Shown here: positions 1 to 64,000 of the stretch, in pieces
Layout of the letters: each line of letters starts with the position of its first letter
Numbering within the stretch: the first letter of the stretch is position 1
Source of the DNA: a virus
Taxonomy: Duplodnaviria > Heunggongvirae > Uroviricota > Caudoviricetes
Direction: 5' to 3' (one strand)
IMG/VR virus record: IMGVR_UViG_3300013936_000013
Coordinates: 77,246-141,245 of that record
DNA length: 64,000 nt
Notes under the pieces: model-generated
Databases searched by the model: none
What the model saw: only the letters and a program-made list of their open reading frames with translations
What the model was told of the DNA's origin: nothing
Made by a program: the position numbers and the translations under genes

Positions 1-1
1 C

Positions 2-364
2 ACTGGTGCCGTAAAAGATATGGGTTATGCAAATAATAACAGTATTCGTGATGTAGAATCTATGGTTCAAGCAAATGGTTATGAGCTAGGTAAAGGTTTC
101 TGCAATATGGCACAGGCTATTGATGGAGTAAAATATGATAGCTTGTTAAATACTCAAAATATTATGCATAATGATTGCCAGAATACTCAAAAGATTCTTG
201 ATGCTATTGCTGGTAATAGAATCGCTGATATGCAGAATCAAATTAATAGCTTACAGTTGCAAGCTGCTCTTTGCGGTGTCGTAAGATATCCGCAGGCAAC
301 TACTTATACTGCGGGTTACGCACCTTTTATTGGTAATACACCAAATTGTTGCGCAGGATATTAA
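2..364 (+). CDS. hypothetical protein, 5' end cut by window edge (Asn/Gln-rich, C-terminal CCAGY)
   Basis: Frame of ORF 20..364 is open back to position 2; TAA at 362-364; no recognisable motif. Confidence 0.4.
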   Translation, partial: TGAVKDMGYANNNSIRDVESMVQANGYELGKGFCNMAQAIDGVKYDSLLNTQNIMHNDCQNTQKILDAIAGNRIADMQNQINSLQLQAALCGVVRYPQATTYTAGYAPFIGNTPNCCAGY

Positions 365-377
365 TAGGAGGTAAATA

Positions 378-800
378 ATGGAAATTACAGCAAATGCTGT
401 TTAGACTGTTTTGTCTAATCAAGATGTTCTTTATACTGAAACCGCTGTAACTGGAAATAACTGTTCCATTTTGCATAGATAGGGCAGCGGTTTAGTTACA
501 TTGAGGGGACTAACTTCTCAATGTAGAGCTCGTTTTAAAGCTTATTTTTCTGGTAACATTGCGGTTCCGGCTGATGGGACAGCAGGTCCAGTATCATTAG
601 CTTTTACCTTAAATGGAGAGCCAATAGCAACAACAACTATGATAGCCACTCCTACTGCGGTTTCCGCATTTAATAATGTTTCTGATATGATTTATATTGA
701 TGTTCCTGCAGGATGCTGTTCTTAGGTAGCTGTAAGAAACATAGGAACAGCCGCAATTCAAGTTCAAAATGCAAATTTAATAGTTGAACGGGTAGCATAA
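378..800 (+). CDS. C1q/TNF-like (BclA C-terminal-like) jelly-roll domain protein; 3 in-frame TAG read through
   Basis: AGGAGG at 364-369, ATG 378; in-frame TAG at 402, 480, 723; frame continues to TAA 798-800; product ...FSGNIAVPADGTAGPVSLAFTLNGEPIATTTMIATPTAV...NANLIVERVA resembles BclA/C1q C-terminal domains. Confidence 0.45.
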
Positions 801-811
801 GGAGATAAATC

Positions 812-1021
812 ATGGAAAAATTAAAACATATTAAATGTGATTTAGAAGATTTAGTTTATAAAGAAATAGAAGCAAATGAAGCAACTAATTTAAGACATCT
901 TAATACACATGAACTTGGGGAAGTTATCGATATGATTAAGGATTTGTCTGAATCTATTTACTATTGTTCTATGACAAAAGAGACTGGAACTGATTTACAT
1001 ACTCAGTCAACTAAATCTTAA
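812..1021 (+). CDS. hypothetical small protein (69 aa)
   Basis: AAGGAGA RBS then ATG 812; intact ORF; followed by terminator hairpin. Confidence 0.5.
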   Translation: MEKLKHIKCDLEDLVYKEIEANEATNLRHLNTHELGEVIDMIKDLSESIYYCSMTKETGTDLHTQSTKS

Positions 1022-1027
1022 TAATAA

Positions 1028-1067
1028 TGGGATTCTTATTTAATTATAAGAATCCCATTTTTTTTTG
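1028..1067. terminator. bidirectional rho-independent terminator between convergent genes
   Basis: Inverted repeat gggattctta...taagaatccc followed by T-run. Confidence 0.7.
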
Positions 1068-1577
1068 TTACTCCCAATTAATTTCATTATTCTATTTAGA
1101 CCAGTAAGCATATCCAATACCTATGGCATCTGCTTCATCATCATTGACAACAATACCATAAGTATCTTTCACAAAATCAATATCTGCTTGTTTAAGAGAT
1201 TCACGATAGGTTCCTCTGCCAGTTTTAATTCCACAAGTCTATCGCCAAGAACTGGGATATAAATATTCAATTTTAGTATTTTTGCTATTATCATGTAACA
1301 TAAAGATAATACTTGCTTGAAGCCACATTAATACTTTATGCGTATGAATATTACCAGGTCCAGTCTAACCATTTTCAGGTCTAACTTCTTCCAACACAAC
1401 AGTAGAAATATCTGTATATTTTAAAAAGATATTTTTAACTTCTTCAGTAATCTTATAAATGCGGGAAATGACATCTGTGGAAGAAGCAGTGATACAGCCA
1501 TGTGCTTCTAGTCCCTTATCATTAAAAAGACTCCAACCTGTACTCTTAGTAGATAAATCCAATGCTAAAGTTCTCAT
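1068..1577 (-). CDS. ruvC: RuvC-like Holliday junction resolvase; 3 in-frame TAG
   Basis: N-term MRTLALDLSTKSTGWSLF (RuvC motif); ORF 1365..1577 ends in TAG and the same frame continues through two more TAG to TAA at 1068; C-term ...VNDDEADAIGIGYAY matches RuvC. Confidence 0.75.
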
Positions 1578-1672
1578 TATTTCACCTCTTATTCTAGTAT
1601 ATCATAAAAAAAGTATTTTGTCAAAAAAAATAAGAGAGTAGTTTTTATAACTACTCTCTTATATATTATCTA

Positions 1673-2113
1673 TTAGGTTCCAGTATGACCAAAACCGCCA
1701 GTTCCACGTTCAGTATCTTCTTTATCAAAAGAAGTAACAAAAGTAGGAATAACATTTAAATAAGGCTGAATTACCAACTGAGCAATGCGGTCTTTAGGAT
1801 AAATATCCTGATATTCATTAGAATCATTATGAAGCGGAATACCCACTTCACCGCGATAGTCAGAATCAATTACTGCAACACAATTAGCAAGACGTAAGCC
1901 ACGTTTAGTAGAAAGACCAGACCGGGGATAAATTGCTCCAAAACATCCATTAGGAATTTCCATTGCTAATCCAGTTGGAATCATTTTAGTTTCATGTGGA
2001 GCAATAGTAACAGTATTTTGGATAGCTGCATATAAATCCATGCCTGCAGAATCTGCGGTTCCTCTAGTAGGCAAAACCGCATAATCATTCAATGCTTTAA
2101 TTCCAAGTTCCAT
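1673..2113 (-). CDS. dut: dUTP diphosphatase (trimeric dUTPase)
   Basis: Motifs AGMDLYA, IPTGLAMEIP, RSGLS, GHTGT in the 146-aa ORF. Confidence 0.85.
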   Translation of the reverse strand: MELGIKALNDYAVLPTRGTADSAGMDLYAAIQNTVTIAPHETKMIPTGLAMEIPNGCFGAIYPRSGLSTKRGLRLANCVAVIDSDYRGEVGIPLHNDSNEYQDIYPKDRIAQLVIQPYLNVIPTFVTSFDKEDTERGTGGFGHTGT

Positions 2114-2361
2114 TAGACATCCTCCGCATCATAAGTAACAGTAGTCTGAACAGAAGGCTCTTTAATATCAGTGAAGCTCTTGGTCAAAGTAACCTTATAA
2201 TATTCTTCAATAATTTCGCCTTTTTGCTTTTTTTCTTTATGCTCAGTAGAATACTTAGTTAGAATAAAATTGCCATCTTTCTTAGCATCTTCAATAAGCA
2301 TCATTGCTTCATTTTCAGTATCTACGCGATGGACTTCAGTTGTACTAATAAGAAATTTCAT
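2113..2361 (-). CDS. hypothetical protein (82 aa)
   Basis: Intact ORF overlapping ATGA junction with dut. Confidence 0.5.
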   Translation of the reverse strand: MKFLISTTEVHRVDTENEAMMLIEDAKKDGNFILTKYSTEHKEKKQKGEIIEEYYKVTLTKSFTDIKEPSVQTTVTYDAEDV

Positions 2362-2368
2362 ATAATCC

Positions 2369-2629
2369 TCACAAAATAGTATAATTAATAGTATTGTTAG
2401 AATAAGTTTTTAATTCATGCTCTTGAAGTTTTTTAATTAGACCTTGCAGATAGACTTGAGGTCCAGCAAAAGCTATATCAGTAATTGAATATTCTTTTGC
2501 TTTTTCAGGTAATGTAGTCAGAAAAGTCAAAGTATCTAATGAAAAAGTATCTACAATTTCATGGTCTTCTACGATATCTAGCTTTTGTTTTGCATCAAAA
2601 GGAGCAATCATACATACAATTTTACGCAT
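2369..2629 (-). CDS. hypothetical protein (86 aa)
   Basis: Intact ORF in operon. Confidence 0.5.
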   Translation of the reverse strand: MRKIVCMIAPFDAKQKLDIVEDHEIVDTFSLDTLTFLTTLPEKAKEYSITDIAFAGPQVYLQGLIKKLQEHELKTYSNNTINYTIL

Positions 2630-3009
2630 TAAATCTCAATCACTCCTCTGTCATAAGGGAAGAAGAAATATGCGTGCATTTCATGGTCGTCATAATTCTT
2701 AACCCAAATTTCGATTACATCATCTTCATTTTTAGTAATATCATAAATGCAGCCTAAATCAGTCTTAACCAAATCTACAATATCTTCTGCAGTTTTTAGA
2801 CCAATATTTGCATGAAGCAATCTATGAGAAAGATGATATAAAGTATAATAATTATATTCGCGGCAAAGCAACATAAAGTAATCCTTGCCTGCATTAATGT
2901 AAGGAGCTAAAACCTCATTAATTCCTCTCTGGATCTGCTCTTTAGTCAAAGGCGGAAGTTGAGCGTATAGGTTCTTATTAGCTTCATACATAGTTAATTT
3001 TGCATCCAT
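2629..3009 (-). CDS. hypothetical protein (126 aa)
   Basis: Intact ORF in operon. Confidence 0.5.
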   Translation of the reverse strand: MDAKLTMYEANKNLYAQLPPLTKEQIQRGINEVLAPYINAGKDYFMLLCREYNYYTLYHLSHRLLHANIGLKTAEDIVDLVKTDLGCIYDITKNEDDVIEIWVKNYDDHEMHAYFFFPYDRGVIEI

Positions 3010-3049
3010 TTTTTCACACTCCTTATATAAAAGTATAACATATTTTATT

Positions 3050-3550
3050 TTAAAAATCTATTCCTTTATAAAGGATTCTTTGATTTGATGAGCCACGAAG
3101 ATAAAGAGTTAAATCTCGTTTATCCTGCTCAAATCGCCCATCAATAAGAACATCTATATCACGAAGAATAGAACCTATATAAATGCTTTTAATAGATTTA
3201 AGTTCTTCTAAGGTATATCCAGACCAAAGAAAGATTTTAATATTAGGATATTCTAAACGAACTTTTCGGATAACTTCCATAGTTAAAGCACTGTTTTGAG
3301 GAGCCATAGGTTCTCCGCCTAAGATAGAAAAATTTCTATGAATTCCATTAGCTCCAATAGCCGCAATTATTTCATTAGTTATTTCATCTATTGTGGCGGT
3401 TTTGCCTTTTGTAAAATCCCAAGTCTCAGGATTATGGCACCCAAGACAGTGATGAGGACATCCTTGTGTCCAAAAACTTACGCAAATTCCTTCCCCATCT
3501 ACAATATCATTTTTTTTGATAGTGGCATAATGACATAACAATTCATTCAT
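3050..3550 (-). CDS. nrdG: anaerobic ribonucleotide reductase activating protein (radical SAM)
   Basis: CxxxCxxC radical-SAM motif GCPHHCLGCHNPETW; directly downstream of nrdD. Confidence 0.8.
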   Translation of the reverse strand: MNELLCHYATIKKNDIVDGEGICVSFWTQGCPHHCLGCHNPETWDFTKGKTATIDEITNEIIAAIGANGIHRNFSILGGEPMAPQNSALTMEVIRKVRLEYPNIKIFLWSGYTLEELKSIKSIYIGSILRDIDVLIDGRFEQDKRDLTLYLRGSSNQRILYKGIDF

Positions 3551-3561
3551 TTCTATATTCC

Positions 3562-5841
3562 TTACTCATCGAGATGAACCACGCGATCTGCAATTTCTTG
3601 AGTGCGACCAAAATTCCATTGATTCGTCCCAATGTATCCGCAGGTGCGTCTCGCAATATTTAACTTAGTATGGTCTTTACATCCACACTGAGGACAATAC
3701 CATTCCATATCTGAAGTTAATTGCATTTCTCCATCATAACCACAATTCTGACAATAATCAGATTTGGTATTTAATTCTGCGTACATGATATTATTATAAA
3801 TGAATTTGATAACTTCATATACAGCTTCAATATTATTTTGAAGATTAGGAGTTTCAATATAGCTAATAGCTCCGCCAGGACTTAGTTTCTGGAATTTTGA
3901 CTCAATAGCTAACTTAGAAAAAGCATCAATCTTTTCAAACACAGGCACATGATAACTATTAGTAATATAGTTTCTATCTTTGCCATCTAGTTTTACAAAA
4001 ATATCATCACCAAAACGCTTTTTTAAACATTTTGCGAATTTGTAAGTAGTAGATTCAATAGGCGAACCATATAGACTATAATCAATATCTTCCGCGGCTT
4101 TCCACTGCGCGCACTTATCATTGAGAGCCTGCATAATTTGGAGTCCGAATTTTTCACCTTCACCGCCATCAGTATGAGAATGTCCAGTCATATATTTTAC
4201 GCATTCATATAAACCTGCATACCCAAGGCTAATTGTAGCATAGCCATGATGCAGCAATTCAGTAATAGACTCGTGGCGGTCAAGACGTGCAAACGCGCCA
4301 TTTTGCCATAGGATAGGAGCTACATCTGAGGTAATACCTTCGAGTCGTTTAATACGAGTTTTTAATCCTCTATGGCATAATTCAGTTCTTTCTTCAAAGA
4401 GCTTCCAGAAAGTATCAAAATTACCTTCAGAAGAAAAAGCAATATCAGGAAGATTAATAGTGGTGACACCCGCATTAAATCTACCATAGTATTTGCCTTT
4501 TGTTGCATCATAGTTTAGGGCTCTTGCCCAGTTTTTTGTAGTGCGGTCTGGAGTCAGGAAGGATCTGCATCCCATACAAGGGTAAGCCTCGCCCTGATTG
4601 GTAGAAGGATTGATTTTAAGTTCCTTCATCTTCTTTTCAGAAATATAATCAGGAACCATTCTCTTAGCGGTGCATTCTGCAGCCTTCCATGTTAGATAAT
4701 AATACTTAGACTGAGGATAAATATTATCTTCCTCAAGTACATAAAGAAGTTTAGGAAAAGCCTGAGTGATATAGACTCCAACTTCATTCTTCATGCCTTG
4801 CTTACGTTGTTCAAGAAATTCTTCAATTAACATAGCAAGTTCTTCTTTATATTCATCTGTTTCATTTAGATACATACAGACAGAAACAAAAGGTGCTTGA
4901 CCATTAGTTGTAGACATAGAATTAATTTGATAATTAAAGGTCTGAACAGCATCACGAACTTCTTTCTTTAGACGCTTCATAGCAAATTTCTTTACCATTT
5001 CTTCATCTTCAATACCAAGTTCTTTTAATTCATTTGTAACATCATTTAAATAAAAATCATAACTCATACGAACAAAAGGTGCAAGATGAGTTAAAGAAAT
5101 GGTACAACCGCCATACTGAGAACTAGCTACTGCGGTAATAATTTGAGTAGAAACAGTAGTAGCAGTTAGAAGTCGATGCTGAGGATCAATACGAATACCA
5201 TTAATAACAGTACCATTCATTAGCATATCTTCCAAATTAATAAGGCAACAATTAGTTAATGCATTCTGAGCAAGATAATCAAGGTCATGCATATGAAGAA
5301 TGCCTTCATCATGCGCATCTCGAACATCTTCATCAAGTAAGAATCTGCGGCTAATATCAGTACTAACAATACCTGCCATATAGTCGCGCTGAACAGTTAC
5401 AGTATCAGCATCTTTGTTTGAGTTTTCTCGCTTCCAGTACTCATTGGTTCCTGCAAGTAATTCAAGAACAGTCTTATCAGTTAAATTACCCCGCTTTTGA
5501 TTACGTTCATTTCGATATAAGATATAGGCTTTTGCAACATCTTTTCGTTTAGTTGCCATTAAGCCTTTCTCAACTAAATCTTGTACATCCTCAACAGTGA
5601 AATACATATCATCATGGTTAAGGGGAAATCTATCTCCTTTAGGAATTTCTTCCCAATGAGAATAAACTTGACGTTTATGCTCTTTTGCTTTTTCAAGAAC
5701 GTAATCTGCAATATTATTAGCTTTTAGAATAGCATAATCAGAAATACTTCCATCTACTTCCTAAAAAGCAGCGCAAACAGCATCAATAATTTTGCCTTTC
5801 TCAAATGGTACGATTCGACCATCACGCTTAATAATTTTCAT
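3562..5841 (-). CDS. nrdD: anaerobic (class III) ribonucleoside-triphosphate reductase with N-terminal ATP-cone; 1 in-frame TAG
   Basis: 681-aa ORF has glycyl-radical C-terminus and Zn Cys cluster (CPQCGCKDH...RTCGY); upstream in-frame extension through TAG (~5760) adds ATP-cone MKIIKRDGRIVPFEKGKI with AGGAGG RBS before ATG 5841. Confidence 0.8.
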
Positions 5842-5913
5842 ATAAAACCTCCTAAGTAGTTAAATATTTTTAAGGATTCTTAATTTATATGATTATTTAC
5901 TTTATAAAATTAA

Positions 5914-6507
5914 TTAATTTAGACCAGTAACAAAATTCTTTACAGCTGGAATATTATGAACATTAAAAAAGTCTCCATCCCCATCATTGATATAATAAGG
6001 AATGTTAAAATCATTTTTCATATTATCCTTTGGATCTTCATACTCAAAGAAATCATGCTCGTCAGCAAGAAATCTGCGGCAAATCTCTGCGTAACTAGGA
6101 TTCTGTTCTCTCATAATGCTACGAAGCAGTCGAGTTTTAGGCGAAGCATAGATATAGATAGGTAGAATCTCGAAACGAGGATCCCGCTTCATAATTTCTA
6201 ACATGGTCAAATTAAAAGCGCCAATATTGATTTGATTCTTTTTTAGTGTTGCAATGTCAATGCCATAATTCCAGCTATTGAACTGAGAAGCTCCAACAAT
6301 TTGGTCATTACCCATTTTAGAAAAGAAAACTTGATCAGAAATAAAATGATAATTAATATGATTTTTTTCATAGCTACGCATAGGACGAGTAGTAGTTAGA
6401 ATAATTTTATTAAAATGATATTCAGGAAGATTAGACGCCATCCAGTCAACGATGGTATCCTTACCCGCACCACTTTTACCAATAAGCGCAAGAATTTTAA
6501 TTGCCAT
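5914..6507 (-). CDS. deoxynucleoside monophosphate kinase (T4 gp1-like P-loop kinase)
   Basis: Walker A GKSGAGKDT at N-terminus; 197 aa. Confidence 0.6.
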   Translation of the reverse strand: MAIKILALIGKSGAGKDTIVDWMASNLPEYHFNKIILTTTRPMRSYEKNHINYHFISDQVFFSKMGNDQIVGASQFNSWNYGIDIATLKKNQINIGAFNLTMLEIMKRDPRFEILPIYIYASPKTRLLRSIMREQNPSYAEICRRFLADEHDFFEYEDPKDNMKNDFNIPYYINDGDGDFFNVHNIPAVKNFVTGLN

Positions 6508-6532
6508 ATATTAAGCTCCTTTATATTTTTAC

Positions 6533-6554
6533 TATTATATTATAACATAAAAAA
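6533..6554 (-). promoter_or_regulatory. conserved extended -10 promoter (TGTTATAATATA with upstream A-tract) for dNMP kinase operon
   Basis: Minus-strand reads aaaaaaTGTTATAATATAat; one of >=17 copies of this motif upstream of minus-strand genes. Confidence 0.6.
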
Positions 6555-6583
6555 CGTCATTTATCAATAAATGACGTTTTTAC
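6549..6583. terminator. terminator hairpin downstream of DNA polymerase gene
   Basis: aaaacgtcattta / taaatgacgtttt inverted repeat flanked by A/T runs. Confidence 0.65.
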
Positions 6584-6588
6584 TTAAA

Positions 6589-9500
6589 TTAATTTACTGA
6601 GTAGCGTTCATGCTCAAGTTCAATATCACCATCATGGATAGCCATAATTTGATATAACTGATGAGTTTTTGTATGCTTATAAGTTTTAGTCTGGAACATG
6701 TCATCACGTCTAAAGCCAGTTACCATGATTTTAGTTCCTCGTGTAAACCAGCTCTTTTCAACAACTTTCTTACTGCCATCAGGCTGGACTTCAGAAAGTT
6801 GTCTATTGTACATTGCAAAATATTCTTTTGTAAATTTAACATTTACAACACCATCAAGAGTTAGCAAAGAAATAGAAGAACGAGTATCATTTTTTCCAAT
6901 TACAGTACCTATAATTTTGTAAGTTTTATAAATAGGAATATCTTTACCATTTCTCTTGAAAGTTGTTTCAATAACAGGAGTAGTAGGAAGTTCAAAGAAA
7001 TTACTTAAGCCATATTTAACAGTATCAACAGAAGCTAATACATGTTTATGATAATAGAAACACAAACTTTCCATTTCCCAATCAGAAATGCTACCTAAAG
7101 CATATTTATTCCAACTTTCCATGAAAAGCATAGTGTTTAATTGATTAAGAACTTCATTCTGATTATCTTTTAACCAATTTCTGGCATCATCCATAACTTT
7201 CTTATAAATTTTATCCCATGTAGATTGAAGAATACAGGTACAACCATTAATTACAGACAGATTTTCTTCACTGAAATAATCATTATAAAAAGCCAAGCAA
7301 TTATCATCAAAAAGATAACATTTATCTACTTTCTTTTCTTTCAGGTATTTATTAAAAGCAAAAACTCTTTTCTGTAAGTCTAATTCATCAGGAACTAATC
7401 CTTTTTGCATTAGAGTGCTAAAGTTTTGTAGATTTAACTTAGTTTTACCTTCATATACAGACAGAATATAAAAAGCCATAATTGCAAAACGCGGTTCTGC
7501 ACAAATTTCTTTTGCCCAATGTTCATCAACCTTATCAAAAGCTCCTGCTTTAATTAAAGAAATCATAACAGTTTTATTAAGTGGGCAGCGTCTCATAAAA
7601 TCTACAATTCCAGAATAAGGACGTCCAGCAATGATTGCATCAATAATCGGTCCACCAACCTTATTAACACCCTTCATGCCAAACAAAATTTCATTATTTT
7701 CAGGATCAGGTTCAAAACTATAACTAGATTTGTTAATATCAACTAAAGAGATTTTAATACCACGAGAACGAATATCTCCAATAGCTTTAGCTAACTTACC
7801 ATAATCAGTAGTTTTGTCTTTCTTATCGGTTGCATCTTCATCATCATCTTCTTCAGATTCAAGAGATGCACTATTAATAATTAAACAGGCGGTGTTCCAA
7901 TAAATTGGATTCCAACGAGTTGCAATATAAATAGTCTGAAAACCGATGAAACTATAAGCCAATGCGTGTATGACGGAAAAAGAGTAACCTAGCTGGGGAG
8001 CGACACCACACTTCCAAATATACTTACCCAAACAAGGACTTTTTGCTTGCTTAAGAACTTTATCTCGAAGCTCAGGAATCTTAGACATTTGTTTCTTACC
8101 AACAATTTTGCGGGCTGCATTAGCTTCAGCGAGCGTGAAACCGCAAATCTTCTCATCCATTAACATTTTCATCAGCTGCTCTTGGCTTGGCGGGACACCA
8201 TAAGATTGTTTAAAATAAGGTTCAACTGTCTTTTGCTCTTCTTTTGTCAAACCATACTCATTCATTTCTCGATACCACAGATTAATATTATTCTTAAAAC
8301 GGATATATTTTTCCATAGGTGTCTCTTCGCCTTTTTCTGAGGTCATTAGTCTCATCAAGCCATTGGCGTCTGCCATCTCAAAGATGCTGTTCGGTTTAAT
8401 CTTTTTCGCCGCCTGACTTCCGACATCAGAATCAAACTGAAAGATATTCAAAACAGAGTTATCATGCAGAACGTTCCAATACTTCTGGTCATTAATAGGC
8501 AAAACCGCAGGATGAAAATATTTATTATAGACTTCTTTCAAAGAGAGTTCAGGTTCAATTTCACCATGCTCTTGTAAAAGATGGATAGCCTCGACCAATT
8601 TATCTTGGACCTCGGTAACAAGAAAATCATACTTAGTCATTCCAGCGGCCTCGCACATATGGAGGTCATATTGAGTGATAACCTCTCCTTTCGGAGTCTT
8701 CATAAAACATCCAAATTCATACGGGTCTTCATCAAAAAGAATAACACCAGATGCATGAGAGCTGCGTTTATTAACCAGACCCTCAATAGCAATCATAATA
8801 TCCATCAGACCTGGATACTGATTCACTTCCTTTAAAAAAAGCTGATTAGGCTTTCTATCTTTATCAGGATTACCATTAATAACATCTTTCAGCGGCCACA
8901 GGAAACCACGTTCACTAGGAATCAAAGAGGAAATATACTGAGCTGTATCGCTATCAATACCTTCAGGAAACTCTTCGCTACGATAACCGCGGCAAGCAGT
9001 AAGAATTGTGCTTCGAGTACCTTCAGTACCGAAAGTTGCAATTAGAGTGCAACCTAAGTTCTTGCGAGACAGCTCATCAATATTTGCATTAAATTTCTGA
9101 CCACGCTCTTCTTTAATCTTTTTAAGAATTAGAGGACGCTTACTAGGACAGAGATCCAAGTCAATATCACCTAGTTCTGTACGTTCTTTATTCAGATAAC
9201 GCCAGAATGGGAGCTCATACTTAATCGGATCCAACTGAGTAATACCAAGAAGATAATGATTTAAACCAGAACAACTTGAACCACGACCCGCACCAACAAT
9301 ACTACCACAATTCCAAAACAAATCAACATAATGCTGAAGAGTTACAGGATAAGCAAACATATTAGTTTCGAGCTTTTGTCCAATAGTTCTTTTAATATCG
9401 GCTTCCTCTTCTAGTCTTGCCACATAATCAAGATGGTCAAAAGGTGCACCAATATTTTTAATTAAAGAGTTCCAACATTCATTAATCCAATAACGCTCAA

Positions 9501-10551
9501 TCTTATCATCAGACGTAAACATAGATTTAAGAACTGGATAATTTTCAATCTCATCTCTATCAGAATTATTCACGCCAAAAGAACGCTTAGGATAATCACG
9601 AACTTCAACTTTAGGAATAGTTTGTTTATGGAGCAAACTATAATTCTCAATTTTGCTCCAAATTTCCATAGAATTTTGAAACATTTGATTGATAAACAAA
9701 GAATCAAAATTAGATTGGCTTAAATTTTGAAAGATTTCTTCATTGCTCTGAAGATAAGCATACTCATAGAAGTCATCGACCTCACGCTCACCGCCTTTAG
9801 AATTAAGATATGCCTTATGAACATATCTATCTTCTTTCCTTAAATAATGAGCATCAGTACCAATAACCATTTTAAGACCAAAACAATGCGCAATAGAAAC
9901 AAGTCTTTGATTAACCTTAATCTGGTCGGTGGAGCAGCCAGGAGCACACTCAATATAAAAATCTTCTCCAAAGAGTTCCTTGCACATAAGAATAAAATTC
10001 ACAATATCATTATGTGCTTCGACTTTTGAGTTTTCATCATTATGTTCTTCTGCTTTAATTAGATTTAAAGTTTGACTAGATACTTCACCGCCTAAGCAAG
10101 CAGTAGTAGCAATTAAACTATTTGGATATTTATGAACGATTTCTTTCAAATCATCATAAAGAGTAACAACACGCTCCATACCACGGTCATAATAACTATT
10201 CATCCATGCGCGACTAGACAACTCCCGCAAAGCTCTATGACCAGTTTTATTTTTTGCAATCAAAATAAAATGATAATATTTCTGTCCCATTTCGCGAGAA
10301 GGACAAAGATAAATCTCATTACCAAGAGCTACCTTAAAATCAGGATATTTCTCAGCAATCTTTTGAGCATAAATATTAACTTCCATGTGAGCGCAAAGCG
10401 CATCATGGTCAGTAATAGCAATACCCGCCAGACCTAATTCAATCGCTCTATTGATAAGATATTCTGCTCGATTAATGCAATCCAAGAGTCGAATATTCGA
10501 GTATTCTGTGTGCGAATGAATTTCAAACCTTTGGTTTAAAACTTTCAGCAA
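6589..10551 (-). CDS. dnaE: DNA polymerase III alpha-type replicative polymerase with N-terminal PHP domain (TTG start)
   Basis: 1320 aa; PHP motif HSHTEYSNIRLLDC at N-term; no in-frame TAG. Confidence 0.8.
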   Translation of the reverse strand: MLKVLNQRFEIHSHTEYSNIRLLDCINRAEYLINRAIELGLAGIAITDHDALCAHMEVNIYAQKIAEKYPDFKVALGNEIYLCPSREMGQKYYHFILIAKNKTGHRALRELSSRAWMNSYYDRGMERVVTLYDDLKEIVHKYPNSLIATTACLGGEVSSQTLNLIKAEEHNDENSKVEAHNDIVNFILMCKELFGEDFYIECAPGCSTDQIKVNQRLVSIAHCFGLKMVIGTDAHYLRKEDRYVHKAYLNSKGGEREVDDFYEYAYLQSNEEIFQNLSQSNFDSLFINQMFQNSMEIWSKIENYSLLHKQTIPKVEVRDYPKRSFGVNNSDRDEIENYPVLKSMFTSDDKIERYWINECWNSLIKNIGAPFDHLDYVARLEEEADIKRTIGQKLETNMFAYPVTLQHYVDLFWNCGSIVGAGRGSSCSGLNHYLLGITQLDPIKYELPFWRYLNKERTELGDIDLDLCPSKRPLILKKIKEERGQKFNANIDELSRKNLGCTLIATFGTEGTRSTILTACRGYRSEEFPEGIDSDTAQYISSLIPSERGFLWPLKDVINGNPDKDRKPNQLFLKEVNQYPGLMDIMIAIEGLVNKRSSHASGVILFDEDPYEFGCFMKTPKGEVITQYDLHMCEAAGMTKYDFLVTEVQDKLVEAIHLLQEHGEIEPELSLKEVYNKYFHPAVLPINDQKYWNVLHDNSVLNIFQFDSDVGSQAAKKIKPNSIFEMADANGLMRLMTSEKGEETPMEKYIRFKNNINLWYREMNEYGLTKEEQKTVEPYFKQSYGVPPSQEQLMKMLMDEKICGFTLAEANAARKIVGKKQMSKIPELRDKVLKQAKSPCLGKYIWKCGVAPQLGYSFSVIHALAYSFIGFQTIYIATRWNPIYWNTACLIINSASLESEEDDDEDATDKKDKTTDYGKLAKAIGDIRSRGIKISLVDINKSSYSFEPDPENNEILFGMKGVNKVGGPIIDAIIAGRPYSGIVDFMRRCPLNKTVMISLIKAGAFDKVDEHWAKEICAEPRFAIMAFYILSVYEGKTKLNLQNFSTLMQKGLVPDELDLQKRVFAFNKYLKEKKVDKCYLFDDNCLAFYNDYFSEENLSVINGCTCILQSTWDKIYKKVMDDARNWLKDNQNEVLNQLNTMLFMESWNKYALGSISDWEMESLCFYYHKHVLASVDTVKYGLSNFFELPTTPVIETTFKRNGKDIPIYKTYKIIGTVIGKNDTRSSISLLTLDGVVNVKFTKEYFAMYNRQLSEVQPDGSKKVVEKSWFTRGTKIMVTGFRRDDMFQTKTYKHTKTHQLYQIMAIHDGDIELEHERYSVN

Positions 10552-10570
10552 TCTTATGCCCCCTTACTTT

Positions 10571-10596
10571 ATATAATATATTATAACATATTTTTT
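10571..10596 (-). promoter_or_regulatory. conserved extended -10 promoter (TGTTATAAT) upstream of polymerase gene
   Basis: Motif copy tatattataacatatttttt on plus strand. Confidence 0.55.
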
Positions 10597-10855
10597 AGAT
10601 AATTGCAGAAATAGGTCTTAGATTAAATCCTGTTTGAGGAAGTTTCAAAGATTGAATTAAATATCTACAATACCATCCTTCTGAGGTTTCATATAAATCA
10701 GATTCTTTAAAACCATTCTACTTTGCCCAATCATAAGCTAATTCTTTAGCTGTTGGTTTATGGTCAAATTCAGAAACAACGTATAAAATATAATTTTCAA
10801 AACCTTCTGTTCCTGTCTCTGCAGTCTAAATTACATAAGATAAATAATAATACAT
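10595..10855 (-). CDS. hypothetical small protein (86 aa); 2 in-frame TAG
   Basis: GAGG RBS + ATG 10855; open through 2 TAG to TAA 10595. Confidence 0.4.
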
Positions 10856-10862
10856 AAAAACC

Positions 10863-12038
10863 TCATTTCTTAACAATAACTACTTTATCACTTGCGCGGG
10901 TTACTGCCGTATAAAGCCATCGAGCATGTTCTACAATATTAAAAGGAAACTTCTCTTCAATAACTAAAACCTTAGGCCACTCGCTGCCTTGGGACTTGTG
11001 ACAGGTGATAGCGTACCCGAACGTAAATTCCATTGGAACGAGTCCTTTAGTCTTTTCATTCTTACTTAGTTTAAAAGCTAATTTAGAATCAATGCCTTTC
11101 TCACCAGTGAGAATCATACTCTTATCCATTGAGAGTCTACCAAAGTCCTCATTACTGTCAGAAATAAATTGAGTATTAATTGCGGGAATACTACCTCCAC
11201 CGCACCAGTAAGGTAAGTATTTTGGAGAATTAACAGTGTCATGTAAGTAACCAATAGTACCATTAGTCAATGCTCCGCCCTCATTAGAGAACGTATCCCA
11301 ATAATTTCTAAGGCAAATAACTTTATCACCATCTTCAGGCATATTTCCTCTACCAAGTAGTGACCGCATCTGGTTATTAACTGCAATGCGGGTAGCATTA
11401 GTTCCAACAAGCACCTGATCCGCCCACATAAGCATACCCGTATTTAAGTCTGCTTTGTTAAAAACTTGTACTTCATTACCATGCATTTCTACTAGAGGTT
11501 TCATTGCACGAATATCCATACTAATTCTAATAATTTCTGATTCTGCGGCTTGCCGCATAATTTCATCCAAAAAGACATGAGGGTGGTCAAGTAGATGATT
11601 ATTGCTATTAGGGTCAATAGTAGGAAGTTGAAAAGGGTCTCCCAAACAAATAACATAAATATTCTTATAACTAAAAAGCAAGTCAATTAAGTCCTTACTT
11701 GCCATAGATACTTCATCTACAACGACAAATTTATAATCAATCATGGCTTTTGGTTTCTTATAAAAAGTACCATCGCCTTTTGGAAAGCTATCATACAAGA
11801 GCTTATGCAGAGTCATTGCATTTTTATTTCCCTTTTTGTGCAATACTTCTGCGGCTTTGCCTGTAAAAGCCGTATAGACTACGTCATCTTCGTCTGCATC
11901 TAGAGCCTCAATAATAAAACGGACTAGAGTTGATTTGCCTGTGCCCGCATACCCACTGATAACAGTGAACTTTTCTCCTGCAAGATATCTATCTAGAGCA
12001 ATCTTAAGTCCTTCAAGCTGTTTTGTGGTAAGAGTCAT
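10863..12038 (-). CDS. SF1B DNA helicase (Dda/RecD-like)
   Basis: Walker A GYAGTGKST, Walker B VVVDEVSM, C-terminal helicase motifs. Confidence 0.7.
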   Translation of the reverse strand: MTLTTKQLEGLKIALDRYLAGEKFTVISGYAGTGKSTLVRFIIEALDADEDDVVYTAFTGKAAEVLHKKGNKNAMTLHKLLYDSFPKGDGTFYKKPKAMIDYKFVVVDEVSMASKDLIDLLFSYKNIYVICLGDPFQLPTIDPNSNNHLLDHPHVFLDEIMRQAAESEIIRISMDIRAMKPLVEMHGNEVQVFNKADLNTGMLMWADQVLVGTNATRIAVNNQMRSLLGRGNMPEDGDKVICLRNYWDTFSNEGGALTNGTIGYLHDTVNSPKYLPYWCGGGSIPAINTQFISDSNEDFGRLSMDKSMILTGEKGIDSKLAFKLSKNEKTKGLVPMEFTFGYAITCHKSQGSEWPKVLVIEEKFPFNIVEHARWLYTAVTRASDKVVIVKK

Positions 12039-12295
12039 TCATCTTCACCTCGAAATTCTTTATCTAAATCTGCTAGTTTCTTCTTCCAACGCCGCAATCT
12101 AACTTTCTTTGTTCTATTTCTTATACGAGTCTCTTCTTTTGACTCATTGCATTTTCTTCTCGAAAGTTCATCATCTCTGTACCCATAACCACAATGGTCA
12201 CAGTTGCCGCAAATACAAAATTCATTTTCTTTTTCAATATTTTCAATGACAGATTTTATAGCGTTTCTTCTAATTTCATATTCATTTTTATCCAT
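12035..12295 (-). CDS. small Cys-rich Zn-ribbon protein (86 aa)
   Basis: CxxC...CxxC pattern; intact ORF with GAGGT RBS. Confidence 0.5.
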   Translation of the reverse strand: MDKNEYEIRRNAIKSVIENIEKENEFCICGNCDHCGYGYRDDELSRRKCNESKEETRIRNRTKKVRLRRWKKKLADLDKEFRGEDE

Positions 12296-12339
12296 TTTTT
12301 ATACCTCTATATTATTATACTATAAAATAATAAAAAAAT

Positions 12340-12385
12340 CAAAAGTCAATTTTTGAATTGAAAAACTCTAAACTGACTTTTGATT
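12340..12385. terminator. terminator hairpin
   Basis: tcaaaagtca...tgacttttga inverted repeat. Confidence 0.55.
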
Positions 12386-12419
12386 TTAATATACGATAGA
12401 GTGCGCTACAAGCATCTCA

Positions 12420-13573
12420 TTAAAAGAAATATTTACTGCTATCAATTACTTGATAATCACTAATAATTAATTGAGGATACTTTCTACCATTCCAATTATT
12501 CTCACAACATTTACATACTGCTTCAATTTCTTTCCAGCCAGTAGTAGTAAATGCTTCAATATCTTCTTCAGTTCCTGCAAATTTAATAAGAGATAAACCA
12601 TTATTTAAAGTAATCTTAAGAGTTTGCTTTGCCATAACTGCAAAATTAGAATTGGTTACTTTAAATTTCATTACTACATAAGGACGTTCAACATCTTGAC
12701 CCCAATAACTATTCATTTCAGCAATATCAAAAATTACATTATTTTCAACCGTTGCTTCATCAAAAAGATAATCAACTTGATACATAGGTTCATGCGGATA
12801 CTCATCAATAATAGCGTCCACAGTTGCCATAAACTCATCTATACTATCTGCACGAATACCAAGACCTGCAGCATTTTCGTGTCCCTGACAATATAATGTT
12901 CCTGCGCATTGATCTAATACTTCTTTAAAATTCATTAAACCAAATTTAGTATATCCACGCATAGAACCTTCATATGAAGGAATTTTTTTACTATCTTCTG
13001 TTGTATAAATATTCTTAGTTAAAATACAACAAGGACGTTGATAAACATTAATAAATTTATTAGCAATTAAGCCACGAATTTCGGAAGGTAGCTCATTAGC
13101 ATCTTCAAGCAGGAAGAGTAAGAAGTTATGTTCATTAAGCATATCTTCTTCTTCAATTTTTTTCTTAAGGCGCTCCATGCCTGCTTCAACCGCTCTGTCT
13201 TGATGATTTTTAGTATTATTAACTGCTCTCATGGCGTTAAGAACAAGCAAATCTTCTTGCCCTTTAGCTCCTCTCTTGTTTGAAGGAACTTTATTAAATG
13301 CCTTAAAATTAAGCATTGAATTAAATAAAAGCTGTTTGTCTTCTGGTGTACCACTTCGAGTCATTGCATTGACAAAAGGAACAACAAAGAATGCAGCTCC
13401 ATATGAAGTGCAAGCTAATTCTTTTTCATAAGGGATATAATCAGTTTTAGAAAGAGGAAAACTATTTTTATCAAGCATATACTCAATAAAGGGGTTCTTG
13501 ATATTTTCTTTTCTAAAACCTTTGTTAATAAGATATTTTGTTTCAATAGATAATAGACTCATCATATCTGCGT
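12420..13573 (-). CDS. recJ: RecJ-like ssDNA exonuclease, exon 2 (DHHA1 domain, GHENAAG motif)
   Basis: DHHA1 motif CQGHENAAGLGI; proposed 3' splice site leaves exon 2 starting agacgcagatATG... so the join reads DLVALGL|DADMMSLL (cf. RecJ DLVALGTVADVVPL). Confidence 0.65.
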
Positions 13574-14645
13574 CTCGTATAGCTCCAATATTTCTATTGG
13601 TACTGACTATATTTTAATAACTTGAAAGTTATTATATCTCTTTCGGTTTTCATAGGCTTCGTTTCCTAAAACCTAGCTACATACTAATAGTAACCCTACT
13701 CCCCAGCATTTCAACCTAAGGGATAGTCGATACAGGCTTCATTATTTTATATATGTCCATGTCTCTCTTTTACAAACTCTTCTAATAGAATTTTTATTTA
13801 CAAATGGAAAATCTTTACTGATAGAACCAACTTTTTCTCCATTATCATATCTTTTTCTAATGGCTTTAACATCATTTTCAGTAAGTTTTGCTTTGTTATT
13901 GTTTTCTCCTCTATTGGCTATTGAGGAATATTCTTGTCTACTAATTTCATTTGTAGGTATTATAAACTCTTTTCCTATGTGAGGAAAACTTTTTCCTAAC
14001 CATATTTTTTCAAAAGTACCAAAAGATTTATCTGAATAATCTTGATAAACATCAATTTTTCTTTCTCCTGCAAATCTTCTTTTTCTAATTTCTAAAACTT
14101 CTTCGTTAGAAAAAACTGAATTTGGATTGTCCTCTCCTAATAAGGCTTCTCCGCCAGGAGTTAGATTATATCCAATACTCTTCTCATTTGAATGAAATTT
14201 ACTTATCCAATACTATTCTCTTTCAGATAACAAGGAAGGGTCTTCTACGTATTCTAAAATTTCTATTTCTTCAAATCTTCTATACTTTTGAATAGCTAAA
14301 TCACAAGGCGTATTATAATGATTTTTTAAACGATTTGTGTTATTATGTTCATACATTCTTCGTTTTATATCATTACTTAAACCTATATAAATTTTTCCAT
14401 TTGGAAAATTAAGTTTATAAATACCTGAGACGCCATTTTTTAATTCTTTTATTTTCATATTCATGTTTCATGTCTATCCTTTCTGACATGATACATATAT
14501 TTCATAATGATTCCCACGGTATTTTCATATCATCATAACATCATGTCATAATAACTTAAAATTCACCGTTAGCATATTATTTTATACTGTCCAAAATAAT
14601 ATACCCCGCTAGTAAACGGAAAAGATATATTAGCCCAAACACTTC
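13574..14645 (-). mobile_element. group I intron (1072 nt) interrupting recJ-like gene, carrying a GIY-YIG homing endonuclease ORF
   Basis: 5' exon ends in U (GGCCU) able to pair with intron IGS GGGCU; intron ends in G; P/Q-like elements (GCUAACGGUG...UACCGUGGGAAUC) in 5' part and R/S-like elements (CGACUAUCC ... AAAAUAUAGUCAG) in 3' part; paralogous to intron at 29084..30177. Confidence 0.65.
13742..14464 (-). CDS. GIY-YIG homing endonuclease with NUMOD-like C-terminal repeats (intron-encoded); 1 in-frame TAG
   Basis: GIYKLNFPNGKIYIGLSNDIKRRMYEH; C-terminal GENNNKAKLTENDVKAIRKRY / GEDNPNSVFSNEEVLEIRKRR repeats; ORF 14213..14464 ends in TAG and frame continues to TAA ~13742. Confidence 0.75.
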
Positions 14646-15292
14646 AGGCCTAGCGCTACAAGGTCGATATAACTATCTGCGTAATGTTGATGAATCATTT
14701 TATCAAAATATCGACAAAACTGCCAAGCAACTCCAACACCAGACAATTCTTTATTTGGATAATTACTTAATTGATTATTAATTACGATAGCATCTGTGCT
14801 AATCTTATCTGCAAGATGATGGTCTAAAATAAGCGTTTGTCCACCATATTCTTTAATAATCTGATGCTCTTTAAAATCATTAGAAGAAGAATCAGGACAG
14901 ATAACTAAATCAAATTTATTCTATTTAATATAATTGATACAATCATTTAACCCATGCTGCTTGCCATCATGCAAATAAACACTTAAACTATTAGAGACCC
15001 AAGAAGGAAAAACATCATAAAGATAATTTACAATAAGAGCACCTGAAGTATAGCCGTCACAGTCACAGTCAACTACAACTAATACAGTTCCATTTTTGTT
15101 TACAGTTTGAAGAATTGCGGCAAGTCCAGCTTTAAGATTCTCTTCCCCTAAGCCTTCAGGCGGATTAATGCAGCTGTCATCCGCATTAATATAGTTTTCT
15201 AAGTCGCTCATTTTAAGTCCTCTATTGACTAAAACCTGTTCAAGTGGGCTTAAACTAGGACTCATATATTCATTAATTAAAGTATATTTCAT
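14646..15292 (-). CDS. recJ: RecJ-like ssDNA exonuclease, exon 1 (DHH domain); 1 in-frame TAG
   Basis: DHH motifs VVVDCDCDGYTSGALI and LILDHH; reads through TAG at 14921; in-frame stop only after proposed 5' splice site. Confidence 0.65.
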
Positions 15293-16378
15293 TTATAAAA
15301 AAATCCTTTCTTGAAAGAGTTCTAAGAAAAGTTCTGGACCTTGATCTATTGGACTAGCTTTATATTCAAGACGATGTTGGGTATCAAAAATAAAAGACAT
15401 TTGGCATAAACTTTTATATTTTTCATTAATAGCTTCAAGTTTATGAGTCCATCTCTTAAAATCTTTATCTCCAATTTCTTGATACTGTCTATCAAAAGCA
15501 ATAATAATTTCAGTAACACCTAAAGATAATAGTAGATTAGCTTGATAAGAAATAAAATTACTTCCACAACAAGCTACACTAATATCATTATCTTTACCAA
15601 AATAAGAAGCATATAACAAAGTAGATTTTTCACTTTCAAACACTATTGCTTTATGAATAATCTTAATTGCTTCTTTACTATTATTTAAATTATAAAGATT
15701 AAAGCCAAGAGGATGATTGTACATTACACCATTAATAATTGCAGGGCGATATTTACCATCTGCTTCTTCTTCTTTTACCATAGTCCTCTCGCGGATTCCA
15801 ATAAGATTTCCATCAATATCATAATGAGGAATTATGATACCTTGAGCTACTGGGTCATATTTAATACCATGATATTTCATTACCTCTGTATCAATATGCT
15901 CTTGTTCCCAAGGGGTGATTCGCGGAGTAGGCAAATATTGAAGAATTTTTTCTGGATATGTTTTCAATTCAACAATTTGTTTATCATTGATGGAATTGAT
16001 TCGGCTGTAATTATTAAAGATTTCCCAATCAGGAAGTTTTTCTTGTAAATCAGAAAAATCATCATTATACAGCTCATAGCCAAAATATCTCGCTACATAA
16101 TTAATAGCTCTAGGCAAAAGCCACTCTTCATTTAGCTCGCGAGATTTAACTTTCATTACAAGCTGATAAATGTCAAATGAGTCCTCTGGACATTGAGTAT
16201 AACACTTAAAAAGATGAGTATTATTATAATAATACAGCTTATGCGAATCGCCATCATGACATATGGTTCGTGAAACAAAAGAACCATTGCCCATACGCGG
16301 ATCTCCGCCTAATTCCGCGACTAATCCAAATACTTGGTCTATTGTTAATTCATTTTTTAATGTATCTTTATCAATCAT
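15293..16378 (-). CDS. dnaG: DNA primase (DnaG-like, CHC2 zinc finger + TOPRIM)
   Basis: CHDGDSHKLYYYNNTHLFKCYTQC zinc-binding region near N-terminus; adjacent to dnaB. Confidence 0.6.
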   Translation of the reverse strand: MIDKDTLKNELTIDQVFGLVAELGGDPRMGNGSFVSRTICHDGDSHKLYYYNNTHLFKCYTQCPEDSFDIYQLVMKVKSRELNEEWLLPRAINYVARYFGYELYNDDFSDLQEKLPDWEIFNNYSRINSINDKQIVELKTYPEKILQYLPTPRITPWEQEHIDTEVMKYHGIKYDPVAQGIIIPHYDIDGNLIGIRERTMVKEEEADGKYRPAIINGVMYNHPLGFNLYNLNNSKEAIKIIHKAIVFESEKSTLLYASYFGKDNDISVACCGSNFISYQANLLLSLGVTEIIIAFDRQYQEIGDKDFKRWTHKLEAINEKYKSLCQMSFIFDTQHRLEYKASPIDQGPELFLELFQERIFL

Positions 16379-16380
16379 AA

Positions 16381-17925
16381 TTAAAATGCACTCGCTTGAA
16401 TCTTAGGATTAACATTAATCTTCAAATCTTCAATTTCAATTAGCTTATACTGAAAATCGGTCATAAAAATAGGTTCAATGCGGCAAGTGCCTCTATCTGC
16501 CCTACACCAAAGAAGAACATTCTTCCATCTACCACGACGATTTTTATATACTGAAATCTTAATTTCAGGCATCGGGATATCAGAACCTAATACAGTTTCC
16601 AATGCTTTTTCATCATCAGGTGTTGTTTGTAACATAATCATACCTACGTCAATCTTATCTGCAATAGATTTTGCTCCTCGTAGAAGATTCTGATCAGGAG
16701 TAGAGCTAGTTTGATAATCGCTATTTAACTGAGTTGCAGTCATAATGAATACACCATACTCATTGCACAAATCCTTTAACCGTACACTAATCATAAATAG
16801 AATGTTATCTTCACGCAGATTTTTGACGCCTGCTTTTGAGCTGATTTCAGACAATATCTTCAAAGAGCTATGAATGTAATCAAAAAAGATATATCTAACT
16901 CCCCATTCACGAATTGCATATTTGATACAATTTTCAATATCTTGAAGTGAAAAATCAGGCAACTTTTTAATATATAGAGGACTTTTTTCAATTAGATCTG
17001 CTGCCTTAAGGACTCTTTCTTCTTCGCCCTCGCCATACTCACCAGTTAGAATATGTTCCTCATTAACCGCAGAAAGAAAAGCTAGCATCATAGTTTGAAT
17101 TTCTTCTTCGTCCTGCTCTGTTCCAATAAATAAAGCTGGCTCTTTAGTCCCATTAGGGATCCAATCTCTTTTATTCACATCATAAATTTCATCACAAGCA
17201 ATATTACAAACATCTGCAATCATTGCACGAGTTTTACCAACGCCAGTCGCGGCAGACCGCAAGTAGAATTTCTTAAGACGAGCTCCTCGATGAATTGTAT
17301 TAACAAGAGGTCCATAAAGAGGATAGCCAATTTCTGGTGTATCTTTTAATCTCTGGATAAGATCTCTAATGCCCTCGCCCGCCTGACAAAAATCATCATC
17401 AGAATTATCTACATACTTAAGACGAATATCTGTAATCTTTTTATCAATTAAGTCTGCAATTTCATCAATAGGAGTATTATCTAACCATTCTTCCTGCTTT
17501 TGCTTTTTCTTTAAATCAAGAATATTATCAATATCATAAAGCCACTTTAAGTCCATACCAATAGATTGATACATTCTTAAAAGTGTCATTTTCTTCATCT
17601 TTTGATAATAATAATCAAAAGCAGTTATCTGAACATTATTTATAAGGTTCTGAAGATATTCAGAACCTTTATTAGTTTTATATACCGCATATTTCTTAGG
17701 ACGTTGTTCCAAATAATCTTCAATTACTGCGGGAGTGATGTCTTTCGCGCCTAACTGATGAAGATTAAAAATTGAACCAAAAAGAATTTTATGAAACTCT
17801 TCTGGGAAATCTTCTTCATAAAAAGTATATTTATCTTCCATGTCAAGCAATGATGGATTTGTATAAATACCACCAATTACTTGAACAATCGAAGGCGTGT
17901 CTACATATTTACTCATTTTCGTCAT
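16381..17925 (-). CDS. dnaB: replicative DNA helicase (DnaB family)
   Basis: Walker A SAATGVGKT, DnaB C-terminal RecA-like domain; 514 aa. Confidence 0.8.
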   Translation of the reverse strand: MTKMSKYVDTPSIVQVIGGIYTNPSLLDMEDKYTFYEEDFPEEFHKILFGSIFNLHQLGAKDITPAVIEDYLEQRPKKYAVYKTNKGSEYLQNLINNVQITAFDYYYQKMKKMTLLRMYQSIGMDLKWLYDIDNILDLKKKQKQEEWLDNTPIDEIADLIDKKITDIRLKYVDNSDDDFCQAGEGIRDLIQRLKDTPEIGYPLYGPLVNTIHRGARLKKFYLRSAATGVGKTRAMIADVCNIACDEIYDVNKRDWIPNGTKEPALFIGTEQDEEEIQTMMLAFLSAVNEEHILTGEYGEGEEERVLKAADLIEKSPLYIKKLPDFSLQDIENCIKYAIREWGVRYIFFDYIHSSLKILSEISSKAGVKNLREDNILFMISVRLKDLCNEYGVFIMTATQLNSDYQTSSTPDQNLLRGAKSIADKIDVGMIMLQTTPDDEKALETVLGSDIPMPEIKISVYKNRRGRWKNVLLWCRADRGTCRIEPIFMTDFQYKLIEIEDLKINVNPKIQASAF

Positions 17926-18418
17926 CTCCTAAATCAAAGAGTCGTGGCGGTTTTACGTAGACCCGCGGAGACCCAATTTCTATTTCTTTTGTTTTAAAAG
18001 TAGTTACTTTCTTATCAATATTGCTCATTTGCGCAAGATACAAAGCATAATAATATTCACAAGCCTGCTTATAAGCGAAAGGAATAATACCAATACCGCC
18101 ATTAGCCTTTTCTATTGAATTGTTCTTTACCTCATACCACCAAATTAATGTTTTAAGCATACCGCTATAAGTATAATTATATTTCTCTTTGTATTCATTA
18201 ATTTGTTTTCTTACTCTTGCATTTACAAATGGTTCATCAAATAATTTCATTATATATTGTTCAAGAGCTTCAAGGTCTTTTTGCTCTTGAGTTTGAACTT
18301 CTTCTTTATGCTCAGCGCATTCTGGATGAGCATATCTGCGGGCATTCACTTTTACCATAGGAACTTTATCTCTATCGACCTTTTTCCCGCAATAAAGACA
18401 AGTTACTAAATGTGCCAT
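17909..18418 (-). CDS. hypothetical Zn-binding protein (169 aa)
   Basis: N-terminal CxxC...HxxC; intact ORF. Confidence 0.45.
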   Translation of the reverse strand: MAHLVTCLYCGKKVDRDKVPMVKVNARRYAHPECAEHKEEVQTQEQKDLEALEQYIMKLFDEPFVNARVRKQINEYKEKYNYTYSGMLKTLIWWYEVKNNSIEKANGGIGIIPFAYKQACEYYYALYLAQMSNIDKKVTTFKTKEIEIGSPRVYVKPPRLFDLGDDENE

Positions 18419-18445
18419 ATCAACAACTTCTCTTTCTTATAATTC

Positions 18446-18476
18446 TTATATATTATAACATAAAATATAAAAAAAG
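18446..18476 (-). promoter_or_regulatory. conserved extended -10 promoter (TGTTATAATATATA)
   Basis: Motif copy tatatattataacataaaat followed by A-tract. Confidence 0.55.
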
Positions 18477-18505
18477 TCAAGAGGTATTTCTCCTCTTGAC
18501 TTTTA
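18474..18505. terminator. terminator hairpin
   Basis: gtcaagagg...cctcttgac inverted repeat with flanking A/T runs. Confidence 0.6.
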
Positions 18506-18508
18506 AAA

Positions 18509-19549
18509 TTAGGATTCAGTTTTTGCAAGGTCTTTCAGTTCAGTAACAATCAAATCAAGTGCTTCTGTCTGGTCACGAGAACACTGATTAACTTTCTGCC
18601 CCTTGCCCAAATACTTTTCAGTAATTTGGACGATACGTGGCTGATAATAAGATACGAACTTATCTTCAGGAATCTTTTCAATCATACCATTAACGATTTC
18701 ATTGAAAGAAGTAATCAGCTCATCAAAATCAGGAGTTTCAGTTTCCTCATAAGTATTGATTCGAGCATCAGTAAAATACTCTGTACCATCTTCAGCCATC
18801 TGCTTATCAATAGCATCTCCAATAGCCGCGACAAGACTTGGATAATTAAAATCAATTACTTCAGGAGTATATTTAAAACGAGAACCTGCCATATATCTTG
18901 GCGTACCGCGGATAAAGAGCTTAGTAACAACAGAGCCATCATCATTCTGAATTGCTCTTGAATAACCAATAATATCGCACAAACGAGATACAATATTACG
19001 AGCACGCTTATCAAGAGTAGGAACAATCTGATTAAACTCCTTACCAGTCTCATCAGTAAAGGTTTTATCAACAGCATGGCTAATCAAAACCAGACCATAG
19101 TCAAGCTGAACAATCGCACGAAGACATTCATCGAACTCTTTTGCAACCATTCCATAGCCCTTACCGAAAGGAATATCTGCGATAGAATCAACGCCAAAAC
19201 CGCCACCCTGCTCCTTAGTACGAGGAGCATTTGCACAAACATATTTTTCACAATAGTCATATGCAATATCTGCGGTATCAACGATAATAGTCTCAAATCG
19301 CTCCTTAACTGCGGGATCCTTCAGCTGACGAAGAACCTTACGGAAATCACTCCATGAGTTAATAGGCTGAGCCATTACGCCCGGAATAGCTGAATAGCCT
19401 TTCTCGAAAGCAAGAAGCAGATGATGCGGGAACTTAGTTGCAGTAGTTGTCTTACCGCTCTTAGGGTCTCCATACAGAAAGACCGAATATCCACGAAGGT
19501 CACGGCTGACCTGATGTGGAGCCAAATTAAGCAAATCAATTCCAGCCAT
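18509..19549 (-). CDS. RecA-superfamily ATPase (Sak4/AAA_24-like recombination ATPase)
   Basis: Walker A GDPKSGKTT, Walker B IIVDT; 346 aa. Confidence 0.55.
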   Translation of the reverse strand: MAGIDLLNLAPHQVSRDLRGYSVFLYGDPKSGKTTTATKFPHHLLLAFEKGYSAIPGVMAQPINSWSDFRKVLRQLKDPAVKERFETIIVDTADIAYDYCEKYVCANAPRTKEQGGGFGVDSIADIPFGKGYGMVAKEFDECLRAIVQLDYGLVLISHAVDKTFTDETGKEFNQIVPTLDKRARNIVSRLCDIIGYSRAIQNDDGSVVTKLFIRGTPRYMAGSRFKYTPEVIDFNYPSLVAAIGDAIDKQMAEDGTEYFTDARINTYEETETPDFDELITSFNEIVNGMIEKIPEDKFVSYYQPRIVQITEKYLGKGQKVNQCSRDQTEALDLIVTELKDLAKTES

Positions 19550-19567
19550 TAATATAAACCTCCAAAA

Positions 19568-20542
19568 TTAAAAATTAAAAGATGCGGTTTTTGCAGGTGC
19601 TGCTGGAGATGCAGTAGTTGCTTTATTGTCAGCAAAATTCACTGTACCACCCTTAGCGAGTGCCTGAGAAGCCTTATATTCATCACTACGCTTCTTAATT
19701 TCTGCCCAGTGAATCTCACGATCCTGACAGCCCTTCATAACCTCTTCTGCGGTAAGAACTTTCTCATCACCGTACTCATAAGGAACCTTAGCAGTGCCAG
19801 TCACAAGCCACTCACGAGATTTAGTTTCTGCAATACGAACCTGAGCTTCGCCCCAAGCAGAATCTTCACGATATTCACGCTTGATGGTCTTGCAGTTAAT
19901 ACGACCCCACAACTTAGTGAAAGTAGGATTAGCATCAGATGCATCCATGTCCATAAAGTACTCCATACCGCCCTTATTGCGAATTACAAACTCCACAGGC
20001 AAAATCTCATTGCGGAAGTTAAATACAATGCCAGAAACAGTGCAATAATCTTCCTCAATATGCTTCTCAGGATTTGCTTCGATATGACGAACCTTAGTAA
20101 TTAACATATCCATCTGAAAAGTGTTACGCTCATTCTCAGGACACAGTTCAGTTACAAAACTAACAAAGCCGCCCTCATTACGCTTTGCAGAAACTCGACT
20201 GCCATCATTAGCAATAAAATCATTCAAAGCCAGTGCAGTATCGACTTTAATCTTAAAGGCTGCATCCTTACCGCCAGCAACCCAAGTCTTATCAGGTTCA
20301 GCAATCAACTTCTCCAGAACCGCATAAGTTGCATTCTTCTTACCCTGAGAAGTAGTTGCAGTTACATAGGTAAAATGAACTGTAATAACATTCAGAGCTT
20401 CCTCATCCACAGCAATCTCCAAATCACCAGAAATAAAATCCTGACCAAAATTCTTAGACTGCTCATTCTTAACCTGCTTTACTGTCAGACTATGCTGATA
20501 AACATAACCTTCCAGATGCTCTGCATTTACACATTTACGCAT
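19568..20542 (-). CDS. hypothetical protein, possible ssDNA-binding/annealing partner of Sak4-like ATPase
   Basis: Intact 324-aa ORF next to Sak4-like gene; Ala/Pro-rich tail ending FNF; function inferred from context only. Confidence 0.3.
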   Translation of the reverse strand: MRKCVNAEHLEGYVYQHSLTVKQVKNEQSKNFGQDFISGDLEIAVDEEALNVITVHFTYVTATTSQGKKNATYAVLEKLIAEPDKTWVAGGKDAAFKIKVDTALALNDFIANDGSRVSAKRNEGGFVSFVTELCPENERNTFQMDMLITKVRHIEANPEKHIEEDYCTVSGIVFNFRNEILPVEFVIRNKGGMEYFMDMDASDANPTFTKLWGRINCKTIKREYREDSAWGEAQVRIAETKSREWLVTGTAKVPYEYGDEKVLTAEEVMKGCQDREIHWAEIKKRSDEYKASQALAKGGTVNFADNKATTASPAAPAKTASFNF

Positions 20543-20603
20543 ATATTATTTTTCTCCTTTAATTTATGTTACTTAATTATTATACACTATTTTTAATAAA
20601 ATA

Positions 20604-20969
20604 TCAACTATTATAACTCTTACCTAAATCAGTTAGAGCATACATAACAGGGTTTGCATTTTGTCTTACAACGTAACCACAAGTAATAAGTTTACGCATC
20701 GCACCAGACACTGACCGTGAACTCATAAAAAGTCCTTCACCAATTTCTTTTGTGGTCATTGCATTCTCGCAAGTCTGCATAAACTGAAGAATCTTCTGAC
20801 CAAGTTCAGTCATTTCTCCAGTATTCTTACTCTTGTCGGTTTTATTAAATTCATTCCAATAGCTTACAATATCTTCCCAATCTTCATCATTATAAATTTC
20901 GATATAGACTCCTGCTCGGTCAAAAATCTCTTTTTGAACACATTGAATAAATTTTTCTCTTTTTGTCAC
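20604..20969 (-). CDS. winged-helix (MarR-like) transcriptional regulator
   Basis: C-terminal MTTKEIGEGLFMSSRSVSGAMRKLITCGYVVRQ HTH. Confidence 0.5.
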   Translation of the reverse strand: MTKREKFIQCVQKEIFDRAGVYIEIYNDEDWEDIVSYWNEFNKTDKSKNTGEMTELGQKILQFMQTCENAMTTKEIGEGLFMSSRSVSGAMRKLITCGYVVRQNANPVMYALTDLGKSYNS

Positions 20970-20987
20970 GTTTAATAAAACCTCTTT

Positions 20988-21012
20988 TTCTTTTGATATT
21001 TTATTATATCAT
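20988..21012 (-). promoter_or_regulatory. conserved extended -10 promoter (TGATATAAT variant)
   Basis: Plus tttattatatcatattttt = minus aaaaatATGATATAATaaa. Confidence 0.5.
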
Positions 21013-21067
21013 ATTTTTAATTAAACGTCAATTAAGAGTTTTCTTTCTTAGGTTTTCTACCACAAGA

Positions 21068-21703
21068 CTAATGTTCAATACAAAAGCCACAAACCTCACA
21101 CTTAGGAACAAAATATTCTTCAGTAATTTCATTCCATTCATCTGAATATGCGGCAAGCGCATTTTTAATATCATTCATTAACTGTCTAAATTCCCAATAA
21201 GCACGAGAACAAAGACGCTGATGTGACATATCAATTAAATTACGCATATTGGTACGAACAACAACCTTAGTAGTCATACCAAGAGGAAGAATATTTGCGA
21301 CATCTTCTTTCTTTACACCCATAGCTAACATATCTTTATAGGCTTCAGAAATCTGATACATTGCATAATCATATTTTTCTTTCTGTTCTGCGGTTAAGCC
21401 TAATGGAGTAATATAATCAAAATCACCATATTGAATATAGCGAGTTGAAGATTGAAGACGAGTAGGAGCTCCTCCGATATGAGTATAAAACTCACGCATC
21501 ACTCGCGCAGAATAGCCATCAAGAATCATATATACTTGAGGATACTCCATTACGCGACCATGACCATCAGCCGCAATGGTCTTGCCGCGCTTATAATTTT
21601 TTTCATCATTATCAATAGGAGTTCCATAACAAATGCCTGCGGTTTTGCCCATAAGAGTATAAGGCTTTAAAGTAGTTTCATTCAAAATAGTAACAATTCC
21701 CAA
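21068..21703 (-). CDS. thyX: flavin-dependent thymidylate synthase
   Basis: ThyX motif RHR..SxR (HQRLCSRAYWEFR), 211 aa; TTG start with AAAGGAGGA RBS. Confidence 0.8.
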   Translation of the reverse strand: MGIVTILNETTLKPYTLMGKTAGICYGTPIDNDEKNYKRGKTIAADGHGRVMEYPQVYMILDGYSARVMREFYTHIGGAPTRLQSSTRYIQYGDFDYITPLGLTAEQKEKYDYAMYQISEAYKDMLAMGVKKEDVANILPLGMTTKVVVRTNMRNLIDMSHQRLCSRAYWEFRQLMNDIKNALAAYSDEWNEITEEYFVPKCEVCGFCIEH

Positions 21704-21704
21704 A

Positions 21705-22643
21705 TTAGCTTCCTCCTTTGGTGCTATTCATACCATAAATATTGCTTTGATATAATTCAATCCACAATTTTTCTTTTTCATTTAACTAATCTCTTGGGCA
21801 TTCTTCAAGAACCTCAAAGGTAAAATTCCAAATACCATCTTGTTGCATTGAAGTATAAAGTTTGTTAGATGCTGAAGCCCCAATGCCGCAACCGCACTTA
21901 CAATGTTGTTTAAAACGTTCTCCAATAGAAACACTCTAACCAATGTAACACTGTTGCGTTTTTAAATTAGTAATTTTATAAATACCAGTTTTATCAGTTT
22001 TACCTACAATTCTAGTACTCATTTCAGATACTTTCTTTTGTAAGTATTCAGACCAAATAAGTTTATTTAAAACTGTAACATTCCTAAAGCTGCTTCTTAA
22101 ATTGAATAGTAAGTTAATATCATTTAATTCATTTTCGCTCAAGGTAATTTTATAGAAGTCAAGTTTCTTTTTCTTTTCTTCTTCTCTTAACTACGCTTCA
22201 ACGCCTGCGGCGAGTGATGCTCTAATCTTACTTAAATCTAATTCAGCTTGTTTCTTTTGGACTTGTAAATTCAAGATATATTTATCAAAATCAGATTCCT
22301 TTTTAGAATACTCATTATCAAGAGTCTCCATATAAAAATGTGCGGCATCCTCTGCTGTGCGCTTATAGTCTAAGGCTTTTTTCGCTTCAGCCTCAGCTTC
22401 TTTCTTCTAATTAGCTAAAACCGCATATTCATTGCCGAGACTATCTAATTCTACCGTTAAATCAAGAATTGAATCATGTAATCTCTATTCTTCTGAAGTG
22501 TCTAGCTCTTGTTTCTTTTTTAATTCTTCCTATAAAGAATTTATCTTATCACATTGCTAGTTATGCTAATAAACTAAATAAATAATAATTCCTGAAAGAA
22601 ATAATAAGCTAAATACAACGAGACAAATAATAAATACTTCCAT
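21705..22643 (-). CDS. free-standing GIY-YIG endonuclease fused in-frame to N-terminal TM/coiled-coil region; ~10 in-frame TAG
   Basis: GIYKITNLKTQQCYIG[TAG]SVSIGERFKQH and LNEKEKLWIELYQSNIYGMN motifs; ATG 22643 to TAA 21705 is open apart from TAG codons; region shows no long ORF under the standard code. Confidence 0.6.
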
Positions 22644-22654
22644 ATCTATCTCCG

Positions 22655-22697
22655 AAAAAAGGGCTAATCAATTAAGATTAGCCCTTATAAAATACTT
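22655..22697. terminator. terminator hairpin
   Basis: agggctaatc...gattagccct inverted repeat. Confidence 0.55.
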
Positions 22698-22701
22698 TTA
22701 C

Positions 22702-22983
22702 TTACTGTGCTACACGAGGGTCGAAAGCGCGACCTGCGTCAGTTAAACGAATGAACTTTACAGGCTTATGGGTACCATCAGCCAGCTCAATCTCTGCGGG
22801 AATACGCTCCATCAGTGGCTCAGGATTACCCTCAGTATTCTTATGACGCTGGAAAGAAGAAGTCACAATACCATTAACAGAACGGACACCCAGACCAACA
22901 CCATCAGCAATATCCTGTGCGGTAAACTGCTCACCATCATGCTGCTTCACGAAATCATAAACAAGAATAGAATTTTCCTTCAT
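22702..22983 (-). CDS. hypothetical small DNA-binding-like protein (93 aa)
   Basis: Intact ORF; helix-turn-helix-like segment FTAQDIADGVGLGVRSVNGIV. Confidence 0.4.
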   Translation of the reverse strand: MKENSILVYDFVKQHDGEQFTAQDIADGVGLGVRSVNGIVTSSFQRHKNTEGNPEPLMERIPAEIELADGTHKPVKFIRLTDAGRAFDPRVAQ

Positions 22984-23047
22984 AATATATAAATCTCCTT
23001 AAATCTTTTTAATATCTTTATTGTATTATAATTATATCATAAAATTT

Positions 23048-23218
23048 TTATTTATTCAACATCTTATTTCTTATGATATAGTCATCAATTTCTAACATCT
23101 CATCCACAGAAAGATTTTTAATGAGTTCCATCATTTGATACTCTTTATCTTCCTTAGATGTTTTTAGATTTTCAAGCTGAACAATCTATTCAGCAATTTT
23201 TTTTAATCTCTTTTTCAT
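23048..23218 (-). CDS. hypothetical small protein (56 aa); 1 in-frame TAG
   Basis: ATG 23218, TAG read-through, TAA 23048. Confidence 0.3.
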
Positions 23219-23242
23219 ATTATTATTTTACCATAAAAATTT

Positions 23243-25225
23243 TTATAAATCAAATTGATTCATAAAATCTTCCTCAGATATAATCGGAATGTTAGCTGCC
23301 TTAGCCGCATTATTTTTAGCACTATTACTATTGATGTCATTATTGATAAGATAATTAACTTTCTTAGAAATAGAGCCTACGACTTTACCGCCATGAGATC
23401 CAATTTCATTAACTAAAGCATCTCTATTTTTATAATGCTTCAATTTACCAGTAATAACAAAAACCATATTTTTCATAGTGTCATTACTCTCTTGGTTATT
23501 CTCTGTCTTAAAAGAAAGATAATGAGCACATTTATCTGCTTCTGTAAAATCAAAAGCCTTAATATAGTTATGCATTTCCTCTCCAAAACCATCAAGAGTA
23601 AAGAAATGGTAAGTGTCATCTTCTACCGCGTCTCTAAAAGAAGCCCAATCGTTAAATTTTTTAGCTAGAATCTTAGCGACATTTGGACCAATTTCAGGAA
23701 TGCCAATAGCAGAGATAAATTGCCATAATTCACAATTTTTACTTGCTTCAATAGCATCAAGAATTTTAGTTACAGATTTCTCACCAAAACCCACTTTCTT
23801 TTTCCAGTCTGCGGCAAAGGTGTTAAGAGTATAAATATCTGAAGTTTTATTAATCCAACCCCAATCAATTAATTTCTCTAATGTAGCTTTTGAAAGACCT
23901 TTAATATCAAGTCCTTTCTTGCTACAATAATGGTCAATAATATTAATTAATTTACCTTGGCAATTAGGATTATCACAATAAAGCTGCTCTGTACCTGTAT
24001 CAGATATAATTACTCTAGTGGCTCCGCCGCAAATAGGACAAATAGAAGGAATCTCAATTTTTTCTCCATAAAATTCTTCTACAACGCCGCTGACCTGAGG
24101 AATAATCATGTTAGCTTTGAAAATAGAAATAGTGCAATCTTTCTCTTTAATGCCTAAAGCCTTCATAGTATTAATATTATGTAAACTAGCTCTTGATACT
24201 TCAGAGCCTTCAATATCTAGCGGGTCAAAGATTGCCACAGGAGTTAGAACACCAGTTCTACCCATCGTCCACTCAATATCTCTTAAAGTCGTTTCATAAG
24301 TTTCATCATAAAACTTATAAGCCAGACCTCCACGGAAGTGATGATTAGTCGCGCCAAGAGACTGATAATATTCACAATCATTATATTTAAAGACAATACC
24401 ATCAATAGGATAAGAAAGAAGCTGAGTATCTTTTTTTAAAGTATCAATAGTTTCCTTAATGGTCAGTTCATCTTTATTAGTGAAATATGGAACAGAAAAA
24501 AATCCTCTCGTTACCAACCAGTTTAATTTTTGAGAAAGAGTTTTAAAATTGCTAATTGAAGAGGTGATAATATCCCAAGCGACAAAAGTTAAATCACGAG
24601 TAACACATTCTTTAGAATCCAAAAGTCTAATACTACCTGCGGCGAAGTTTCGAGGATTCATATAACCATCAGCATCACGCGGATCAGCCTTTTTAAAACC
24701 TTCAAAGTCCTGATAGGTACAAATAATTTCACCATCAACAACTAAATCAATATCCATACCTAATCGCTTAGGAATAGAATCAATAACCATTGCATTATGA
24801 AGAATATTTTCTCCAATTTCTCCATTGCCGCGGGTCTCAGCTCCTACGAGTTTACCATGTTCATACTTCAAAGAGCAAGTAAGACCATCCATCTTTGCCA
24901 TAGCAATCCAAGGTTTATCTCCAATAAAAGATTCAACCGCATTAACGTCTTTAGTTTTATCCAAAGAAAGCATAGGATGATTATGTTTAACCTTTTCCAA
25001 TTTGCTTACTTTTGTAAAATGAATAATTTGAGTCGGAGAATCTTCACACCAGTAATGACAAGCATCTTCAGCTCGTTTAAGCCAAAAATACTTTTCATCC
25101 CATTCTGCATCAGTCATAATAGGATGACCTGCATCATATGCAGCAGTAGCATCATTAAGCTCTTTCGTTACTTTAATAATTTGTGCAATAGTATTTTCAA
25201 AATCATCTGCTTTTAATTCTATCAT
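23243..25225 (-). CDS. ligA: NAD-dependent DNA ligase
   Basis: Adenylation motif KMDGL, OB/Zn-finger/HhH and C-terminal BRCT-like region; 660 aa. Confidence 0.85.
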   Translation of the reverse strand: MIELKADDFENTIAQIIKVTKELNDATAAYDAGHPIMTDAEWDEKYFWLKRAEDACHYWCEDSPTQIIHFTKVSKLEKVKHNHPMLSLDKTKDVNAVESFIGDKPWIAMAKMDGLTCSLKYEHGKLVGAETRGNGEIGENILHNAMVIDSIPKRLGMDIDLVVDGEIICTYQDFEGFKKADPRDADGYMNPRNFAAGSIRLLDSKECVTRDLTFVAWDIITSSISNFKTLSQKLNWLVTRGFFSVPYFTNKDELTIKETIDTLKKDTQLLSYPIDGIVFKYNDCEYYQSLGATNHHFRGGLAYKFYDETYETTLRDIEWTMGRTGVLTPVAIFDPLDIEGSEVSRASLHNINTMKALGIKEKDCTISIFKANMIIPQVSGVVEEFYGEKIEIPSICPICGGATRVIISDTGTEQLYCDNPNCQGKLINIIDHYCSKKGLDIKGLSKATLEKLIDWGWINKTSDIYTLNTFAADWKKKVGFGEKSVTKILDAIEASKNCELWQFISAIGIPEIGPNVAKILAKKFNDWASFRDAVEDDTYHFFTLDGFGEEMHNYIKAFDFTEADKCAHYLSFKTENNQESNDTMKNMVFVITGKLKHYKNRDALVNEIGSHGGKVVGSISKKVNYLINNDINSNSAKNNAAKAANIPIISEEDFMNQFDL

Positions 25226-25257
25226 ACTATTTCTCCTATTATTTATTTTCTATAAAT

Positions 25258-25283
25258 AATTATACCATAATAAATAAAAAAAG
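25258..25283 (-). promoter_or_regulatory. conserved extended -10 promoter (TGGTATAAT variant)
   Basis: Plus aattataccataataaataaaaaaag. Confidence 0.5.
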
Positions 25284-25310
25284 TCAATATAGGATTATCC
25301 TATATTGACC
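25276..25310. terminator. terminator hairpin
   Basis: gtcaatataggat / atcctatattgac inverted repeat. Confidence 0.6.
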
Positions 25311-25316
25311 TGTTAA

Positions 25317-27686
25317 TTAAAGTTTTACAATATAATTAACTTCACTCTTAGTCATAATATTACCTAAGCTAGTTCTTACTAATTCAGGAATGTCAGTAGA
25401 AGAAATACAAATTGAATTAGGCTTACCAATCAATAGAATATTATCTTCCTTAGAAACCATTGCGGCTCCAACTAACTCTCCCGTAGAAGCAACTGCTTTA
25501 TAGCAAACTACGCCTTTTCCCGCACGACCCTGATATGGGAACTCACTTAATGCAGTTTTCTTTGCATAACCTTTTGAAGTAAAGAATGCGATATAATCAT
25601 TCTCATTATGGATTGGCAATCCAATCAAAACCTCATCATCGTCATCTAGTTTAATAGTTTTTACGCCTGCGGTGACTCTGCCAATAGGATTGATAGAAAC
25701 TGTGTCAAAATGGATACTCATACCTTTTCGAGTAATAACCACAATCTCTTCATCTTCAAGGAAAGTTACATTAGCAATAGAATCGCCATCGTTTAATTTA
25801 ATCGCCTGAATGCCAGTACTCTTCTTTACTTTCATATATTCAGAAAGCTCAGTTTTTTTTAATAGACCTTTCTTAGTAAAGAACACAACATACTTTGCTG
25901 TTGACTGACGATAAAGAGAAGTCATTGCAATAACTTTTTCATCATCATCCATAGTGATTAGAGAACTAATTCTTGAACCCTTAACTGTATTAGTTCCAAC
26001 AGGCACATTATCTACAAGCAGTCGATACATCTTACCCTTATTAGTAAAGAACATCAAAGTATCAACTGTATTCGTAGAAATGGTATCAAGAATTGCATCA
26101 TCCAAAGTTTTTACGCCCTTGCCATTTCGCTTTTGAACTTTAAAGCTCTTAGTAGGAACTCGCTTAATGTCTCCATTTTGAGTAAGCACAACAACAACGT
26201 CTTCAGGAGTTACTGTTGCAATCTCTTTCTCTTCAGGAGCAACATTAATTTGAGTAAGTTCTGTGCGACGAGCATCACCATATTTAGTCATTAATGCTGT
26301 TAATTTATTTTTAAGAACGATTTTTTGCTCATCTTCACTGTTAATTAAAACAGTCAAATTTTTAACAGATTCATCCAATTCAGCTTTTTCATTTTGTAGC
26401 TCAATTTTTTCCAAGCCAGCCAATTTACCAAGCTTCATATCAACAATAGCTTTAGCCTGATTAATAGTAAAACCATGGATTGAAGTTAAATTAGACACAG
26501 CATCCGCAGAACTCTTAGACTTTTTGATTAGAGCAATGATATTATCAATATCTTCAAGAGCTTTCAAAAGACCATCAACAATCTCTAATCGAGCTTTTGC
26601 TTTGTTAATATCAAATTCTGCTTCTCTCTTGATACACTCAAGATTATGTTTAATGTAAATCTTAATACAATCTACTAAGCCCAACTCAACAGGAGATTTA
26701 TCCACAAGAGCTACCTGATTGTAAGAAATTGAAGTCTGCAAATCAGTCTTTGCAAAAAGTTTTTTTACAACCGCATCAGGATTAGCATCCTTTTGGCATT
26801 CAATAACAATGCGGATTCCCTTTTTGTTACTTTCATCTCGAATCTCAGAAATACCTTCAACCTCTTTAGAGTCACAAACTTCTCCAATTTCAGTCATAAG
26901 GCCTTCAAGAGTCAACCCATAAGGAATCTCATAAAAGATAATTTTCTGCTTCTCAATGGTATATTTGCCACGAACTTTTACACTACCATGACCTGTTTTC
27001 ATAATTACGGGAATGTCATTTTTATTGATAATAATACCACCCGTAGGGAAATCAGGACCAGGTAAGACTGGTTCTTTTCCATCCATGTAATCAATAATTG
27101 CGGTTCCGACCTCGTTCAAATTGTGCGGGAGCCAGCTACAAGCCATCGCCACGCCGATACCTGTATTAGGATTACACAACAGATTAGGAAAGACAGAAGG
27201 CAAAGTTACAGGCTCTTCATCATTTTCGTCATAGTTAGGAATAAAATCAACAATCTTTTTCTTTAGACCATTGAGCATTCCATCTTCAGAAATCTTTGCC
27301 AATCTTGCATTAGTATAACGATAAGCTGCAGGTCCATCACCACCAATATTACCCATATTACCATGGAAATCAATCAGCGGATAACGCATTACCCAAGGCT
27401 GAGAAAGATGAACAAGAGCGCCATAAATTGAACTGTCACCATGCGGATGCCAATTGCCCATAACATCACCAACAATTTTTGCACATTTTGCGTACTCTTT
27501 ATTTGAAGCATAACCGCCGTCATAAGCGCCCCAAAGAATGCGGCGAGCGACAGGTTTAAGTCCGCTTCGAGCATCAGGTATACTTCTGTCCAAATTTACA
27601 GCTGCCGCATATTCAATAAAATTTTTACTTAATTCATATTGAAGGTCATTAATTTGATATTTATCTTTTAATTCAATATTATTCAA
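25317..27686 (-). CDS. type II DNA topoisomerase subunit A (GyrA/ParC-like; T4 gp52-like); TTG start
   Basis: ARSGLKPVARRILWGAYDG (GyrA N-terminal motif), 789 aa. Confidence 0.8.
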   Translation of the reverse strand: MNNIELKDKYQINDLQYELSKNFIEYAAAVNLDRSIPDARSGLKPVARRILWGAYDGGYASNKEYAKCAKIVGDVMGNWHPHGDSSIYGALVHLSQPWVMRYPLIDFHGNMGNIGGDGPAAYRYTNARLAKISEDGMLNGLKKKIVDFIPNYDENDEEPVTLPSVFPNLLCNPNTGIGVAMACSWLPHNLNEVGTAIIDYMDGKEPVLPGPDFPTGGIIINKNDIPVIMKTGHGSVKVRGKYTIEKQKIIFYEIPYGLTLEGLMTEIGEVCDSKEVEGISEIRDESNKKGIRIVIECQKDANPDAVVKKLFAKTDLQTSISYNQVALVDKSPVELGLVDCIKIYIKHNLECIKREAEFDINKAKARLEIVDGLLKALEDIDNIIALIKKSKSSADAVSNLTSIHGFTINQAKAIVDMKLGKLAGLEKIELQNEKAELDESVKNLTVLINSEDEQKIVLKNKLTALMTKYGDARRTELTQINVAPEEKEIATVTPEDVVVVLTQNGDIKRVPTKSFKVQKRNGKGVKTLDDAILDTISTNTVDTLMFFTNKGKMYRLLVDNVPVGTNTVKGSRISSLITMDDDEKVIAMTSLYRQSTAKYVVFFTKKGLLKKTELSEYMKVKKSTGIQAIKLNDGDSIANVTFLEDEEIVVITRKGMSIHFDTVSINPIGRVTAGVKTIKLDDDDEVLIGLPIHNENDYIAFFTSKGYAKKTALSEFPYQGRAGKGVVCYKAVASTGELVGAAMVSKEDNILLIGKPNSICISSTDIPELVRTSLGNIMTKSEVNYIVKL

Positions 27687-28578
27687 TTAAATATTCATCT
27701 CCTAACAACATTTCTAATGTAATCTAATCTCTTTCCCAATAAGGAATTCGTACTAATGGTATATTATTTTCTCTACAATATTGATTTTTAATTTTATCAT
27801 TCTTCTAAATAGATTCTAAATCATAGGTAAAAAAATTCTATTCTTTAAAATGTTGTATCCCATCAAATTCAATCAATCTAATTAATTTTTCCTTTTGATA
27901 AATACCAAAATCATATCTTAAAGGTTTAATATTTTTTAACTCTTTAAAAGTAACTTGCTTTTTATATTCAATATGATTAATTTTTAATATATTTTCAATA
28001 TTAATTTCACCAATAGAAGTTGATATGCATCCACAAGACTACACAGTTCCGTCTTTCAAATGAGAACTGGAAACTTCATGCTATTTTCCACAATCACATT
28101 GACAAACCCAATACATATGAGAACCATCTTTCATTGAGGTTGGATACATTGCAATTAATTTACCAAATCTTTGTCCTTTTAAATTTTCAAAAGTTTTATG
28201 ATAAGGACAATTCACTTTACCACAACTATTAACAGAACCTCCATTTAAATTATTTGAAGTTACTTCATGTTCATTTCCGCAATCACATTTACATTCCCAA
28301 ATAATACTTCTATGAAGTCGTTTTCCAGTATCTTTTATTACAGTTAAATGTCCAAATCGCCTTCCGACTAAACGAGTACTTAATTCAACTTCCTTCTTAG
28401 GAGGAATTAATTTTTTATCAATAATTACTTGATAATCTGGATTAGGCCAACTTCCTGTTTTAGTTACAATATATCCTTTATCTCGCATAGCTTTCTAAGT
28501 TCTACCAAAGCTAGTTTTTAAAGTAGAAAGACTATAACCATACTATTTACTAAATTCTTCTTTAGTCATATTAGTCAT
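27679..28578 (-). CDS. putative nuclease: tandem Cys-rich zinc-ribbon repeats + C-terminal PD-(D/E)XK (Vsr/DUF559-like) domain; 4 in-frame TAG
   Basis: Two repeats of W.C.CDCG.EHEV.S..L..G.V.SCG; C-terminus YDFGIYQKEKLIRLIEFDGIQHF...NIPLVRIPYWE resembles the Vsr-like endonuclease fold; GGAG RBS + ATG 28578; sits between topo II A and B genes. Confidence 0.5.
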
Positions 28579-28683
28579 AAAAAACTCCTTATATTATATA
28601 TTATATTTTATTATAATAATATAAAAAATTATTATGCTTATTTTGTTACTATTGACCAAAATAGTCTATAAAAAATTAATTCA

Positions 28684-29083
28684 TTAAATGCCATAAGTTG
28701 CCTCCTGTGAATGCTGTTTAATAAATTCCTTACGAGGTGCGATTGCAGTGCCCATTAAGTCATCGAATAAAGTATCTGCAGCTATTGCATCCTCGACAGT
28801 AATCTGCCGAATATTGCGAAGCTCTGGATTAACAAGAACATCGGTCTCATCTACATCCATTTCACCGAGTCCCTTAAGGTGTTTCACGACATACTTTTTA
28901 CCAATATTCTTAGTTCGATACTCTTCTAAAGCTGCATCATCTTTTAGATAAATAAATTTATCTTTGCCTTCAGTTACTTTATATAGTGGGGGGACACCTG
29001 CATATACATATCCATCTTTGATAAGCTGCGGACAGAACGTCCAGATAAAAGTATAAAACAAGTTCTTGATATGCGCGCCATCA
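28684..29083 (-). CDS. type II topoisomerase subunit B (GyrB-like), exon 2 (C-terminal Toprim tail)
   Basis: DGAHIKNLFYTFIWTFCPQLIKDGYVYAGVPPLYKV aligns with GyrB [36 protein letters not shown]; C-terminus ...LMGTAIAPRKEFI matches GyrB end. Confidence 0.75.
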
Positions 29084-30177
29084 CGTGTCACTCCTATGTT
29101 TCCATAGGCACTGACTAACTTTTACTCTCTTAGAGAGGAAACCATTTCGGTATTTCATTAGCTTCGTTTCCTAAAACTAAACTGCGTATCAATAGCAGCC
29201 CTACTTCCCTGCCCAGAAGACTTAGGGAATAGTCGATACAGGTTCAAATATTTATCCATTTCTTTTCTTTTTTCTTATAAATAGGAAGATTTTTATAACT
29301 TCTCCCCCAAAGCATTGCTTGAAATGCTTGATATGAAATTCTACTCTTATAGTCTTCATAGATTTGCCGAGCATTTTCATTTACATATCTTTGTCTAATG
29401 GCAATAACTTCTTCATTGGTGAAAACTGCCGAAGCTCCATTTTCGCCACAACTGTTTTGATAAATATAATATTTTTTATTTTCTTCTGTAAACACTTCTG
29501 GCATTATATGTGCCCAAGATTTTCCTTGCCACACAGCTTGAAAAGTTCCAAAAGAAACTATATCTTTATATTTCTCATAAACATCTTTTTGCTTCAAATG
29601 ATTGTTATATGCTTTTCTTATTTCAATAACATCTTGTTCTGTCAGTTTTGAACGTCCATTATTTTCACCAATGGATTGCTGATCTCCGCCTTCAGAGCAA
29701 TTATATCCTTTCTCAATAGAATTATAATATCGAATCCAATAAGATTCTCTTTCATTCAATTTTTCTATTGAACACTCTTCAATTACTTCATAAGTAAAAG
29801 CATCTTTTCCATACTTTTTTATTGCTACGTCAACAGGAATTCGACTAGACTCTCCTTTTGTCTAATGTTCTTTAAAACGACGCTCACAATCATTTGATTG
29901 CCCAATATAACATTTGCCATTTTCTTTTTTTGTAATTTTATAAATTCCTACCATTTTTATTCTCCTTCATTCTATAAAAATTTTATTTGAAAGAGAATGG
30001 ATAAATATTAGTTTCCCACGGGATTCCCATGCCTTTCAGTTTAGGGTTCCCCGTTAGCAAAATTCTTTTTCTCTTTCATATTTATGTGAGAACCGTATGG
30101 GTCACATAAATATGTCCTGTCCAAAAAAATTTTACCCGCTTGATCAAGCGTAAAGTTTTTCATACGCCGAATAGTTG
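29084..30177 (-). mobile_element. group I intron (1094 nt) in topo II subunit B gene, carrying GIY-YIG homing endonuclease ORF
   Basis: 5' exon ends ...GACGU, intron ends ...GACACG, exon 2 starts UGAUGGC; join gives DADVDG Toprim motif; P/Q elements (UGCUAACGGGGAACC...GGAAUCCCGUGGG) and R/S elements (CGACUAUUCC...AAAGUUAGUCAG); exon-1 frame hits TGA 45 nt into the intron. Confidence 0.75.
29244..29954 (-). CDS. GIY-YIG homing endonuclease with NUMOD-like repeats (intron-encoded); 1 in-frame TAG
   Basis: GGAGAAT RBS + ATG 29954; MVGIYKITKKENGKCYIGQSNDCERRFKEH[TAG]TKGE...; C-terminal repeats GENNGRSKLTEQDVIEIRKAY and GENGASAVFTNEEVIAIRQRY. Confidence 0.75.
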
Positions 30178-31685
30178 ACGTCTGCATCACTCTCAATAAT
30201 GATCTTGCCATAACGAAGATCTTCAGGTCGGTAAGTAAGTTTCATAGTTTTCATGTCTACTGAAAGACCAAATGCTTCAATCATTGTCATAATTTCTGCA
30301 TTCTTTTGAATCTTATCAAGACTTGCCTTACGAACATTAAGAATCTTTCCTCGAACTGGCATAATTGCTTGATAGGCATTGTCTCTTGCCATTTTGAGGT
30401 TGCCCGATGCCGAATCGCCCTCGGTCACATAAATCTCACACCTAGACCGATCCTTCCCATTGCAATCCGCCAATTTACTATCAAACTTAAGAACCTTTTC
30501 TTTCTTTTTCTTCTGATTCTCACGAACTGCTTCTCTAGCTTTCTTCGCTGCATCTCTAGCTTTACGCGCATTAATCGCCTTATCCGCAATTACCTTGATT
30601 TCTTTCTCATTATTATTCAACCAATACTGAATATGCTCAGTTAAAACAGAAGTAAAAGGAGTCATATCAATCTTAACGATTCGACTCTTGGTCTGAGCAT
30701 CATAAGAAATATTCGGTGCAGTAATATTAAATACAATTAACATACCTTCCTGAATATCATCGCCGCTCAGATTTTCGTCCTTCTCTTTTAGCCACTTCTT
30801 ATCTCGGAAGAATTTATTAAACTCACGAGTAATAAGAGTCTTAATTTGGGTGATATGCGGACCGCTATCAGTCTCACCAGTATTAACATAAGAAACCATA
30901 TTCAAAGCATACTTATCGGTATAAGTAAGAATAAAATCTAATTTATTACGACCCTGCTCGTACTGAATCTTAAGTCTATTGCTCAGAATTTCATTATCTT
31001 TTGCAATATCTGTAACCAAATCATTCAGACCATCTTTCGATACAAAAGAGATAGTATCTTTTCCATCATGGGATAAGTTTATTGTTAGACCTGGACATAG
31101 ACATACAAGAACCTTAAACAGTTCTTTAATTCGATTAACTTCAATTCCTGCATTAGTGAAAAATTCTTCACTGGGAAGCCAATGAACAATAGTACCAGTA
31201 TGATTAGAACCCTGCTCTCCTGTCTTTCGAGAATCAAAAACACCTTCCTTAAAGGATACTGACTCCATTTTACCATCTCGATAGGTAGAAACTTCCAGCC
31301 AATGAGAAAGATAATTTGTCAGCTTACTACCAATACCATTCAAGCCAAGCGCAGTACCTTCATAAACACCATCATCAGTAAACTTACCAGAAGTATTTAA
31401 GACATCAAAAGATGCCTGAAGAACAGTTTCCCCATCTTCACGCATTACATTAACTGGAAATCCCTGTGCAAAATCTTCAACTGTACATTCACCAGAATCC
31501 TTATAATCAACATTAATTACATTGCCATGACCTGCGGAAAATTCATCAATAGCATTAGAAACAATCTCAATCAAAAGCTGAGTACTATATTCAGTACTAC
31601 CACAATAAACTCCCGGACGAAGTCTTGTAAACTCTAATGGGCTAAGCGAAGCAATAGAATCTTCTGTATATAACTTATCGCTCAT
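30178..31685 (-). CDS. type II topoisomerase subunit B (GyrB-like), exon 1 (GHKL ATPase + transducer + start of Toprim)
   Basis: 513-aa ORF with GHKL ATPase N-terminus; ends ...YGKIIIESDADV at proposed splice site. Confidence 0.75.
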
Positions 31686-31710
31686 TATTTTCCTTCTTTC
31701 TTTTTATTAC

Positions 31711-31735
31711 TATATATATTATATCATATTTTTAA
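31711..31735 (-). promoter_or_regulatory. conserved extended -10 promoter (TGATATAATATATA)
   Basis: Plus tatatatattatatcatattttt upstream of topo B start. Confidence 0.5.
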
Positions 31736-32251
31736 TTGTACGTCAATATTTAATTTTAAAGATAAGTCTATATTGTTTGCTAAAATAATCTCTTCAAATT
31801 TTGCTGAATTATGTGTTGCAAGAGCATCCGCAAGTTCATTACCAATTAAATCTTTATGTCCTCTACATTTATTAACTTGACACATAAAAAAATCTGTGCT
31901 AAGATATTTATATAAGGCTTTTACATAATTGATATTTTCTACTTCTTTCTTTTTACTATTTTTCCAATTATTTCTTACCCATGTATAAATCCAATTATTA
32001 CAAATATTTACACAATAGGCAGAATCAGAATAAATAATACAAGGCTCATTTGGATGATATTTAGTAGCATATTCAAAAGCATAAAGAATTGCTCTTAATT
32101 CCATTTGATTATTAGTAACGTGTTTAAACTACTCTTGGTAACAGTGAATAATCGCGGTTTCCTTAGCTCCATCGCATTGATAAACCACAATTCCAAAGCC
32201 TCCAAGACCTGGATTCCCGCGGCTGCTTCCATCTGTATAAATATGAATCAT
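31724..32251 (-). CDS. rnhA: ribonuclease H; 1 in-frame TAG
   Basis: AGGAGG RBS + ATG 32251; MIHIYTDGSSRGNPGLGGFGIV then TAG, then TNNQMELRAILYA...; ORF track only shows the portion after the TAG. Confidence 0.75.
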
Positions 32252-32267
32252 AGTTATATTCCTCCTT

Positions 32268-32296
32268 TATAATATATTATAACATAAAAAAATAAG
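32268..32296 (-). promoter_or_regulatory. conserved extended -10 promoter (TGTTATAATATATTATA)
   Basis: Motif copy; terminator hairpin aagagcaggttaa...ttaacctgctctt immediately upstream (32294..32324). Confidence 0.55.
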
Positions 32297-32328
32297 AGCA
32301 GGTTAATTATTTAACCTGCTCTTTATTA

Positions 32329-32691
32329 TTATTCTTCGTTATTTTTAATATAATCCTTAATTGCAATATTTTCATCCATTTGCTTTTGCATCCAATCCAA
32401 TGCAATCTTTACTAGATTATTAAACTGGTCAAAAGTCAAATAAGTAGCAACCCAAGGGAACTTAGTAATTGCTGCATTGTAAACTACACGAAGTTTTAGT
32501 TCACCAGTACCACCGCCAAGTGCTTTTTCAGCTTCAGCAACCTGACCTTTTAGCCACTCCTGTAAACCTTGAATTTGCTCATCTGTTGGCTTCTTTGCAA
32601 AATCTATAACTTTTAATACCACCAGAATAATAGCTCCAATGATAGCTACTAATGGTAGAAAGTTATGAACAATAAAATTAAGAATATCCAT
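32329..32691 (-). CDS. putative holin-like protein (N-terminal TM segment, 120 aa)
   Basis: Single hydrophobic N-terminal helix; start overlaps RBS at end of endolysin gene; assignment by context. Confidence 0.4.
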   Translation of the reverse strand: MDILNFIVHNFLPLVAIIGAIILVVLKVIDFAKKPTDEQIQGLQEWLKGQVAEAEKALGGGTGELKLRVVYNAAITKFPWVATYLTFDQFNNLVKIALDWMQKQMDENIAIKDYIKNNEE

Positions 32692-32705
32692 AAATTATTT
32701 CCTCC

Positions 32706-33353
32706 TTATAAAGTCAACCAAGTTTTTTCTCCAACAATGCCATCTGCGGTTAAACCGTGGTTCTTCTACCAAGCTATAACTGCGGCTTCAGTTGTAGCTC
32801 CAAATATACCATCTGGATTTTTAATACCTAAATGACGCTATAAAACAGTAACTGCATAGCTCGTAGTACCTCCATCCCGCATACCTTTTTTTAAAGTTGG
32901 CATTAGTTCTGGAGTTGAAATGTATGTAGTGCCTACCTTACTAATCCATCTACTCTTGTAGGTTCGTACATCAACATGAACAAAGCCCGCATAGATACCA
33001 GTGCTTCTATCATATAAACCAATACCGCCACGATTCTTAAAAAAAGGCAATGATTTAATATAAAGAGCAAGCTATAAAGGTTCTACTCCTTCAATTCTAA
33101 TATCTGCGGCGGTTCCTTTGCAATGCTAACTCTATGAACTACCACCAATACTCTTGTTATATGCTACTGTTCTATATGCACTATTGATTAAAATAGGCTT
33201 TTTATAATGGTCACGAATAGTCTAAAGAACTTGAACTAATTCATTATCAATTAAAATTTCATCCGCACCATTTTTACATCTAAATTCTTTTACTGTAAAA
33301 TTAATTGATAGCTTTAAATTTCCCTAAGTTTTATATGAATATTTACTTACCAC
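32706..33353 (-). CDS. endolysin: peptidase M15 + C-terminal peptidoglycan-binding domain; 8 in-frame TAG
   Basis: Zinc-site motifs S.HCKGTAADI and GGIGLYDRSTGIYAGFVHVDVR; C-terminal ...DGIFGATTEAAVIAW[TAG]KNHGLTADGIVGEKTWLTL matches PG_binding_1 with TAG at the conserved Gln; start codon uncertain (GTG 33353 or TTG 33383). Confidence 0.7.
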
Positions 33354-33591
33354 AAGGATCTCTTCTTTCTAATTCAGACTCAATGTTATTTAAAACATTG
33401 GTTAAAATATCCTTAAAAGATTTTAGTGGAAAAATAAAACGTAGCCAACTAGCATTTTGAGTTACTAGATTATAAACATATTGCAAATCAGTTGCATTGC
33501 TTTTGAGATAAAGCAACATTCCCTAAGTAACAATTTTCATTAGATGAATGTTACCATGAGAAAGTTCTTCAAGTAATACTTTTTCATCCAT
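33343..33591 (-). CDS. hypothetical small protein (82 aa); 1 in-frame TAG
   Basis: AAAAGGAGAG RBS + ATG 33591. Confidence 0.4.
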
Positions 33592-33689
33592 TTTTAAGTT
33601 CTCTCCTTTTGAAAATTGTATATAATAAAAGAGCTGTAATTAACTTACAACTCTTCAAAAACTATTTTATGATTATTTTATCGTTTCAA

Positions 33690-34937
33690 TTACAAAAGTT
33701 GTGCCAATTCAGCAATACGGCTTCTATGCACCTTACGAAGAGTAACTTCGCCATATAGGTCTTCACCGCGGAAGACTTCACTCACTCGCCGCATACCATT
33801 ATTAACACCAGCATACTGAGCTAAATCAACCTGAGCATCAGAGTCACCATCAAGAATCATAATACAATCATTACCAACGCGCTCAAGAGCAAGTTTCATA
33901 AGTTCAATATCCATGTTCTGAGCTTCTGTAATATATACGCCAGCTTTCATGCCCGATGTATCATATCCGCGGATATCAGACATAGGAAGGAAGATTAGCT
34001 TATGCCCATCAATTAATGCTTGAACAGCTTCTTTATCTCCCAACTTACTAGCGAACAAATTACCAATCTGTGCATCAATTAGCTTCTCATCCTTAGTGCC
34101 AGGATAGAATCCAAGTCTTGCAGAACCTGCAGTCGCAACTGTATTACAAAATACAACAATCTTATCAATTCTACCCTTTTCCAGCTGAGAAAATAGATAA
34201 CTAAAAGCAAGGAAAGATTTACCACTACCTGCTTTACCACGAAGCATAGTAATCTGATTTCGATAGAGCGAATCCATTGCACAAGCCTGTTCAATATCAA
34301 GAGGTTTAATGCTGCCGAACATTTGACTCTCAAAAGTCAAATAATGAACATGAGTTAATCCGTTTTCAGTCCATTTATAAACTTCATTCAAAAGTTCTCC
34401 ATTATGGCGAATAAGCAGATATTCATTTAAATATAATTCAAAAATATTATCTTCTCTGATGGAATCAAAATCAGAATAAAAATCTGCAAGCTCCTTATCA
34501 TTCATATCTACTTCTTTATAGCCTGTATAAGTGTCTTCATCAGAAGCAGAAAGATAAATAGTAGAAAGTCCGATTGCGGCTGCTAGCTCTTTGCAGCATA
34601 AGTCCTGAGTTACAAAAACTACACCATGCTCAAAGTTCTCAATGGCATAAGACTGTGCCTGAGCAATAATTTTACTATCATTAGTTCCTTCAGGAAGCAT
34701 AGTCAAATATCGCGCAGTATCTAGGTCATCCGCATGAAACAAATCAACCTTATATTTATCTTCATTCTCATCCAAGAGATGAATTAGCTTTCGTGCTTTA
34801 TATTTAGTTGCTTCATCTTTTGTAGCAGAAGTCTTAATATGTTCAAGCTCTTGAAGGGTAATAGAACTAATTACGAAAAAATCCTCAAAAGCCTTCTGCT
34901 GTAAAGTCAGGAGTGCACAAGTATCATAATAATACAT
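33690..34937 (-). CDS. phoH: PIN-domain + PhoH-like ATPase
   Basis: Walker A GKAGSGKSFLA; N-terminal PIN-like acidic residues; 415 aa. Confidence 0.7.
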   Translation of the reverse strand: MYYYDTCALLTLQQKAFEDFFVISSITLQELEHIKTSATKDEATKYKARKLIHLLDENEDKYKVDLFHADDLDTARYLTMLPEGTNDSKIIAQAQSYAIENFEHGVVFVTQDLCCKELAAAIGLSTIYLSASDEDTYTGYKEVDMNDKELADFYSDFDSIREDNIFELYLNEYLLIRHNGELLNEVYKWTENGLTHVHYLTFESQMFGSIKPLDIEQACAMDSLYRNQITMLRGKAGSGKSFLAFSYLFSQLEKGRIDKIVVFCNTVATAGSARLGFYPGTKDEKLIDAQIGNLFASKLGDKEAVQALIDGHKLIFLPMSDIRGYDTSGMKAGVYITEAQNMDIELMKLALERVGNDCIMILDGDSDAQVDLAQYAGVNNGMRRVSEVFRGEDLYGEVTLRKVHRSRIAELAQLL

Positions 34938-35037
34938 TTGGTATTAGGTCTCTCCTTTGTTAATAAAATAATCTTTGTTTAATATAAATATATTTTATAT
35001 TACAATATATTATAAAAAACAAAGATAATAATTTAAT

Positions 35038-35484
35038 TTAATTTGCCCGTGGCTTAAGTTTCTTCATGGTCTTTTCCATAAGCTGACATTTAAGTGTAAC
35101 GGTCTCATAAGCAGCTTTGATAAATTTATCATAAGCCATGACCTCTTCATTGCATTCATAAATCATTCTTCGTGCTTTTGACATTGCGGGATCCTTAGCA
35201 TTAAAACTTGTCATACCTGAAACAATATGATAATACTCACTCATCATCTTATATTTATCGACAGCGTGACGACGCTTCTCTTTTACATATTTAATACAAG
35301 CACGAATTTCAGCAATTTCACCACCAAAAATTTTAGATTCCCATTCATAATCTCGCTTATGACAAGTAGCAGTACCAACAAACAAGCCACAATCAGTGCT
35401 AATAGTAACAAAAGCCGTATGAGCGTTTTCATCATATCGAGAATTAATAATAGTATATTTAGGCTTTACAGACATGAATAGCAT
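35038..35484 (-). CDS. hypothetical protein (148 aa)
   Basis: Intact ORF. Confidence 0.45.
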   Translation of the reverse strand: MLFMSVKPKYTIINSRYDENAHTAFVTISTDCGLFVGTATCHKRDYEWESKIFGGEIAEIRACIKYVKEKRRHAVDKYKMMSEYYHIVSGMTSFNAKDPAMSKARRMIYECNEEVMAYDKFIKAAYETVTLKCQLMEKTMKKLKPRAN

Positions 35485-36017
35485 TCCTCAACTTTCTTAT
35501 TAAAATCTGCCATAATCTCTTCAAGAGAAACAGGATAGCAATTATGAGAATCAACACCTACATGATACATATAGGGCTTATCATTATAAAAATTAGTAGT
35601 CTGATGAGTATGACCATAAAGATTGATGACTGCGGTTTTAGGATCTGCTTCTAGATTACTAGTTTCAGTAGGATAATGCGAAAGATAAAATCTATGCTTC
35701 GCCGCATCAAGAATATTAGCATAAGTCACATCATCAGAAAGAGTTTTATAAAACTTAACTCTATTGCTATTGTCGTGGTTGCCAATAATAAAATGCTTTT
35801 TACCGTTAAGTGCGGCTACCAGTGGCTTACTTTCTTCCAACTTACCAAGCATAGTATCGCCTAACAGATAAAGGTCATCTTCAGGCTTAACTAAAGAGTT
35901 AAAATGCTCAATAATAGTCTGGTTCATTTCTTCCAAAGTCTCAAAACCGCGCGCCTGATAAATGAACTCTCTGTTGTGATTGAGGTGTAGGTCTGAAGAA
36001 AACCAAATATTAGACAT
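35466..36017 (-). CDS. calcineurin-like metallophosphoesterase
   Basis: Motifs DLHLNH, GDTM, GNHD, GHTH. Confidence 0.65.
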   Translation of the reverse strand: MSNIWFSSDLHLNHNREFIYQARGFETLEEMNQTIIEHFNSLVKPEDDLYLLGDTMLGKLEESKPLVAALNGKKHFIIGNHDNSNRVKFYKTLSDDVTYANILDAAKHRFYLSHYPTETSNLEADPKTAVINLYGHTHQTTNFYNDKPYMYHVGVDSHNCYPVSLEEIMADFNKKVEECYSCL

Positions 36018-36327
36018 TTGTATTCTCCTTTCTTATAATCATTTTGAATTGTCCATAAGGATTCTTTCTATTGCCATCTACGTCAAAATTTCCATTGTCA
36101 AATTCAAAACGAAAATCTTCAAGTCGATAAGCTCCAAATGGACGAATTTCTACGTGATTATGCTCTTCACGACAATGTGGGCAATAAAGATTTTTAAGAT
36201 GCCCTGCTTCTCGCTGCTTTTTCTTAGCTCTTGGAAGTGACATACTTAGATTTCCGCATTTAGTACAATAAAAATCACTCATATAAAACTGATTATTCAT
36301 CGAGGAGTCACCTGCTCCTTCTCCCAA
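36010..36327 (-). CDS. Zn-ribbon protein (105 aa)
   Basis: CTKCG...CPHC motifs. Confidence 0.45.
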   Translation of the reverse strand: MGEGAGDSSMNNQFYMSDFYCTKCGNLSMSLPRAKKKQREAGHLKNLYCPHCREEHNHVEIRPFGAYRLEDFRFEFDNGNFDVDGNRKNPYGQFKMIIRKENTNV

Positions 36328-36572
36328 GAAATAAAGATTCGATAAGCAGTTTCTCCATATTTCATAATCATGGATTCTCCATGCTTATATTCTACTTTTG
36401 TACACAGATATCCTGCTTGAGTAAGAATTGCCGAAATAGCTCTAACTTCATCGTCAGTATAAAAACTTACCGTAGTGGTTTCTAAATAGCCACTTTCTGC
36501 GGCAGTGATAATTTCCTGTTCAACCTTGCCAAGCAACTGTGCTTTTTCTCTTGCCATACTTGCAGTAATCAT
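36297..36572 (-). CDS. hypothetical protein (91 aa)
   Basis: Intact ORF. Confidence 0.45.
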   Translation of the reverse strand: MITASMAREKAQLLGKVEQEIITAAESGYLETTTVSFYTDDEVRAISAILTQAGYLCTKVEYKHGESMIMKYGETAYRIFISWEKEQVTPR

Positions 36573-36596
36573 ATTTTACATATCCTTTCTATTTCT

Positions 36597-36664
36597 TATA
36601 TTATAATTATATCATATTTTATAAAAAAAATCAACGATGGATTTTTAACTATCCATCGTTGATT
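36597..36664 (-). promoter_or_regulatory. terminator hairpin + conserved TGATATAAT promoter cassette
   Basis: aatcaacgatgga...tccatcgttgatt hairpin then tatattataattatatcat motif. Confidence 0.55.
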
Positions 36665-36670
36665 TATTAT

Positions 36671-37906
36671 TTATGCCTTTTTCTTCTCCAAGAACTTGTT
36701 AGATACGTTCTTGAAACTAAAGCTACCATCATTAGGGTCTCGATAAACGATGCCTTCACGCAGAACAGCAGGATTTACAACAGACTTACCATCTGCCAGA
36801 GCCTTCATCTCTTCCATGGTATCAGGATTAACCCACTCAGTAGACAAGATAGGAACCCACTTCATATCCCAACTCTTCAAAATCTCTTGACCCTCAAGAG
36901 AGGAAATACGACCTACATCAGAACGAATGAAATTGAAACCGTAGAAATCATTTTCCTTCAACTTCAGCGGATTGCCCTGCACATTGCCAACAGACTCACC
37001 CTGTACGCAAACATACTTCAACTCAGGATTATCCTTCAGATACTGCTTCAAATGATTCTCAATATCATACTTAAATGCCATCTCCCAATAAATGTTATCA
37101 TCGTGATAGCACTCCTGCTCAGGAGTCAGCTGACGAACATTGCGGGAAAGCACATAAAACTCAAACTTATTGAAAGGCTTACGCTCCAGAATATAGGTAC
37201 TAGAAGTACCATCCAGCTTTTCACTAGCAATCAGCTTACGCTTATCCTTCAATACAAAAGGCATATTCTCAACGCGCTCTTCATCAGTCTTATGAATATA
37301 CTCAAAATGGGTCGGAAAATGAGTAGGAATCTTATCTCGCTTCTTACCGAAGAAAACAAACAGAATCTTACGACCCCAAGAAGTCTTCATCAGCTTACGG
37401 AAAATAGGCTTCTTAAACAGCTTAGCATTACGCTGCGCCATTGCCTTATACTTCTGATTTGGGTCTGCGGTAACATTAGCCTTTCGCGCATTATCTGCGG
37501 CATCAGCATAAGTTACACCCAAAATTTCGGTAACACCATCACCCAGATGCAGCTCAACACCCTTATCAGTCTTAATGGTAGGCTCGCCACCAACAGGAGT
37601 AACAACAGTCCAACCATCAAAATCCAGCGGATGCATCAGCAAACCCTGAGACAAAACCTTGCACATTCTCTGAGTCTTAATCTTATATTTCTTAGACTCA
37701 AGGAAAGAAAACTCTTCAGCTGCAGGAACCTGACTATCTACCTCAAAATAGATAGCAATATCGCCAACCTTAAACTGGTCTTTCTTTACAACACACCACC
37801 AACCATTAGTACGAGCATACTCAACTCGGTCATAATTAGGAATAGGCTTAATCTCATCAACAGTAACCAAATAAGCAAGCTCACGCTGACCATTCTTATT
37901 CAACAT
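36671..37906 (-). CDS. ATP-dependent RNA/DNA ligase-like nucleotidyltransferase
   Basis: Motif I KLDGTS within 411-aa ORF; family assignment tentative. Confidence 0.5.
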   Translation of the reverse strand: MLNKNGQRELAYLVTVDEIKPIPNYDRVEYARTNGWWCVVKKDQFKVGDIAIYFEVDSQVPAAEEFSFLESKKYKIKTQRMCKVLSQGLLMHPLDFDGWTVVTPVGGEPTIKTDKGVELHLGDGVTEILGVTYADAADNARKANVTADPNQKYKAMAQRNAKLFKKPIFRKLMKTSWGRKILFVFFGKKRDKIPTHFPTHFEYIHKTDEERVENMPFVLKDKRKLIASEKLDGTSSTYILERKPFNKFEFYVLSRNVRQLTPEQECYHDDNIYWEMAFKYDIENHLKQYLKDNPELKYVCVQGESVGNVQGNPLKLKENDFYGFNFIRSDVGRISSLEGQEILKSWDMKWVPILSTEWVNPDTMEEMKALADGKSVVNPAVLREGIVYRDPNDGSFSFKNVSNKFLEKKKA

Positions 37907-37924
37907 ATAGACATCCCTCCAAAG

Positions 37925-38278
37925 TTAAATCATAGAACTGTAATAAGTTTCTTCTTCGTACTCGCGACGTTCCTGCTCCTCGCGAGTCCCGCAGAACTCA
38001 TAAAGCATCCCCGCAGACTCAATAGTAACTTCATTACCGCCTGCGGTGTTGATATGAATGGTTTCTCCGACACAATAATCAAAAATCATTTCGACAGAAG
38101 CATCATCAAAGTAATTACAAAAAATATCATTTGCGGCTTCCCAGAAAAAATCAATGTAATTATCTCTATTGATGTTAATGCCGACTGCATCTAGCGCATT
38201 ATCAATCTCCAAATCCTGAGCCACACTCTTTTTAAGATTTTCAACAATCACAATAAAAATTTCTTTTGTCATTTTCAT
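37925..38278 (-). CDS. acidic hypothetical protein (117 aa)
   Basis: Intact ORF. Confidence 0.4.
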   Translation of the reverse strand: MKMTKEIFIVIVENLKKSVAQDLEIDNALDAVGININRDNYIDFFWEAANDIFCNYFDDASVEMIFDYCVGETIHINTAGGNEVTIESAGMLYEFCGTREEQERREYEEETYYSSMI

Positions 38279-38336
38279 TTCCCCTTTCTTTATATATATT
38301 ATATCATTTTTTTAATAAAAAATAAAGATACAATTT

Positions 38337-38528
38337 TTAAATTGAGTAAAAATGAAATTGTACCATAACTACCCAATAGAAAAAGGTTAAAAGTGAAGAA
38401 AAAATAATACCAATAGCATAACAAAAATCAGGTTCATTAGGATGATAACTTTTACAAAAATTAGTTGCTAATCTTCTAGTGATAAAACAAAAAACGCATC
38501 CAATGATAAAAATAATATAATTAAGCAT
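38337..38528 (-). CDS. small membrane protein (63 aa)
   Basis: Two hydrophobic segments. Confidence 0.35.
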   Translation of the reverse strand: MLNYIIFIIGCVFCFITRRLATNFCKSYHPNEPDFCYAIGIIFSSLLTFFYWVVMVQFHFYSI

Positions 38529-38537
38529 TTTGTTTCC

Positions 38538-38735
38538 TTAACCAAAAAAAGTTCGCATAATGAAATATAAAGCACAAACATCACCTAGCATTAGGTTATA
38601 AATATTAACATTTACATCCATACTAGAATCATTCTTTGTCTGATGCATTTTAACCATCAGATAAATTTCAACACAGCAAAAAGCAAGCTGAATAATACTA
38701 TAAATAATTTCACCCATTATGAATAACCTCCTCAA
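38538..38735 (-). CDS. small membrane protein (65 aa)
   Basis: Hydrophobic. Confidence 0.35.
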   Translation of the reverse strand: MRRLFIMGEIIYSIIQLAFCCVEIYLMVKMHQTKNDSSMDVNVNIYNLMLGDVCALYFIMRTFFG

Positions 38736-38979
38736 TCTTCATACCCCATACTTCAAAATGCTCAGTGTGAGAACCAACATCAATAGTAATACAATTTTCT
38801 TTAGTGGAATAAAGTCGTTGATAATAAGAATGATAATTATGGTCTGCAAGAAAACCCATAATAATTTTCATGCAATCTTGCCATTGCGCGGCATCGCCTA
38901 TCTGCCGCAACGTACCTAAGCTATCACTAAAATATACAGATGCCATTAACAATCCTCCAAAACATAAGTTGCTTTGCAC
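38710..38979 (-). CDS. hypothetical protein (89 aa)
   Basis: Intact ORF. Confidence 0.35.
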   Translation of the reverse strand: MQSNLCFGGLLMASVYFSDSLGTLRQIGDAAQWQDCMKIIMGFLADHNYHSYYQRLYSTKENCITIDVGSHTEHFEVWGMKIEEVIHNG

Positions 38980-39191
38980 TTTTGAATTTTAATTGTCGGA
39001 CTCAAATCTGCTTTATTTTTTGCGATAAAAGACTGTGCTGCTTCATATGAATAAAACTGTTCAGCCCATTCCACCTTAGAATACCAGATAAAAGCAAAAT
39101 TATATCCATCCCATTCAGGATAAAGATAAGAGCCATTGTCAGTAATTACATAAAATTCACTGTTCACTATTGTCTGTCCCATCCTCTCCAT
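38946..39191 (-). CDS. hypothetical protein (81 aa)
   Basis: Intact ORF. Confidence 0.35.
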   Translation of the reverse strand: MERMGQTIVNSEFYVITDNGSYLYPEWDGYNFAFIWYSKVEWAEQFYSYEAAQSFIAKNKADLSPTIKIQKCKATYVLEDC

Positions 39192-39369
39192 AATAAGCCT
39201 GAATCAAAGCAACAATAATATCTCCTACAATCTCATAAAGGATTTCCCATGCAATAGGAATAAAAATTAAATTCCAAGGTGCGTTAATAAAGCCAAGAAT
39301 TTTAAGATATGCCGCAATAAAAAACATACCTTCAAAAATTACATTCATGCACAAATCTCCTTTTTCCAA
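39157..39369 (-). CDS. small membrane protein (70 aa)
   Basis: Hydrophobic. Confidence 0.35.
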   Translation of the reverse strand: MEKGDLCMNVIFEGMFFIAAYLKILGFINAPWNLIFIPIAWEILYEIVGDIIVALIQAYYGEDGTDNSEQ

Positions 39370-39935
39370 TTACCGCCATAGCATTTACCATCACTAGACA
39401 TTTTTTTCTTAATTCTTTTTACAATAGTAGCATAATCATCAGAAACACCATATTTATTAATGACAAATGCAACCACTTCTTCCCAAGAGTCAAAAATAAT
39501 TTTATTACTACCATCTTTAGGAGAATACTTAATAATAAAAGGAAGAACACTCTTCTGCACTACTTTTACACGCGGCTTCCGAGTCTGGCGAACATCAATC
39601 ACTTGCTCGTAGTCTGCTTGAGCCCGCCGCATATTTTCTTCTTTAGTAACCCATTCAAGATTTTTAACAGAATTATCTCTTTTGTTGTGGTTCAGATGGT
39701 CAATAGTCATTTCTTTAGGGTTGTCACAAGGAATCCAAGTCAATGCTACAACACGATGAGCAAGCTGACCTTTAACTCGGCAATAACCATTACTTCCAAT
39801 TTTAATAGAAACAATTTTATTGTCTTTATTTTTGAAATGCCCTTGATTAGACACCCAAAGCTGAAATTCTTCATTCCAACGCCACCGCTCAATATTCAAA
39901 GTAAAACTCGGAAGCATAATTCCAAAAAGCATCAT
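39345..39935 (-). CDS. HNH endonuclease (HNH_3 type, homing-endonuclease-like)
   Basis: GQLAHRVVALTW...DHLNHNKRDNSVKNLEWVTKEEN. Confidence 0.7.
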   Translation of the reverse strand: MMLFGIMLPSFTLNIERWRWNEEFQLWVSNQGHFKNKDNKIVSIKIGSNGYCRVKGQLAHRVVALTWIPCDNPKEMTIDHLNHNKRDNSVKNLEWVTKEENMRRAQADYEQVIDVRQTRKPRVKVVQKSVLPFIIKYSPKDGSNKIIFDSWEEVVAFVINKYGVSDDYATIVKRIKKKMSSDGKCYGGNWKKEICA

Positions 39936-39977
39936 TAAGCAACAACCCTTTCTTTTGTTTACTTTTTTCCTTTACTG

Positions 39978-40046
39978 TATATATATTATATCATTTTTTT
40001 AATAAAAAATAAAGAGGTAATTTTCCTTTTGAGAAAATACCTCTTA
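39978..40046 (-). promoter_or_regulatory. conserved TGATATAAT promoter + terminator hairpin cassette
   Basis: ctgtatatatattatatcattttttt motif; aaagaggtaattttcc...gagaaaatacctctt hairpin. Confidence 0.55.
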
Positions 40047-40053
40047 TAGTTAA

Positions 40054-40893
40054 TTACTTATTATTATTAAGCACAGGAATCGCGGTTTCCCCACCTACAT
40101 ATTGCGGCAGTTCTCCATTCCACTTCTGCATCTCCTGATAACGAATCAAAGCATCAGAAAGACTCTCTGCAAGCATTTTGTTAGCATTAGCCTGTGCTTC
40201 TGCTTCAATCGCAGTCTTTTGAGCTTCAGCTTCTGCGTTAGTGATTGCTACCTGCTTGTCTGCTTCTGCCTTAGCAATAGCGGCTTCGTTTTCAATCTTC
40301 TGCTTAGCCGCATTCTGCTGAGCAATAGACTTTTCCTGAATGGCAGTATTATATGCATCCTCAAAATCCATATTGTTAATTACAACCTTATTAACAAAAA
40401 CAACATCTTCACCATACTTCTGATTCAGAGACTCTGCCAACTTAGTCTGGACAAGAGGTTCAATCTTAGTACGGTTGGTGACGTCCTGCGGAGAGAGCTC
40501 ACCCATAGCAGACTTTACCGCAGAAGCGACAAGTGCATCACTAACTAGATTTTTAATATCAGTTACGTTAGTATAAATCCAAACAGACTTTTCAGGCTGA
40601 ATCTGGTAAGTAACAGTAAGATCAGCCGCATAAACAGGAGTCTTATCATTAGTTTCGCCCCAAATCTGAGACTCAATTTTCTTATCCTGCTGTTTGTTGT
40701 TTACCTTTGCAATAGACTGGACAAAAGGAATAGTGAAATTAAGCTGTCCACTCTTAATCTCAGTCTCTTGAACCTGACCAAAACTAGTTTTAACGCCAGT
40801 ATAGCCAGTAGGAATGATAGTAATATTAGTAATTGCAATGACAAGAATCAAAACAATAGCAACAATACTACCAATAGTCTTAAATTTTTTCAT
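40054..40893 (-). CDS. SPFH/band-7 (prohibitin-like) domain membrane protein
   Basis: N-terminal TM then TGYTGVKTSFGQVQETEIKSGQLNFTIPFVQSIAKV SPFH core, C-terminal Ala/Glu-rich coiled coil. Confidence 0.65.
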   Translation of the reverse strand: MKKFKTIGSIVAIVLILVIAITNITIIPTGYTGVKTSFGQVQETEIKSGQLNFTIPFVQSIAKVNNKQQDKKIESQIWGETNDKTPVYAADLTVTYQIQPEKSVWIYTNVTDIKNLVSDALVASAVKSAMGELSPQDVTNRTKIEPLVQTKLAESLNQKYGEDVVFVNKVVINNMDFEDAYNTAIQEKSIAQQNAAKQKIENEAAIAKAEADKQVAITNAEAEAQKTAIEAEAQANANKMLAESLSDALIRYQEMQKWNGELPQYVGGETAIPVLNNNK

Positions 40894-41630
40894 TACATAC
40901 TCTCCTTTGTTTTTACCATAAATGCGGCTGCTTGAGCCAAAAACTCACGCCAATATGTCCGACTATCCATATAATTTTCAGTAAAATATTTTACTAAAGT
41001 AGGATTAGTACTTTCGCACTCAAGCAGAGTCAAATCTGTACCAGAAAAAACTTCATCGCTACATTTAGTTTCAACCCATGCGGATGCTTCATCGTCAGGA
41101 ATCCACATAGCATCACTATAATCCTCACCTGCGGCAAGCTGTTGAAGCAATCGAACTAATCGACAACAATGAATATACTGTTTACCAGTCAAGAAATCTC
41201 TTCGAGTCATGGCTTTAATCATAGCTCGAATTTTATCATAGAAAACTGCAGGACAAGCTAAAGCAATTTCTTGAGCATAGTTCTGATAATAACTTTGATA
41301 AATATCTTTATATTTATTATTAATCCATTCCCATTGAGAGAATAAAGGCTCAACTGCCATAGGAGAAAGAGTTAAAAGATTTTTGTTAAAGGCTTTCAAG
41401 TCTTTCACTACAATATGATGGTCTTCCAACTCATAAGTAGTACTGACTTCTTTCTCACAAAGAAGAGATTTAATACTTGGAACAAGGACAACTACAGAAT
41501 CTACGTCGCTATTATCTGTATCCAAATTATAGTTCTGAGAACCATAAAGAAAAGCTCCAAGAACATCATAATTAGGATATTTCTCTTTGATAAATTCAGC
41601 ATCAGCCATTAAAGACTTGATATAATTCAT
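40893..41630 (-). CDS. Pol-beta-superfamily nucleotidyltransferase domain protein
   Basis: LYGSQNYNLDTDNSDVD (GS...DxD) motif; ATGA overlap with SPFH gene. Confidence 0.55.
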   Translation of the reverse strand: MNYIKSLMADAEFIKEKYPNYDVLGAFLYGSQNYNLDTDNSDVDSVVVLVPSIKSLLCEKEVSTTYELEDHHIVVKDLKAFNKNLLTLSPMAVEPLFSQWEWINNKYKDIYQSYYQNYAQEIALACPAVFYDKIRAMIKAMTRRDFLTGKQYIHCCRLVRLLQQLAAGEDYSDAMWIPDDEASAWVETKCSDEVFSGTDLTLLECESTNPTLVKYFTENYMDSRTYWREFLAQAAAFMVKTKESM

Positions 41631-41651
41631 CTATTCTTTTCTCCTTTTCTT

Positions 41652-41713
41652 ATGTATATATTATATCATAATTTTTATAAAAAATAAATAGCTAATTTTA
41701 TTAATTAGCTATT
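41652..41713 (-). promoter_or_regulatory. conserved TGATATAAT promoter + terminator hairpin
   Basis: atgtatatattatatcat motif; aatagctaatttt...aattagctatt hairpin. Confidence 0.5.
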
Positions 41714-42634
41714 ATTCATTACAATTTTAGTACCTTTTACTCCCATATTGGTTACAGTAGCAATATGATACTTTTCCATTTTTTCCATCACTGACTTATA
41801 GACTGTGCGGCTGATGCCAGTTTCAGTAATGATTTTAGATATAGATATGATGCATTCATTGTCCTTCAACCGCGCACAAATCTCATTGTATGCCATCTTC
41901 TCTGTTGAAGTCAAAAATTCTAAGATGTCAACCCCTTCCACCGTACTTTGAAAAGAATCGCGCAATAACGCTACAACGCCCTTCTCTGCTAAATAACTAA
42001 TATTTGCATTAGGCTTGCTATCTGGTATCTGACGATAAAAGCCTTTAACTTGGTCTTTTGTATTTTGGACAATAGCAGGAATGTCTAATACATTAGGGTC
42101 AGTACTAAGACAGTCTGTTAAGAAATACTTCACATAATCATCTGTTGGATGAAAAGCATCTTTATAAGAAGAACCCTGTGAAACCATTTTAGTAATAGTA
42201 AATAGTTTCATTAATTCAAAATACTCTGCGGTTGTCTCTGGATTCCCTTGCGGCATCCGCCCATAAATATCTGAAATGAAATGCTTTTTAATATAAAGAG
42301 AATTTTTAATAGAGTCTTGGAAAAATTGATTATTAAAGCATTTGTTATAAAGACCTTTATATCTTTCATTTACCTTTTGATATGAAGAATAAAAAGTCTC
42401 TAGCTAAAATGAATATCCGTTCATCAAATCATAAGGAAGTTCTTTAATTGATGAAAGAACAATATTGAATTGATAATCATTATAAGTAAAATATAAAGTC
42501 TTTTCTTGCTTTACATCTTTATCTCTTTTGCATAAATCTTCAAAAGTAGGAAGATAATAACCAGAGAAAAAGATTTCTTTATAAGATTGAGCGAATCCAT
42601 AATTAGCATTACCAATTATAGATAATAAAAACAA
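41705..42634 (-). CDS. hypothetical protein with C-terminal helix-turn-helix (possible transcription regulator); 1 in-frame TAG; TTG start
   Basis: ORFs 42404..42634 and 41705..42256 are joined in-frame by a single TAG; AGGAG RBS before TTG; C-terminal ...ISKIITETGISRTVYKSVMEKM looks like an HTH. Confidence 0.45.
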
Positions 42635-42680
42635 ACGTGGCTCCTAATCAATAGCAGCATGATAAGCAGCATTAAAAATA

Positions 42681-43421
42681 TCAGTTATCTCTGTTGCAGT
42701 TAATAGTTGAATCATAAAAATAAGTCACCATCCATGTGTCAAGATTTAAAAGTGCGGCAACCCCAGATTCAAAGCTCATTAAATCTATGTCTACTTTATG
42801 ATTGTCGCAATAATTATAAATTTGAAATTCTTTTTGCGTTTTTGGTACTGAACCAGTTAAATAAGGAACAGGTGTATGTCCATGAACAATATAGACATCA
42901 TCAAAGCCTGCGGGCCATGAGTCATCTACATGATCTCGATCCCAAAAAATTTTCCATGAATTTCTAAGTTCAGCCCACTCTTTACTCGTCCAATTCTGAT
43001 TAGGGGTGAAACCCGCATGACTTAAATAAATAAGTTGACCTTGTTTATTGCGATATGGAATAAGAGTATCCATATCAAAGATAAAGTCAAGAATTTCATC
43101 TTGACTTTTTTTCTTAAATTTAGTCCAAATTTCTGCGGTTTCTTTTCCACCATTTAGCAACCAATCGTTGATAAAAAGTTCTACAGTCTTTGGGTCTTCT
43201 TCATAACCGCCAACCGCGCCAAAAAGAATATCTTCGTGATTACCCAAAAGACAAGTTACTCTTGAATCATTCATCATTTCTTTAAGAATAGTTAATCCAT
43301 GTGGCTGGCGGTCAATAGCATCACCTAAGAAAAAGAGTTTATCTTCAGGTTTAAGAAATGCTTGAATTTGCTTCCAAAGAGAATAACAACCATGTAAATC
43401 AGAGCAGCAATAAACGCTCAT
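42681..43421 (-). CDS. Ser/Thr protein phosphatase-like metallophosphatase (lambda PPase/ApaH-like)
   Basis: DLHGCY, GDAIDRQPHG, GNHE, HGHT motifs; TGA stop. Confidence 0.65.
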   Translation of the reverse strand: MSVYCCSDLHGCYSLWKQIQAFLKPEDKLFFLGDAIDRQPHGLTILKEMMNDSRVTCLLGNHEDILFGAVGGYEEDPKTVELFINDWLLNGGKETAEIWTKFKKKSQDEILDFIFDMDTLIPYRNKQGQLIYLSHAGFTPNQNWTSKEWAELRNSWKIFWDRDHVDDSWPAGFDDVYIVHGHTPVPYLTGSVPKTQKEFQIYNYCDNHKVDIDLMSFESGVAALLNLDTWMVTYFYDSTINCNRDN

Positions 43422-43437
43422 AGAAACACGTCCTTTC

Positions 43438-44100
43438 TTAATCTTCTTTCCAATGATGATTACGCCAATAGGCTAAAGTATGTGTGGGTTCAAACATTTT
43501 CTCTGTTGATATTTCTAAAGTGAGGCGGGAAGCAATATCTTTATCGCTCTCTAAGGCTGAGGTTAAAGTTTCAACGTCTTTATCTTGAAGAGATTGAATG
43601 TAATTAGTTAATTCTTTAAGATTTGCAATCTGATTATCTCTAACTTCTCTATCTCTTTTATTTTCTTTTTCATTATCTCTTTGGATATGAGCTTGAGAAG
43701 CATATTCACAAACTTTGCAATAGTCATAGAATGTTGCAGGATTAAAGATAATTGCATCATATGCAGCTTCAAAACTTAAATATCCATGAGCCTTATTGTA
43801 AATATTATTATACCATGAAATAAAACCTTCATGCTTTTTAAAATCAGACCAATAGCAACAAACAAAATAATTATAAGGTATTGATTGAACCTCTAAAGCA
43901 TAAGCATGAATTTCATCAATAGACAAAAGTGAAATGATTTGAGAATAAGACGCGGGTGGCATGACATAGTTGCGCACAAAGTCTTTAGCTATAACGTCTC
44001 TATACTTCTCGAATCCCGCGCGTGTAGGTTGATATAATAATTTTCTATATTTAAATTCATAGAATTTGTCTTTAATAAAATTTAGCAGTTTCAATATCAT
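43438..44100 (-). CDS. hypothetical protein, paralog of next gene
   Basis: Shares IIFNPATFYDYCKVCEYAS-like block with 44072..44968 product. Confidence 0.4.
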   Translation of the reverse strand: MILKLLNFIKDKFYEFKYRKLLYQPTRAGFEKYRDVIAKDFVRNYVMPPASYSQIISLLSIDEIHAYALEVQSIPYNYFVCCYWSDFKKHEGFISWYNNIYNKAHGYLSFEAAYDAIIFNPATFYDYCKVCEYASQAHIQRDNEKENKRDREVRDNQIANLKELTNYIQSLQDKDVETLTSALESDKDIASRLTLEISTEKMFEPTHTLAYWRNHHWKED

Positions 44101-44968
44101 ACCCCTCTTCAGTGGCTTCTTTCACAACTTGATTAAGAGCTTGCAAGAAGCTATTGTTATTTTCTTTGTTTAATCTTTCTGCGATTTCAGTATCTTCTTT
44201 AGCTACTTGAGTCATTTGTTTAGTAGCTTCGTCTTGAGCTAATTGTAAATCATTTTTTAGATTATTAAGAAGTTTAATTTGGCACTCTCGAAGTTCATAT
44301 TCTTTTTTTCTTTTAATTTTTAATACAGCCTGTCTAGTTTCTTCTTCTTTCTTTTCACGAGCTTCTTTGATAAATTTAGAAAAATAACTACAAAGAAGAG
44401 CATAATCTCGAAAGGTCTTAGGATTGAAGAAAATAGGTAAAATTAAAGAACCGAAACCAGTGTTATAAGAATGAAAATCTGCATATTCAGAAAAAAGAAT
44501 CGTTCTGGTTTCATCTTCCCAATAATAAAAAAGATTTATTGCATCATTTAAGTTTGACTTATATCCCATTTCAACATCTTTTTTATAGGCTTCAAAGGTA
44601 TATCTTTTTTGATAATATTTATCAAAAAAGTTACGTCTAAAATTTAAAGGATACTTAAGATTGGCAGGAGAAAGAAAAACTTCAGAAAAGAAAGGACGAA
44701 AAGTATTAAGACCTTCAATAATAGCAATGATTTGTTCATACGTCATTTCAGGAAGAATTCGTTTAGGAAAACAAGTATTTAGATATTCTTTAGATTTTTT
44801 ATAAGTATCATAGCGAGCAGGTAAATCATTTTTATAAGTAACAGCAGTATAATAACGAATAGTGTCTTGATGAGTAGGATTCTGTTGATACCAAGTTTCC
44901 ATATCAGGAGTGCCATAAATTAATCTAGTCCATAAACTCATTCTATTATCCCATCTTTCTTTTTTCAT
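44072..44968 (-). CDS. hypothetical protein, paralog of previous gene
   Basis: IFFNPKTFRDYALLCSYFS block; first gene of the long minus-strand block. Confidence 0.4.
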   Translation of the reverse strand: MKKERWDNRMSLWTRLIYGTPDMETWYQQNPTHQDTIRYYTAVTYKNDLPARYDTYKKSKEYLNTCFPKRILPEMTYEQIIAIIEGLNTFRPFFSEVFLSPANLKYPLNFRRNFFDKYYQKRYTFEAYKKDVEMGYKSNLNDAINLFYYWEDETRTILFSEYADFHSYNTGFGSLILPIFFNPKTFRDYALLCSYFSKFIKEAREKKEEETRQAVLKIKRKKEYELRECQIKLLNNLKNDLQLAQDEATKQMTQVAKEDTEIAERLNKENNNSFLQALNQVVKEATEEGYDIETAKFY

Positions 44969-44970
44969 TT

Positions 44971-44998
44971 TGTATATATATTATAACAAATTTTTATT
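44971..44998 (-). promoter_or_regulatory. conserved TGTTATAATATATA promoter at head of minus-strand block
   Basis: Plus ttgtatatatattataacaaatttttat. Confidence 0.5.
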
Positions 44999-45029
44999 AA
45001 AATTTCAATAGCTAATATTCTATGCGGGT

Positions 45030-45058
45030 TTGCTAAAAGAAAAATATTATGGTATAAT
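45030..45058 (+). promoter_or_regulatory. sigma70-type promoter for plus-strand DGR island (TTGCTA-17 nt-TGgTATAAT)
   Basis: -35 TTGCTA 45030-45035, 17-nt spacer, extended -10 TGGTATAAT ending 45058. Confidence 0.55.
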
Positions 45059-45177
45059 AGAATGATTGAAAATAAAGGAATTGTCTTATGGACGAAAATA
45101 AATAATATTTAAGATTTATTTTTAATATTTAAATAGATATATTATATATCTAATAAGGAAAGAAAAGGAGTTTTTAT

Positions 45178-46857
45178 ATGCCAACAAACAATGAAAATAT
45201 TGCGGTTCTTTGGTAGGGTAAAAGCTGGACAGTTCTTGACAAAATTTTAAAGCAAATGAATAATGATATTGCGGAGGTAGCAGCTCAAGTGAATACGGGT
45301 TTAAATGCTCTAGTTGCTTCTCAGTTTGCAGCAGCTAGAACTGGTAAAGTTTTTACAACTAAGTTTCCACGATATGAAATTTCAACAAGTCCAACTGGTA
45401 TTAAGATGGATGATAATGAAGGCATGGTATGCATCCCTTCAACTCCTACTTCTAAGAATACTAATGACTATGAAAGTGAACCAATGTTCCAGATTTTGGA
45501 ATGTAACTGGGAACTAGATAATGCGGGTAATATTAATATTACTGCAATTAAAGGTTTGAACAGTGAGTTCGCTCGTGATGGCTCAAATGGACAAGTAGGT
45601 ATTATTAATATGCCTTGGTATGTAAAGAGCTGGGAAGATGAAAATTACTGGTATATTTCAGTATCTGATACTCAATATTCTGGTTATCAACCTCTTGGTG
45701 AATGCATTAAACCAGATGGTAGTCTTCAGGGCTTTATGGTTCATGCTAAGTATGCTATGGTTGAGATTGAGGGTAAGCCATATAGCGCTTCTGGCCGTAG
45801 ACCATGCGCGGGAGGACAGCAACCTACTAATGTTTTTCATGTAGAAGGTGGAGACGATGTAACAGAGAAACCTACTATTGTAGCTCCATCTTATAGTGGA
45901 TTAATTAACTATTGTCATAAGCATAGTAATTTCTATTGTGCAGAAACTAGTAATGATGTTTTCTTTATGCAATTACAGTATATGATTAAATATGCAACTT
46001 TAAATTCACAGAGTGTATTGAATGGTTGTTTTAATTATAGCTATAATTATAAATGCACCGTTGCAGAAAAGAAAACTAGAGGTATTATTATTGCCACATC
46101 TAATGCTAATAATCTAGTAGTTGGTTCTACTTGCTCTATTGGTACAGTAAGTGGAGATAGATATTATGCCACTCAAAATGATATTCTATATAGCAGAAGA
46201 ATTAGTAAGATTGAGCAGTATGATGCTAGTAACTCTAAAGTTTGGTTTGAAACTGATTTGCCTGAAGGTTATAGTTTTGATACTGACACTACTTATTATT
46301 TAATTACAATGCCTTGGTATACTGGTAGTTGTGATAATGTTTTAGGTATGGATGGTTCTGCGGGTAATCCCACTAATGGTAAATATCCTGCTCTGATTGG
46401 TGGTATGGAATATTTTGTAGGTGGATTTGAAACCTTGGGCAATGTAGTAATGGACATTCAAGCAGAAGAAGGTTCTACTGTTCGTCGTGATTTCTATATT
46501 GCGCATGATGCTACTATTCTCACTACGGATATGACTATTGTTAAGTCTAAGTTTAAAAAGAGTAAATATACTCGACCTGGTTATGACTTCTGGATTGCTA
46601 AGCATGGTATTGATTTGGATAATGGAATGATGATTCCTACTTTAGGTGGCGCTTCTGACCATACCGGATTCTGTGATTATTCTTGGGCGGATTAGGCTAC
46701 TAGTGGACAGAGAGAAGCTCTATTCTTCGGGCGTCTGGGCTATGGCTCCTGGCGTGGTGCTTGGAGTCTGGATGCGGACGGTGGGCTCGGGCTCACCGGG
46801 TGGAATCTCCTCTCCCGTATAAGCCCGAATGGTATGTATGGAAATTTAAGCACTTAA
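45178..46857 (+). CDS. DGR target protein (559 aa) with C-terminal variable region; 2 in-frame TAG
   Basis: AAAGGAG RBS + ATG 45178; TAG at 45217 and 46693; VR lies in the last 55 codons; stop TAA 46855. Confidence 0.7.
46724..46816 (+). repeat. DGR variable repeat (VR)
   Basis: 93-bp match to TR with 16 mismatches, all at positions that are A in TR. Confidence 0.8.
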
Positions 46858-46875
46858 AACAATAGGAGGTAAGTT

Positions 46876-47229
46876 ATGGTAGAATTAAGATCTTGTGAAA
46901 AACAACCTGAATTCTAGTACTTTCCTCTCCCTGACACTGATTTAGCAGATGTAATTATTTGTCGCAATGAAAGAACTGAAGAGGTAGAAAATTCTAATGG
47001 ATTAGAGTCTAATGAAAAAAAGATTACAATAATGTATGTTTATGACTCTAATTCTTTTAGAACAACTTTGGACAAATCTGTTATAGAGGAAAACTTAGAT
47101 TTTTATATTAATTATGAAGAGACAAAACCAGATTATCCAAAAGAGATTGATGATTTGAAATCTCAATTAATGGATACTCAAATGGCTTTATGTTCTATTT
47201 ATGAAGCGATGGAGGCGCTAAGTTCATGA
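46876..47229 (+). CDS. avd: Avd-like DGR accessory protein (117 aa); 1 in-frame TAG
   Basis: AGGAGG RBS + ATG 46876; between VR and TR as in canonical DGRs; identity by position and size only. Confidence 0.45.
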
Positions 47230-47345
47230 TTATGGCAAAAATTTATTACAACTTAATCAAGAATGGTCTAAAAACCATCGATGATGTGCCCGAAAAATTG
47301 CGGGCAGAGGTCCAGAAGTTGCTGGACAAAGATAAGAAAAACTAA
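47226..47345 (+). CDS. hypothetical 39-aa protein
   Basis: ATGA overlap with avd-like gene; MIMAKIYYNLIKNGLKTIDDVPEKLRAEVQKLL. Confidence 0.3.
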   Translation: MIMAKIYYNLIKNGLKTIDDVPEKLRAEVQKLLDKDKKN

Positions 47346-47414
47346 TTTTAATAACAATACAAACTTTTGATTAAATAATAAATAGCAAAAAATAAGGTTT
47401 TATACTTCGAGAGG

Positions 47415-47507
47415 TCTTCGGGAATCTGAACAATGGCTCCTAGAGTGGTGCTTGGAATCTGAATGCGAACAATGGGCTCGGGAACACCAGGTGGAATATC
47501 CTCTCCC
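47415..47507 (+). repeat. DGR template repeat (TR)
   Basis: A-rich copy of VR; in target frame encodes many AAY codons (AAT AAC AAT ... AAC AAT). Confidence 0.8.
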
Positions 47508-47511
47508 TTTT

Positions 47512-47578
47512 CTCTTTTGAGTTTAGAATATCAAAAGAGTACTGGCGGCTATAAGCCGCCAGTATATTTTTGTTTTTT
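47512..47578 (+). terminator. two hairpins immediately 3' of TR, second GC-rich with T-run
   Basis: ctcttttga...tcaaaagag and tactggcgg...ccgccagta followed by tatttttgtttttt. Confidence 0.5.
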
Positions 47579-47777
47579 ATATGTAGCTTTAGATATTCTT
47601 TTAAAGTATAAAACACCCTAAAAAGGTCTTTGCTTAGAGTATTTTACTCGAAATTTGCAATGATTAATCTAGTTCCATTGGAGGACTAGTTATAATGAGG
47701 TCAGTAAATTATTATCTATTAGAAAGGATGATGATTAAAAGCGTTGTTAATTAATCAAAAGAGAAAGAAGGCTAGCA

Positions 47778-48980
47778 ATGGCAGTTCACTCTTACTGCAA
47801 GAATAAAGACATTTCAGATGTCAAGTTTATTTATTATTGTGCAAAAGATTGTTTACATGATAAATGGCGTCGTGATGACGTAGTAAGATTTTTAAACGAA
47901 TATAACCCATTGTTCACTAGAAGACAGATTCTCGAACAAATTAATAAGGATAAATCTGTATTTGACTCAACTTTAATGAGAGTCGCAGAAGAACTTAGTA
48001 ATGAAATAAAAACAAAAACAGTCCACTTTAGACCGATTCGTTATAAAGAAAAATATGATGCTAATTCCAAAAAATTAAGGATTATAGGCATCCAATCTGT
48101 TAAGTAGCAAATATATGATTATGTTGCGGTTAAAGGTGCCCAAGAAATGTGGGATTGCAAAATTGGTTATTACCAGTGCGCATCACTGCCAGGCCGCGGT
48201 CAAGTATATGGTAAAAGCATGATTGAAAAATGGATACGTTCTCCAAAAACAAGAGACAAATGTATTTATGTTGTTAAAGGAGATATTAAAAAATGCTATC
48301 CTTCAGTATCTATTCCAATCATTAAAAAACTATTGAAAAAAGATATTAAAAATGATGATTTACTATATCTAATATTTACTTTAATAGATTCTTTTGATAG
48401 AGGACTATCAATAGGTTCCTATCTTAGTTAGTATCTCTGTAATTATTATCTTTCTTATGCTTATAGCTATATGGATAATGAATTAAGAAGATATTATTCT
48501 TTTAAATTATTTTATATGGATGACTTCATTATGATTGGCGAAAATAAAGAATAGCTTGTTAAAGCTATGCAGAAATTCATTTCTTATATAAAAGAAAAAT
48601 TAGATTTGACAGTAAAACCAAACTGGGAAGTCTTTCCTATTGATTATATAGATAGCCACAAGAAACGGCATGGTAGACCCATAGATATGATGGGCTATGT
48701 TATTTATCGAGACCACACAACAGTTAGAGCTTGTATTTTTCTATCAATTAGACGTTCTTATTTGCGTGCGGCTAAGCGATATGTTGATGTTAGACCTAGA
48801 AAAAGGATACCTGTGGAAGCTGCCCATAGATGCGTTTCTTATTTTGGATGGCTAAAGAATTCAAGCTCAGGAACTTTTATATTTAATTATAATGTAAAAG
48901 TAATTTTTTCCTTAGCTAAATGGTCGGTTTCTAAATTTAATAGAGACAAAAATCAATGTTCTGAAAAGCGAGGTACATAA
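47778..48980 (+). CDS. DGR reverse transcriptase; 3 in-frame TAG
   Basis: ORFs 47778..48107, 48147..48431 and 48567..48980 share one frame and are joined by TAGs; motifs RIIGIQ, YVVKGDIKKCYPSV, LSIGSYLS[TAG] (DGR GxxxSQ hallmark) and YMDDFIMIG. Confidence 0.8.
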
Positions 48981-48981
48981 T

Positions 48982-49512
48982 ATGCCTTCTATTAACCATG
49001 GTTATCAAAAGCAAGAAGATGGGTCAATGACCCTCGTTGATTTGGCGGTTAAAGCAGAAAATGCCATTATGCCTGATGGCTCAACAGTAGAAGAAAATAT
49101 TGGTAATACCAATGATACTTTAAACAAGATGTTTAAATCTTTAACTACTACGGCAAAAAATATTACTCAAGCAGATACCATTACTTTAGATTCTAATATT
49201 ACTAATTAGGATTTCAAATATCTTATTATTTATGCAAAGTTAAATGATATTTTACTTGAAACAAAAGTAATTCCTATGATTAACCTATCAACCTCACCTG
49301 CGGTTGTTACTTATCATATTGTAGATGCGGCGGGAGCCACCTAGAAGACACTTTAGTATCAGGTTCAAGTTTCTGGAACTAATAAATTAGTTATTTCTAA
49401 TTTATATTGTCATACCATCCATGCAACAGAAGAGGAACTTACGTTCCAGACTTTGACCACACTTGGCGATGATACTTATACTATTACTGGAATTTATGCC
49501 AGTGTAAAATAA
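48982..49512 (+). CDS. hypothetical protein (176 aa); 3 in-frame TAG
   Basis: ATG 48982; reads through TAG at 49207 and two more to TAA 49510. Confidence 0.4.
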
Positions 49513-49514
49513 AA

Positions 49515-49556
49515 AATTGGGAGTTATTCGTAATTGAATAACTCCCAATTTTTTTA
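49515..49556. terminator. bidirectional terminator between plus-strand island and late minus-strand block
   Basis: aattgggagttattc...gaataactcccaatt then T-run. Confidence 0.7.
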
Positions 49557-49683
49557 TACATAGATATTATTTGCGGCAAGGATTTTTTTAACCTTATCTT
49601 TTAGTAAGCGAGGAACCTCCTCGAAAGTGCGTTCACCCGCAATAATTTTTTTTGCCCATAATTCAGCAATCATATTAAATACC

Positions 49684-50160
49684 TCATTGATATACTATTT
49701 CACTTAGCTCTAGAAGACAATCTTCTAAAGTTTTATTTGACTCATTTAGGCTTTTAACTTGCGCGGTCAATTCTGAATTAAGATTTTTTAATTCATCGTT
49801 TTCTTCTCCCAAAGTGTTTATTTTTTCTTTTAATTGATTGATTTCAGTTCTTTCACCAGTAGTAAATTCATAAACTCTTTCATTAGGATTCCCACCAGAA
49901 TATTTTTGAGTAGTGGCTACCCGCAAGTTTTTATTTTTTCGCATTTTAATCTTTAACTATTGATATTCTTTCTATGAAATACCAAGCAAAGAATACTCAT
50001 TTAGATCATAGACAGTATTCTAATCAGATGATAGCACTCCTTGAGCTTCATCCTCTTCGCAAAATAGCTTAAGATTATATTCCTCTTGATATTTAATCCA
50101 AGATGGATTTTTTAATAGGTCAACAATAAGACCTTTATGAATGACTTTATAGTACAACAT
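49684..50160 (-). CDS. hypothetical protein (~158 aa); 3 in-frame TAG
   Basis: GGAGATTAT RBS + ATG 50160; joins ORF 49684..49944 through TAGs. Confidence 0.4.
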
Positions 50161-50183
50161 ATAATCTCCTTATATAAAAAGAA

Positions 50184-50213
50184 AAATGGGAGCGCATAAT
50201 GCGCTCCCATTTA
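50184..50213. terminator. terminator hairpin after giant gene
   Basis: atgggagcgc ataa tgcgctcccat with flanking A/T runs. Confidence 0.65.
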
Positions 50214-50214
50214 A

Positions 50215-53200
50215 TTATTTCTTGCCAACAAAAATTGCAAAAGCGCAAGGGAAGTAAGAGTAAGCTGGATAGTTACTATTCCATTTACCTTCGCTATTGA
50301 CTGCACCGAAGCCATTAGGATAACTAATGAACTCTTGATTATCTTCATCTACATACTCAATATATGTAGAAGCTAACCAATAGTGCTAATTATCTATATT
50401 AACAGCTTCTTCTGGACGTCTACGAACTCTTGAAGGATCGTCAGTAAAGACTGCAAAAGTAGAACCTTCTTGAGCGTAGATTGGATATCTATCAACATCC
50501 ATTGCAATCTTAGAAATTTCTGCATTATTTGGAATCCAAACTTTATCCATATCAGTAATGAATGTAGAAGTATTATTCATTTTAATTGTAGTTCCAGTAT
50601 TACTGTTACTCCAATAATCATTAAAGAACTTTTCTTCATCAGACTCTGCGGCTAAGCTAGTTCCGCCAGTTACCTGAATTTCAGCGTAGTTACCAACTGA
50701 GCTCTTACGAGATTTAGGACTGATAACTGCCTGAACTAAACCAGGCAATAGATTATAAATATCATTATTAGCAATATCTCTTAGCTCACTGTACCACCAA
50801 CCGCCATTATTCCAAGATTCTCCTTTTAAGAAAGTATTGATTCTAACAGTTGCTCCTTTAACAACAGGGATTGTTAATGTTGCATCTTCAGTTAGCTCAG
50901 TAAAGCCTGCGGCGTTCCATACTGCGTCGCCATTATTCTTAGTCAAAGTAACTCCAGAAGATAGCTTAGATTGAGTTAAATCATAAACAACAGAAGTCTC
51001 ATCTGGAGAGGTAACTGTAATCTTTGTAAGTAATGGACGACCTAATCTATCTACATTATTAAAAGTTGGAGCAATAGTTACAGAAGTAATATCTTCAGTA
51101 TGCTCATATACGAAATTATCACTATCAGCATCAATATTACCAATTTTATAGCAATATGCTTTTCTTTCTTGACTATTCATTTGATATGCTTTCAAAGATA
51201 GCATATTAGTCAATAGAGTGATACCAGAAGCAGACATATCGGTTAGAACCAGCTGTTCTGTTTGTTTTACACCACGCTCATCAGGATTTAAAGTAACACT
51301 CTTACCCTAACCGAGCTTCCAACCATAGTCTGAATAACTCTTCGTACCTGCGGTGACCGTGTTAACTACCGCTTGGATCTAACCCCAAGAGCAATCAGAG
51401 AACTCCATGGGCTCTGCACTAGGTAGTTCAATCTTAGAAGCAACTGCAAAGCAGTAGATGGTACCATCAACCGCATTAACGCTTAGAGACTCCATATTAT
51501 CCAAAGAAGCAAAGTTTTCAGGGAACTTAAAGGTATCTGTTCTCCAACCAGGCACTCTGACTATTGTCCATCCACCTTTTAGCCACTTGCTCAAATCTTC
51601 ACCCTTTAACGGGTCTTCAACTGTGCTCATATTTACATTAGCTCCATATGCTATTGCAGTAGAAGGATTACCAGAAGCATCTTCTTCAGTACCTGTAATA
51701 GAGAAGTATGGAGTTGCAGAATTTAGATTTTTAACAGCTGTATCATAATCCTGTTTAAAGAAATAAATGTTATAGTGACGTAGCTTAGGTGTATAAGTTG
51801 CAGTTAAAGTGCGGTCTTCAGTTACTTTTAGATAACTACCGTTCCAAGAGCTATAATAATAATTGTACTGAGCATCTGTTGGTTTAGTAGGAGTATCAAT
51901 TACCACATAATCTAATCCACCAAAATTATTTGGGTCATATGCTGTTCCATCTGCATTATAACCATTAAAGTTGATTGGATTATAGCCATCTTCTCCACCA
52001 ATAATTTGATAAGAACATAAAGTAGTTCCATCATAATTCTTAAATGTTACGGTATATAGATGACGACCATATAGAATACTAATATTAGGCATATAGCGTT
52101 TATAAGCTGCCATCGCCGCATCTTCAATTTGAGCAACATCAATAGTACCAGAAATGTATGGATTAGTGTTACCATTATAAATGATACCAGCTTCATCCAA
52201 TCCTTTACAGCTTAAAAGTTGGTTAAATACTTCTTCACCATTGCCATCAAGATGCCATTGAATATCAATTAATCTCAAAGTCTAAAGGTTCTTAGCTTGT
52301 TTGATAATATTTACCAATAGCTAGTCTGCAGATGGATCACATTCCTCAACTGTAATAGTTGAAAGACTATCATAACCTTGCAAGGTTAATACGCTCAAAT
52401 GCGATAGATTCTATAATTTAATATTAGTAATTGTTTTAGGCAATTTTAAAATCTCAATATTGCTATTAGCTGCAAGAGTGACAGAAGGAATATTAGTATT
52501 CTCTGCATAGAAGTATCTTAATGCAATACAGCTATTTAGTCCAATAGTAGTGTTTAAATAGGTTAAACCAGTTAGAACAATCTTCTTTAATAGATTACTA
52601 TTAAAGGAAATGTTAGTACCGTTAGCCCAAGCATTATTTTCATAACCTTCAACTTCGCTACCTAATAGAACTTCTTGCAATTTCTTAGCTTGAGAAATAT
52701 CCAACCAACTTAAATACGCGGGAGCCAGGTCTCCTAAGCTAGTAATCAGAGATGCATTGTAGACATAAGTCTCAACACCGCCAGAACCAGTTGAAGTAAA
52801 GTCAGGAGCTTTAACTGTTGTAGGAACTCCTCGCTTAGCTTTTGTTCTAATATAATCACCATTGCCATATTTTACTAAGATATACATATCAGAGTAAGGA
52901 GTAATAGTTAAATCTTGGTTAGGTGCAACAACTTTATTTTCAGTAGGCTTAGTGATACGCATCTGAATAGCATCGCCTACTGCGGTTGGACCTTCATACT
53001 TAGAACTCATATAGCGGTCTTGATAGAATAAGAACCAGTCACGTTGTAGTTGCTTATTTCCTAGCATCATAGAAATATAAGTTCTATCATTATCATTTAA
53101 GTATGGATTGATATATTTCTTAAACATATCTTCAATCCAAATAGCTTCACACCAGTTAGCTTGATAATCAGAGAATTTTTTACTTAAACGAAATGCGTTA

Positions 53201-56200
53201 AATGCACCTTCATTTTCTTTCTCTTGAACCATTTTCTTGATATCATCAGCAAAGCATTGTTCTAGATTAATCCATAGAACTGAGTCTTCGCCACCATATG
53301 CTTCACTACCATCGCGATATTCAATACCATAACTATGGCTTAAACGACCAATGTTATCAATACCGAGAGCAGTATCATTATCGTAGTCATATTTAAAGTG
53401 CCAATGTTTACCATCATCAGTTGCCATAAATACGTTTTTAGCACGGTTATCAACCATCAGATGACGTTCAGTAAAGATGTCTAGCCAAATGGCAGAATCT
53501 TTGATAAAATAATCTTCAAATTCAGCTTTAAATTTAGCTAATCTATATTCAGCAGTATCTGCGGTGTAGGTTTTTCCATCATAAACAACAGCCTAAGGTA
53601 GCGTATTACCTGTAGCCGCCGCAGTATCAGTTGAATTAACCCAAGCTACAACTCTATGCAGATTGTCAATATCAGTTTGAGTATAGCCTTTCTTTGGAAA
53701 TCTAAATTCAAATCCTTCTTCCCAAGCATCGTTACTAAAATCTGCAGATTTAAAAGAACAAAGGGCAGATTCATTAGTCAGGAACTCAACGCAGCATTGC
53801 TCAGGATATTTACTTCTATCTTGACCGAAAACATTATAATTAGTTTTATCATTATTCATGTTTGCTTTTGCATAGAAAGTTAATTCAGGGTTAGGGTCTG
53901 CTGTATTTCTATGGAAAATAATGATAGGTTGACCTTCAATGGTGCCACGAATTTTATTGGTAAAACCTTGATTGTGAAGTTCAGTAATTAGCTCATCACG
54001 TTGAGTTGTGCGGTCAGCCTTAGGCTCATAGCCTTTTGCCGCAGCCATTTCAAGCAATTCATCAAGCTGAGGATCAGAGATGTAAGGATCATAAATATTA
54101 TATTCATCTGTCAAAAGAACATTATTTGCCCCTTCAGAAGAAGCAACGTCAACTTTCATACAGAAGTAATCTACACCCAAACTCTTATCAGATATTGCAA
54201 AGGTGGCTTCTTTAGCTCCTGTGTCTGCATGATTAAAACCATCAACTTGGAAATCCATATTTAGGTTTAGAGCTGCTCGACCATAACCCGCAGAAGAAGT
54301 ACCTTGCATACCAATACCAACATTTTTAGAGGTGAAACTCTTTCTGTTGTTATTAGGATCTACATAAGTAACATCGCCACGAACAGGCGGATTGTTTCTA
54401 TCTTTAATTTTAGAAGTAGGGAAAATAAATGGATACTGACTAGAGTCAGAATTAATAATCATATATTTAGACTGTAATTTATCAAGAACAATGTTATGAT
54501 AAGCGTCATATATATTATTTCTCTGATAACGAGCAATAATTTCATCAGATGTTGGAGCATCAAGAATAAAATTATTTAAGACTTCATATTGGTCAAGAAC
54601 TTTATTGTAAGTCTTAATTAAATAAACATCTAAGTCACATTCAGAAGAACCTAGAGTAATACTAACAGGATTAGTCTGAATGAATAAGTCGTCATTCTCA
54701 TAGATTGCGGCAGAGCAAGGAATACCTTGTAGATACCATAGAATCAAACTCTTTTGAGTTGAAGGATAAACAACTAAATCCATTTCAATATAAGAATCTT
54801 CCTTATAAGGAACTTCCATTTCAATATCACGAGAATTAAAGACACCGCGGTTGGCAAATAATCTTAAACCAACATTACTTGATTCATCAAAACAATTAAT
54901 AATTTCAGTATCATAGTTAATACTATTTCTGCACTTAAAAATCATTTTAATTGCTTTACCACTATTTTTAAAGTCCTATCCAAATAGTTTTAGTGGAATA
55001 GTAACTTTATCATTACTTGCCTTAATTCTTAGGACTGTTGCTCCATCTTCATCAGACTACCAGCCACCATTAACCCAGTCAAAGCTAGTTGGGAACTCAG
55101 TAGAATAGCCATTAGAAGTCCAAGAATTATAATTAGACTGCGCATTACTTCTACCAACAGCAGAAAAGTTTGCTTCAAGACTATTTGTAATAGGTTTAGC
55201 ATCAATTTCAAGTGCATTGACCTTCAATTCAATAGTTCTAGATTGAGTACCACATCTAATAATTAAGCGGCGGGCGTAGGTATTAGTAAACTTTAAGGTC
55301 CAGTGTTGTAAAGTTCGATCTGGATTAATAGCAATTGAACTAGCTCTTACCCATTCACCTGCACCATCATTAGCGTCAGTATTAAAATACCATTCTTCAA
55401 GTGAACACTGTCTATTATTGTTATTATTAGCTGTACTGTAATTTGGATCCCAGATTAAATAAGGGATAGAAACATTATCATATTCAGTAACCTCGGTCTA
55501 AGCAAAAGAAGAAGCAATAATAGGAGTTCCATTACCGCGACTAACAAAGATAATTTCATAATATAGTTCATTACTAATTAACTCTGCGCCATTTAAATTT
55601 GCGGTGACCCAGACTTTTAAAGGATATGCGCCATGTCCTTTGAAAGGAATATCCTGAGTTGAAATGCCACCAGAAGTAGAACTGATAATATCTTTAGACC
55701 AAATGACAGTTTTATTAGTTCCTGCGGAATACAATTCAAAGTGTACTGTCTTTTCAAAGCTACCGCCCGCAGTTACAGTATAGGTGAAAACCGCATTATC
55801 ATAGTATGCTTGATAGGCGTTAAAAGTAGAAGTCAGTTCTAGAGATACTGTTGTAATAGTCCATCTTAAACTTCTTACATTACCAGCATTATCAGTTAAA
55901 ATAACCTGAACTGAGTTACTACCACGAATTAGAGAATCAGTAATATCATAAGAATAATAACCTTGAGTTACATTAGTATTCTAATCTACTTTAACTCCAT
56001 TAACATTGATAACAATAGAACCATTGCCTGTTGATGCTCCATCGTCACTATATACAGAAGACCAGTTAAAACCAATATAAGTTTTTTCTTCACCTTTGTA
56101 AATAGTAGTCATGCTTGACGGAATCTCTGGGTCGTAGGTCATTTTGAAAGTAATACCATTACCGCCAGAACCGCCACCTGTACCTTCAATAGTAATAGTA

Positions 56201-56793
56201 CCTAGGGGAACCGCATCACCTTTTTTATACCATGAAAGCTCATGTGTAGTATTATCAAATTCAATATCTAAGTCTTCAAGAGCATTTAGATTTGCTACTG
56301 TTTCTTTTAATGCGGCGAGGTCATCGGCGGAAGCATAGTTAGGTAAAATACCATTAACTTCATCCTTAGTATAATAACCAGATAAGTCGGTCGCAATGGA
56401 TACACCACCAGTAATTCTTTCACCATTGCTTAGTAGATAGAATTTACTATCATCATCAATTTCATAGCCATCTGCTTTCTTTTGGGTGTTCTAATCTAAA
56501 GTATCTAGATAATCTAGAATTAGACTCAGCTGAGTTCTAACTGCAGTACCCGCAGATGTATATTTTTCGCCATTAAATTTATCAAATTTTTCATTAGTTA
56601 AGCCTTGACGAATATCCTCTAGTTCAGTTTGGCGATTATTACTTGAAAAAGTAGGATATTTAGTTAAAAGATTGTCAACTCTATCATTCAGAGTCTTCAT
56701 TGAATCTGACAGATTTCCGCCAGTCTCACCGACATATTCTTTGTTTGCTTCTGCTAGTAGGCGCAAGGCTTCTACAATAGATATTTTACTCAT
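50215..56793 (-). CDS. giant 2192-aa structural/adhesin-like protein (Ig-like and LRR-like regions; probable tail fibre or host-recognition protein); 12 in-frame TAG
   Basis: ORFs 56491.., 55498.., 53593.., 52411.., 51379.., 50386.. all share one frame; every gap between them was translated by hand and holds only TAG codons, no TAA/TGA; TAA in-frame just upstream of ATG 56793; stop TAA 50215. Confidence 0.7.
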
Positions 56794-57404
56794 ATCTGTT
56801 TACCATAGACCTCCTATAACATTTGTTTTACTTCAAGGTCATCTACAAAAATTAGCTCAAAACTCGCAGAATCTTTAATTTTTTCCATGTCATCTACATC
56901 AGGATTATATAATCCATCGCCAATAGAAAGATTAGTATTGATTGTAGAATTCCACCTATAACATTCTGTATTAGTGGTAGTATCTACATCAATAAAAATT
57001 AAAGAAAATTGAATGCGACCAGGAGCAGTAGTAATTGAGCCTTTAATTATCCAAGAAAATTCAACCATATCAGGATTATCTTCCATGACTTGCATATCCT
57101 CAATTGGGTAGAATCCATCTACCTTAGCTCCCGCATTATACCATTTTACTAATTTAGATGAACATTTTAAAATATCATATCCATCAATAAATCTAGGGCA
57201 ATTAAAAGTGATTGCATTAGAGTTATGGTCTGTGCGGATACCTACAACAGAATGAAATCCAGGCTGTAAAGTAAATGTACGAGTTAATGCATCTACAAGG
57301 ATAGGCGGTTCCTCATCTTGGAGAAAATTAGAAGTATCATTATTTATAATAGTGTCAAGACTTTGAGTAGAAATATCATTGATTAGTGATAAATAATCTG
57401 TCAT
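56790..57404 (-). CDS. hypothetical structural-module protein (204 aa); 1 in-frame TAG
   Basis: AAAAGGAGAG RBS + ATG 57404; reads through TAG 56814 to TGA 56790, overlapping start of giant gene. Confidence 0.5.
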
Positions 57405-57856
57405 AAAGTCTCTCCTTTTATCTCTTGTTTAATTCTTTCACAATCTTGAAGAATTTGATTACACAACATTGCATATTTCTAACACGCTTTGGTTAGTTGA
57501 GTAGAGGTATCTTCAGCAGGATTGTTTACAATATTGCTTGTGTAACCTGATTGTTTAATAAAAACTGTTTCAGCATTTGTAGTAATTAAATCACCACAAT
57601 AAATACTAACTTCAAAACTAGGACTTTTAATAACTTCTGCAGGAATATAACATTGATTATCTTTAAGACCATCTAATCCTAGTGTCTATTGATAAGTTTT
57701 CCCTTTATATGTAAATAAAGCAAAAACTGGATTTACCCATTCAGAAGTTTTAAAATTAAATGTTGCAATAAGATAGTTTTTACTACCTGCAACAAAATAA
57801 TCATTTGTAGTTTCTTTAGTTAGTTTTTGATGTGAAACATTAAAACGAATTTCCAT
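57401..57856 (-). CDS. hypothetical structural-module protein (151 aa); 2 in-frame TAG
   Basis: AAAGGAGGTAAAAGG RBS + ATG 57856; ATGA overlap with next gene; no ORF visible under the standard code. Confidence 0.45.
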
Positions 57857-57965
57857 AATCCTTTTACCTCCTTTATTATTCTATTAAAAATTAAAATATT
57901 ATTTTTATGATTTCCGCCCAAAAAGAAAAGAGGTTGAGATAAACCCAACCTCTAAAGAATAAATC

Positions 57966-59501
57966 TTAGACAACCTGCTGATAGCGGTCAGCCATCAGGG
58001 TTTCAACACAGAGATCCCAACCAGTCTTTCCAGTCAGAACACTCTTAAAGATAACAGGAGAGAAACCACTCACGAAAGAAACATCAGGACCTGCATCCAG
58101 AATGTTCGCATCACCGCGAGCATTAACATTCCAGTAAACCAGCTTAGGCAACCTCTTGCCATAAGCAGCCCACTTCCGACGAATCTGCTCCATCTCAGTA
58201 GAAGCAGACTCCTGAGTCCACCGCTTAGAATAATCACTCCAAGAACCAGTACCCTGATCAATCTGCATATCACTAATGACTACGATAGTCTTAGGAATGT
58301 CAGACTCCTTAACACCGGGAGTCAGAGCGGTATTCAACAGCAGGTCAAAAACAGCTTCCAGATTGGTGTTATCGCACAGATTAGTACGATAAATGCGGCG
58401 GCACTTATCAACAAAATCAATGCCCTCAATCTTAATCAGCTGAGGCTTACTAGCAAAGCTAATGTAATGATTGTGGAAAGGACCTCCGATTCGCTCTGCG
58501 CAATACATACCCAGAGAAATTGCCACATTCATAGGTGCGCTAGCTTCACTACCAGTCATAGAACCAGAAGTATCAACAACACACATCATAGAACAATCCT
58601 TACCATTCAGGTAGTCAGGCAGATTAGCCCAATACTTATTAATCATTGCACGGTCAACTTCATCCAGAGAGCTGTTGCCCCAGTAATCACAGCCCTTAAC
58701 CGCCTTAGCTACGACCTCATAAGGATACAGAACAGAAGCATTCACGCTCTTGGTGGTATCCTTAGCAAACTTCTCATACTTCTTTGCGATAATGTCACGA
58801 CGGGCAAATGCATTCTTATAGATGAAACCCGCACGAGAAGGAATCTTATCAAACTCAATCTCATCCCAACGGTTCTCAGACATCAGACGCTCAACAATAT
58901 TGATACGACGACGCAGCTCAGACAGAGTCTTACGATACTCCTTATGAGACAGACCCAAATCCTTGCGGATTCGAGCGGCAGCCCACTTAGTCTTTGCAGA
59001 AGAAGCATTCTCAGAAGGCATCCACTTACCCAGCAGGGAAGGAGTCTTACACTGAATATCCAGACGCAACTGCTTCTTAATCAAATTCAGAGCACTCTGA
59101 TAAACAGGAGTATCAATAGTGGAATAAATCAAGTCATCCCAACGTCCATACTCAGAAACGTTATCCAGATTAACCTCTGCACGAGCAGGGTCATTCTGAC
59201 ACAGCCAATTAAAACAAATACGGAAGAACTCACGCTCACCCTGACCACCGCGGCAATCACGCAGATAAAACAAGCACTTCATTGCCAAAGTAGCATCCTC
59301 TTCATAGGCGTTCTTAAACAGAAGAATCTTATCTGCAGCACCGCGCTTACGATAAGCGCCACCCAGCGCAAACATATCATAAACTGCGGAATTGGTAGTC
59401 TTATGAGCCAATGCGCCATTCTCAGTACGGGTAAAGTTAGAAGCGTTAGACAGAGTATTCATAAAAGTATTCATCATATATCTCCTTTTTTCTCTTAACA
59501 A
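57966..59501 (-). CDS. von Willebrand factor A (vWA) domain protein, DUF2828-like
   Basis: MIDAS motif CVVDTSGSMTG; 511 aa; locally higher GC and different codon usage than neighbours. Confidence 0.6.
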   Translation of the reverse strand: MLREKRRYMMNTFMNTLSNASNFTRTENGALAHKTTNSAVYDMFALGGAYRKRGAADKILLFKNAYEEDATLAMKCLFYLRDCRGGQGEREFFRICFNWLCQNDPARAEVNLDNVSEYGRWDDLIYSTIDTPVYQSALNLIKKQLRLDIQCKTPSLLGKWMPSENASSAKTKWAAARIRKDLGLSHKEYRKTLSELRRRINIVERLMSENRWDEIEFDKIPSRAGFIYKNAFARRDIIAKKYEKFAKDTTKSVNASVLYPYEVVAKAVKGCDYWGNSSLDEVDRAMINKYWANLPDYLNGKDCSMMCVVDTSGSMTGSEASAPMNVAISLGMYCAERIGGPFHNHYISFASKPQLIKIEGIDFVDKCRRIYRTNLCDNTNLEAVFDLLLNTALTPGVKESDIPKTIVVISDMQIDQGTGSWSDYSKRWTQESASTEMEQIRRKWAAYGKRLPKLVYWNVNARGDANILDAGPDVSFVSGFSPVIFKSVLTGKTGWDLCVETLMADRYQQVV

Positions 59502-59542
59502 GCGGTTATTATCATAACCTTTTTAATTAGGCGTTTTTATTC

Positions 59543-60043
59543 TTAACGACGATTGATAACATCATAATCCATTTCAGTATCAAATGGCATCACAATAGAG
59601 ACATTCTTACCATAATTCTCAGAGCGACTATCATTCTTAGCTGCAGCAACATCATGCTCCAACTCAGCATCAAGCAGCATTGCAGCAAACTCATTTGCGG
59701 CAGGATAACAGTGAGCCATTGCGGCAGCCATATCCTTATGATAACTACGAAGCAGCCGCTGACGTGCAACCCGCATACCCTCAGTCAGATTGAACTCATC
59801 ATCTGCTGCGCAATAAGCAACGCCATGATAAGACTCTTCCATCGCGGGGACACCATGCATAAAAATAACGCCGACTTTATCGCCAAGAGCTCGAATCTTA
59901 TTCCAAGCATCCGACCGAGTATTCTTCATAACTGCGGTAACAATGCCCTTATAAGGATAGCCATTAAAAATACCAGTACGTTCTGCATCATAGTAATAAC
60001 CAATCTTAGAACCATTACGGGGTGCAATATAAGTCATAGCCAT
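59543..60043 (-). CDS. hypothetical protein (166 aa) in GC-richer island
   Basis: Intact ORF, GC-richer. Confidence 0.4.
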   Translation of the reverse strand: MAMTYIAPRNGSKIGYYYDAERTGIFNGYPYKGIVTAVMKNTRSDAWNKIRALGDKVGVIFMHGVPAMEESYHGVAYCAADDEFNLTEGMRVARQRLLRSYHKDMAAAMAHCYPAANEFAAMLLDAELEHDVAAAKNDSRSENYGKNVSIVMPFDTEMDYDVINRR

Positions 60044-60075
60044 AATTAAATATTTCTCCTTTTATCTCTTAAAAA

Positions 60076-60489
60076 TTACTGCATCATTTTTGCAATAACA
60101 GAATTAATCATCTTACCGTCCGCCTTACCCTTTAGAGCCTTCATAGCAGGCGGAATTACCTCTTTCTTATTCATGGACTTAATATCTGTAAACATTTCAG
60201 AAATAAAATTCTGAATTTCATCTTCAGACATCATCTTAGGAAGGAACTGAGAAACAAAAGCAATCTCAGATGTAAGTGCGGTTTTCTCAGCTTCATTGCG
60301 CGCATAGCCTAAGGTCTCCCGCAATGCCTTAACTTCTTTTTGGAAAGTTGCGATTACTTTTGCTTCATCACCACCATCTTTAATTACCTTCTTAGCTACT
60401 GACAAAAAGTAGCTTGCATGATTTTCAACCTGCTTATCACCGCTCTTTAGAGCTGCAATCCGCATTTCATTTAGAGTATCAATAATCAT
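60076..60489 (-). CDS. yqeY: GatB/YqeY-domain protein
   Basis: 137 aa, all-helical with KALRETLGYARNEAEKTALTSEIAFVSQFLP...AMKALKGKADGKMI pattern typical of YqeY/GatB C-terminal domain. Confidence 0.5.
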   Translation of the reverse strand: MIIDTLNEMRIAALKSGDKQVENHASYFLSVAKKVIKDGGDEAKVIATFQKEVKALRETLGYARNEAEKTALTSEIAFVSQFLPKMMSEDEIQNFISEMFTDIKSMNKKEVIPPAMKALKGKADGKMINSVIAKMMQ

Positions 60490-60512
60490 TTTTCTGTTTT
60501 CCTTTCCCTTAT

Positions 60513-60540
60513 TGTATATATATTATAACATTTTTTTAAG
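60513..60540 (-). promoter_or_regulatory. conserved TGTTATAATATATA promoter
   Basis: Plus attgtatatatattataacatttttttaag. Confidence 0.5.
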
Positions 60541-60689
60541 AAATAATCAATAAGTAATTTTTAGACATAAAAAAATGAGCAAAAATTTAAATCAATATTA
60601 GAAATAAATCCTTGCTCTATTGTTTAAAAGAACAAGATAACCATGAATCCAAAACCAAGCGGATTAATTGCTGTTGTTATCTTTACTAT

Positions 60690-60764
60690 TGGAGCAACAG
60701 ATGGGAGTCGAACCCACATCATCGACTTGGAAGGACGATGTACTAGCCGTTATACGACTGCTGC
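60690..60764 (-). tRNA. tRNA-Gly (anticodon UCC), CCA encoded
   Basis: Acceptor GCAGCAG/CTGTTGC, T-arm GTGGG-TTCGACT-CCCAT, anticodon loop CTTCCAA; one mismatch in anticodon stem. Confidence 0.55.
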
Positions 60765-60884
60765 ATATCTAGCGAATTACGTATCGCTAATGCGGATTGA
60801 ACTCCGGTAGTCCGCACGAAGATTCATCAGGTAAGAGAACCCGCAACCTTTGATACTCTTTTATCTCTTAATCAAGTATCCTGT

Positions 60885-60961
60885 TGGTGCTGGAGATAGG
60901 ATTTGAACCTACGGTCTATGGATTACAAAGCCATTGCATTAGCCAGCTATGCTACTCCAGC
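60885..60961 (-). tRNA. tRNA-Thr (anticodon UGU), CCA encoded
   Basis: Acceptor GCTGGAG/CTCCAGC, D-arm GCAT/ATGC, loop TTTGTAA, T-arm GTAGG-TTCAAAT-CCTAT. Confidence 0.6.
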
Positions 60962-61070
60962 ATATAAAAACAAGAGACATCAAGTAAAAGCAAACTTGTA
61001 ATTAATAAATATGGAGCTTTAATTTTGAAATTGCTGTACGTCTCTTTTAATATTTCACTAGGCTTTTATT

Positions 61071-61141
61071 GATATTGTTTGGACTCGAACCAAAAATCTT
61101 AGATTTACATTCTAATGCTATACCCATTTAGCTACAAAGGC
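61071..61141 (-). pseudogene. degenerate tRNA-like element (anticodon loop ATGTAAA = GUA, Tyr-like) with poor acceptor pairing
   Basis: Good D-arm (GCTA-AATGGGTA-TAGC), anticodon arm (TTAGA/TCTAA) and T-arm (TTTGG-TTCGAGT-CCAAA), but acceptor strands GCCTTTG vs CAATATC pair at only 4 of 7. Confidence 0.3.
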
Positions 61142-61186
61142 GAAGCCGCCTACCTTATTTTGCTGTAAAAGCCTATTATTTAATTT

Positions 61187-61540
61187 TTAATCTTCAAACA
61201 GATAAGAATAAGCATCATAGTCGAAGCCATAATTCTCACAAATTTCTTTTAATTCATCGAGATTATGAATTTCTTTTGCCCAGTACTGAATCCAAGATTC
61301 AATAGCATCCATATAAGCATCTTCCAGTTCAGATTCTCGATAATCTTCTGAAAGACCATACTCTTCTGGATTATCCATAATCATTCCTCTGTCAGGAAGA
61401 CCATGATAGCCTTCATAAGACTGATAATCTTCAATAGCACAATCATATGCGGCTTCGGTTGCTTCTTCCACAGACTCAAATTCTGCGATGTCATAAACAC
61501 AAGGTTCATTACAAGAACCAGCAAAAAGAGCAAAAATCAT
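61187..61540 (-). CDS. highly acidic hypothetical protein (117 aa)
   Basis: Intact ORF, Asp/Glu/Tyr-rich. Confidence 0.4.
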   Translation of the reverse strand: MIFALFAGSCNEPCVYDIAEFESVEEATEAAYDCAIEDYQSYEGYHGLPDRGMIMDNPEEYGLSEDYRESELEDAYMDAIESWIQYWAKEIHNLDELKEICENYGFDYDAYSYLFED

Positions 61541-61563
61541 ATTAAAACCCTTTCTTTTATGCG

Positions 61564-61638
61564 TGGAGCGGTTACAGAGAATCGAACTCTGATCTAGTGC
61601 TTAGAAGGCACTTGCCTTGTCCTTTGGGCTATAACCGC
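61564..61638 (-). tRNA. tRNA-Arg (anticodon UCU), CCA encoded
   Basis: Acceptor GCGGTTA/TAACCGC, anticodon stem AGTGC/GCACT, loop CTTCTAA, T-arm CAGAG-TTCGATT-CTCTG. Confidence 0.8.
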
Positions 61639-61643
61639 AAACC

Positions 61644-61847
61644 TTAAACGTGAAAAACGTAAATTGCTTTTTCGCTCAAAGGAGTAACGGTAGTAAATAC
61701 TTTTACAATTTCACAATCGGAAAAGTAATCATAAGCATCTCTTCGAGCTTCCTCTTTTGATTCTGCAAAAAGAATTACTTTATGAGAAGTAGTATTATAT
61801 TTATCATTAATACGCGAACGAGTAACAAGAAAAACTTGATAAAACAT
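61644..61847 (-). CDS. hypothetical small protein
   Basis: AAGGAG RBS before second ATG (61847). Confidence 0.35.
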   Translation of the reverse strand: MFYQVFLVTRSRINDKYNTTSHKVILFAESKEEARRDAYDYFSDCEIVKVFTTVTPLSEKAIYVFHV

Positions 61848-62035
61848 TATATCTCCTTCAAACAATCATTAATTCGCTTAACATCTACATCAGTTAAGTC
61901 ATCCTCGGAAAAACGATATGCTCGAAGAATATCTTGTACAATTTCTTCTGCATATTCTTTTGAGTTTTTTCTAAGAGCTTTAATAATCTGATTAGTAATC
62001 AAATTACTCTCTTGCATATAAGCTATATTTATCAT
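61847..62035 (-). CDS. hypothetical small protein
   Basis: AAAAGGAG RBS + ATG 62035; longer upstream ORF start would overlap tRNA-like element. Confidence 0.35.
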   Translation of the reverse strand: MINIAYMQESNLITNQIIKALRKNSKEYAEEIVQDILRAYRFSEDDLTDVDVKRINDCLKEI

Positions 62036-62044
62036 ATAGACTCC

Positions 62045-62102
62045 TTTTAATAGCGGTAGCACGAAGAATTGAACTCCGGCTACTAGCGTATTAACCACTC
62101 TA
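62045..62102 (-). pseudogene. truncated tRNA-like element (58 nt; acceptor + D-arm + T-arm, no anticodon arm)
   Basis: GGTAGCA...TGCTACC acceptor, D-loop AGTGGTTAA, T-arm CGGAG-TTCAATT-CTTCG, but only 9 nt where the anticodon arm should be. Confidence 0.25.
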
Positions 62103-62194
62103 CTATGCTACCACATAAAAACAAGATGAATATTTTATACATATCTTTTTCTTGTAAGAATTATAAATATTATATTGCTGTATTCATCTTTAAC

Positions 62195-62268
62195 TGGTTG
62201 AGCCAGCAGGATTCGAACCTACGATGGAGGAGTCAAAGTCCTCAGCCTTACCACTTGGCGATGGCTCA
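62195..62268 (-). tRNA. tRNA-Gln (anticodon UUG), CCA encoded
   Basis: Acceptor TGAGCCA/TGGCTCA (U1-A72), anticodon stem GAGGA/TCCTC, loop CTTTGAC, T-arm GTAGG-TTCGAAT-CCTGC. Confidence 0.8.
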
Positions 62269-62274
62269 ATATAT

Positions 62275-62346
62275 AGGACTATTTGGATTCGAACCAAAAA
62301 ATACTTGTGTCAGAGACAAGTGCCTTAACCATTTGGCAATAGTCCT
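62275..62346 (-). tRNA. tRNA-Gln (anticodon CUG)
   Basis: Acceptor AGGACTA/TAGTCCT, anticodon stem ACTTGT/ACAAGT, loop CTCTGAC, T-arm TTTGG-TTCGAAT-CCAAA. Confidence 0.75.
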
Positions 62347-62418
62347 TCAAAACAAAGCTAGATTTATTTTTAATCAAGCTATTAAAATATTTTTAATTGC
62401 AGTTCTAGCTTTTAGATA

Positions 62419-62517
62419 ATGGTTGGGGATGAGAGACTCGAACTCTCACACCATCCGTCAGAGGGATGGGCTCTGGTGGTTTTAGAGACCACTGCTTTAA
62501 CCGTTAAGCAAATCCCC
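62419..62517 (-). tRNA. amber-suppressor tRNA (anticodon CUA), tRNA-Gln-like acceptor, ~96 nt (99 with encoded CCA), with 28-nt extra region
   Basis: Acceptor TGGGGAT/ATCCCCA (U1-A72, as in tRNA-Gln), D-arm GCTT-AACGGTTA-AAGC, anticodon stem GTGGT/ACCAC, loop CTCTAAA (U33, CUA, A37), then 28-nt insertion containing hairpin CCATCC-CTCTGAC-GGATGG (Gln CUG-type loop), T-arm GAGAG-TTCGAGT-CTCTC, A73, CCA. Confidence 0.7.
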
Positions 62518-62682
62518 ATTATCTTTATTTCTCTTAGATTGCTTTGCGTTATATCGCTTAGCCGCCTTGCAATTTGAACATCCATGTTTATTTTTGCAAT
62601 AACAAAGACAATAATCTTCTAACCAAAAATGGTATGGAATTGAAGGTTTAATTTTACGACGAGGAATCTTTTTACCTTTCAT
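62497..62682 (-). CDS. hypothetical basic Zn-ribbon protein (61 aa), overlaps 5' end of suppressor tRNA by ~20 nt
   Basis: Intact ORF with CxxC...CxxC; reality uncertain because of tRNA overlap. Confidence 0.25.
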   Translation of the reverse strand: MKGKKIPRRKIKPSIPYHFWLEDYCLCYCKNKHGCSNCKAAKRYNAKQSKRNKDNGDLLNG

Positions 62683-62726
62683 AATTTTATTATACCTTAT
62701 TTTTTATGAAAAATCAATTTTTCTAT

Positions 62727-62800
62727 TGGCAGGTCTACTCCGAATCGAACAGAGACACGATGTTTTGGAGACATCAGTACTACCATTATACGATAGACCC
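62727..62800 (-). tRNA. tRNA-Trp (anticodon CCA), CCA encoded
   Basis: Acceptor GGGTCTA/TAGACCT, anticodon stem GATGT/ACATC, loop CTCCAAA, T-arm CTCTG-TTCGATT-CGGAG. Confidence 0.75.
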
Positions 62801-62857
62801 ATAAAATGGGGAACCAACCGAAGCCAATTCCTTGAAAGCATTTCTGCTTTTGTGCAC

Positions 62858-62935
62858 TGGTACTTCTGAAGGGACTTGAACCCTTAGAAAAGTTGAGTTT
62901 GAATCAACCGCGTCTGCCAATTCCGCCACAGAAGC
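62858..62935 (-). tRNA. tRNA-Leu (anticodon CAA), short variable arm, CCA encoded
   Basis: Acceptor GCTTCTG/CAGAAGT, long D-loop GAATTGGCAGA, anticodon stem GTTGA/TCAAC, loop TTCAAAC, T-arm AAGGG-TTCAAGT-CCCTT, A73. Confidence 0.65.
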
Positions 62936-62938
62936 ATA

Positions 62939-63012
62939 TGGAGGGCAGCCGGGGAGTTGAACCCCGCTCCTTGGATTAACAGTCCATTGCACTACCGATG
63001 TGCTAGCCGCCC
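62939..63012 (-). tRNA. tRNA-Asn (anticodon GUU), CCA encoded
   Basis: Acceptor GGGCGGC/GCTGCCC, D-arm GCAC/GTGC, loop CTGTTAA, T-arm CGGGG-TTCAACT-CCCCG. Confidence 0.7.
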
Positions 63013-63022
63013 AAAATGAGGT

Positions 63023-63160
63023 TTATGTAACCTCAAAATCAAGAACAATATAATTGCGCTGGTAAAAATTCAACTCAATCAGAGTATGAACTACACACCA
63101 ATGCTTGGTGTTATAATCATCAAGGTAAATAATAGTGATAGTCAAATTAGCAGTAGTCAT
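63023..63160 (-). CDS. hypothetical small protein (45 aa)
   Basis: AAAAGGAG RBS + ATG 63160; terminator-like hairpin gaggtt-acataa-acctc at its 3' end. Confidence 0.3.
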   Translation of the reverse strand: MTTANLTITIIYLDDYNTKHWCVVHTLIELNFYQRNYIVLDFEVT

Positions 63161-63202
63161 AAACAAACTCCTTTTTAACTTTTCTATTTGTTTTCCTTTA
63201 TT

Positions 63203-63230
63203 ACATATATATTATAACATTTTTTTAAGA
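63203..63230 (-). promoter_or_regulatory. conserved TGTTATAATATATA promoter
   Basis: Plus ttacatatatattataacatttttttaag. Confidence 0.5.
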
Positions 63231-63251
63231 AAAAATCAATAGATATTTTTC

Positions 63252-63596
63252 TTAACGCCTATAAAAGTAAGGATACCAATACTTTTTAAGAAATTCCTCT
63301 TCAGACAGAGCCGCCATTTTTTCATACCATGACCATCCTAAAGTTTTTGCTTTTTCACAGTAGCTAGCATATCTAGCTTTTGCTTCATCAATAGACTCAT
63401 AAGAGATATAATCAGTAATATCCCAAGAGTCATTAAACTTTTGATAATCATTTTTTGCGCGAGGAGCGGTTTCCTCAGCTTCTATGCTTCTATTAAGCAC
63501 ACGTCTATATCGCCGATTAGCTCGGATTCGCGCTTCTTTATTACTGCCATGCCGCGGATGCTTACAAATAGGATGTTTCTTATAGCTTCTACTCAT
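63252..63596 (-). CDS. hypothetical basic protein (114 aa)
   Basis: Intact ORF, Arg/Lys-rich N-terminus. Confidence 0.4.
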   Translation of the reverse strand: MSRSYKKHPICKHPRHGSNKEARIRANRRYRRVLNRSIEAEETAPRAKNDYQKFNDSWDITDYISYESIDEAKARYASYCEKAKTLGWSWYEKMAALSEEEFLKKYWYPYFYRR

Positions 63597-63613
63597 AGTA
63601 CCCTCTCCTTTTA

Positions 63614-63688
63614 GTATGTCCTTTGAGACTTGAACTCAAACTCTATTCCGTATGAAGAAATTGCATTAACCAATTATGCTAAGGACAC
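63614..63688 (-). tRNA. tRNA-Met (anticodon CAU)
   Basis: Acceptor GTGTCCT/AGGACAT, D-arm GCAT/ATGC, anticodon stem ATTTC/GGAAT, loop TTCATAC, T-arm TTGAG-TTCAAGT-CTCAA. Confidence 0.7.
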
Positions 63689-63879
63689 ATATTCAAGGCG
63701 AATATATAATCACTAGTCTTTTAATTAAATCATTAATATTAAAAATATCAGTACATTATGTTATATATTTGCTGTATTCGCCTTATTTTCAACAAGACCA
63801 TTAATATTATTACATCTTCTTAAATCCCAAATTTAATGATTTTTAATAAATAATATTTTGCTGTGATGGTCTTTACTAC

Positions 63880-63954
63880 TGGGGGTGAGTAAGAGAATCG
63901 AACTCTTATGAAAGGAACCACAATCCTCCGTTCTACCATTGAACTAACAAACCC
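63880..63954 (-). tRNA. tRNA-His-like (anticodon GUG) with extra 5' G and two acceptor-stem mismatches, CCA encoded
   Basis: D-arm GTTC-AATGGTA-GAAC, anticodon stem GAGGA/TCCTT, loop TTGTGGT, T-arm AAGAG-TTCGATT-CTCTT, C73 with possible G-1; acceptor GGTTTGT/ACTCACC has U-C and U-U mismatches. Confidence 0.45.
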
Positions 63955-63971
63955 ATAAGACTAAAACGTCT

Positions 63972-64000
63972 TGGTAGAATGTGTCAGATTCGAACTGCTC
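63972..64000 (-). tRNA. partial tRNA (3' half only; cut by window edge)
   Basis: tgg-t-agaatgt-gtcag-attcgaa-ctg... = CCA, acceptor, T-arm CAG..-TTCGAAT-CTGAC. Confidence 0.4.

Follow-up and report, generated by a model that had tools for sequence, protein, structure and literature searches.

A diversity-generating retroelement of a large, TAG-recoded gut phage

In a 64,000-nucleotide stretch of gut phage DNA (hereafter the window), a pair of near-repeats lies beside a reverse transcriptase (RT) gene that is broken by TAG codons under the standard code, which raises the question of whether this locus is a working diversity-generating retroelement (DGR) and, if so, how it is translated and which parts it needs. 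As described below, it is very probably an active DGR that lacks Avd, carried by a ~141-kb phage that reads TAG as glutamine. The original prediction had been a DGR made up of a target, a variable region (VR), a template repeat (TR) and an RT, which would need TAG as a sense codon, and this proposal is in agreement with the RT family, the adenine bias, the fold of the target, the tRNA, the exchange of TAG with CAR codons and the turnover of the VR. All features lie on the plus strand unless otherwise stated.

The repeat pair, the reverse transcriptase and the target

The TR (47415-47507) and the VR (46724-46816) form a gap-free 93-bp alignment in which 16 positions differ, and the TR base is adenine at every one of them, as had been predicted. 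The TR holds 23 adenines, and the probability that all 16 mismatches would land on these positions is ~6e-13 (hypergeometric). When the TR is written as a pattern with N at its adenine positions, only the TR and VR themselves match in the 64-kb window, where shuffled sequences give an expectation of zero, and the homology between the two repeats ends abruptly on either side. The predicted AAY-rich design of the TR was also recovered, with nine AAY codons among the 14 adenine-containing codons in the target frame.

The RT gene (47778-48980) encodes 400 residues in a single frame when TAG is read through, and its in-frame TAGs at codons 110, 218 and 259 (48105-48107, 48429-48431 and 48552-48554) split it under the standard code into the three ORFs that had been noticed originally (47778-48107, 48147-48431 and 48567-48980). 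Both of the motifs that had been reported, GxxxSQ and YMDD, are found in the forms expected of a DGR RT ([LIV]GxxxSQ and YxDD), with IGSYLS-q at residues 212-218, where the glutamine is specified by TAG, and YMDD at residues 246-249; these align with IGSLTSQ and YMDD of the Bordetella phage RT, and residue 218 stands opposite Q in 120 of 120 homologues. The protein matches RVT_1 (E 7e-11) and phrog_1423 (E 5e-71), and its top match in the PDB is the Bordetella phage RT 8ub7_A (E 4e-10), ahead of a group II intron RT (E 2e-3), and it stays far below the cut-offs of the NCBIfam group II and Drt2 models. Among 489 relatives of this RT in IMG/VR, 80 loci were taken for inspection, and in the large majority of these an adenine-mismatched repeat pair lies just upstream of the RT gene. 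The PDB ranking, the profile scores and the TR/VR-flanked relatives together indicate that this RT belongs to the DGR clade, the placement on which the original prediction depended, and not among the group II intron, retron or defence RTs.

The target gene (45178-46857) encodes a tail/receptor-binding protein of 559 residues, counting both of its in-frame TAGs (45214-45216 and 46693-46695) as sense codons; in some alleles the number of TAGs rises to three. The VR encodes residues 516-547, close to the C-terminus as had been proposed, and the C-terminal domain, whose fold had been singled out for prediction, is C-type-lectin/FGE-like, so that the VR sits at the 3' end of a gene with a variable-protein fold. 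For structure prediction and the representative search, the input was either the fragment following the TAG or one of the homologues P0121 (89% identical) and P0263 (95% identical). The target is just 12% identical in sequence to the Thermus aquaticus variable protein TaqVP (PDB 5vf4), which is part of an Avd-bearing prophage DGR (PMC6328139).

Neighbouring genes and elements of the spacer

The VR and TR are separated by two genes, the 117-aa orf2 (46876-47229), which contains one TAG, and the 39-aa orf3 (47226-47345). The original prediction had pointed to an Avd-sized gene in this position; orf2 does have this size and position, and its identity as Avd did not stand. An Avd (a basic four-helix bundle) or HRDC accessory gene is typical of DGRs but not universal, and the Bordetella system requires Avd. 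In contrast to such a protein, orf2 is acidic (pI 4.2) and is made up of beta-sheet plus a single long helix, it found no family match in profile searches, and its homologues lie behind tail-fibre genes in prophages devoid of an RT, which indicates that the DGR is Avd-less here. It is thus very unlikely that orf2 serves as an Avd that has diverged strongly, or as its functional equivalent, which would make the DGR a canonical one, even though, apart from having the size and place of avd, its homologues adjoin the RT gene in many relatives and overlap the RT 3' end. A fusion of Avd to the RT was also considered and ruled out, as the RT exceeds the 328-aa Brt of Bordetella phage BPP-1 by just ~27 residues at the N-terminus and ~28 at the C-terminus.

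Similarly, orf3 belongs to the CD1375 family of small tail/lysis-module proteins (NF040910, E 4e-15; phrog_1382), which likewise lie behind tail-fibre genes in RT-less prophages, and a second copy of this family is found on the minus strand at 49554-49673. Both orf2 and orf3 are therefore tail-module genes behind which the TR-RT unit sits, and neither is a part of the DGR. Downstream, orf5 (48982-49512) starts 2 nt past the RT stop and encodes an acidic protein of 176 residues (pI 4.8) with three TAGs; family searches with orf5 gave no match, and its place beside the RT is conserved in the window lineage only. Neither an Avd match (among orf2, orf3 and orf5) nor a substitute for Avd was identified in the cassette, although an accessory gene may be located elsewhere in the phage genome, beyond the 64-kb window, and the description of this DGR as complete, given in the original prediction, holds in the sense that it would function without Avd.

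The two hairpins originally seen directly 3' of the TR are present (47512-47565, comprising 47512-47539 and 47539-47565), but they are confined to the lineage of the window and L001, with no counterpart in L003, L074 or relatives that are further removed, and the second, with 12 pairs followed by a T-run and terminator-like on both strands, looks like an intrinsic terminator. The element that is conserved in the RT family lies ~130 nt further downstream, where a small hairpin, GAGTA-TTT-TACTC, is followed by GAAATTTG (47637-47657). A (G/A)AAAU motif in this spacer is conserved across the clades of the RT family, and in 12 of 14 unique spacers it is immediately preceded by a stem of 4 bp or more, in four different stem sequences (~14% per sequence by chance); these stems were scored by an anchored stem search with a random control, as differences in loop length shift the register of column-wise alignment. 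The hairpin that precedes GAAAUUUG is conserved from clade to clade, in four stem variants, but L006, the commonest type of relative, has no stem. This pattern tentatively suggests that the hairpin is a functional element of a TR-to-RT spacer RNA. An Rfam scan of the spacer returned no known RNA family, just sub-threshold noise.

The strong terminator-like hairpin (47539-47565) also separates the TR from the conserved spacer motif and the RT, an arrangement that is awkward for a single RNA of TR and spacer.

At their 3' ends the VR and TR are identical through CCTCTCCC and diverge completely after it. Inspection of the sequence 3' of the VR revealed neither a clear IMH-type element nor a conserved hairpin, the sole feature there being an allele-dependent inverted repeat of 5-7 nt across the boundary. 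Upstream of the target, in a divergent intergenic region of 209 bp, the sigma70-like promoter that had been assigned to the cassette does exist as a motif (TTGCTA-17-TATAAT with a TG extension, 45030-45058), but it has no support above chance, with 23 such sites found in the region against 24.6 expected. The claim that the cassette is the only sizeable plus-strand island of the window is essentially correct. A second candidate island (ORF 36659-38194 / 37052-38368) was rejected as what seems to be a non-coding shadow, with a junk-like translation, lying opposite a real minus-strand gene (36671-37906), and two short plus-strand ORFs are found at 20-800.

Decoding of TAG and turnover of the variable region

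The window contains 61 in-frame TAGs spread over 23 of its 62 ORFs, and ORFs of at least 100 aa cover 83% of it when TAG is taken as sense, as opposed to 67% when it is not. The genes that carry TAG include intact, conserved ones, such as those of the RT, NrdD, RNase H and a 2,192-aa tail protein. An amber-suppressor tRNA with anticodon CUA is encoded on the minus strand at 62423-62518 (Rfam tRNA, 55.5 bits; anticodon loop C-U-CUA-A-A), and the same tRNA is carried by L001; ARAGORN miscalled it and listed no Sup tRNA. In sister strains, the codon opposite TAG is CAG or CAA in 16 of 20 cases and TAT in two, and codon 218 of the RT, TAG in the window, is CAA in both L001 and L087. The single TAG sites in the NrdD, RNase H, ThyX and GIY-YIG genes are too poorly conserved to reveal the decoded residue. 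On the evidence of the tRNA, the exchange between TAG and CAR among strains and the alignment at Q218, TAG is read as glutamine in this phage.

The tRNA folds as a cloverleaf with a long, class-II-like extra arm (variable arm of ~25 nt) and A73, an unusual combination in a tRNA-Gln.

A long variable arm and A73 are typical of bacterial tRNA-Leu, tRNA-Ser and tRNA-Tyr, and these two features speak for decoding of TAG as serine, leucine or tyrosine. This reading has little chance of being right, given that the TAG at RT codon 218 stands opposite an invariant glutamine and that tyrosine codons face TAG so much more rarely than glutamine codons; in addition, the acceptor stem (U1-A72, G2-C71, G3-C70) resembles that of tRNA-Gln, whose acceptor-stem identity rules are established knowledge. 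With TAG read as glutamine, the RT, target, orf2 and orf5 are predicted to be translatable only with the phage's own tRNA(CUA), and this dependence would tie the element to a recoded, presumably late, phase of infection.

Evidence for activity comes from two ~141-kb contigs from other samples, L083 and L084, which differ from the window over 7,680 bp by 16 and 19 nt, respectively. Fifteen of the 16 and 16 of the 19 differences lie inside the VR, all at TR-adenine positions, and the density of substitutions in the VR is 435 to 1,224 times that in the rest of the 7,680 bp. The TRs of both contigs are exactly that of the window, while their VRs differ. A fourth allele, L176, differs from the TR at 14 positions, all of them adenines, so that among the four alleles with the window's TR, 61 of 61 TR-VR differences fall on TR adenines. 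At the protein level, variants with 99.4-99.8% identity in the remainder of the protein have 10-13 changed residues among the 32 that the VR encodes. In the lineage of L001 and L087 the TR itself has changed at four sites, and those of its changes that are non-adenine (TR positions 23, 26 and 32) recur in the VR. Between assemblies from different samples, then, the VR changes while the TR is constant, and changes in the TR reach the VR, as in ongoing directional homing, from which we infer that the element is active. A search of IMG/VR by exact flanks found no further VR alleles. The sole contig that matched the VR 3' end in a metagenome scan (L088) has only 83 nt in common with the window (46803-46887, 88%), with an unrelated, non-coding-looking sequence upstream of them; it was treated as uninformative or chimeric.

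Two other accounts of these differences have next to no probability. Hypervariability is common at the receptor-binding tips of tail fibres and could arise by ordinary point mutation or recombination under diversifying selection, without any reverse transcription, but this would not confine every difference in four alleles to TR adenines, copy non-adenine TR changes into the VR of another lineage or place a DGR-family RT next to the repeats. Equally hard to credit is a decayed DGR under the standard code, with the RT a pseudogene with three stops and the TR/VR differences relics, which would fit the fragmentation of the RT under table 11 and the ARAGORN output but not the presence of a tRNA with anticodon CUA, the in-frame TAGs of essential conserved genes, the TAG-to-CAR exchange among strains, the 95% conservation of the full-length RT in another lineage, where two of the TAGs persist, or VRs that differ in genomes otherwise identical over 7.7 kb.

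In the mechanism that we propose for this active DGR, an RNA of the TR and downstream spacer would be reverse-transcribed by the 400-aa RT, probably without help from Avd, with all bases copied faithfully except adenine, and the cDNA would replace the 93-bp VR at the 3' end of the target gene. Each replacement could re-randomise up to 14 codons of the C-type-lectin-fold ligand-binding surface, corresponding to ~3e13 possible proteins. In this scheme the RNA intermediate, an RT that needs no Avd, the late timing and a part played by the spacer motif are putative.

Known relatives and the TAG codon in the template

DGRs have been described in other TAG-recoded gut phages, including the infant-gut persister phages I57/I79/I123_PsAC1 (bioRxiv 10.1101/2023.08.07.552389) and the Zeta crAss-like phages (PMC12386605). 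These phages are like the window in having an RT with several in-frame TAGs and GxxxSQ, suppressor tRNA-CTA genes, and an RT that adjoins a recoded tail-protein target with a C-terminal VR changing over time, and most of the Zeta crAss DGRs are also without Avd (PMC12386605). TAG-recoded DGR RTs have thus already been published, and it is the Avd-less state together with a TAG-containing template that sets the DGR of the window apart. On available evidence the window phage, in contrast to Zeta crAss, is not crAss-like: its polymerase, of the DnaE/YorL type and 40% identical to that of SPbeta, does not belong to the Crassvirales gene set, and the capsid and terminase genes lie outside the window. 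The families of its RT and target are those of Lachnospiraceae prophages, and no close record was found in the GenBank phage collection by DNA (44000-52000) or by polymerase. Another large gut phage, phAss-1 of 'Phassvirus' (~136 kb), resembles it in reading TAG as Gln and in having tRNA-Sup-CTA genes, with TAG concentrated in virion genes, but no DGR or RT is mentioned for it (PMC10607447).

The Bordetella phage BPP-1 system (Mtd/Avd/TR/Brt) shares with the window an adenine-specific transfer from TR to VR, a VR at the C-terminus of a C-type-lectin-fold tail-fibre protein and an RT with IGxxxSQ and YMDD, Brt being the best solved relative. The window differs from BPP-1 in the lack of Avd, the gene order (target-orf2-orf3-TR-RT), the recoding of TAG and the lack of a recognisable IMH or downstream hairpin. 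The L006-type loci, which are standard-code DGRs of ~38-kb gut phages and of Lachnospiraceae prophages (Blautia, Dorea, Coprococcus, Hespellia), have in common with the window the same RT family (~48% identity), target family (~38%), TR length and AAY design, and (G/A)AAAU motif. Unlike in the window, their VR, TR and RT are contiguous (gaps of 150 bp and 205 bp), with the orf2-like and CD1375-like genes placed after the RT.

Unlike the TR of the window, the TRs of these relatives contain no stop or stop-prone codon; none was found in 23 distinct TRs of standard-code relatives, taking as the reading frame the one with the most AAY codons. The TR of the window has an in-frame TAG at 47441-47443, which would be a stop under the standard code and is Gln here, and it can hold this codon because TAG is sense in this phage. 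The facing VR codon is TGG (46750-46752), and alleles that share the window's TR have TAG (Gln), TGG (Trp) or TCG (Ser) at this site, consistent with the template TAG being written into the VR in these three forms. A Leu-bearing protein variant of a more divergent strain, whose TR was unseen, suggests TTG at the same codon. In those parts of the literature reached by a keyword search, no in-frame TAG in a TR written into a VR was found.

It is conceivable, with a little less than an even chance, that recoding and the DGR are coupled, so that TAG reassignment frees the design of the template and the RT TAGs time homing, and that the RT family is in addition Avd-independent. Under such a coupling, the constraint that a template must hold no stop codon would be removed, and TAG, or AAG that can mutate to TAG, would become usable as a diversification codon; amber codons would be written into the receptor-binding site, in alleles readable only in the recoded state, and the three RT TAGs would limit mutagenic homing to the phase in which the long-armed tRNA(CUA) is expressed.

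In a lineage of large gut phages, the locus provides a clean and well-supported case of a DGR dependent on a non-standard genetic code, and annotation under the standard code would fragment the RT, target, orf2 and orf5 and miss it. The receptor-binding surface turns over between hosts and samples while the remaining locus stays identical, and the reassigned stop codon is itself one of the codons that vary. Should this hold more widely, the sequence space that DGRs can explore would be enlarged by recoding, and some tail-fibre alleles could not be translated without the suppressor tRNA. The RT family is well suited to tests of Avd-independence and, if it is independent, may be useful for engineered targeted-mutagenesis tools.

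The retroelement cassette and its activity
A template repeat (TR, 47415-47507) and a variable region (VR, 46724-46816) form a gap-free alignment of 93 bp with 16 mismatches, every one of them at one of the 23 adenines of the TR; the probability that 16 of 16 mismatches would land on these positions by chance is about 6e-13. When the 70 non-adenine bases were held fixed and N was allowed at the adenines, this pattern occurred at two sites in the window, the TR and the VR, and at none in shuffled windows, and similarity between the two copies breaks off sharply at either end. In the target frame, nine of the 14 adenine-containing TR codons are AAY. The adenine-only differences and the AAY-built template of the original prediction were thus both recovered, and its core interpretation, a diversity-generating retroelement (DGR), is supported. 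A 7-nt inverted repeat (TCGGGCT at 46787-46793, AGCCCGA at 46822-46828) straddles the 3' boundary of the VR, where two of its bases derive from mutated adenines, so that only 5 nt are left in other alleles; an IMH-like element or conserved hairpin was looked for 3' of the VR and none was found.

The reverse transcriptase (RT; 47778-48980, plus strand, 400 aa, three in-frame TAGs) is of the DGR type. It matches RVT_1 (E 7e-11) and phrog_1423, annotated 'reverse transcriptase' (E 5e-71), and its closest solved structure is the Bordetella phage DGR RT 8ub7_A (E 4e-10), to which the predicted GxxxSQ and YMDD motifs both aligned (IGSYLSQ over IGSLTSQ, and YMDD over YMDD). A group II intron RT gave a much weaker match (E 2e-3), and the NCBIfam group II and Drt2 models scored far under their cut-offs. 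By homology search the RT family comprises 654 proteins, with 489 loci in IMG/VR, and a simple scan for paired repeats mismatched only at the adenines of one copy detected one immediately 5' of the RT gene in a large majority of 80 related loci. The family is found mostly in Lachnospiraceae prophages, and therefore the host of this phage is likely to belong to the Bacillota.

The target (45178-46857, plus strand, 559 aa, two in-frame TAGs) matches phrog_17147 over its full length and also a 'tail protein' PHROG, and some of its homologues have baseplate or fibre domains; the protein belongs to the phage tail and has a variable fold of the DGR type. The public collection contains this very protein, and the contigs that encode it reach 141,265 bp. 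A 7,680-bp stretch of the window is colinear with two contigs from other samples (L083 and L084, each about 141 kb long), which depart from it at just 16 and 19 bases; 15 and 16 of these, respectively, fall in the VR, all at TR-adenine positions, and the TRs of both contigs are identical to that of the window. Substitutions are 435 to 1,224 times as dense in the VR as in the rest of the locus. A fourth VR allele, in strain L176, differs from the TR at 14 positions, 14 of 14 being adenines, and target variants are 99.4-99.8% identical outside the VR and differ at 10-13 of 32 residues within it. The lineage of L001 and L087 is more distant (L001 RT 95% identical); its TR differs at four sites, and the non-adenine changes at TR positions 23, 26 and 32 recur in its own VR, which shows that information flows from TR to VR. 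The DGR is active, or was very recently. A 4.4-kb metagenome contig (L088, OQVQ01004453.1) shares at about 300-380 only 83 nt, at 88% identity, with window positions 46803-46887, that is, the VR 3' end and the sequence downstream; what lies upstream is unrelated sequence with stops throughout, and the contig may have been misassembled into a chimera at the hypervariable site.

TAG as glutamine and as a template codon
With TAG read as sense, ORFs of at least 100 aa cover 83% of the window, versus 67% with TAG as a stop, and one 2,192-aa ORF replaces fragments; in-frame TAGs number 61, spread over 23 of 62 ORFs. RT codon 218, a TAG, falls on the Q of the SQ motif, where 120 of 120 homologues have Q and the sister lineages L001 and L087 read CAA, and at RT codon 110, also a TAG, the aligned residue is Q in 73 homologues and H in 47. 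Comparison of strains across the target, orf2, RT and orf5 genes gave 20 codons opposite a TAG, of which 16 are CAG or CAA, two TAT, one GAA and one AAA. TAG is glutamine in this phage.

Rfam alignment and folding identified an amber suppressor tRNA(CUA) at 62423-62518 (minus strand), with the anticodon loop C-U-CUA-A-A, which ARAGORN had miscalled as having the 4-base anticodon 'taaa'. It adjoins tRNA-Gln(CUG) and tRNA-Gln(UUG), encodes CCA, and has a tRNA-Gln-like acceptor stem (U1-A72, G2-C71, G3-C70); the same tRNA occurs in L001 at 18315-18410. Because it also has A73 and an unusual, long extra arm of about 25 nt (stem of 6-8 bp, loop of 7 nt), a small probability is kept that an amino acid other than glutamine is inserted at TAG.

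The TR itself contains a TAG in the target frame (47441-47443), the sole standard-code stop among its codons. Alleles with an identical TR have TAG (L083), TGG (window and L084) or TCG (L176) at the matching VR codon, and Leu stands there in P0230, a protein of a strain that diverges further and whose TR is not in view. The L001 lineage has AAG at the corresponding TR codon. A VR with the marker bases of that lineage (L085/L086) has TAG at this codon, on a contig that lacks the TR, and this amber codon was probably made by adenine mutagenesis of AAG. Among the standard-code relatives, DGRs of gut phages and Lachnospiraceae prophages with the same RT family, 0 of 23 distinct TRs had a stop codon or a codon adenine-mutable to a stop, in keeping with the classical explanation for the preference for AAY, namely that no stop can arise from it (PMC6328139). 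With only two TR types from one recoded clade, the contrast between recoded and standard-code templates is suggestive, not proven. Two related loci (L036 and L045) have putative TRs that are poor in AAY codons and contain 12 and 17 adenines, versus about 23; the script may have swapped TR and VR there, or else these templates are degenerating.

Tail-module genes, absence of Avd and spacer features
Between VR and TR lie orf2 (46876-47229, 117 aa, one in-frame TAG) and orf3 (47226-47345, 39 aa, no TAG), and orf5 (48982-49512, 176 aa, three TAGs) follows the RT, all on the plus strand. The gene called 'Avd-sized' in the original prediction, orf2, is not the accessory variability determinant (Avd): a profile search gave 197 family members, 0 of 197 with a Pfam domain, and homologues lie in tail modules of RT-less prophages. 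In three of these (L089-L091) the order runs Prophage_tail, a 769-aa gene, the pair of orf2-like and CD1375-like genes, then holin and endolysin, and no RT is present. In standard-code relatives the two genes lie directly downstream of the RT, and the TR-RT unit stands in front of or behind orf2/orf3-type genes depending on lineage. From the genomic context of their relatives, orf2 and orf3 are tail-module genes, and the cassette is without Avd. Avd-less DGRs as such have already been reported, Avd being present in only two of 18 DGR-carrying Zeta crAss-like phages (PMC12386605).

A second tail-fibre trio of similar make-up (49554-56793, minus strand) converges on the cassette: a 2,192-aa tail protein (phrog_14959; 50215-56793, 12 TAGs), the 158-aa coiled-coil orf6 (49684-50160), whose C-terminal motif CLLELSEIVY is by eye like the C-terminus of orf2-like proteins, and a 39-aa CD1375-like ORF (49554-49673). 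In L001, the genes called past orf5 are all short, and the 2,192-aa gene appears to be absent or replaced. The cassette is the only real plus-strand block of the window besides two short ORFs at 20-800, and with this exception the predicted island was borne out; a long plus-strand ORF near 37 kb is antisense to a gene on the minus strand (36671-37906), of which it is apparently just a non-coding shadow. The nearest IMG/VR relatives beyond the strain cluster (L003 and L074; RT 55% and 46% identical) have the same order of target, orf2-like gene, TR and RT but use the standard code and are free of in-frame TAGs, and so recoding probably arose after this cassette layout.

The promoter assigned to the cassette did not hold, as the motif at 45030-45058 is real, yet not above chance. 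The two hairpins predicted 3' of the TR both exist but are confined to the lineage of the window and L001; the second (47539-47565), a stem of 12 pairs with a T-run after it, is terminator-like on both strands. Conserved across the RT family is a (G/A)AAAU(U/A) motif in the spacer with a short hairpin ahead, represented in the window by a hairpin and the motif GAAAUUUG at 47637-47657. Of 14 unique spacers, 12 have a stem of 4 bp or more that ends exactly at the motif, and these stems come in four different sequences (chance 14% per sequence). The commonest relative type has no stem before the motif, and hence the feature should be taken as a lead only.

Genome context and novelty
Elsewhere the window consists of a phage replication module (DnaE/YorL-like polymerase, topoisomerase II, NAD ligase, DnaB, primase, RecJ, PhoH and NrdD) and a tRNA cluster. 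The polymerase has its best identity, 40%, to SPbeta-like phages. Homing endonuclease genes in this module, all on the minus strand (21705-22643, 27679-28578, 13742-14464 and 29244-29954), are unusually TAG-rich, with eight in-frame TAGs in one GIY-YIG gene, seven in one HNH gene and one in each of two GIY-YIG-like genes assigned by motif only, while neighbouring replication genes are almost TAG-free. ARAGORN called 12 tRNAs, and Rfam alone found one tRNA-like sequence, of 59 nt (62054-62112, minus strand; 44 bits), with acceptor, D and T arms and the anticodon arm wholly absent. Bacterial tRNA-Tyr as a rule has a long variable arm; tRNA-Tyr(GTA) here (61070-61141, minus strand) is 72 nt with a class I shape.

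The cassette DNA had no match among GenBank phages. DGRs with in-frame TAGs in the RT and a tail target, the features shared with the window, are on record from two groups of phages, the infant-gut persisters (bioRxiv 10.1101/2023.08.07.552389) and the Zeta crAss-like phages (PMC12386605), and a TAG-recoded DGR as such is already known. Three points may be new: a template that contains a TAG codon, the clear argument that RTs of this family need no Avd, and the odd suppressor tRNA.

Follow-up and report, generated by a model that had tools for sequence, protein, structure and literature searches.

A giant gene with twelve in-frame TAG codons in a code-15 phage probably encodes a host-adhesion protein with a CotH-kinase-like core

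Organization of the locus

The window analyzed in this work is a stretch of 64,000 nucleotides. It is best explained as part of a phage genome of low GC content and about 135-140 kb in which some of the genes are written in genetic code 15 (TAG = glutamine). Its longest stretch without TAA or TGA is the frame of a giant CDS on the minus strand (50215..56793), which starts with an ATG at 56793 and comprises 2,192 sense codons, 12 of them TAG (Gln), before the terminal TAA (50215-50217). The CDS belongs to a three-gene unit, in which each gene overlaps the next by 4 nt. The first gene (57401..57856, minus strand) codes for a 151-aa protein with 2 TAG codons and corresponds to phrog_19695; the upstream co-transcribed gene that follows it (56790..57404, minus strand) codes for 204 aa with 1 TAG, is conserved in the related phages L001, L004 and L005, and ends with a TGA that overlaps the ATG of the giant gene (ATGA). 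These are the two TAG-containing upstream genes that had been noticed in an earlier, sequence-only reading of this DNA. Terminator-like hairpins lie on the minus strand upstream of the unit (10 bp, 57929..57953) and 2 nt past the TAA of the giant gene (13-bp stem followed by a T-run, 50184..50212), while a scan for sigma-70 promoters found no excess over the shuffled expectation.

The giant gene has as neighbors small genes and a DGR whose target is tail-like (phrog_5302), and no recognizable capsid or tail genes flank it in the window. A Ro/TROVE-like RNA-binding gene is also found among the neighbors. The DGR targets the neighboring gene 45178-46857 (encoding a 559-aa protein), which contains the only match to the window TR; the giant gene was considered as a second target, and no VR-like match to the TR was found in it on either strand.

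Reading frame and in-frame TAG codons

A recount of the minus strand between 50215 and 56793 revealed 12 TAG, one TAA (the terminal one) and no TGA in frame 0, in agreement with the earlier hand translation, for which an overlooked TAA or TGA inside the frame had been named as one of the things that would refute it; none was found. The five other frames contain 103-388 stops each, and given the base composition of the region 119 TAA/TGA codons would be expected in 2,192 codons (probability of none ~1e-53). The TAG codons (all on the minus strand) are codon 101 (56491..56493; TAG/GAA in the orthologues), codon 271 (55981..55983; CAG/CAA/GAA in the orthologues), codon 432 (55498..55500), codon 579 in a conserved GWQ motif (55057..55059; CAA/CAG in 4/4 orthologues), codon 606 (54976..54978), codon 1067 within the CotH-fold domain described below (53593..53595), codon 1461 in the LRR region (52411..52413; CAA in 4/4 orthologues), codon 1491 (52321..52323), codon 1504 (52282..52284), codon 1805 (51379..51381), codon 1829 (51307..51309) and codon 2136 (50386..50388); those listed without orthologous codons were likewise placed in the orthologue codon alignment. 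Translation with table 11 breaks the gene into six in-frame ORFs that reach 60 aa or more (100, 78, 450, 348, 299 and 283 aa), as the claim of "six or more" fragments had it. A seventh listed ORF (55029-55217) is out of the frame of the giant gene.

The fragments could in principle be taken at face value, as six to thirteen separate small genes in the standard code, since the six in-frame ORFs given by table 11 (78-450 aa) all begin with ATG or TTG. Against this, the orthologue from the related phage L001 (63% identical) is a single standard-code ORF of 2,144 codons with 0 TAG; the positions of the TAGs are not conserved among relatives, and in closer orthologues (89-92% identical) TAGs occur at different sites and are aligned mostly with CAA/CAG. 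Two PHROG profiles, 1,110 and 2,494 positions long, have alignments that run through five TAGs of the giant gene, and the CotH-fold domain modeled by AF2 (pLDDT 85) is one compact unit that spans TAG 1067. With the L001 ORF uninterrupted and dN/dS low in all segments, we reject the reading as separate genes, to which we attach a negligible probability.

The same evidence bears on the possibility that the frame is a decaying pseudogene collecting nonsense mutations, for which the 12 premature stops under the standard code would speak. However, all 12 stops are TAG, with zero TAA/TGA against the 119 expected, the full frame is kept in orthologues with varying TAG positions, and a matching suppressor tRNA is encoded (see below). 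Comparison with the two closest orthologues yields a dN/dS of 0.07-0.08 for the whole giant gene and 0.01-0.20 for the individual inter-TAG segments, including those downstream of each TAG. A pseudogene can be regarded as effectively refuted by the low dN/dS and the uninterrupted L001 ORF, and its probability is likewise close to nil. Thus, because the 63%-identical orthologue is uninterrupted, the TAG sites differ and dN/dS is low in every segment, the region from 56793 to 50215 on the minus strand is shown to be a single gene under purifying selection along its whole length; together with the tRNA(CUA) found in the window this bears out the proposal of one gene read through TAG. In distant mode, blastn found no match for the giant gene among 50,697 GenBank phage records; the best match of the window phage's DNA polymerase is SPbeta YorL (41%).

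Decoding of TAG and the suppressor tRNA

The identity of the inserted amino acid was assessed from 34 TAG columns across 5 orthologues, in which the non-TAG codons are CAA (57), CAG (21), Glu (17) and Thr (12), CAA/CAG making up 62% of the orthologous codons. The observed fraction of Gln (0.60) is close to that expected for a true glutamine position (P(Q|Q) 0.58), the log-likelihood of Gln is ahead of the next residue by 186 (lnL: Gln, -229; Ser, -584), and the 57:21 ratio of CAA to CAG mirrors the giant gene's own usage of Gln codons (40:16). The substitution pattern indicates that TAG is glutamine in the giant gene, the TAGs standing where orthologues carry CAA/CAG. In line with this, TAG->Gln is the only recoding of TAG seen in phages of standard-code hosts (10.1101/2021.08.26.457843), and mass spectrometry of crAss-like phages has verified Gln at TAG (PMC9523058).

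The tRNA array of the phage contains, 5.6 kb upstream of the start codon of the giant gene, a tRNA with the anticodon CUA (62420..62518, minus strand), a Gln-like body, a 24-nt hairpin in the variable region and an encoded CCA. It matches the Rfam tRNA family with 55.5 bits, folds into a cloverleaf with the CUA held in a 7-nt CUCUAAA loop, and aligns with the phage's tRNA-Gln genes (with U1-A72 and G2-C71). It is conserved in 4 relatives, 97-99 of the 99 nt being identical across the five genomes, and was not found in the examined part of the tRNA array (13 tRNAs) of the TAG-free relative L001. The class-II-like long variable arm of the predicted suppressor is atypical for tRNA-Gln. ARAGORN leaves the tRNA untyped and its intron mode calls it "Pyl". 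The tRNA itself is seen in the sequence and its function as a suppressor is predicted; an amber suppressor derived from tRNA-Gln whose class-II-like variable arm is conserved would be a second, smaller novelty of this phage.

The long variable arm raises the question whether the read-through is real and TAG encodes Ser, Leu, Tyr or Pyl rather than Gln. A 24-nt variable-region hairpin of class-II type, the A73 discriminator, the fact that SerRS and LeuRS do not read the anticodon, and the failure of ARAGORN to type the tRNA (or its "Pyl" call) would all be compatible with such decoding. On the other hand, Ser, Tyr and Leu account for 2%, 1% and 0% of the orthologous residues at the TAG columns vs 60% for Gln, and the likelihoods, the CAA:CAG ratio, the tRNA-Gln-like body with its U1-A72 and G2-C71 pairs and the published precedents given above all point to glutamine. 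The substitution analysis leads us to reject decoding as Ser, Leu, Tyr or Pyl, which we regard as very improbable.

The glutamine reading agrees with the code pattern across the window, where coding density rises from 0.67 to 0.83 once TAG is recoded. All 36 TAG-free genes, including those for DNA polymerase, helicases, topoisomerase and ligase, end with TAA or TGA, and the TAG-bearing genes cluster at 45178-57856, with 1-12 TAG per gene. This matches the published pattern of TAG in late genes and TAG-free replication genes (10.1101/2021.08.26.457843; PMC9523058). The code-15 "late gene" pattern is known, and with the giant gene a clear new case is added to this described phenomenon. By this mechanism, tRNA(CUA) would accumulate until host ribosomes no longer terminate at TAG but insert Gln, so that the TAG-containing genes, which are those of the three-gene unit and of the adjacent DGR cassette as well as some small ones, would be made only after the TAG-free replication genes, a timing that corresponds to the post-transcriptional model of Borges et al.

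Domain architecture of the giant protein

The giant protein aligns with 34 proteins of 1,220-3,629 aa. A Pfam search with the window protein yielded no family above threshold, only sub-threshold matches to Big_13 (aa 260-310) and Glucodextran_B, while the homologues contain CotH, LRR_5, LRR_4, DUF6273, Flg_new, BppU_N and Mtd_N and, in one case, Laminin_G_3. Sequence-profile searches of the PDB returned only weak LRR matches for the whole-family profile, and nothing for the CotH-region profile (E<=10) or the N-terminal 763 aa. The structure models were made from the 92%-identical orthologue P0001 rather than from the window sequence, and the domain calls rest on homologues and on these models.

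The predicted architecture comprises five regions, all encoded on the minus strand. The lineage-specific N-terminal region (aa 1-204; 56182..56793), which has no Pfam or PDB match in the window protein and gives way to BppU_N or Mtd_N in distant homologues, is presumed to be the virion-attachment end. It is followed by a β-rich region conserved family-wide (aa 205-729; 54607..56181), with conserved columns and spanned by the matches to PHROG 14959/24896, and by the CotH-kinase fold (aa 730-1345; 52759..54606), supported by AF2, Foldseek, Pfam CotH in homologues and invariant residues. Next come an LRR solenoid and then Listeria-Bacteroides (Flg_new/B-repeat-like) β domains (aa 1346-1700; 51694..52758), supported by AF2, PDB and Pfam matches of homologues: the LRR_4 match of a homologue maps to aa 1387-1428, Flg_new matches also fall in aa 1346-1700, and internalin B is the best PDB fold match of the C-terminal third (E 1.3e-4). 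The protein ends with a β-rich region (aa 1701-2192; 50218..51693) whose last module is DUF6273-like (C-type-lectin-like); DUF6273, a family with the C-lec fold (PMC10743442), is present in 9 of 22 homologues and maps to aa ~1967-2183. The AF2 model of the last ~150 aa is of low confidence.

The LRR-like repeats proposed from the sequence alone are thus supported by the internalin B and LRR_4 matches, and the peptide quoted for them (TGLTYLNTTIGLNSC...LKLPK) is found at aa 1408-1453. β-rich regions are also present, while the "Ig-like" part of that description has behind it the sub-threshold Big_13 match. The earlier list of domains was however incomplete, as it missed the largest and best-conserved module, the CotH-kinase fold at about aa 730-1345.

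For this module, the AF2 model of aa 700-1345 (pLDDT 85) gave B. cereus CotH structures as the top two PDB matches in Foldseek (5jda, E 5.8e-9, probability 1.00, TMt 0.70), and phage proteins annotated as CotH are among the top BFVD matches. Pfam CotH is detected in 5 of 22 homologues (P0007: 27.2 bits vs a cut-off of 23.8), mapping to aa 1086-1213, and is not matched by the window protein. Residues Q830-G-T-x-S834, K880, N891, K983, E1029, D1115, K1119 and N1120 are invariant across the family, and at least 90% of the 35 sequences retain Y1137, D1138 and D1140. The core of the giant protein is predicted to have the CotH-kinase fold, and conservation, fold and the 23-residue spacing from D1115 to D1138 suggest that these two aspartates may correspond to the catalytic and the metal-binding Asp of B. 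subtilis CotH (D228/D251).

Predicted function

The domains of the homologues, synteny and DGR targeting favor the earlier suggestion of a tail fiber or another host-recognition structure, and the protein is likely to be a tail-associated adhesin of giant size and modular build. Homologues P0006 and P0022 carry BppU_N and Mtd_N at the N-terminus. In the siphophage NatCom_3357 the homologue is encoded after the tape-measure protein, Dit and an 800-aa presumed Tal (annotated as hypothetical) and before holin/endolysin, and in Bacteroides phage BT-TP2 the homologue gp44, which is 25% identical to the window protein over 98% of a 459-aa protein fragment, is a DGR target with 11/11 VR/TR mismatches at TR adenines. 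Placement at the tail, which rests on these distant homologues, is likely by analogy. In such an adhesin, the lineage-specific N-terminus would attach the protein to the virion, followed by the conserved β-rich region and the CotH-kinase-fold core with its family-wide catalytic-type Asp/Lys/Asn residues, and the internalin-like LRR and B-repeat region with the C-lectin-like DUF6273 end would bind the host surface.

An alternative would accept the recoding as described and regard the product mainly as a CotH-type kinase that acts on host or phage substrates, whether as a virion protein (internal or enzyme-delivering) or as an effector outside the virion. The appeal of this alternative is that no part of the family is better conserved than the CotH-fold core, with D1115, K1119 and N1120 invariant and D1138 retained in at least 90% of sequences, and that the gene has a Ro/TROVE-like neighbor and no adjacent tail genes in the window. 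We nevertheless find it distinctly unlikely, as homologues bear the baseplate/fiber attachment domains BppU_N and Mtd_N, the C-terminal modules are of surface-binding types (LRR/internalin, Flg_new, C-lectin-like DUF6273), the homologue in NatCom_3357 occupies the slot of a receptor-binding protein, and that of BT-TP2 is diversified by a DGR, as is typical of receptor-binding proteins; moreover, the roles of kinase and adhesin are not exclusive. The joint best explanation of all data is one real gene read through 12 TAGs into a giant protein for host adhesion whose core resembles CotH kinase, to which we assign a probability of about 0.85.

A bolder speculation, rather unlikely in our view, is that the CotH-type kinase of the giant fiber is catalytically active at the phage tail; if true, a host surface protein or glycan, or a co-delivered substrate, would be phosphorylated as part of adsorption or entry. 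To our knowledge, such an enzymatic step has not been described for any tail fiber and phage proteins with the CotH fold have not been studied experimentally; a literature search on CotH in crAss-like phages found nothing relevant. The giant protein, well conserved and with clear orthologues, would be a reasonable target for such a study.

In a table-11 annotation this gene would be broken up into six or more "hypothetical proteins", and a probable CotH/LRR adhesin of relevance for predicting the host range of gut (probably Bacteroidales) phages would be overlooked. The prediction that it would be mis-annotated holds for table-11 pipelines, but full-length TAG-recoded orthologues are already present in public protein collections. 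The standard-code sister lineage, without TAG in the gene and with no CUA tRNA in the examined part of its tRNA array, provides a natural control for the hiding of a very large late gene by code 15, and the TAG<->CAA/CAG turnover among 89-92% identical genomes shows how quickly recoded codons come and go. Suppressors have reportedly not been found in about 60% of TAG-recoded phages; the mis-typing of the present one by a standard tRNA finder bears on this figure, and its class-II-like arm may explain why suppressors are missed in most recoded phages.

Comparison with known systems

Among code-15 gut phages (crAss-like, Lak, other clades of Borges et al. and the phAss-1 group), the shared features are TAGs mostly in structural/late modules, TAG-free replication genes, low GC, TAG that is not a terminator, a phage-encoded tRNA(CUA) and a close relative on the standard code (10.1101/2021.08.26.457843; PMC9523058; PMC10607447). 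The window lineage differs in that it has no close relative in the 50,697 GenBank phage records and in its suppressor, which has a conserved 24-nt variable-arm hairpin and is untyped by ARAGORN.

No solved structure matches the C-terminal third of the giant protein better than Listeria internalin B (LRR, inter-repeat and B-repeat); the global TM-score is low (0.09-0.17), as the query comprises several domains. At the sequence level the two have no relationship, and the similarity should be considered an analogy of architecture rather than membership.

The fold of the core of the giant protein matches that of the Bacillus CotH spore-coat Ser/Thr kinase (PDB 5JDA/5JD9; PF08757; E 5.8e-9, TM 0.70 on the target), and the conserved D-x3-K-N motif of the phage family, with a second Asp 23 residues on, fits the distance between the catalytic D228 and D251 in B. 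subtilis CotH (PMC7821199). However, identity is about 10%, the window sequence has no Pfam match, and the phage domain, whose kinase activity is hypothetical, forms part of a multidomain protein of extracellular type with 2,192 aa.

Finally, phage proteins of ~2,000 aa with CotH/LamG have been described as DGR targets (PMC5758913), and we infer that the giant protein belongs to this CotH-containing family. The window gene differs from category f1 (CLec3 CotH/Laminin_G_3 DGR targets of Wu et al. 2018, PMC5758913) in having no VR that matches the local TR, its DGR targeting the 559-aa neighbor instead, and its C-terminus has diverged from the WWLRS...GFC lectin motif of the homologues. With category f1 and BT-TP2 gp44 it nonetheless shares a similar length, the CotH-like core, an alignment along most of the protein, the phage context and a DGR beside the gene.

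Reading frame and selection on the giant gene

The giant gene lies on the minus strand, from an ATG at 56793 to 50215, and comprises 2,192 sense codons. Its frame contains 12 TAG codons (101, 271, 432, 579, 606, 1067, 1461, 1491, 1504, 1805, 1829 and 2136), a single TAA at its very end and no TGA; each of the five remaining frames of the segment has 103-388 stops. About 119 TAA or TGA codons would be expected by chance in 2,192 codons of the local base composition (P of none ~10-53), and no stretch of the window without TAA or TGA is longer. Standard bacterial gene calling (table 11) splits it into six ORFs of 60 aa or more in that frame. The sequence-only reading, which had described a late gene interrupted by TAG alone and hidden as fragments, is borne out on both points, and the peptide it quoted is found in the translation.

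The two TAG-bearing genes it had placed upstream are also found on the minus strand, encoding proteins of 151 aa (57401-57856, the first of the three) and 204 aa (56790-57404). The three genes overlap successively by 4 nt, and minus-strand terminator-like hairpins lie at one end of the unit (57929-57953) and 2 nt past the TAA of the giant gene (50184-50212). Their order is retained in L001, L004 and L005, DNA loci of related phages. Directly upstream of the unit, at the same position in these three loci, is a TAG-free Ro/TROVE-like gene (57966-59477, minus strand; DUF2828 and DUF7788, phrog_850 "RNA-binding protein") with a local GC content of 44% vs 34% for the window.

A database search identified four full-length relatives of the giant protein (P0001, 92% identity, 2,192 aa; P0002, 89%; P0003, 63%, 2,144 aa; P0004, 54%), whose DNA was then compared, and 30 remoter proteins of 1,220-3,629 aa. 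The P0003 gene, carried by L001, is a single unbroken standard-code ORF with no TAG, while the P0001, P0002 and P0004 genes contain 18, 11 and 2 TAG codons, mostly at sites different from those in the window. Comparison with the two closest relatives (Nei-Gojobori) gave dN/dS of 0.07-0.08 for the whole gene and 0.01-0.20 for individual inter-TAG segments, which indicates that the protein is under selection beyond each TAG. Several TAG sites are spanned by alignments to PHROG profiles 14959 and 24896, and TAG 1067 falls inside one compact predicted domain. A decayed pseudogene and a series of separate small genes, either of which might be read from the fragmented ORFs, are both excluded by the TAG-free orthologue, the shifted TAG sites, the low dN/dS and the profiles and domain that extend across TAGs.

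Decoding of TAG

At the 34 alignment columns with TAG in any of five orthologues, the non-TAG codons are CAA (57), CAG (21), GAA/GAG (17), Thr codons (12) and a few others. With a substitution table derived from the same orthologue alignment, the log-likelihood is -229 for Gln, -415 for Glu and -584 for Ser; the Gln fraction at these columns is 0.60, compared with P(Q|Q) of 0.58 in ordinary Gln columns. From these alignments, TAG in the giant gene is predicted to mean glutamine.

The window encodes a tRNA with the anticodon CUA (62420-62518, minus strand; ARAGORN "tRNA-???"; Rfam tRNA, 55.5 bits), which folds into a cloverleaf with the anticodon loop CU-CUA-AA and aligns to the phage's own tRNA-Gln(UUG/CUG) genes except for a 24-nt hairpin in the variable region. 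This insert, with 6 bp, gives a class-II-like shape to a Gln-like body. The gene encodes CCA, and the ARAGORN intron mode types it as "Pyl with intron". The 99-nt tRNA is also present in L004 and three IMG/VR contigs (137, 134 and 54 kb) with at most two differences (L004 4472-4570, L009 10551-10649, L010 334-432, L011 5085-5183). It is identical at 97-99 of 99 nt across the five genomes, although 39-54% of synonymous sites differ in their coding regions, indicating that the 24-nt insert is under selection. No CUA tRNA was found among the 13 tRNAs examined in the TAG-free relative L001. Read-through of TAG in one gene, the main interpretation, is upheld by the orthologues, dN/dS, the Gln codons at TAG columns and the CUA tRNA; predicted use of code 15 (TAG read as Gln) with a phage suppressor tRNA, a mechanism already known, is well supported by this comparison. 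The tRNA array also contains a 59-nt Rfam tRNA match (62054-62112, minus strand, 44 bits), uncalled by ARAGORN, with apparent acceptor, D and T arms and without an anticodon arm; it could be a tRNA that has been truncated, or a tRNA-like element.

Distribution of TAG in the window and its relatives

Counting TAG as sense raises the coding density of the window from 0.67 to 0.83. All 36 TAG-free genes terminate at TAA or TGA, including those for a PolIII-alpha-like DNA polymerase, DnaB, Dda, RecJ, both topoisomerase II subunits, NAD ligase, PhoH and RNA ligase. TAG-bearing genes are concentrated at 45178-57856, with a few small ones elsewhere. This is the distribution reported for gut phages with an alternative code, where recoding has been suggested to hold back the translation of late genes until the suppressor has been produced (10.1101/2021.08.26.457843); in crAss-like phages the recoding pattern was confirmed by mass spectrometry (PMC9523058), and a separate TAG-recoded group of ~136 kb has been reported (PMC10607447).

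Amid the TAG-free replication genes are two small TAG-dense ones on the minus strand, with TAG shares of Gln-type codons among the highest in the window: 21705-22643 (8/20), whose product ends in a GIY-YIG-like segment (…GIYKITN…GQS…) and resembles a homing endonuclease, and 27679-28578 (7/14), whose product is Cys-rich. An NrdD-like anaerobic ribonucleotide reductase gene (3562-5841, minus strand; recognized by eye in the translation) has a single TAG in its frame, which shows that structural genes are not strictly the only ones recoded.

The coding density of L001 is unchanged by TAG recoding, and this sister lineage appears to use the standard code, which makes it a natural control for the code change, whether gained or lost. 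L001 (JGI Ga0376455_0000012, 139.6 kb; giant gene at 10001-16435) keeps the gene order of the window, including its diversity-generating retroelement (DGR). A DNA search of GenBank phage records found no match to the present lineage, and the DNA polymerase matches SPbeta YorL best (41%); the lineage is not close to any GenBank phage record.

Domain architecture and predicted function

The Pfam scan of the giant protein itself gave sub-threshold matches only. Scanning 22 homologues one by one identified DUF6273 (9 sequences), LRR_5 (8), CotH (5), LRR_8/LRR_4 and Flg_new, with single matches to BppU_N, Mtd_N and Laminin_G_3. Mapped onto the window protein, these matches place CotH at aa 1086-1213, LRR_4 at 1387-1428, Flg_new at ~1582-1665 and DUF6273, a family given a C-type-lectin fold in models of DGR targets (PMC10743442), at ~1967-2183.

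For the 92%-identical orthologue, aa 700-1345 were modelled with AF2 (pLDDT 85, pTM 0.85); the only significant PDB matches of this model are the B. cereus CotH kinase structures (5JDA/5JD9, E 6*10-9, TM 0.70 on target). The BFVD matches of the model are phage proteins with CotH or spore-coat-like annotations, among them gp353 of Bacillus phage G and crAss-like proteins labelled "internalin-like" and "spore coat protein-like". Among 35 sequences K880, N891, K983, E1029, D1115, K1119 and N1120 are, with others, invariant, and Y1137, D1138 and D1140 are kept in at least 90%. D1115 and D1138 are 23 residues apart, as are the catalytic D228 and D251 in CotH of B. subtilis (PMC7821199); together with the conserved residues, this makes a predicted intact CotH-type active site plausible. 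In the aa 1346-2192 model (pLDDT 75), β-domains come after an LRR solenoid, and the best match is internalin B (E 1.3*10-4).

BppU_N and Mtd_N, which are baseplate/fibre attachment modules, form the N-termini of homologues. In NatCom_3357, a siphophage, the homologue is encoded after the tape-measure protein, Dit and an 800-aa presumed Tal (annotated as hypothetical), and ahead of the holin/endolysin. In the isolated Bacteroides phage BT-TP2 (PQ571279.1) the 2,262-aa homologue gp44, annotated as hypothetical, contains a 112-nt variable region (VR) in which 11/11 differences from the template repeat (TR) fall at TR adenines (VR/TR pair 13184-13295 and 13469-13580), adjoining a reverse transcriptase. 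From the attachment domains, the NatCom_3357 synteny and the DGR targeting in BT-TP2 we infer, in agreement with the sequence-only reading, a tail fibre or another host-recognition structure.

A complete DGR also adjoins the giant gene in the window (45178-49512, plus strand). It consists of a 559-aa target gene (45178-46857; phrog_17147 and tail phrog_5302 matches), an avd-like gene (46876-47229), the TR (47415-47507), the reverse transcriptase (47778-48980) and a 176-aa ORF (48982-49512). The only VR of the window (46724-46816) is within the 559-aa gene, and the giant gene has none; the 16 VR/TR mismatches over 93 nt all fall on TR adenines. The four DGR genes are themselves recoded, with 2, 1, 3 and 3 TAGs, and a TAG triplet in the TR corresponds to TGG in the VR.

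Judged from sequence and models, the most fitting description of the product is a putative giant CotH-fold/LRR tail-associated adhesin. BT-TP2 offers an isolated, culturable phage for testing this family. The giant protein adds a new member to a family of phage proteins that has been recognised but is uncharacterised. Benler et al. noted that phage CotH-lectin fusions are unstudied (PMC8008677), and BT-TP2 gp44 agrees with the DGR targets that Wu et al. placed in "category f1", CotH/Laminin_G_3 proteins of ~2,000 aa (PMC5758913).

What the first reader, a model, noticed from the sequence alone, without database searches (positions are those of the whole stretch)
57966..60489. GC-richer three-gene island (vWA/DUF2828-like, unknown, GatB/YqeY-domain) adjacent to the tRNA cluster that holds the suppressor
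Base composition and codon usage here differ visibly from the rest of the window (for example runs such as gacaacctgctgatagcggtcagccatcaggg), and none of the three genes contains TAG. That suggests recent acquisition. YqeY/GatB C-terminal domains bind tRNA and are tied to Glu-tRNA(Gln) transamidation. A phage depending on a Gln suppressor tRNA and carrying such a domain next to its tRNA-Gln genes might use it to secure charging or amidation of the CUA tRNA. That would matter most in a host that makes Gln-tRNA by the indirect GatCAB route, where GluRS anticodon recognition would otherwise reject a CUA anticodon. This is speculative.
Basis: inference. Interest (0 to 1): 0.55.

Follow-up and report, generated by a model that had tools for sequence, protein, structure and literature searches.

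The report
Ro60-like/YqeY operon capping phage tRNA array
The GC-rich "island" is a real but old three-gene operon (a tRNA-binding YqeY domain, a small unknown protein and a Ro60-like RNA-binding ring) that sits at the end of transfer-RNA gene arrays in many phages, so it is an RNA-handling accessory of the tRNA array rather than a recently imported helper for the phage's altered genetic code.

Summary
Window 57966-60489 is the GC maximum of the window (0.426 against 0.342±0.021). It carries three TAG-free genes next to a tRNA array that contains a CUA suppressor, and TAG is read as Gln. The domain calls also hold: YqeY (PF09424) and DUF2828+DUF7788. The DUF2828 protein's model matches only Ro60/TROVE structures.

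"Recent acquisition" is not supported. The operon is shared at about 91% nucleotide identity with two close relatives. It is also syntenic in a relative whose YqeY is only 44% identical. DUF2828 genes sit about 8 GC points above their flanks in 63 of 64 phage loci.

The Ro60-like gene is a regular, co-oriented companion of phage tRNA arrays. A tRNA lies within 3 kb in 51 of 60 viral loci, and standard-code cultured phages show the same arrangement.

YqeY does not track suppressor tRNAs locally. In 78 DUF2828 loci the counts are 1 of 26 with a suppressor against 4 of 52 without. It also occurs in standard-code phages. The charging hypothesis is therefore unsupported, though not excluded.

Noticed in passing: the suppressor's long extra arm ends in a loop that copies the Gln CUG anticodon loop. 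This occurs in 8 of 8 long-arm CUA tRNAs and 0 of 125 other long tRNAs.

The parts
60498..60561 (-). Promoter/leader cassette of the operon: TTGATT, 17 nt, TG-n-TATAAT at 60550-60522, then a purine-rich ribosome-binding site before the YqeY ATG
   Evidence: The promoter scan gives a 10/12 match with an extended -10. This is one of three copies of a 64-nt repeat; the others are at 44956-45019 and 63187-63250. The same element recurs in relatives. Promoter activity is inferred, not shown.
60076..60489 (-). Free-standing YqeY (GatB-tail-like) domain protein, 137 aa
   Evidence: PF09424 at 1.3e-10 (42 bits, cut-off 27) and PHROG 1460 at 1.7e-19. B. subtilis YqeY 1ng6 at 1.1e-6. The conserved LPKMMSEDEI and LKGKADGK motifs are present.
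59543..60043 (-). Small protein of unknown function, 166 aa, with the motif G-x-A-x-C-x3-D-x-F-[DN]-x3-G-x2-[IV]-A-x2-R
   Evidence: No Pfam, PHROG or NCBIfam hit. A full HMMER search finds 196 representatives. hhalign gives 97.8% probability (E 1e-12) to a family of about 116-aa proteins found inside tRNA arrays in 24 of 80 DUF2828 loci. It is duplicated in tandem in L263. The model has pLDDT 74 and no PDB fold match.
57966..59477 (-). Ro60/TROVE-like RNA-binding protein (DUF2828 helical-repeat part plus DUF7788 vWA domain), 503 aa
   Evidence: PF11443 at 2e-28, PF25043 at 2.4e-37 and PHROG 850 'RNA-binding protein' at 1.7e-120. The AlphaFold model has pLDDT 78.8. The top 12 PDB matches are all Ro60/TROVE, including the Ro60 of Thermus phage phiLo, with E 6e-7 to 1.5e-4. 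The MIDAS residues D302, S304, S306, T371 and D403 are invariant.
57929..57953 (-). Intrinsic-terminator-like hairpin (10-bp stem followed by a T-run), 13 nt after the stop codon
   Evidence: Similarity to the 91%-identical relatives ends at 57966.
60690..63953 (-). Co-oriented tRNA array upstream of the operon: 12 ARAGORN calls in the window. The array continues beyond the window end.
   Evidence: Relatives have 26-28 tRNAs in the same region.
62423..62519 (-). CUA (amber) suppressor tRNA with U1:A72, A73 and an encoded CCA. Its 28-nt variable region forms a hairpin whose 7-nt loop reads CUCUGAC.

Best explanation
The region is a single operon: its own sigma-70-type promoter, then YqeY, a small unknown protein and a Ro60-like protein, then a terminator. 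It closes the phage's co-oriented tRNA array. It is an old, vertically kept part of the array module, not a recent import.

Its core is a Ro60/TROVE-like ring protein with a vWA domain. By analogy with Ro60-Y RNA particles, this protein would bind structured or misfolded small RNAs. Here those would most plausibly be products, precursors or damaged forms of the phage tRNAs, or tRNA-like RNAs from the array. It would then pass them to host nucleases or repair enzymes, or use such a particle to blunt a host defence. YqeY, a free copy of the tRNA-binding tail of GatB, would supply generic tRNA binding in the same pathway.

Shown: the operon anatomy, the family memberships, the fold similarity, the conservation and the linkage to tRNA arrays. 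Inferred: RNA binding, the RNA clients and the physiological role.

The GC excess is a family-wide codon-level trait of the Ro60-like gene. Its cause is unknown.
For: Anatomy:
- Promoter at 60550-60522, short gaps between genes, terminator at 57953-57929.
- The promoter cassette is repeated in front of part of the tRNA array and of another operon.

Fold:
- All 12 best PDB matches are Ro60/TROVE.
- The MIDAS motif is intact.
- Cultured-phage homologues are annotated 'Ro-like RNA binding protein'.

Linkage to tRNA arrays:
- Of 60 viral loci with at least 3 kb on both sides, 51 have a tRNA within 3 kb and 37 within 1.5 kb.
- Every tRNA in these loci is co-oriented with the gene, and the nearest one lies upstream in 52 of 54 loci.
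- The same arrangement is seen in the standard-code phages Salmonella SP116, Listeria LP-125, Bacillus PK-3, Vibrio nt-1 and Enterococcus EF1.
- In the YqeY-seeded control loci, none of 38 has a tRNA within 3 kb.

Age:
- About 91% nucleotide identity in two relatives, the same as the flanks.
- YqeY, two middle-gene paralogues and DUF2828 follow tRNA-Gly(UCC) in a relative whose YqeY is 44% identical. There the operon lies beside an RlaP-like nucleotidyltransferase, an RNA ligase and phosphatases.
- Listeria LP-125 has RtcB and an RNA ligase within 4 kb.
- GC offset: slope 1.02, +0.082, positive in 63 of 64 loci.

Literature:
- A phage Ro60 binds phage-encoded Y-like RNAs and host PNPase (PMC12135203).
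- Bas63 gp130, a Ro60-like protein directly upstream of the tRNA genes, counters the Ppl defence system (PMC11482910).
- ROT/TROVE proteins are described as RNA-repair platforms in jumbo phages (PMC7824862).
Against: - No RNA partner was identified. No Y RNA or YrlA-type match reached E <= 0.1 in 57000-64000.
- The Pfam TROVE model itself does not match the protein.
- TM-scores to Ro60 are only 0.39-0.50.
- Three of eight cultured phages examined (LeBron, Fusobacterium FNU2, Staphylococcus Alsa_1) have the gene with no tRNA nearby.
- Most sampled viral loci come from related gut phages, so part of the linkage may be inherited gene order rather than functional coupling.
- The role of YqeY is inferred from homologues only.
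Confidence: 0.65

Rival explanations
1. YqeY, possibly with its operon partners, binds the phage's CUA suppressor tRNA. This secures its glutamylation or transamidation (ND-GluRS plus GatCAB) or its glutaminylation (GlnRS) by host enzymes, and so enables TAG=Gln decoding of the late genes.
For: - YqeY homology is confirmed.
- A YqeY domain fused to Deinococcus GlnRS raises affinity for tRNA-Gln (PMC1865053).
- TAG is read as Gln.
- The suppressor has a tRNA-Gln-like acceptor end.
- The operon is free of TAG and has the same promoter type as the array.
- In this phage family the operon always accompanies an array that contains a suppressor: the window, L001, L002 and L263.
- Among three relatives, only the recoded lineage has YqeY.
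- How suppressors get charged is an acknowledged open question (bioRxiv 10.1101/2021.08.26.457843).
Against: - None of 38 other viral YqeY loci has a suppressor within 10 kb.
- In DUF2828 loci, YqeY is present in 1 of 26 with a suppressor and 4 of 52 without.
- None of 15 further loci carrying long-arm CUA tRNAs has YqeY.
- YqeY occurs in the standard-code phages Klebsiella FBKp34 and Brevibacillus Sundance, away from tRNAs.
- The co-occurrence within the family cannot be separated from inherited gene order.
- The suppressor may carry its own cis-acting identity device.
Confidence: 0.12
2. The region is a recently acquired foreign island, as its composition suggests, with no integrated role in this phage.
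For: - It is the GC maximum of the window.
- GC3 of the DUF2828 gene is 0.435 against a mean of 0.25.
- Similarity to relatives breaks at its 3' edge, at 57966.
Against: - The break at 57966 belongs to the replaced tail-fibre module on the other side. The island itself is shared at 90-92% identity, like the tRNA region.
- The gene order is conserved in L263.
- The GC offset is constant across 63 of 64 loci, and gene GC tracks the resident genome with slope 1.02.
- YqeY in L263 is below its locus GC, 0.311 against 0.338.
- No mobility genes or flanking repeats specific to the island were found.
Confidence: 0.04
3. The Ro60-like protein is chiefly an anti-defence factor, as reported for Bas63 gp130 against the Ppl system. 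Its position by the tRNA array reflects co-regulation of counter-defence cargo (phage tRNAs also counter tRNA-cleaving defences), not RNA quality control.
For: - PMC11482910: deleting g130 sensitises Bas63 to Ppl.
- FelixO1-type homologues are 30% identical to the window protein and lie directly upstream of the tRNA array.
- RNA-repair genes lie nearby in L263 and LP-125.
Against: - The evidence is a single preprint on a distant homologue, and the mechanism is unknown.
- This reading overlaps with the best explanation rather than excluding it.
- It does not account for YqeY or the middle gene.
Confidence: 0.15

Closest known systems
Ro60 (Rsr)-Y RNA ribonucleoproteins, including the Ro60 of Thermus phage phiLo (PDB 9KOP/9L5Y; PMC12135203) and bacterial Rsr-YrlA-PNPase (PMC4201824)
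   Same: - Helical-repeat ring plus a C-terminal vWA domain with an intact MIDAS motif.
- The best structural matches are all Ro60/TROVE.
- The gene is encoded next to small structured, tRNA-like RNA genes on the same strand.
   Different: - No match to the Pfam TROVE profile; the protein belongs to DUF2828/DUF7788.
- No Y-RNA-type match nearby.
- The neighbours are bona fide tRNA genes in arrays of up to about 30.
- Sequence identity to solved Ro60 structures is 10-15%.
Bas63 gp130 and the FelixO1-type 'vWFA / RNA-binding protein' (PMC11482910)
   Same: - Same family: about 30% identity over 96% of the length.
- Directly adjacent to the tRNA array and co-oriented with it.
   Different: - In FelixO1-type phages the gene precedes the array; here it follows it.
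- No YqeY or middle-family gene was annotated or seen beside it in SP116.
- Those phages use the standard code.
- That Bas63 gp130 is the orthologue of the SP116 gene is inferred from position, not tested here.
YqeY / GatB C-terminal tail domain, including the YqeY appendix of Deinococcus GlnRS (PMC1865053) and PHROG 1460 'tRNA amidotransferase'
   Same: - Profile match above the Pfam threshold.
- Conserved C-terminal motifs.
- About 140 aa and free-standing, like bacterial YqeY.
   Different: - A very divergent lineage. Only 14 word-sharing relatives were found, and the nearest bacterial ones are 30-36% identical.
- No GatB catalytic part, so the PHROG name 'amidotransferase' overstates what is there.
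- It lies in an operon with a Ro60-like gene rather than with rpsU.
'Code-change modules' of recoded phages (suppressor tRNA + aaRS + release factor in Jade phages; bioRxiv 10.1101/2021.08.26.457843)
   Same: - A cluster written in the standard code that contains the suppressor tRNA.
- It lies next to late genes that use TAG.
   Different: - No aminoacyl-tRNA synthetase or release factor was recognised among the proteins of the window that were read or scanned; not all ORFs were scanned.
- PMC10607447 reports no synthetase for the Phassvirus group.
- The protein genes here are not known translation factors.
Proposed genus 'Phassvirus' (phAss-1, BK046881, BK025033; PMC10607447)
   Same: - 133-141 kb gut phages with TAG=Gln.
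- 28-36 tRNAs, including CUA suppressors.
- Relatives differ in their tail-fibre genes.
- Relatives named in the paper (an Enterocloster phage and Enterococcus EF1) share replication genes with the window.
   Different: - Membership was not tested directly, because those genomes are not in the searched collections.
- The paper does not mention YqeY, Ro60-like proteins or the shape of the suppressor.

Membership tests
YqeY (PF09424) / GatB_YqeY tail domain | Profile match above the curated threshold over most of the domain | tested here: met
   PF09424 scores 42 bits against a cut-off of 27, covering residues 5-134 of 137. PHROG 1460 at 1.7e-19. PDB 1ng6 at 1.1e-6.
YqeY (PF09424) / GatB_YqeY tail domain | Conserved C-terminal motifs (LP..MSEDEI and LKGKADG) | tested here: met
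   Alignment A5 has invariant P84, M87, I92, G121, K122 and D124.
YqeY (PF09424) / GatB_YqeY tail domain | Binds tRNA (the D-loop/elbow region, as the GatB tail does) | not testable with these tools
   This needs binding assays.
Ro60 / TROVE RNA-binding proteins | Helical-repeat ring followed by a vWA domain | tested here: met
   The model has pLDDT 78.8. The 12 best PDB matches over the full length are all Ro60/TROVE, E 6e-7 to 1.5e-4. TM-scores are only 0.39-0.50, so ring closure itself is not established.
Ro60 / TROVE RNA-binding proteins | MIDAS motif (DxSxS...T...D) in the vWA domain | tested here: met
   D302, S304, S306, T371 and D403 are invariant in 20 and in 51 homologues.
Ro60 / TROVE RNA-binding proteins | Match to the Pfam TROVE sequence profile | tested here: not met
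   No TROVE hit at E <= 0.1. Only DUF2828, DUF7788 and a weak VWA_2 hit appear. A profile of 20 homologues finds no Ro60 in the PDB by sequence.
Ro60 / TROVE RNA-binding proteins | A Y RNA (or YrlA-type tRNA mimic) encoded within a few kb on the same strand | tested here: inconclusive
   Rfam finds only tRNA matches in 57000-64000 at E <= 0.1. However, a co-oriented tRNA array, one tRNA-like element without an anticodon arm (62054-62112) and an odd long-arm tRNA all lie within 4.5 kb.
DUF2828/DUF7788 (PHROG 850) | Both Pfam domains in order, full-length PHROG match | tested here: met
   There are more than 7900 database clusters and 705 cultured-phage records.
Recently acquired genomic island | Compositional deviation from the host genome | tested here: met
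Recently acquired genomic island | Absent from close relatives, or less diverged than the flanks | tested here: not met
   Present at 90-92% identity in two relatives, like the flanks. Syntenic in L263.
Recently acquired genomic island | The deviation is specific to this genome rather than a trait of the gene family | tested here: not met
   The offset is positive in 63 of 64 loci, with slope 1.02. GC3 is +0.18 in 69 of 71 loci.
Phage code-change module (suppressor tRNA + aaRS + release factor) | Suppressor tRNA for the recoded stop codon | tested here: met
   CUA tRNA at 62423-62519. TAG is read as Gln.
Phage code-change module (suppressor tRNA + aaRS + release factor) | A phage-encoded aminoacyl-tRNA synthetase or release factor next to the suppressor | not tested
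   The ORFs around the array were not all scanned against profiles. None of the called genes within 10 kb carries such a Pfam domain. PMC10607447 reports no synthetase in the Phassvirus genomes.
Phage code-change module (suppressor tRNA + aaRS + release factor) | The component co-occurs with recoding or suppressors across phages (applied to YqeY) | tested here: not met
   These cover local windows of +/-10 kb only; whole genomes were not available.

The most novel reading that the evidence does not exclude
The phage secures Gln identity for its CUA suppressor by two cooperating devices. In cis, the suppressor carries an extra arm whose 7-nt loop (Y-U-C-U-G-A-R) copies the anticodon loop of tRNA-Gln(CUG). 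In trans, the YqeY protein of this operon is a free copy of the tRNA-binding tail that GatB and Deinococcus GlnRS use on tRNA-Gln. It would hold this odd tRNA on the host's GluRS/GatCAB or GlnRS. On this reading the operon would be a code-change helper.

The cis part alone looks considerably more likely than the joint claim, perhaps about 0.4-0.5. The probability given here is for the joint claim that involves the island.
Probability: 0.08. Interest if true: 0.85.

Novelty: new variant of a known kind. Interest (0 to 1): 0.42.

Why it matters
The verdict corrects a tempting inference. A GC-rich patch in an AT-rich phage is not always recent cargo. Here the excess is a stable trait of one gene family.

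It also gives a gene found in hundreds of cultured phages and thousands of metagenomic ones (DUF2828, usually labelled 'hypothetical') a consistent genomic rule. It is a Ro60-like protein placed at the end of tRNA arrays and co-oriented with them, often near RNA-repair genes or a major-vault-protein homologue. That makes 'what do phage tRNA arrays need besides tRNAs?' testable in cultured systems such as FelixO1-type phages, Listeria P100-type phages and Enterococcus EF1.

For stop-codon recoding, how suppressor tRNAs acquire glutamine remains open. This work weakens the YqeY answer. It points instead to a feature of the suppressor tRNA itself, which can be tested with simple aminoacylation assays.

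Tried and rejected
- Nucleotide searches of the island and of 24 kb of the window against GenBank phages found nothing useful; the single hit was one tRNA.
- Sequence searches of the DUF2828 protein, alone and as a 20-sequence profile, against PDB chains found no Ro60. Only the fold comparison did.
- The middle protein has no Pfam, PHROG or NCBIfam family. It has no relative among viral contigs by pattern search, one marginal phage hit and no PDB fold match. Its function stays unknown.
- The weak Rv2632c-like hits are below threshold and were not used.
- I first read the suppressor's long variable arm as a sign of Ser, Leu or Tyr identity. I rejected this after the codon-substitution test, in which all 17 differences were CAG or CAA, and because of the tRNA-Gln-like acceptor end.
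- The crude ORF-length read-through ratios cannot establish whether a whole genome is recoded from a 20-kb locus. They were used only as a weak indication.
- A major-vault-protein gene was sought in the window and its close relatives and not found.
- No Rfam family was found in the GC-rich stretch at 36400-39500. The + strand ORF at 37052-38368 is probably the antisense of a 417-aa minus-strand gene.
- Host identity and the host's Gln-tRNA pathway were not determined.
Full report
**1. What is at the coordinates**

Window 57966-60489 holds three co-oriented minus-strand ORFs of 503/511, 166 and 137 aa. At the 2.5-kb scale it is the GC maximum of the 64-kb window: 0.426 against 0.342±0.021, with the next best window at 0.391.

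The excess lies mostly in the first two genes. DUF2828 has GC 0.449 and GC3 0.435. The middle gene has GC 0.433. YqeY is only slightly raised at 0.377.

None of the three genes contains TAG, but neither do 34 of the 55 ORFs in the window. The tRNA array at 60690-63953 is on the same strand.

**2. The phage and its code**

The window is part of a contig of about 141 kb. It carries replication genes (NrdD/G, a DnaE-type polymerase, DnaB, primase, ligase, topoisomerase) and then late genes full of in-frame TAG, for example a 2192-codon ORF with 12 TAGs.

I compared TAG-containing genes with two relatives about 90% identical in nucleotide sequence. All 17 positions where TAG aligns with a sense codon show CAG or CAA. 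So TAG is read as Gln.

The only CUA tRNA in the window is at 62423-62519. ARAGORN mislabels it by default, and Rfam scores it as tRNA at 55.5 bits.

The size, the code, the tRNA load and the variable tail fibres fit the 'Phassvirus' group described in PMC10607447. That paper guesses Clostridia hosts. I could not test membership directly.

**3. The three genes**

- *YqeY.* It matches PF09424 above threshold, PHROG 1460 and B. subtilis YqeY 1ng6, and it keeps the C-terminal motifs. It has no GatB catalytic part.
- *The large protein.* It is DUF2828+DUF7788, PHROG 850. Its model has pLDDT 78.8. The model matches only Ro60/TROVE structures at the top of a PDB fold search, including the recently solved Ro60 of Thermus phage phiLo, with E 6e-7 to 1.5e-4 and TM 0.39-0.50. 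The vWA MIDAS residues are invariant. Sequence profiles alone do not reach TROVE.
- *The middle protein.* It has no named family. It belongs to a superfamily of small proteins with 196 representatives. hhalign ties that superfamily, at 97.8% probability, to a family of about 116-aa proteins found inside tRNA arrays in 24 of the 80 DUF2828 loci.

**4. Operon anatomy**

A sigma-70-like promoter with an extended -10 lies at 60550-60522, followed by a purine-rich ribosome-binding site and the YqeY ATG. The gaps between genes are 32 and 65 nt. A 10-bp hairpin with a T-run follows the last stop codon.

The promoter/leader is one of three copies of a 64-nt cassette. Another copy lies in front of part of the tRNA array and the third in front of an operon at about 45.0 kb. 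Co-regulation is inferred from this, not shown.

**5. Not a recent import**

Two relatives share the operon at 90-92% nucleotide identity, the same as the tRNA region. Similarity stops at 57966 because the tail-fibre module on the other side (45059-57965) has been replaced.

A more distant relative, whose YqeY is 44% identical, has the same order: sigma factor, tRNA array ending in tRNA-Gly(UCC), YqeY, two middle-family paralogues, DUF2828.

Across 64 distinct phage loci, DUF2828 GC tracks flank GC with slope 1.02 and an offset of +0.082±0.035. The offset is positive in 63 loci. It lies mainly at third codon positions, +0.18 in 69 of 71 loci.

The GC excess is therefore an equilibrium trait of the gene family. 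Its cause is unexplained.

**6. What the Ro60-like gene keeps company with**

Among 60 viral loci with at least 3 kb on both sides, 51 have a tRNA within 3 kb and 37 within 1.5 kb. Every tRNA in these loci is co-oriented with the gene. The nearest tRNA is upstream in 52 of 54 loci.

By contrast, none of 38 YqeY-seeded loci has a tRNA within 3 kb.

Standard-code cultured phages show the same arrangement:
- Salmonella SP116, with the array 166 bp downstream
- Listeria LP-125, with RtcB and an RNA ligase nearby
- Bacillus PK-3
- Vibrio nt-1
- Enterococcus EF1, a relative of the window phage

Three others (LeBron, FNU2, Alsa_1) have the gene without nearby tRNAs. The relative PMBT24 has neither tRNAs nor any of the three genes.

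Published work bears on the function:
- A phage Ro60 binds phage-encoded Y-like RNAs and host PNPase (PMC12135203).
- A Ro60-like gp130 directly upstream of the tRNAs in Bas63 counters the Ppl defence system (PMC11482910).
- ROT/TROVE proteins are described as RNA-repair platforms (PMC7824862).

**7. Testing the YqeY-suppressor idea**

Against the idea:
- None of 38 other YqeY loci has a suppressor within 10 kb.
- With an HMM over all loci, YqeY is present in 1 of 26 DUF2828 loci with a suppressor and in 4 of 52 without. It is present in none of 15 further loci that carry long-arm CUA tRNAs.
- The standard-code phages Klebsiella FBKp34 and Brevibacillus Sundance carry YqeY away from any tRNA.

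In its favour:
- Within this phage family, YqeY always accompanies an array that contains a suppressor.
- EF1 and PMBT24, which are not recoded, lack YqeY.

This family-level pattern cannot be separated from inherited gene order. Whole genomes were not available, so genome-wide co-occurrence is untested. I rate the idea at about 0.1.

**8. Most likely function**

The operon is an RNA-handling accessory of the tRNA array. A Ro60-like ring acts on tRNA-type RNAs, in quality control, in repair hand-off, or as a counter-defence particle. A generic tRNA-binding YqeY domain and a small partner protein accompany it. The anatomy, homology, conservation and linkage are shown. The RNA clients and the physiological role are inferred.

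**9. Seen in passing, and relevant to the same question**

The suppressor has a 28-nt variable region that forms a hairpin, CCAUCC-CUCUGAC-GGAUGG. Its 7-nt loop has the form of a tRNA-Gln(CUG) anticodon loop.

Among 133 distinct tRNAs of at least 84 nt in all loci held at the time, UCUGA occurs in the variable region of 8 of 8 CUA tRNAs and 0 of 125 others. A pattern scan recovered 15 more such tRNAs. Because that set was selected by the motif, it only adds examples.

RNAalifold on 19 sequences predicts the extra hairpin with compensatory changes. It also shows an invariant G2:C71 and A or U at position 1.

I found no description of this feature in the papers searched. It may be a cis-acting way to keep Gln identity with a CUA anticodon. 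That is a hypothesis only.

Noticed in passing
window 62423-62519 (-); also L030, L034, L036, L060, L071, L082, and L154-L255 (15 loci): The CUA suppressor tRNA has a long extra arm whose 7-nt loop (Y-U-C-U-G-A-R) copies a tRNA-Gln(CUG) anticodon loop. UCUGA is in the variable region of 8 of 8 long CUA tRNAs and 0 of 125 other long tRNAs. Fifteen more examples came from a pattern scan. The hairpin is supported by compensatory changes. It may be a cis-acting Gln identity element. I found no description of it in the papers searched.
   Followed up: partly
window 62054-62112 (-): A 59-nt tRNA-like element is found by Rfam (44 bits) but not by ARAGORN. It has an acceptor stem, a D-like arm and a T arm but no anticodon arm. 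It lies inside the stretch that aligns with both close relatives at 84-88% identity. It is a candidate tRNA mimic or partner RNA.
   Followed up: partly
L005-L082 (DUF2828 loci): In 31 of 49 loci where a tRNA lies within 1.6 kb upstream, the tRNA immediately upstream of the Ro60-like gene is tRNA-Cys(GCA). At least 18 different sequences are involved, several 80-87 nt long with an extended variable arm, which is unusual for tRNA-Cys. The window lineage has tRNA-Gly(UCC) plus YqeY and the middle gene there instead.
   Followed up: no
L033, L040, L044, L045, L048, L051, L053-L055, L057, L059-L062, L066, L067, L071, L073-L076, L078, L079, L081: In 24 of 80 loci a gene of about 830 aa directly downstream of the Ro60-like gene is a major-vault-protein homologue (MVP_shoulder 7.4e-22, Vault_3 3.3e-8). 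A TROVE-like protein next to an MVP homologue recalls the protein set of eukaryotic vaults. It is absent from the window and its close relatives.
   Followed up: partly
L005-L082, and window 57966-59477: DUF2828 genes are systematically richer in GC3 than neighbouring genes: +0.18 in 69 of 71 loci. The whole-gene offset is +0.082 with slope 1.02 against flank GC. No explanation was found.
   Followed up: partly
window 45059-57965: The tail and tail-fibre module, including the 2192-codon ORF with 12 TAGs, has no nucleotide similarity to two relatives that are about 91% identical on both sides of it. The breakpoints are at about 45058 and exactly at 57966. This looks like a swapped host-range module.
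   Followed up: no
window 44956-45019, 60498-60561, 63187-63250: There are three copies of a 64-nt promoter/leader cassette (TTGATT, 17 nt, TATAAT, then a ribosome-binding site), 77-86% identical to each other. Similar copies occur in relatives.
   Followed up: partly
window 40054-41630 (-); L263 16420-20426: An SPFH/Band-7 protein (4.4e-15) lies next to a Pol-beta-type nucleotidyltransferase that resembles the RlaP-like family seen in 25 DUF2828 loci. In L263 an RlaP-like gene, an RNA ligase and two phosphatases lie 3-7 kb downstream of the operon. These are RNA-repair-type cargo.
   Followed up: no
window 63252-63596 (-): This 114-aa protein with a basic N-terminus belongs to a family of about 104-114-aa proteins embedded in the tRNA arrays of 31 DUF2828 loci. 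It has no Pfam family.
   Followed up: no
window 61070-61141 and 62858-62935 (-): The tRNA-Tyr(GUA) is only 72 nt and the tRNA-Leu(CAA) only 78 nt. Both therefore lack the long variable arm normal for bacterial Tyr and Leu tRNAs, while the Gln-type suppressor has one.
   Followed up: no
window 21705-22643 and 27679-28578 (-): Two endonuclease-like ORFs sit among the replication genes. One has a GIY-YIG-type 'CYIG.S' motif. They are the most TAG-rich genes outside the late region, with 8 and 7 in-frame TAGs. The TAGs of the first are conserved in relatives.
   Followed up: no

Follow-up and report, generated by a model that had tools for sequence, protein, structure and literature searches.

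In systems where GlnRS or TrpRS reads the anticodon, a tRNA whose anticodon reads a stop codon is harmed in its own charging, which is a long-recognised obstacle to the reassignment of codons in nature and to the engineering of suppressor and orthogonal tRNAs. Two classical suppressors of E. coli, supE (tRNA-Gln CUA) and su+7 (tRNA-Trp CUA charged by GlnRS), illustrate both the attraction of GlnRS by U35 and the upset of identity that follows an anticodon change (PMC9976931). They share the CUA anticodon and Gln insertion with the suppressors of code-15 phages, although each carries just a single-base change in its anticodon and no structure that compensates for it. Suppressor tRNAs from code-15 crAss-like, Lak and Phass-1 phages (PMC10607447, PMC9523058, bioRxiv 10.1101/2021.08.26.457843) resemble the tRNA described here in lying within a phage tRNA array, in carrying CUA with TAG assigned to Gln, in their Gln-like acceptor and in the concentration of in-frame TAG in a subset of genes. 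Most of those described are class I molecules of 72-76 nt, whereas the tRNA analyzed here is 99 nt long, and in the published code-15 suppressor descriptions consulted there was no mention of a variable arm or of an anticodon-like second hairpin.

The literature searched offered an engineered analogue of such an arm, but nothing on a natural tRNA that has a pseudo-anticodon arm; the original prediction likewise knew of no account of this architecture. Mukai (2020) constructed an amber-suppressor allo-tRNA whose variable arm copies the sense anticodon arm of tRNA-His (GUG), a design meant to recruit an anticodon-binding domain while CUA decodes and reported to enhance aminoacylation and specificity in E. 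coli reporter assays (PMC7590224). That molecule is synthetic, is built on a 9/3 scaffold and depends on a HisRS to which a second, heterologous anticodon-binding domain has been joined, whereas the phage tRNA is natural, has 7/5 geometry, presents Gln (Trp in relatives) and has no modified synthetase known. Copies of an anticodon stem-loop bound through the same identity nucleotides are also found in the E. coli thrS operator and in yeast synthetase mRNAs (PMC9976931), but these regulate translation of the synthetase mRNA, lie outside tRNA and have no role in aminoacylation. Class II tRNAs and allo-tRNAs (PMC5389517) likewise have a long helical variable arm between the anticodon and T arms. 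The phage tRNA differs from them in its class I D arm, its 7-nt arm loop with U33', A37' and a sense anticodon, its long linkers, its 7/5 geometry and its Gln assignment.

The window (the whole 64,000-nt stretch of phage DNA that was analyzed) contains this suppressor tRNA on its minus strand, with the features listed in Table 1. The locus had been predicted at 62419-62517; the locus itself stood, and ARAGORN moved both ends by one position. The length of 99 nt includes the encoded CCA (96 nt + CCA by ARAGORN). Rfam RF00005 scored 55.5 bits, where the gathering score is 29, and aligned over the full model (1-71), placing 25 inserted nt in the variable region. All four standard arms (acceptor, D, anticodon, T) are present, and the molecule belongs to this family. 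Manual checking of the sequence gave a 5' half of UGGGGAU UU GCUU-AACGGUUA-AAGC A GUGGU-CUCUAAA-ACCAC CAGAGC and a 3' half of CCAUCC-CUCUGAC-GGAUGG UGU GAGAG-UUCGAGU-CUCUC AUCCCCA A CCA. ARAGORN labelled the gene 'tRNA-???' with anticodon uaaa, an odd call which arose because the anticodon stem was slid by one register; both the Rfam model and RNAfold favored the 5-bp anticodon stem with CUA. The decoding loop has U33 and a purine at 37, as for the amber suppressor class, and its A36-A37-A38 is the context seen in tRNAs whose codons begin with U.

Table 1. Features of the two-hairpin suppressor tRNA and its neighbors, in window coordinates.
Feature	Position	Strand	Evidence
Suppressor tRNA(CUA) gene, whole, with pseudo-anticodon arm	62420..62518	-	ARAGORN, Rfam RF00005, five-arm MFE fold
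Acceptor stem 5' strand UGGGGAU	62512..62518	-	pairs with AUCCCCA 62424-62430; covaries in subfamily (helix 1)
D arm GCUU-AACGGUUA-AAGC, 4-bp stem + 8-nt loop	62494..62509	-	sequence, Rfam, RNAfold
Decoding anticodon arm GUGGU-CUCUAAA-ACCAC	62476..62492	-	Rfam alignment, RNAfold
7-nt loop CUCUAAA; CUA anticodon	62487-62481; 62485-62483	-	
5' linker CAGAGC, joining the hairpins	62470..62475	-	identical in divergent relative L079
Pseudo-anticodon arm, 6-bp stem + 7-nt loop CUCUGAC	62451..62469	-	sequence; covariation in relatives
Pseudo-arm stem CCAUCC / GGAUGG	62469-62464 / 62456-62451	-	
Pseudo-arm loop; CUG	62463-62457; 62461-62459	-	
3' linker UGU	62448..62450	-	sequence
T arm GAGAG-UUCGAGU-CUCUC	62431..62447	-	Rfam, RNAfold, covariation
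Discriminator A73 (62423) + encoded CCA (62422-62420)	62420..62423	-	sequence
tRNA-Gln(CUG), anticodon loop CUCUGAC	62274..62346	-	ARAGORN, Rfam
tRNA-Gln(UUG), loop CUUUGAC	62195..62268	-	ARAGORN, Rfam
YqeY-like protein, free-standing, beside tRNA array	60076..60489	-	Pfam PF09424, E = 1.3e-10

Most of what had been read from the letters was borne out by these programs and by the manual check: predictors accept the locus, CUA lies in a 7-nt loop among canonical acceptor, D, anticodon and T arms, the second hairpin is a perfect 6-bp stem whose loop matches the anticodon loop of tRNA-Gln(CUG) exactly, tRNA-Gln(CUG) and then tRNA-Gln(UUG) are adjacent, and the tRNA body is Gln-like. Two statements required correction. 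The figure of 28 nt given for the insertion holds for the variable region as a whole, while the net gain over the usual loop of 4-5 nt is about 23-24 nt. The suggestion of two mutually exclusive folds is wrong for secondary structure, since the minimum free energy structure by RNAfold is a five-arm cloverleaf with both hairpins present (-35.5 kcal/mol, z = -2.87). Removal of the CUA arm in silico left a canonical tRNA-Gln(CUG), and removal of the pseudo-arm left a canonical tRNA(CUA); the ambiguity is which hairpin takes the anticodon-arm position in three dimensions. The final U of the 3' linker (position 48) could form a Levitt pair with A15.

With respect to identity, the weak U1-A72 pair followed by G2-C71 and G3-C70 is Gln-like by E. 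coli GlnRS rules (PMC9976931), and the discriminator is A73, as it is in both tRNA-Gln genes of the phage, rather than the G73 of those rules. Among long-arm CUA tRNAs the 1:72 pair was weak or mismatched in 43/49, G2-C71 was present in 42/49 and G73 in 37/49. The decoding anticodon provides U35 but has A36, and a C-U-G is supplied by the pseudo-loop, which has the same sequence as the anticodon loop of tRNA-Gln(CUG) from this phage and is conserved while the pseudo-arm stem covaries, the true anticodon being CUA. In having a helical variable arm longer than 10 nt (a 28-nt region with a 6-bp stem) the molecule is like class II; the class II identities Leu, Ser, Tyr and Sec do not fit, with TAG read as Gln, a D stem of 4 bp with an 8-nt loop that is of class I type and unlike a class II D arm, and an arm loop of 7 nt rather than 3-5. 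Rfam assigned the relatives to RF00005 and not to tRNA-Sec. An allo-tRNA (8/4 or 9/3 acceptor/T) was rejected on the 7/5 geometry, and tRNA-Pyl, a label which ARAGORN gives to CUA tRNAs, on finding no 3-nt variable loop, small D loop or 6-bp anticodon stem. An intron (at 37/38 with a bulge-helix-bulge motif, or of group I) or a processed insertion was rejected on position and size, as the extra 23-24 nt follow position 43, and Rfam gave no intron match in 60000-64000 at E <= 1.

The window carries 62 in-frame TAGs across 64 code-15 ORFs, which by construction end in TAA (50) or TGA (14) and never in TAG. One minus-strand ORF (50215-56799, about 2192-2194 aa) has 12 in-frame TAGs, and others were counted in genes for an endolysin (8), a GIY-YIG protein (8), a reverse transcriptase (3) and NrdD (1). 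For the endolysin-like ORF (32706-33389), Q stood in 116, 83, 83 and 77 of 120 homologues at four of the seven TAG positions examined, against a background of 3%. TAG is a sense codon in the window phage, and the alignments show it to stand for Gln. There are weak hints of a host in the Clostridia/Bacillota; a survey of 28 Firmicutes found GlnRS in 10 (PMC3927822).

Relatives of the window tRNA were sought by scans without any loop constraint. The pseudo-arm stems of the resulting subfamily were CCAUCC/GGAUGG, CUACGG/CCGUAG, CCGCGG/CCGCGG and AUGCGG/CCGCAU, with compensatory changes on both sides at all 6 pairs, and U33'-C-U-G was retained in 4/4; the observed covariation was reached by 0/500 shuffles. 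The hairpin is no accident of this one locus. A motif requiring CCTCTGA was found at 62 viral loci, and in 596 Gb of bacterial genomes the same motif gave only 2 genuine tRNAs together with 9 non-tRNA chance matches. The pseudo-arm tRNAs are shown to be restricted to phages, and we regard the pseudo-anticodon feature as beyond chance because of its recurrence in phages, its scarcity in bacteria and the covariation of its stem. A viral scan for the linker plus UCUG returned two further loci (L167 and L168), which were non-tRNA chance matches.

Among distinct long-arm CUA tRNAs, a set that includes loci originally picked by the CCTCTGA-requiring pattern, the best hairpin with a 7-nt loop was centered on CUG or UUG in 19/40 (expected 3%, P ~ 2e-18). 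U35' and G36' were present in 19/19 of these CUG/UUG-centered arms, no arm of the long-arm CUA tRNAs was centered on CCA, and the UUG variants CUUUGAA and UUUUGAG were seen at loci that had been found by other means than the motif. The feature is far from uniform. Ordinary class I tRNAs made up 80/135 distinct phage CUA suppressors, most CUA-family pseudo-arms had only 2-4 bp, and the largest CUA subfamily had a weak arm, RNAfold favoring a CCUCU/GGAGG register with a GAA triloop. Relative L401 has the same architecture, yet its pseudo-loop holds CUA, and no sense anticodon was found at the arm tip of L110, L113, L166 or about half of the UCA set.

A parallel for Trp had been set as a test beforehand, and for this purpose UCA (opal) suppressors were collected by a complete, loop-unbiased scan which yielded 101 loci. 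The test succeeded. A hairpin centered on CCA, the Trp anticodon, was shown by the arm of these phage suppressors in 29 of 64 distinct long UCA arms (expected 1.6%, P ~ 3e-35), with U33'-CCA in 29/29 and A37' in 27/29. The UCA-type pseudo-arm has exactly 5 conserved stem pairs, each represented by 4-6 pair types, and a 7-nt loop. No YUG-centered hairpin was present among the 64 distinct long UCA arms; YUG was confined to CUA tRNAs and CCA to UCA tRNAs (Fisher P = 4e-10 and 4e-8). ARAGORN labelled the UCA relatives 'tRNA-SeC' because the long helical variable arm resembles that of class II.

We think it rather probable that the pseudo-anticodon arm is a natural device which restores or raises synthetase recognition of tRNA(CUA). 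Both the Gln and the Trp systems rely on the anticodon as a major identity element (PMC9976931). GlnRS uses U35 and G36 as identity and binding elements, of which a CUA anticodon loses G36. In the proposed mechanism the CUA arm would decode UAG on the ribosome, while the variable region, rebuilt as a second hairpin in the shape of an anticodon arm and displaying the U-CUG-A of tRNA-Gln, would restore or raise recognition by a candidate host GlnRS. Reading of the pseudo-anticodon by a synthetase is our inference, and so is the placing of the two arms. With a class I synthetase bound to a tRNA of canonical L shape, the variable arm of that tRNA is directed away from the anticodon-binding domain, and the model therefore needs either flexibility of the arm or its exchange. 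In a first version the flexible, long-linkered arm would be bound directly by the anticodon-binding domain; in a second the hairpins would swap under the D stem, so that the synthetase would see tRNA-Gln(CUG) and the ribosome tRNA(CUA). Two-headed tRNAs may work by such an exchange of the hairpin stacked on the D stem. Pairing of CAGAG in the linker with CUCUG in the pseudo-loop, as a pseudoknot, was rejected, as its connectors would be only 0-2 nt and UCA relatives are without such complementarity.

The broader proposal is that phages with reassigned stop codons have evolved two-headed tRNAs, with a sense-anticodon head (YUG for Gln, CCA for Trp) for the host synthetase and a stop head (CUA or UCA) for the ribosome. 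Nature would thereby have a general solution where the demands of decoding clash with those of aminoacylation identity, a clash that limits codon reassignment. This proposal may hold or fail about equally. The pseudo-arm is not obligatory, because class I CUA suppressors are common and phage CUA tRNAs are reported as substrates of E. coli GlnRS in a study in which 213 phage suppressor tRNAs were tested (PMC12636597). If the proposal is true, the address for the synthetase has been separated from the address for the ribosome, as evolution's way round the charging obstacle, and nature would offer its first example of an idea tested so far only by engineering. It would also explain the mislabelling of many long phage tRNAs by ARAGORN ('???', Pyl, SeC) and provide a ready template for suppressors that insert Gln or Trp efficiently and for genetic-code expansion.

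The sequence-specific conservation of the loop implies that something reads it and leaves the reader unspecified, so that the hairpin might bind another molecule that recognizes Gln or Trp loops, as a decoy for, or shield from, an anticodon nuclease of the host, a titrator of GlnRS, a modification site or a handle for a phage protein. We consider this unlikely. A nuclease decoy inside the suppressor would destroy the suppressor, and the strict matching of CUA with YUG and of UCA with CCA is predicted by aminoacylation identity but not obviously by evasion of defence. The candidate nearest to hand is the YqeY-like protein encoded beside the tRNA array, whose family comprises the GatB tail and the tRNA-Gln-binding domain of Deinococcus GlnRS (PMC1865053 describes YqeY as a tRNA-Gln-binding domain family), and which is a possible accessory of the suppressor tRNA. 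A role as partner specific to two-headed tRNAs was not supported, its homologues having been found only in near-identical phages and in one phage (L404) in which the gene is syntenic and the Sup(CUA) is an ordinary class I tRNA.

Less likely again is that the Gln-charged tRNA decodes with both heads, reading UAG by CUA and CAG by CUG, which would be harmless as both codons mean Gln. Either arm alone completes a canonical cloverleaf, the pseudo-arm has the dimensions of an anticodon arm (6 bp here, 5 bp with a 7-nt loop in the UCA type), and U33' and A37' are conserved. However, tRNA-Gln(CUG) and tRNA-Gln(UUG) are already encoded next door, the 2-4 bp of most CUA-family pseudo-arms are too short for an anticodon arm in the A site, and the conserved positions are synthetase identity bases rather than the whole loop. 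In the coding sequences of the window, CAG adjoined TAG in 0/62 cases on each side, a count which excludes only the simultaneous reading of the two codons. An ordinary class II-like arm, serving Ser, Leu or Tyr identity or stabilizing the fold, with its likeness to a Gln loop a coincidence or a relic of duplication, is strongly disfavored and very improbable: SerRS and bacterial TyrRS do use long arms as identity elements, A73 with CUA resembles a supF-type Tyr suppressor and some arms, named above, show no sense anticodon, but TAG aligns with Gln and not Ser, Leu or Tyr, the D arm is of class I, the loop has 7 nt against 3-5 with linkers of 6 and 3 nt, and the loop triplet is kept while all stem pairs change and tracks the anticodon.

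As to origin, the original prediction held that the suppressor was born by duplication of a Gln anticodon arm, which cannot be shown for this tRNA. The stem of tRNA-Gln(CUG), CUUGU/ACAAG, is unrelated to both GUGGU/ACCAC and CCAUCC/GGAUGG, so that nothing is shared beyond the loop and a recent duplication of the neighboring arm was rejected. The feature is an old one with a wide distribution and does not go back to a recent event at this locus. For the two-headed class as a whole, duplication of the arm is plausible because the inner pairs are the same in both arms of many UCA-type relatives. That the window tRNA is one member of a general class, with a Trp/opal parallel, had not been noticed in the original prediction. 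No close relative of the window was found by megablast of the tRNA region or of 25 kb against the phage collection; only through a distant blastn match was Phass-1 reached, in which the variable arm of the annotated 88-nt 'tRNA-Sup-CTA' (OQ749652.1, 62445-62532) contains CCCUCUGAAGGGG.

The flagged feature, an amber suppressor tRNA, is real, conserved and phage-specific, and the observation is confirmed. Its sequence is UGGGGAU UU GCUU-AACGGUUA-AAGC A GUGGU-CUCUAAA-ACCAC CAGAGC CCAUCC-CUCUGAC-GGAUGG UGU GAGAG-UUCGAGU-CUCUC AUCCCCA A CCA. The original prediction had described this structure correctly and had placed it one base off, at 62419-62517. The gene scored 55.5 bits against the Rfam tRNA model (gathering score 29), with 25 inserted nucleotides assigned to the variable region by the alignment. 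In the minimum-free-energy fold by RNAfold both hairpins form, giving a cloverleaf of five arms (-35.5 kcal/mol, z = -2.87). ARAGORN labelled it 'tRNA-???' with anticodon 'uaaa' because the anticodon stem was slid by one register; a 5-bp stem with the 7-nt loop CUCUAAA is the better solution. The claim of a second hairpin with a Gln(CUG)-type loop was borne out by the sequence, as a perfect 6-bp stem carries a loop, CUCUGAC, that matches the anticodon loop of the neighbouring tRNA-Gln(CUG) at every base. Removal of the variable insertion in silico left a 76-nt tRNA(CUA), and removal of the CUA arm and linker left a canonical 75-76-nt tRNA-Gln(CUG) whose variable loop, at 3-4 nt, is normal; since either deletion gives a tRNA, secondary structure alone cannot name "the" anticodon arm. 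The decoding arm is the CUA arm, because the genome needs a UAG decoder and two ordinary Gln tRNAs adjoin. The linker CAGAGC is complementary to CUCUG of the second (pseudo-)loop, and was kept in the window and in a divergent relative, L079, though every neighbouring stem pair differs.

Table. Positions of the features described in the window and in related contigs
Feature	Sequence	Position	Strand	Remarks
tRNA array (ARAGORN)	Window	60690-63953	minus	12 genes
Amber suppressor tRNA(CUA)	Window	62518-62420	minus	99 nt including encoded CCA
Linker CAGAGC	Window	62470-62475	minus	
tRNA-Gln(CUG)	Window	62346-62274	minus	adjoins suppressor tRNA
tRNA-Gln(UUG)	Window	62268-62195	minus	next after tRNA-Gln(CUG)
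tRNA-Tyr(GUA)	Window	61070-61141	minus	72 nt
tRNA-Leu(CAA)	Window	62858-62935	minus	78 nt
tRNA-Asp(GUC), deleted copy	Window	62054-62112	minus	13-nt deletion
tRNA-Asp(GUC), intact	L001	10169-10243		
YqeY-like gene (PF09424)	Window	60076-60489	minus	free-standing
ORF of about 2192-2194 aa	Window	50215-56799	minus	12 in-frame TAG, zero TGA
Diversity-generating retroelement	Window	45178-48980	plus	
Retroelement reverse transcriptase	Window	47778-48980	plus	
Retroelement template repeat	Window	47415-47507	plus	
Retroelement variable repeat	Window	46724-46816	plus	3' end of ORF 45178-46857
tRNA with CUA in both loops	L401	3739-3835	minus	
tRNA(UUC), long variable arm	L404	3580-3672	plus	93 nt
Opal two-headed tRNA	L223 (IMG/VR)	290-382		example among L180-L390
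Opal two-headed tRNA	L199 (IMG/VR)	1370-1464		example among L180-L390
Opal two-headed tRNA	L240 (IMG/VR)	12376-12468		example among L180-L390
OLE RNA, partial match	L184	7338-7576	minus	105.6 bits
tmRNA	L184	8434-8873	minus	

TAG is clearly a sense codon in part of the genes of the window, the G+C content of which is 34%. The longest ORF in the Table, the product of which is probably a tail fibre or acts in host recognition, is whole only with TAG read through; code 11 breaks it into five pieces in the same frame. In-frame TAG codons were also found in the genes for an endolysin-like protein (8), a GIY-YIG protein (8) and a reverse transcriptase (3), and in another ORF (7). Replication functions comprise DNA polymerase III alpha, DnaB, NAD-dependent ligase, GyrA, GyrB, NrdD and a PhoH-like protein, and no in-frame TAG was present in the replication genes. 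In total, 62 in-frame TAG codons were counted across 64 window ORFs, of which 50 stop at TAA and 14 at TGA. The endolysin-like protein (Peptidase_M15-type plus PG_binding_1) was aligned with 120 homologues, and seven of its TAG positions were examined. Four of them were occupied by glutamine in 116, 83, 83 and 77 homologues, over a glutamine background of 3%; the remaining three were variable polar sites. TAG therefore means Gln, a reassignment also reported in the gut phage Phass-1, a distant relative, and in other code-15 phages (PMC10607447). Weak hints point to a host within Clostridia/Bacillota, some lineages of which possess GlnRS (PMC3927822).

A metagenome scan fixing only the anticodon arm and linker recovered ten tRNAs of the window's own subfamily. 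Four were copies of the window sequence, three carried CUACGG[GUCUGCU]CCGUAG (the form also found in L079), and the singletons were CCGCGG[GUCUGCU]CCGCGG, AUGCGG[GUCUGCU]CCGCAU and an outlier, L401. The five-arm structure was paired in 95% of alignment cells, the observed covariation was reached by none of 500 shuffles, and U-C-U-G of the pseudo-loop was invariant among Gln-type members. The original prediction had named as refuting evidence any homologue without the insertion or with one decaying and not covarying; within this subfamily there was none, and all six pseudo-stem pairs had changed on both sides. L401, from soil metagenome contig Ga0134126_10000048, shares the architecture and linker of the window tRNA, has acceptor G1-C72/U73 and the pseudo-loop UUCUAAC, and departs from the sense-anticodon rule.

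An essentially identical tRNA gene was present on three IMG/VR contigs. In Phass-1 two suppressors lie side by side, one a class-I tRNA of 72 nt and the other, of 88 nt, with CCCUCUGAAGGGG in its variable arm. The pattern GGTCTCTAAAACC N{4,20} CCTCTGA matched 62 viral loci. Across 596 Gb of genomes from bacteria and archaea it matched 11 times; nine were not tRNAs, and the two genuine tRNAs lay on short MAG contigs that are rich in tRNA genes and look like phage contigs. We conclude that the class is specific to phages and that the motif arises by chance at a negligible rate. A scan fixing only the CUA anticodon arm and T loop gave at least 120 matches, and among those listed two populations were seen, class-I tRNAs versus tRNAs with 20-33-nt gaps. 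Arm tips of the long CUA tRNAs found without the motif, among the matches listed (UUCUGAG, UUCUGAA, CCCUGAA, UUCUGCA, GUCUGCU, CUUUGAA and UUUUGAG), have one or other of the two Gln anticodons, CUG and UUG. When the best 7-nt-loop hairpin was taken per distinct long arm, the central triplet was YUG in 19 of 40 (3% expected, P ~ 2e-18), the 40 including loci first found through the CCTCTGA-requiring pattern. All 19 had U35' and G36' (primes denote the pseudo-loop), and their three loop-proximal pairs were always canonical, with several pair types. The largest CUA subfamily has a weak arm for which RNAfold prefers a different register, and a few long-arm CUA tRNAs bear unrelated variable arms.

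It was set beforehand that if the hairpin shows a sense anticodon to the synthetase, Trp opal suppressors should display CCA, and UCA suppressors do show CCA. The first opal scan gave 19 tRNAs of 94-98 nt with anticodon UCA and variable-arm loop CUCCAAA, which differs from their true anticodon loop, CUUCAAA, only at position 34. A loop-blind complete scan with GGTCTTCAAAACC N{6,36} GGTTCGA yielded 101 loci, 82 of them long-armed. The best 7-nt-loop hairpin was CCA-centred in 29 of 64 distinct long UCA arms (1.6% expected, P ~ 3e-35), with U33'-C-C-A in 29/29 and A37' in 27/29. Exactly five pseudo-stem pairs were conserved (93-100% canonical, four to six pair types each), the next two being canonical in 55% and 41%; about half of the long-arm UCA tRNAs have unrelated arms. 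Neither CCA among CUA tRNAs nor YUG among UCA tRNAs was found (Fisher P = 4e-10 and 4e-8). The UCA molecules, labelled tRNA-SeC by ARAGORN, were assigned by Rfam to tRNA and not tRNA-Sec, and at the acceptor they have A1-U72 together with G73, which is the identity set for Trp in bacteria (PMC9976931). Phage UCA genes of 94-98 nt with a 5-bp, 7-nt-loop U-CCA-A hairpin, the anticodon loop of tRNA-Trp, are a large class. A phage contig with such a two-headed tRNA (stop anticodon in one hairpin, sense anticodon in the other), L184, also has a tmRNA and a partial OLE RNA match. In L404, a phage syntenic with the window, the long variable arm of a tRNA(UUC) forms the hairpin UAACA-GUGA-UGUUA.

GlnRS recognises pairs 1-72 and 3-70 with N73 at the acceptor end, and also pair 10-25, U35 and G36; for TrpRS the determinants are G73, the first pair and C34-C35-A36 (PMC9976931). 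A change from CUG to CUA, or from CCA to UCA, loses one identity base. Long-arm CUA tRNAs, with a weak or mismatched 1:72 in 43/49, G2-C71 in 42/49 and G73 in 37/49, otherwise look like GlnRS substrates. Because an identity base is lost from an otherwise GlnRS-like body, we propose that the second hairpin may act as a pseudo-anticodon arm, restoring the determinant lost from the decoding anticodon. It could reach the anticodon-binding domain as a swinging arm, or the hairpins could trade places beneath the D stem; linkers of 6 nt and 3 nt would permit either, those of class II tRNAs being much shorter. Recognition of the second hairpin by the synthetase is the best-supported reading and, judged from sequence comparison, a reasonably probable one. 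The window tRNA is one instance of a general design common to Gln-amber and Trp-opal suppressors. Less probably, the pseudo-loop is read by something else, for instance a phage protein, a modification enzyme or a defence nuclease, but such a reader gives no reason to expect each stop anticodon to be matched so strictly by its cognate sense anticodon. If the same tRNA decoded CAG as well as UAG, no harm would follow, both codons meaning Gln; such a dual role is unnecessary in the window phage and implausible for short-stemmed members, and we regard it as improbable. The reading of TAG as Gln, the D-arm type of the window tRNA and a triplet conserved over covarying stems all contradict the view that the arm is an ordinary class II one or left over from an old duplication.

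Suppressor tRNAs of recoded phages are well known (PMC10607447). Assays of 213 such tRNAs in E. coli extracts, described in a 2025 preprint, gave Gln for CUA and Trp for UCA (PMC12636597). A variable arm or second anticodon-like hairpin is unmentioned in the searchable suppressor-tRNA texts; most subscription journals lie outside that search, and an earlier description is possible. Natural anticodon-arm mimics occur in mRNAs, for example the thrS operator (PMC9976931), and none within tRNAs is known from the same searchable literature, again with most subscription journals outside it. The pseudo-anticodon arm of Mukai 2020 (PMC7590224) was engineered: the allo-tRNA bore a GUG arm, which served to recruit a HisRS with an additional anticodon-binding domain fused to it.

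The YqeY-like gene flanks the tRNA array and is syntenic in L404, a relative with 44% identity. Its family is kin to the tail of GatB and to the appendix with which Deinococcus GlnRS binds tRNA-Gln; in that enzyme the YqeY domain raises affinity for tRNA-Gln, and does so only in cis (PMC1865053); a specific tie of the gene to two-headed tRNAs was looked for among relatives and not found. Within the array, the deletion in the tRNA-Asp(GUC) copy takes out the anticodon stem-loop, and the copy scored 44 bits with the Rfam tRNA model and received no ARAGORN call. Both tRNA-Tyr(GUA) and tRNA-Leu(CAA) are without a long variable arm. Such an arm is the norm in bacterial Tyr and Leu tRNAs. The variable and template repeats of the retroelement are 83% identical, with mismatches at template adenines, and in-frame TAG codons lie within both its reverse transcriptase and its target gene.
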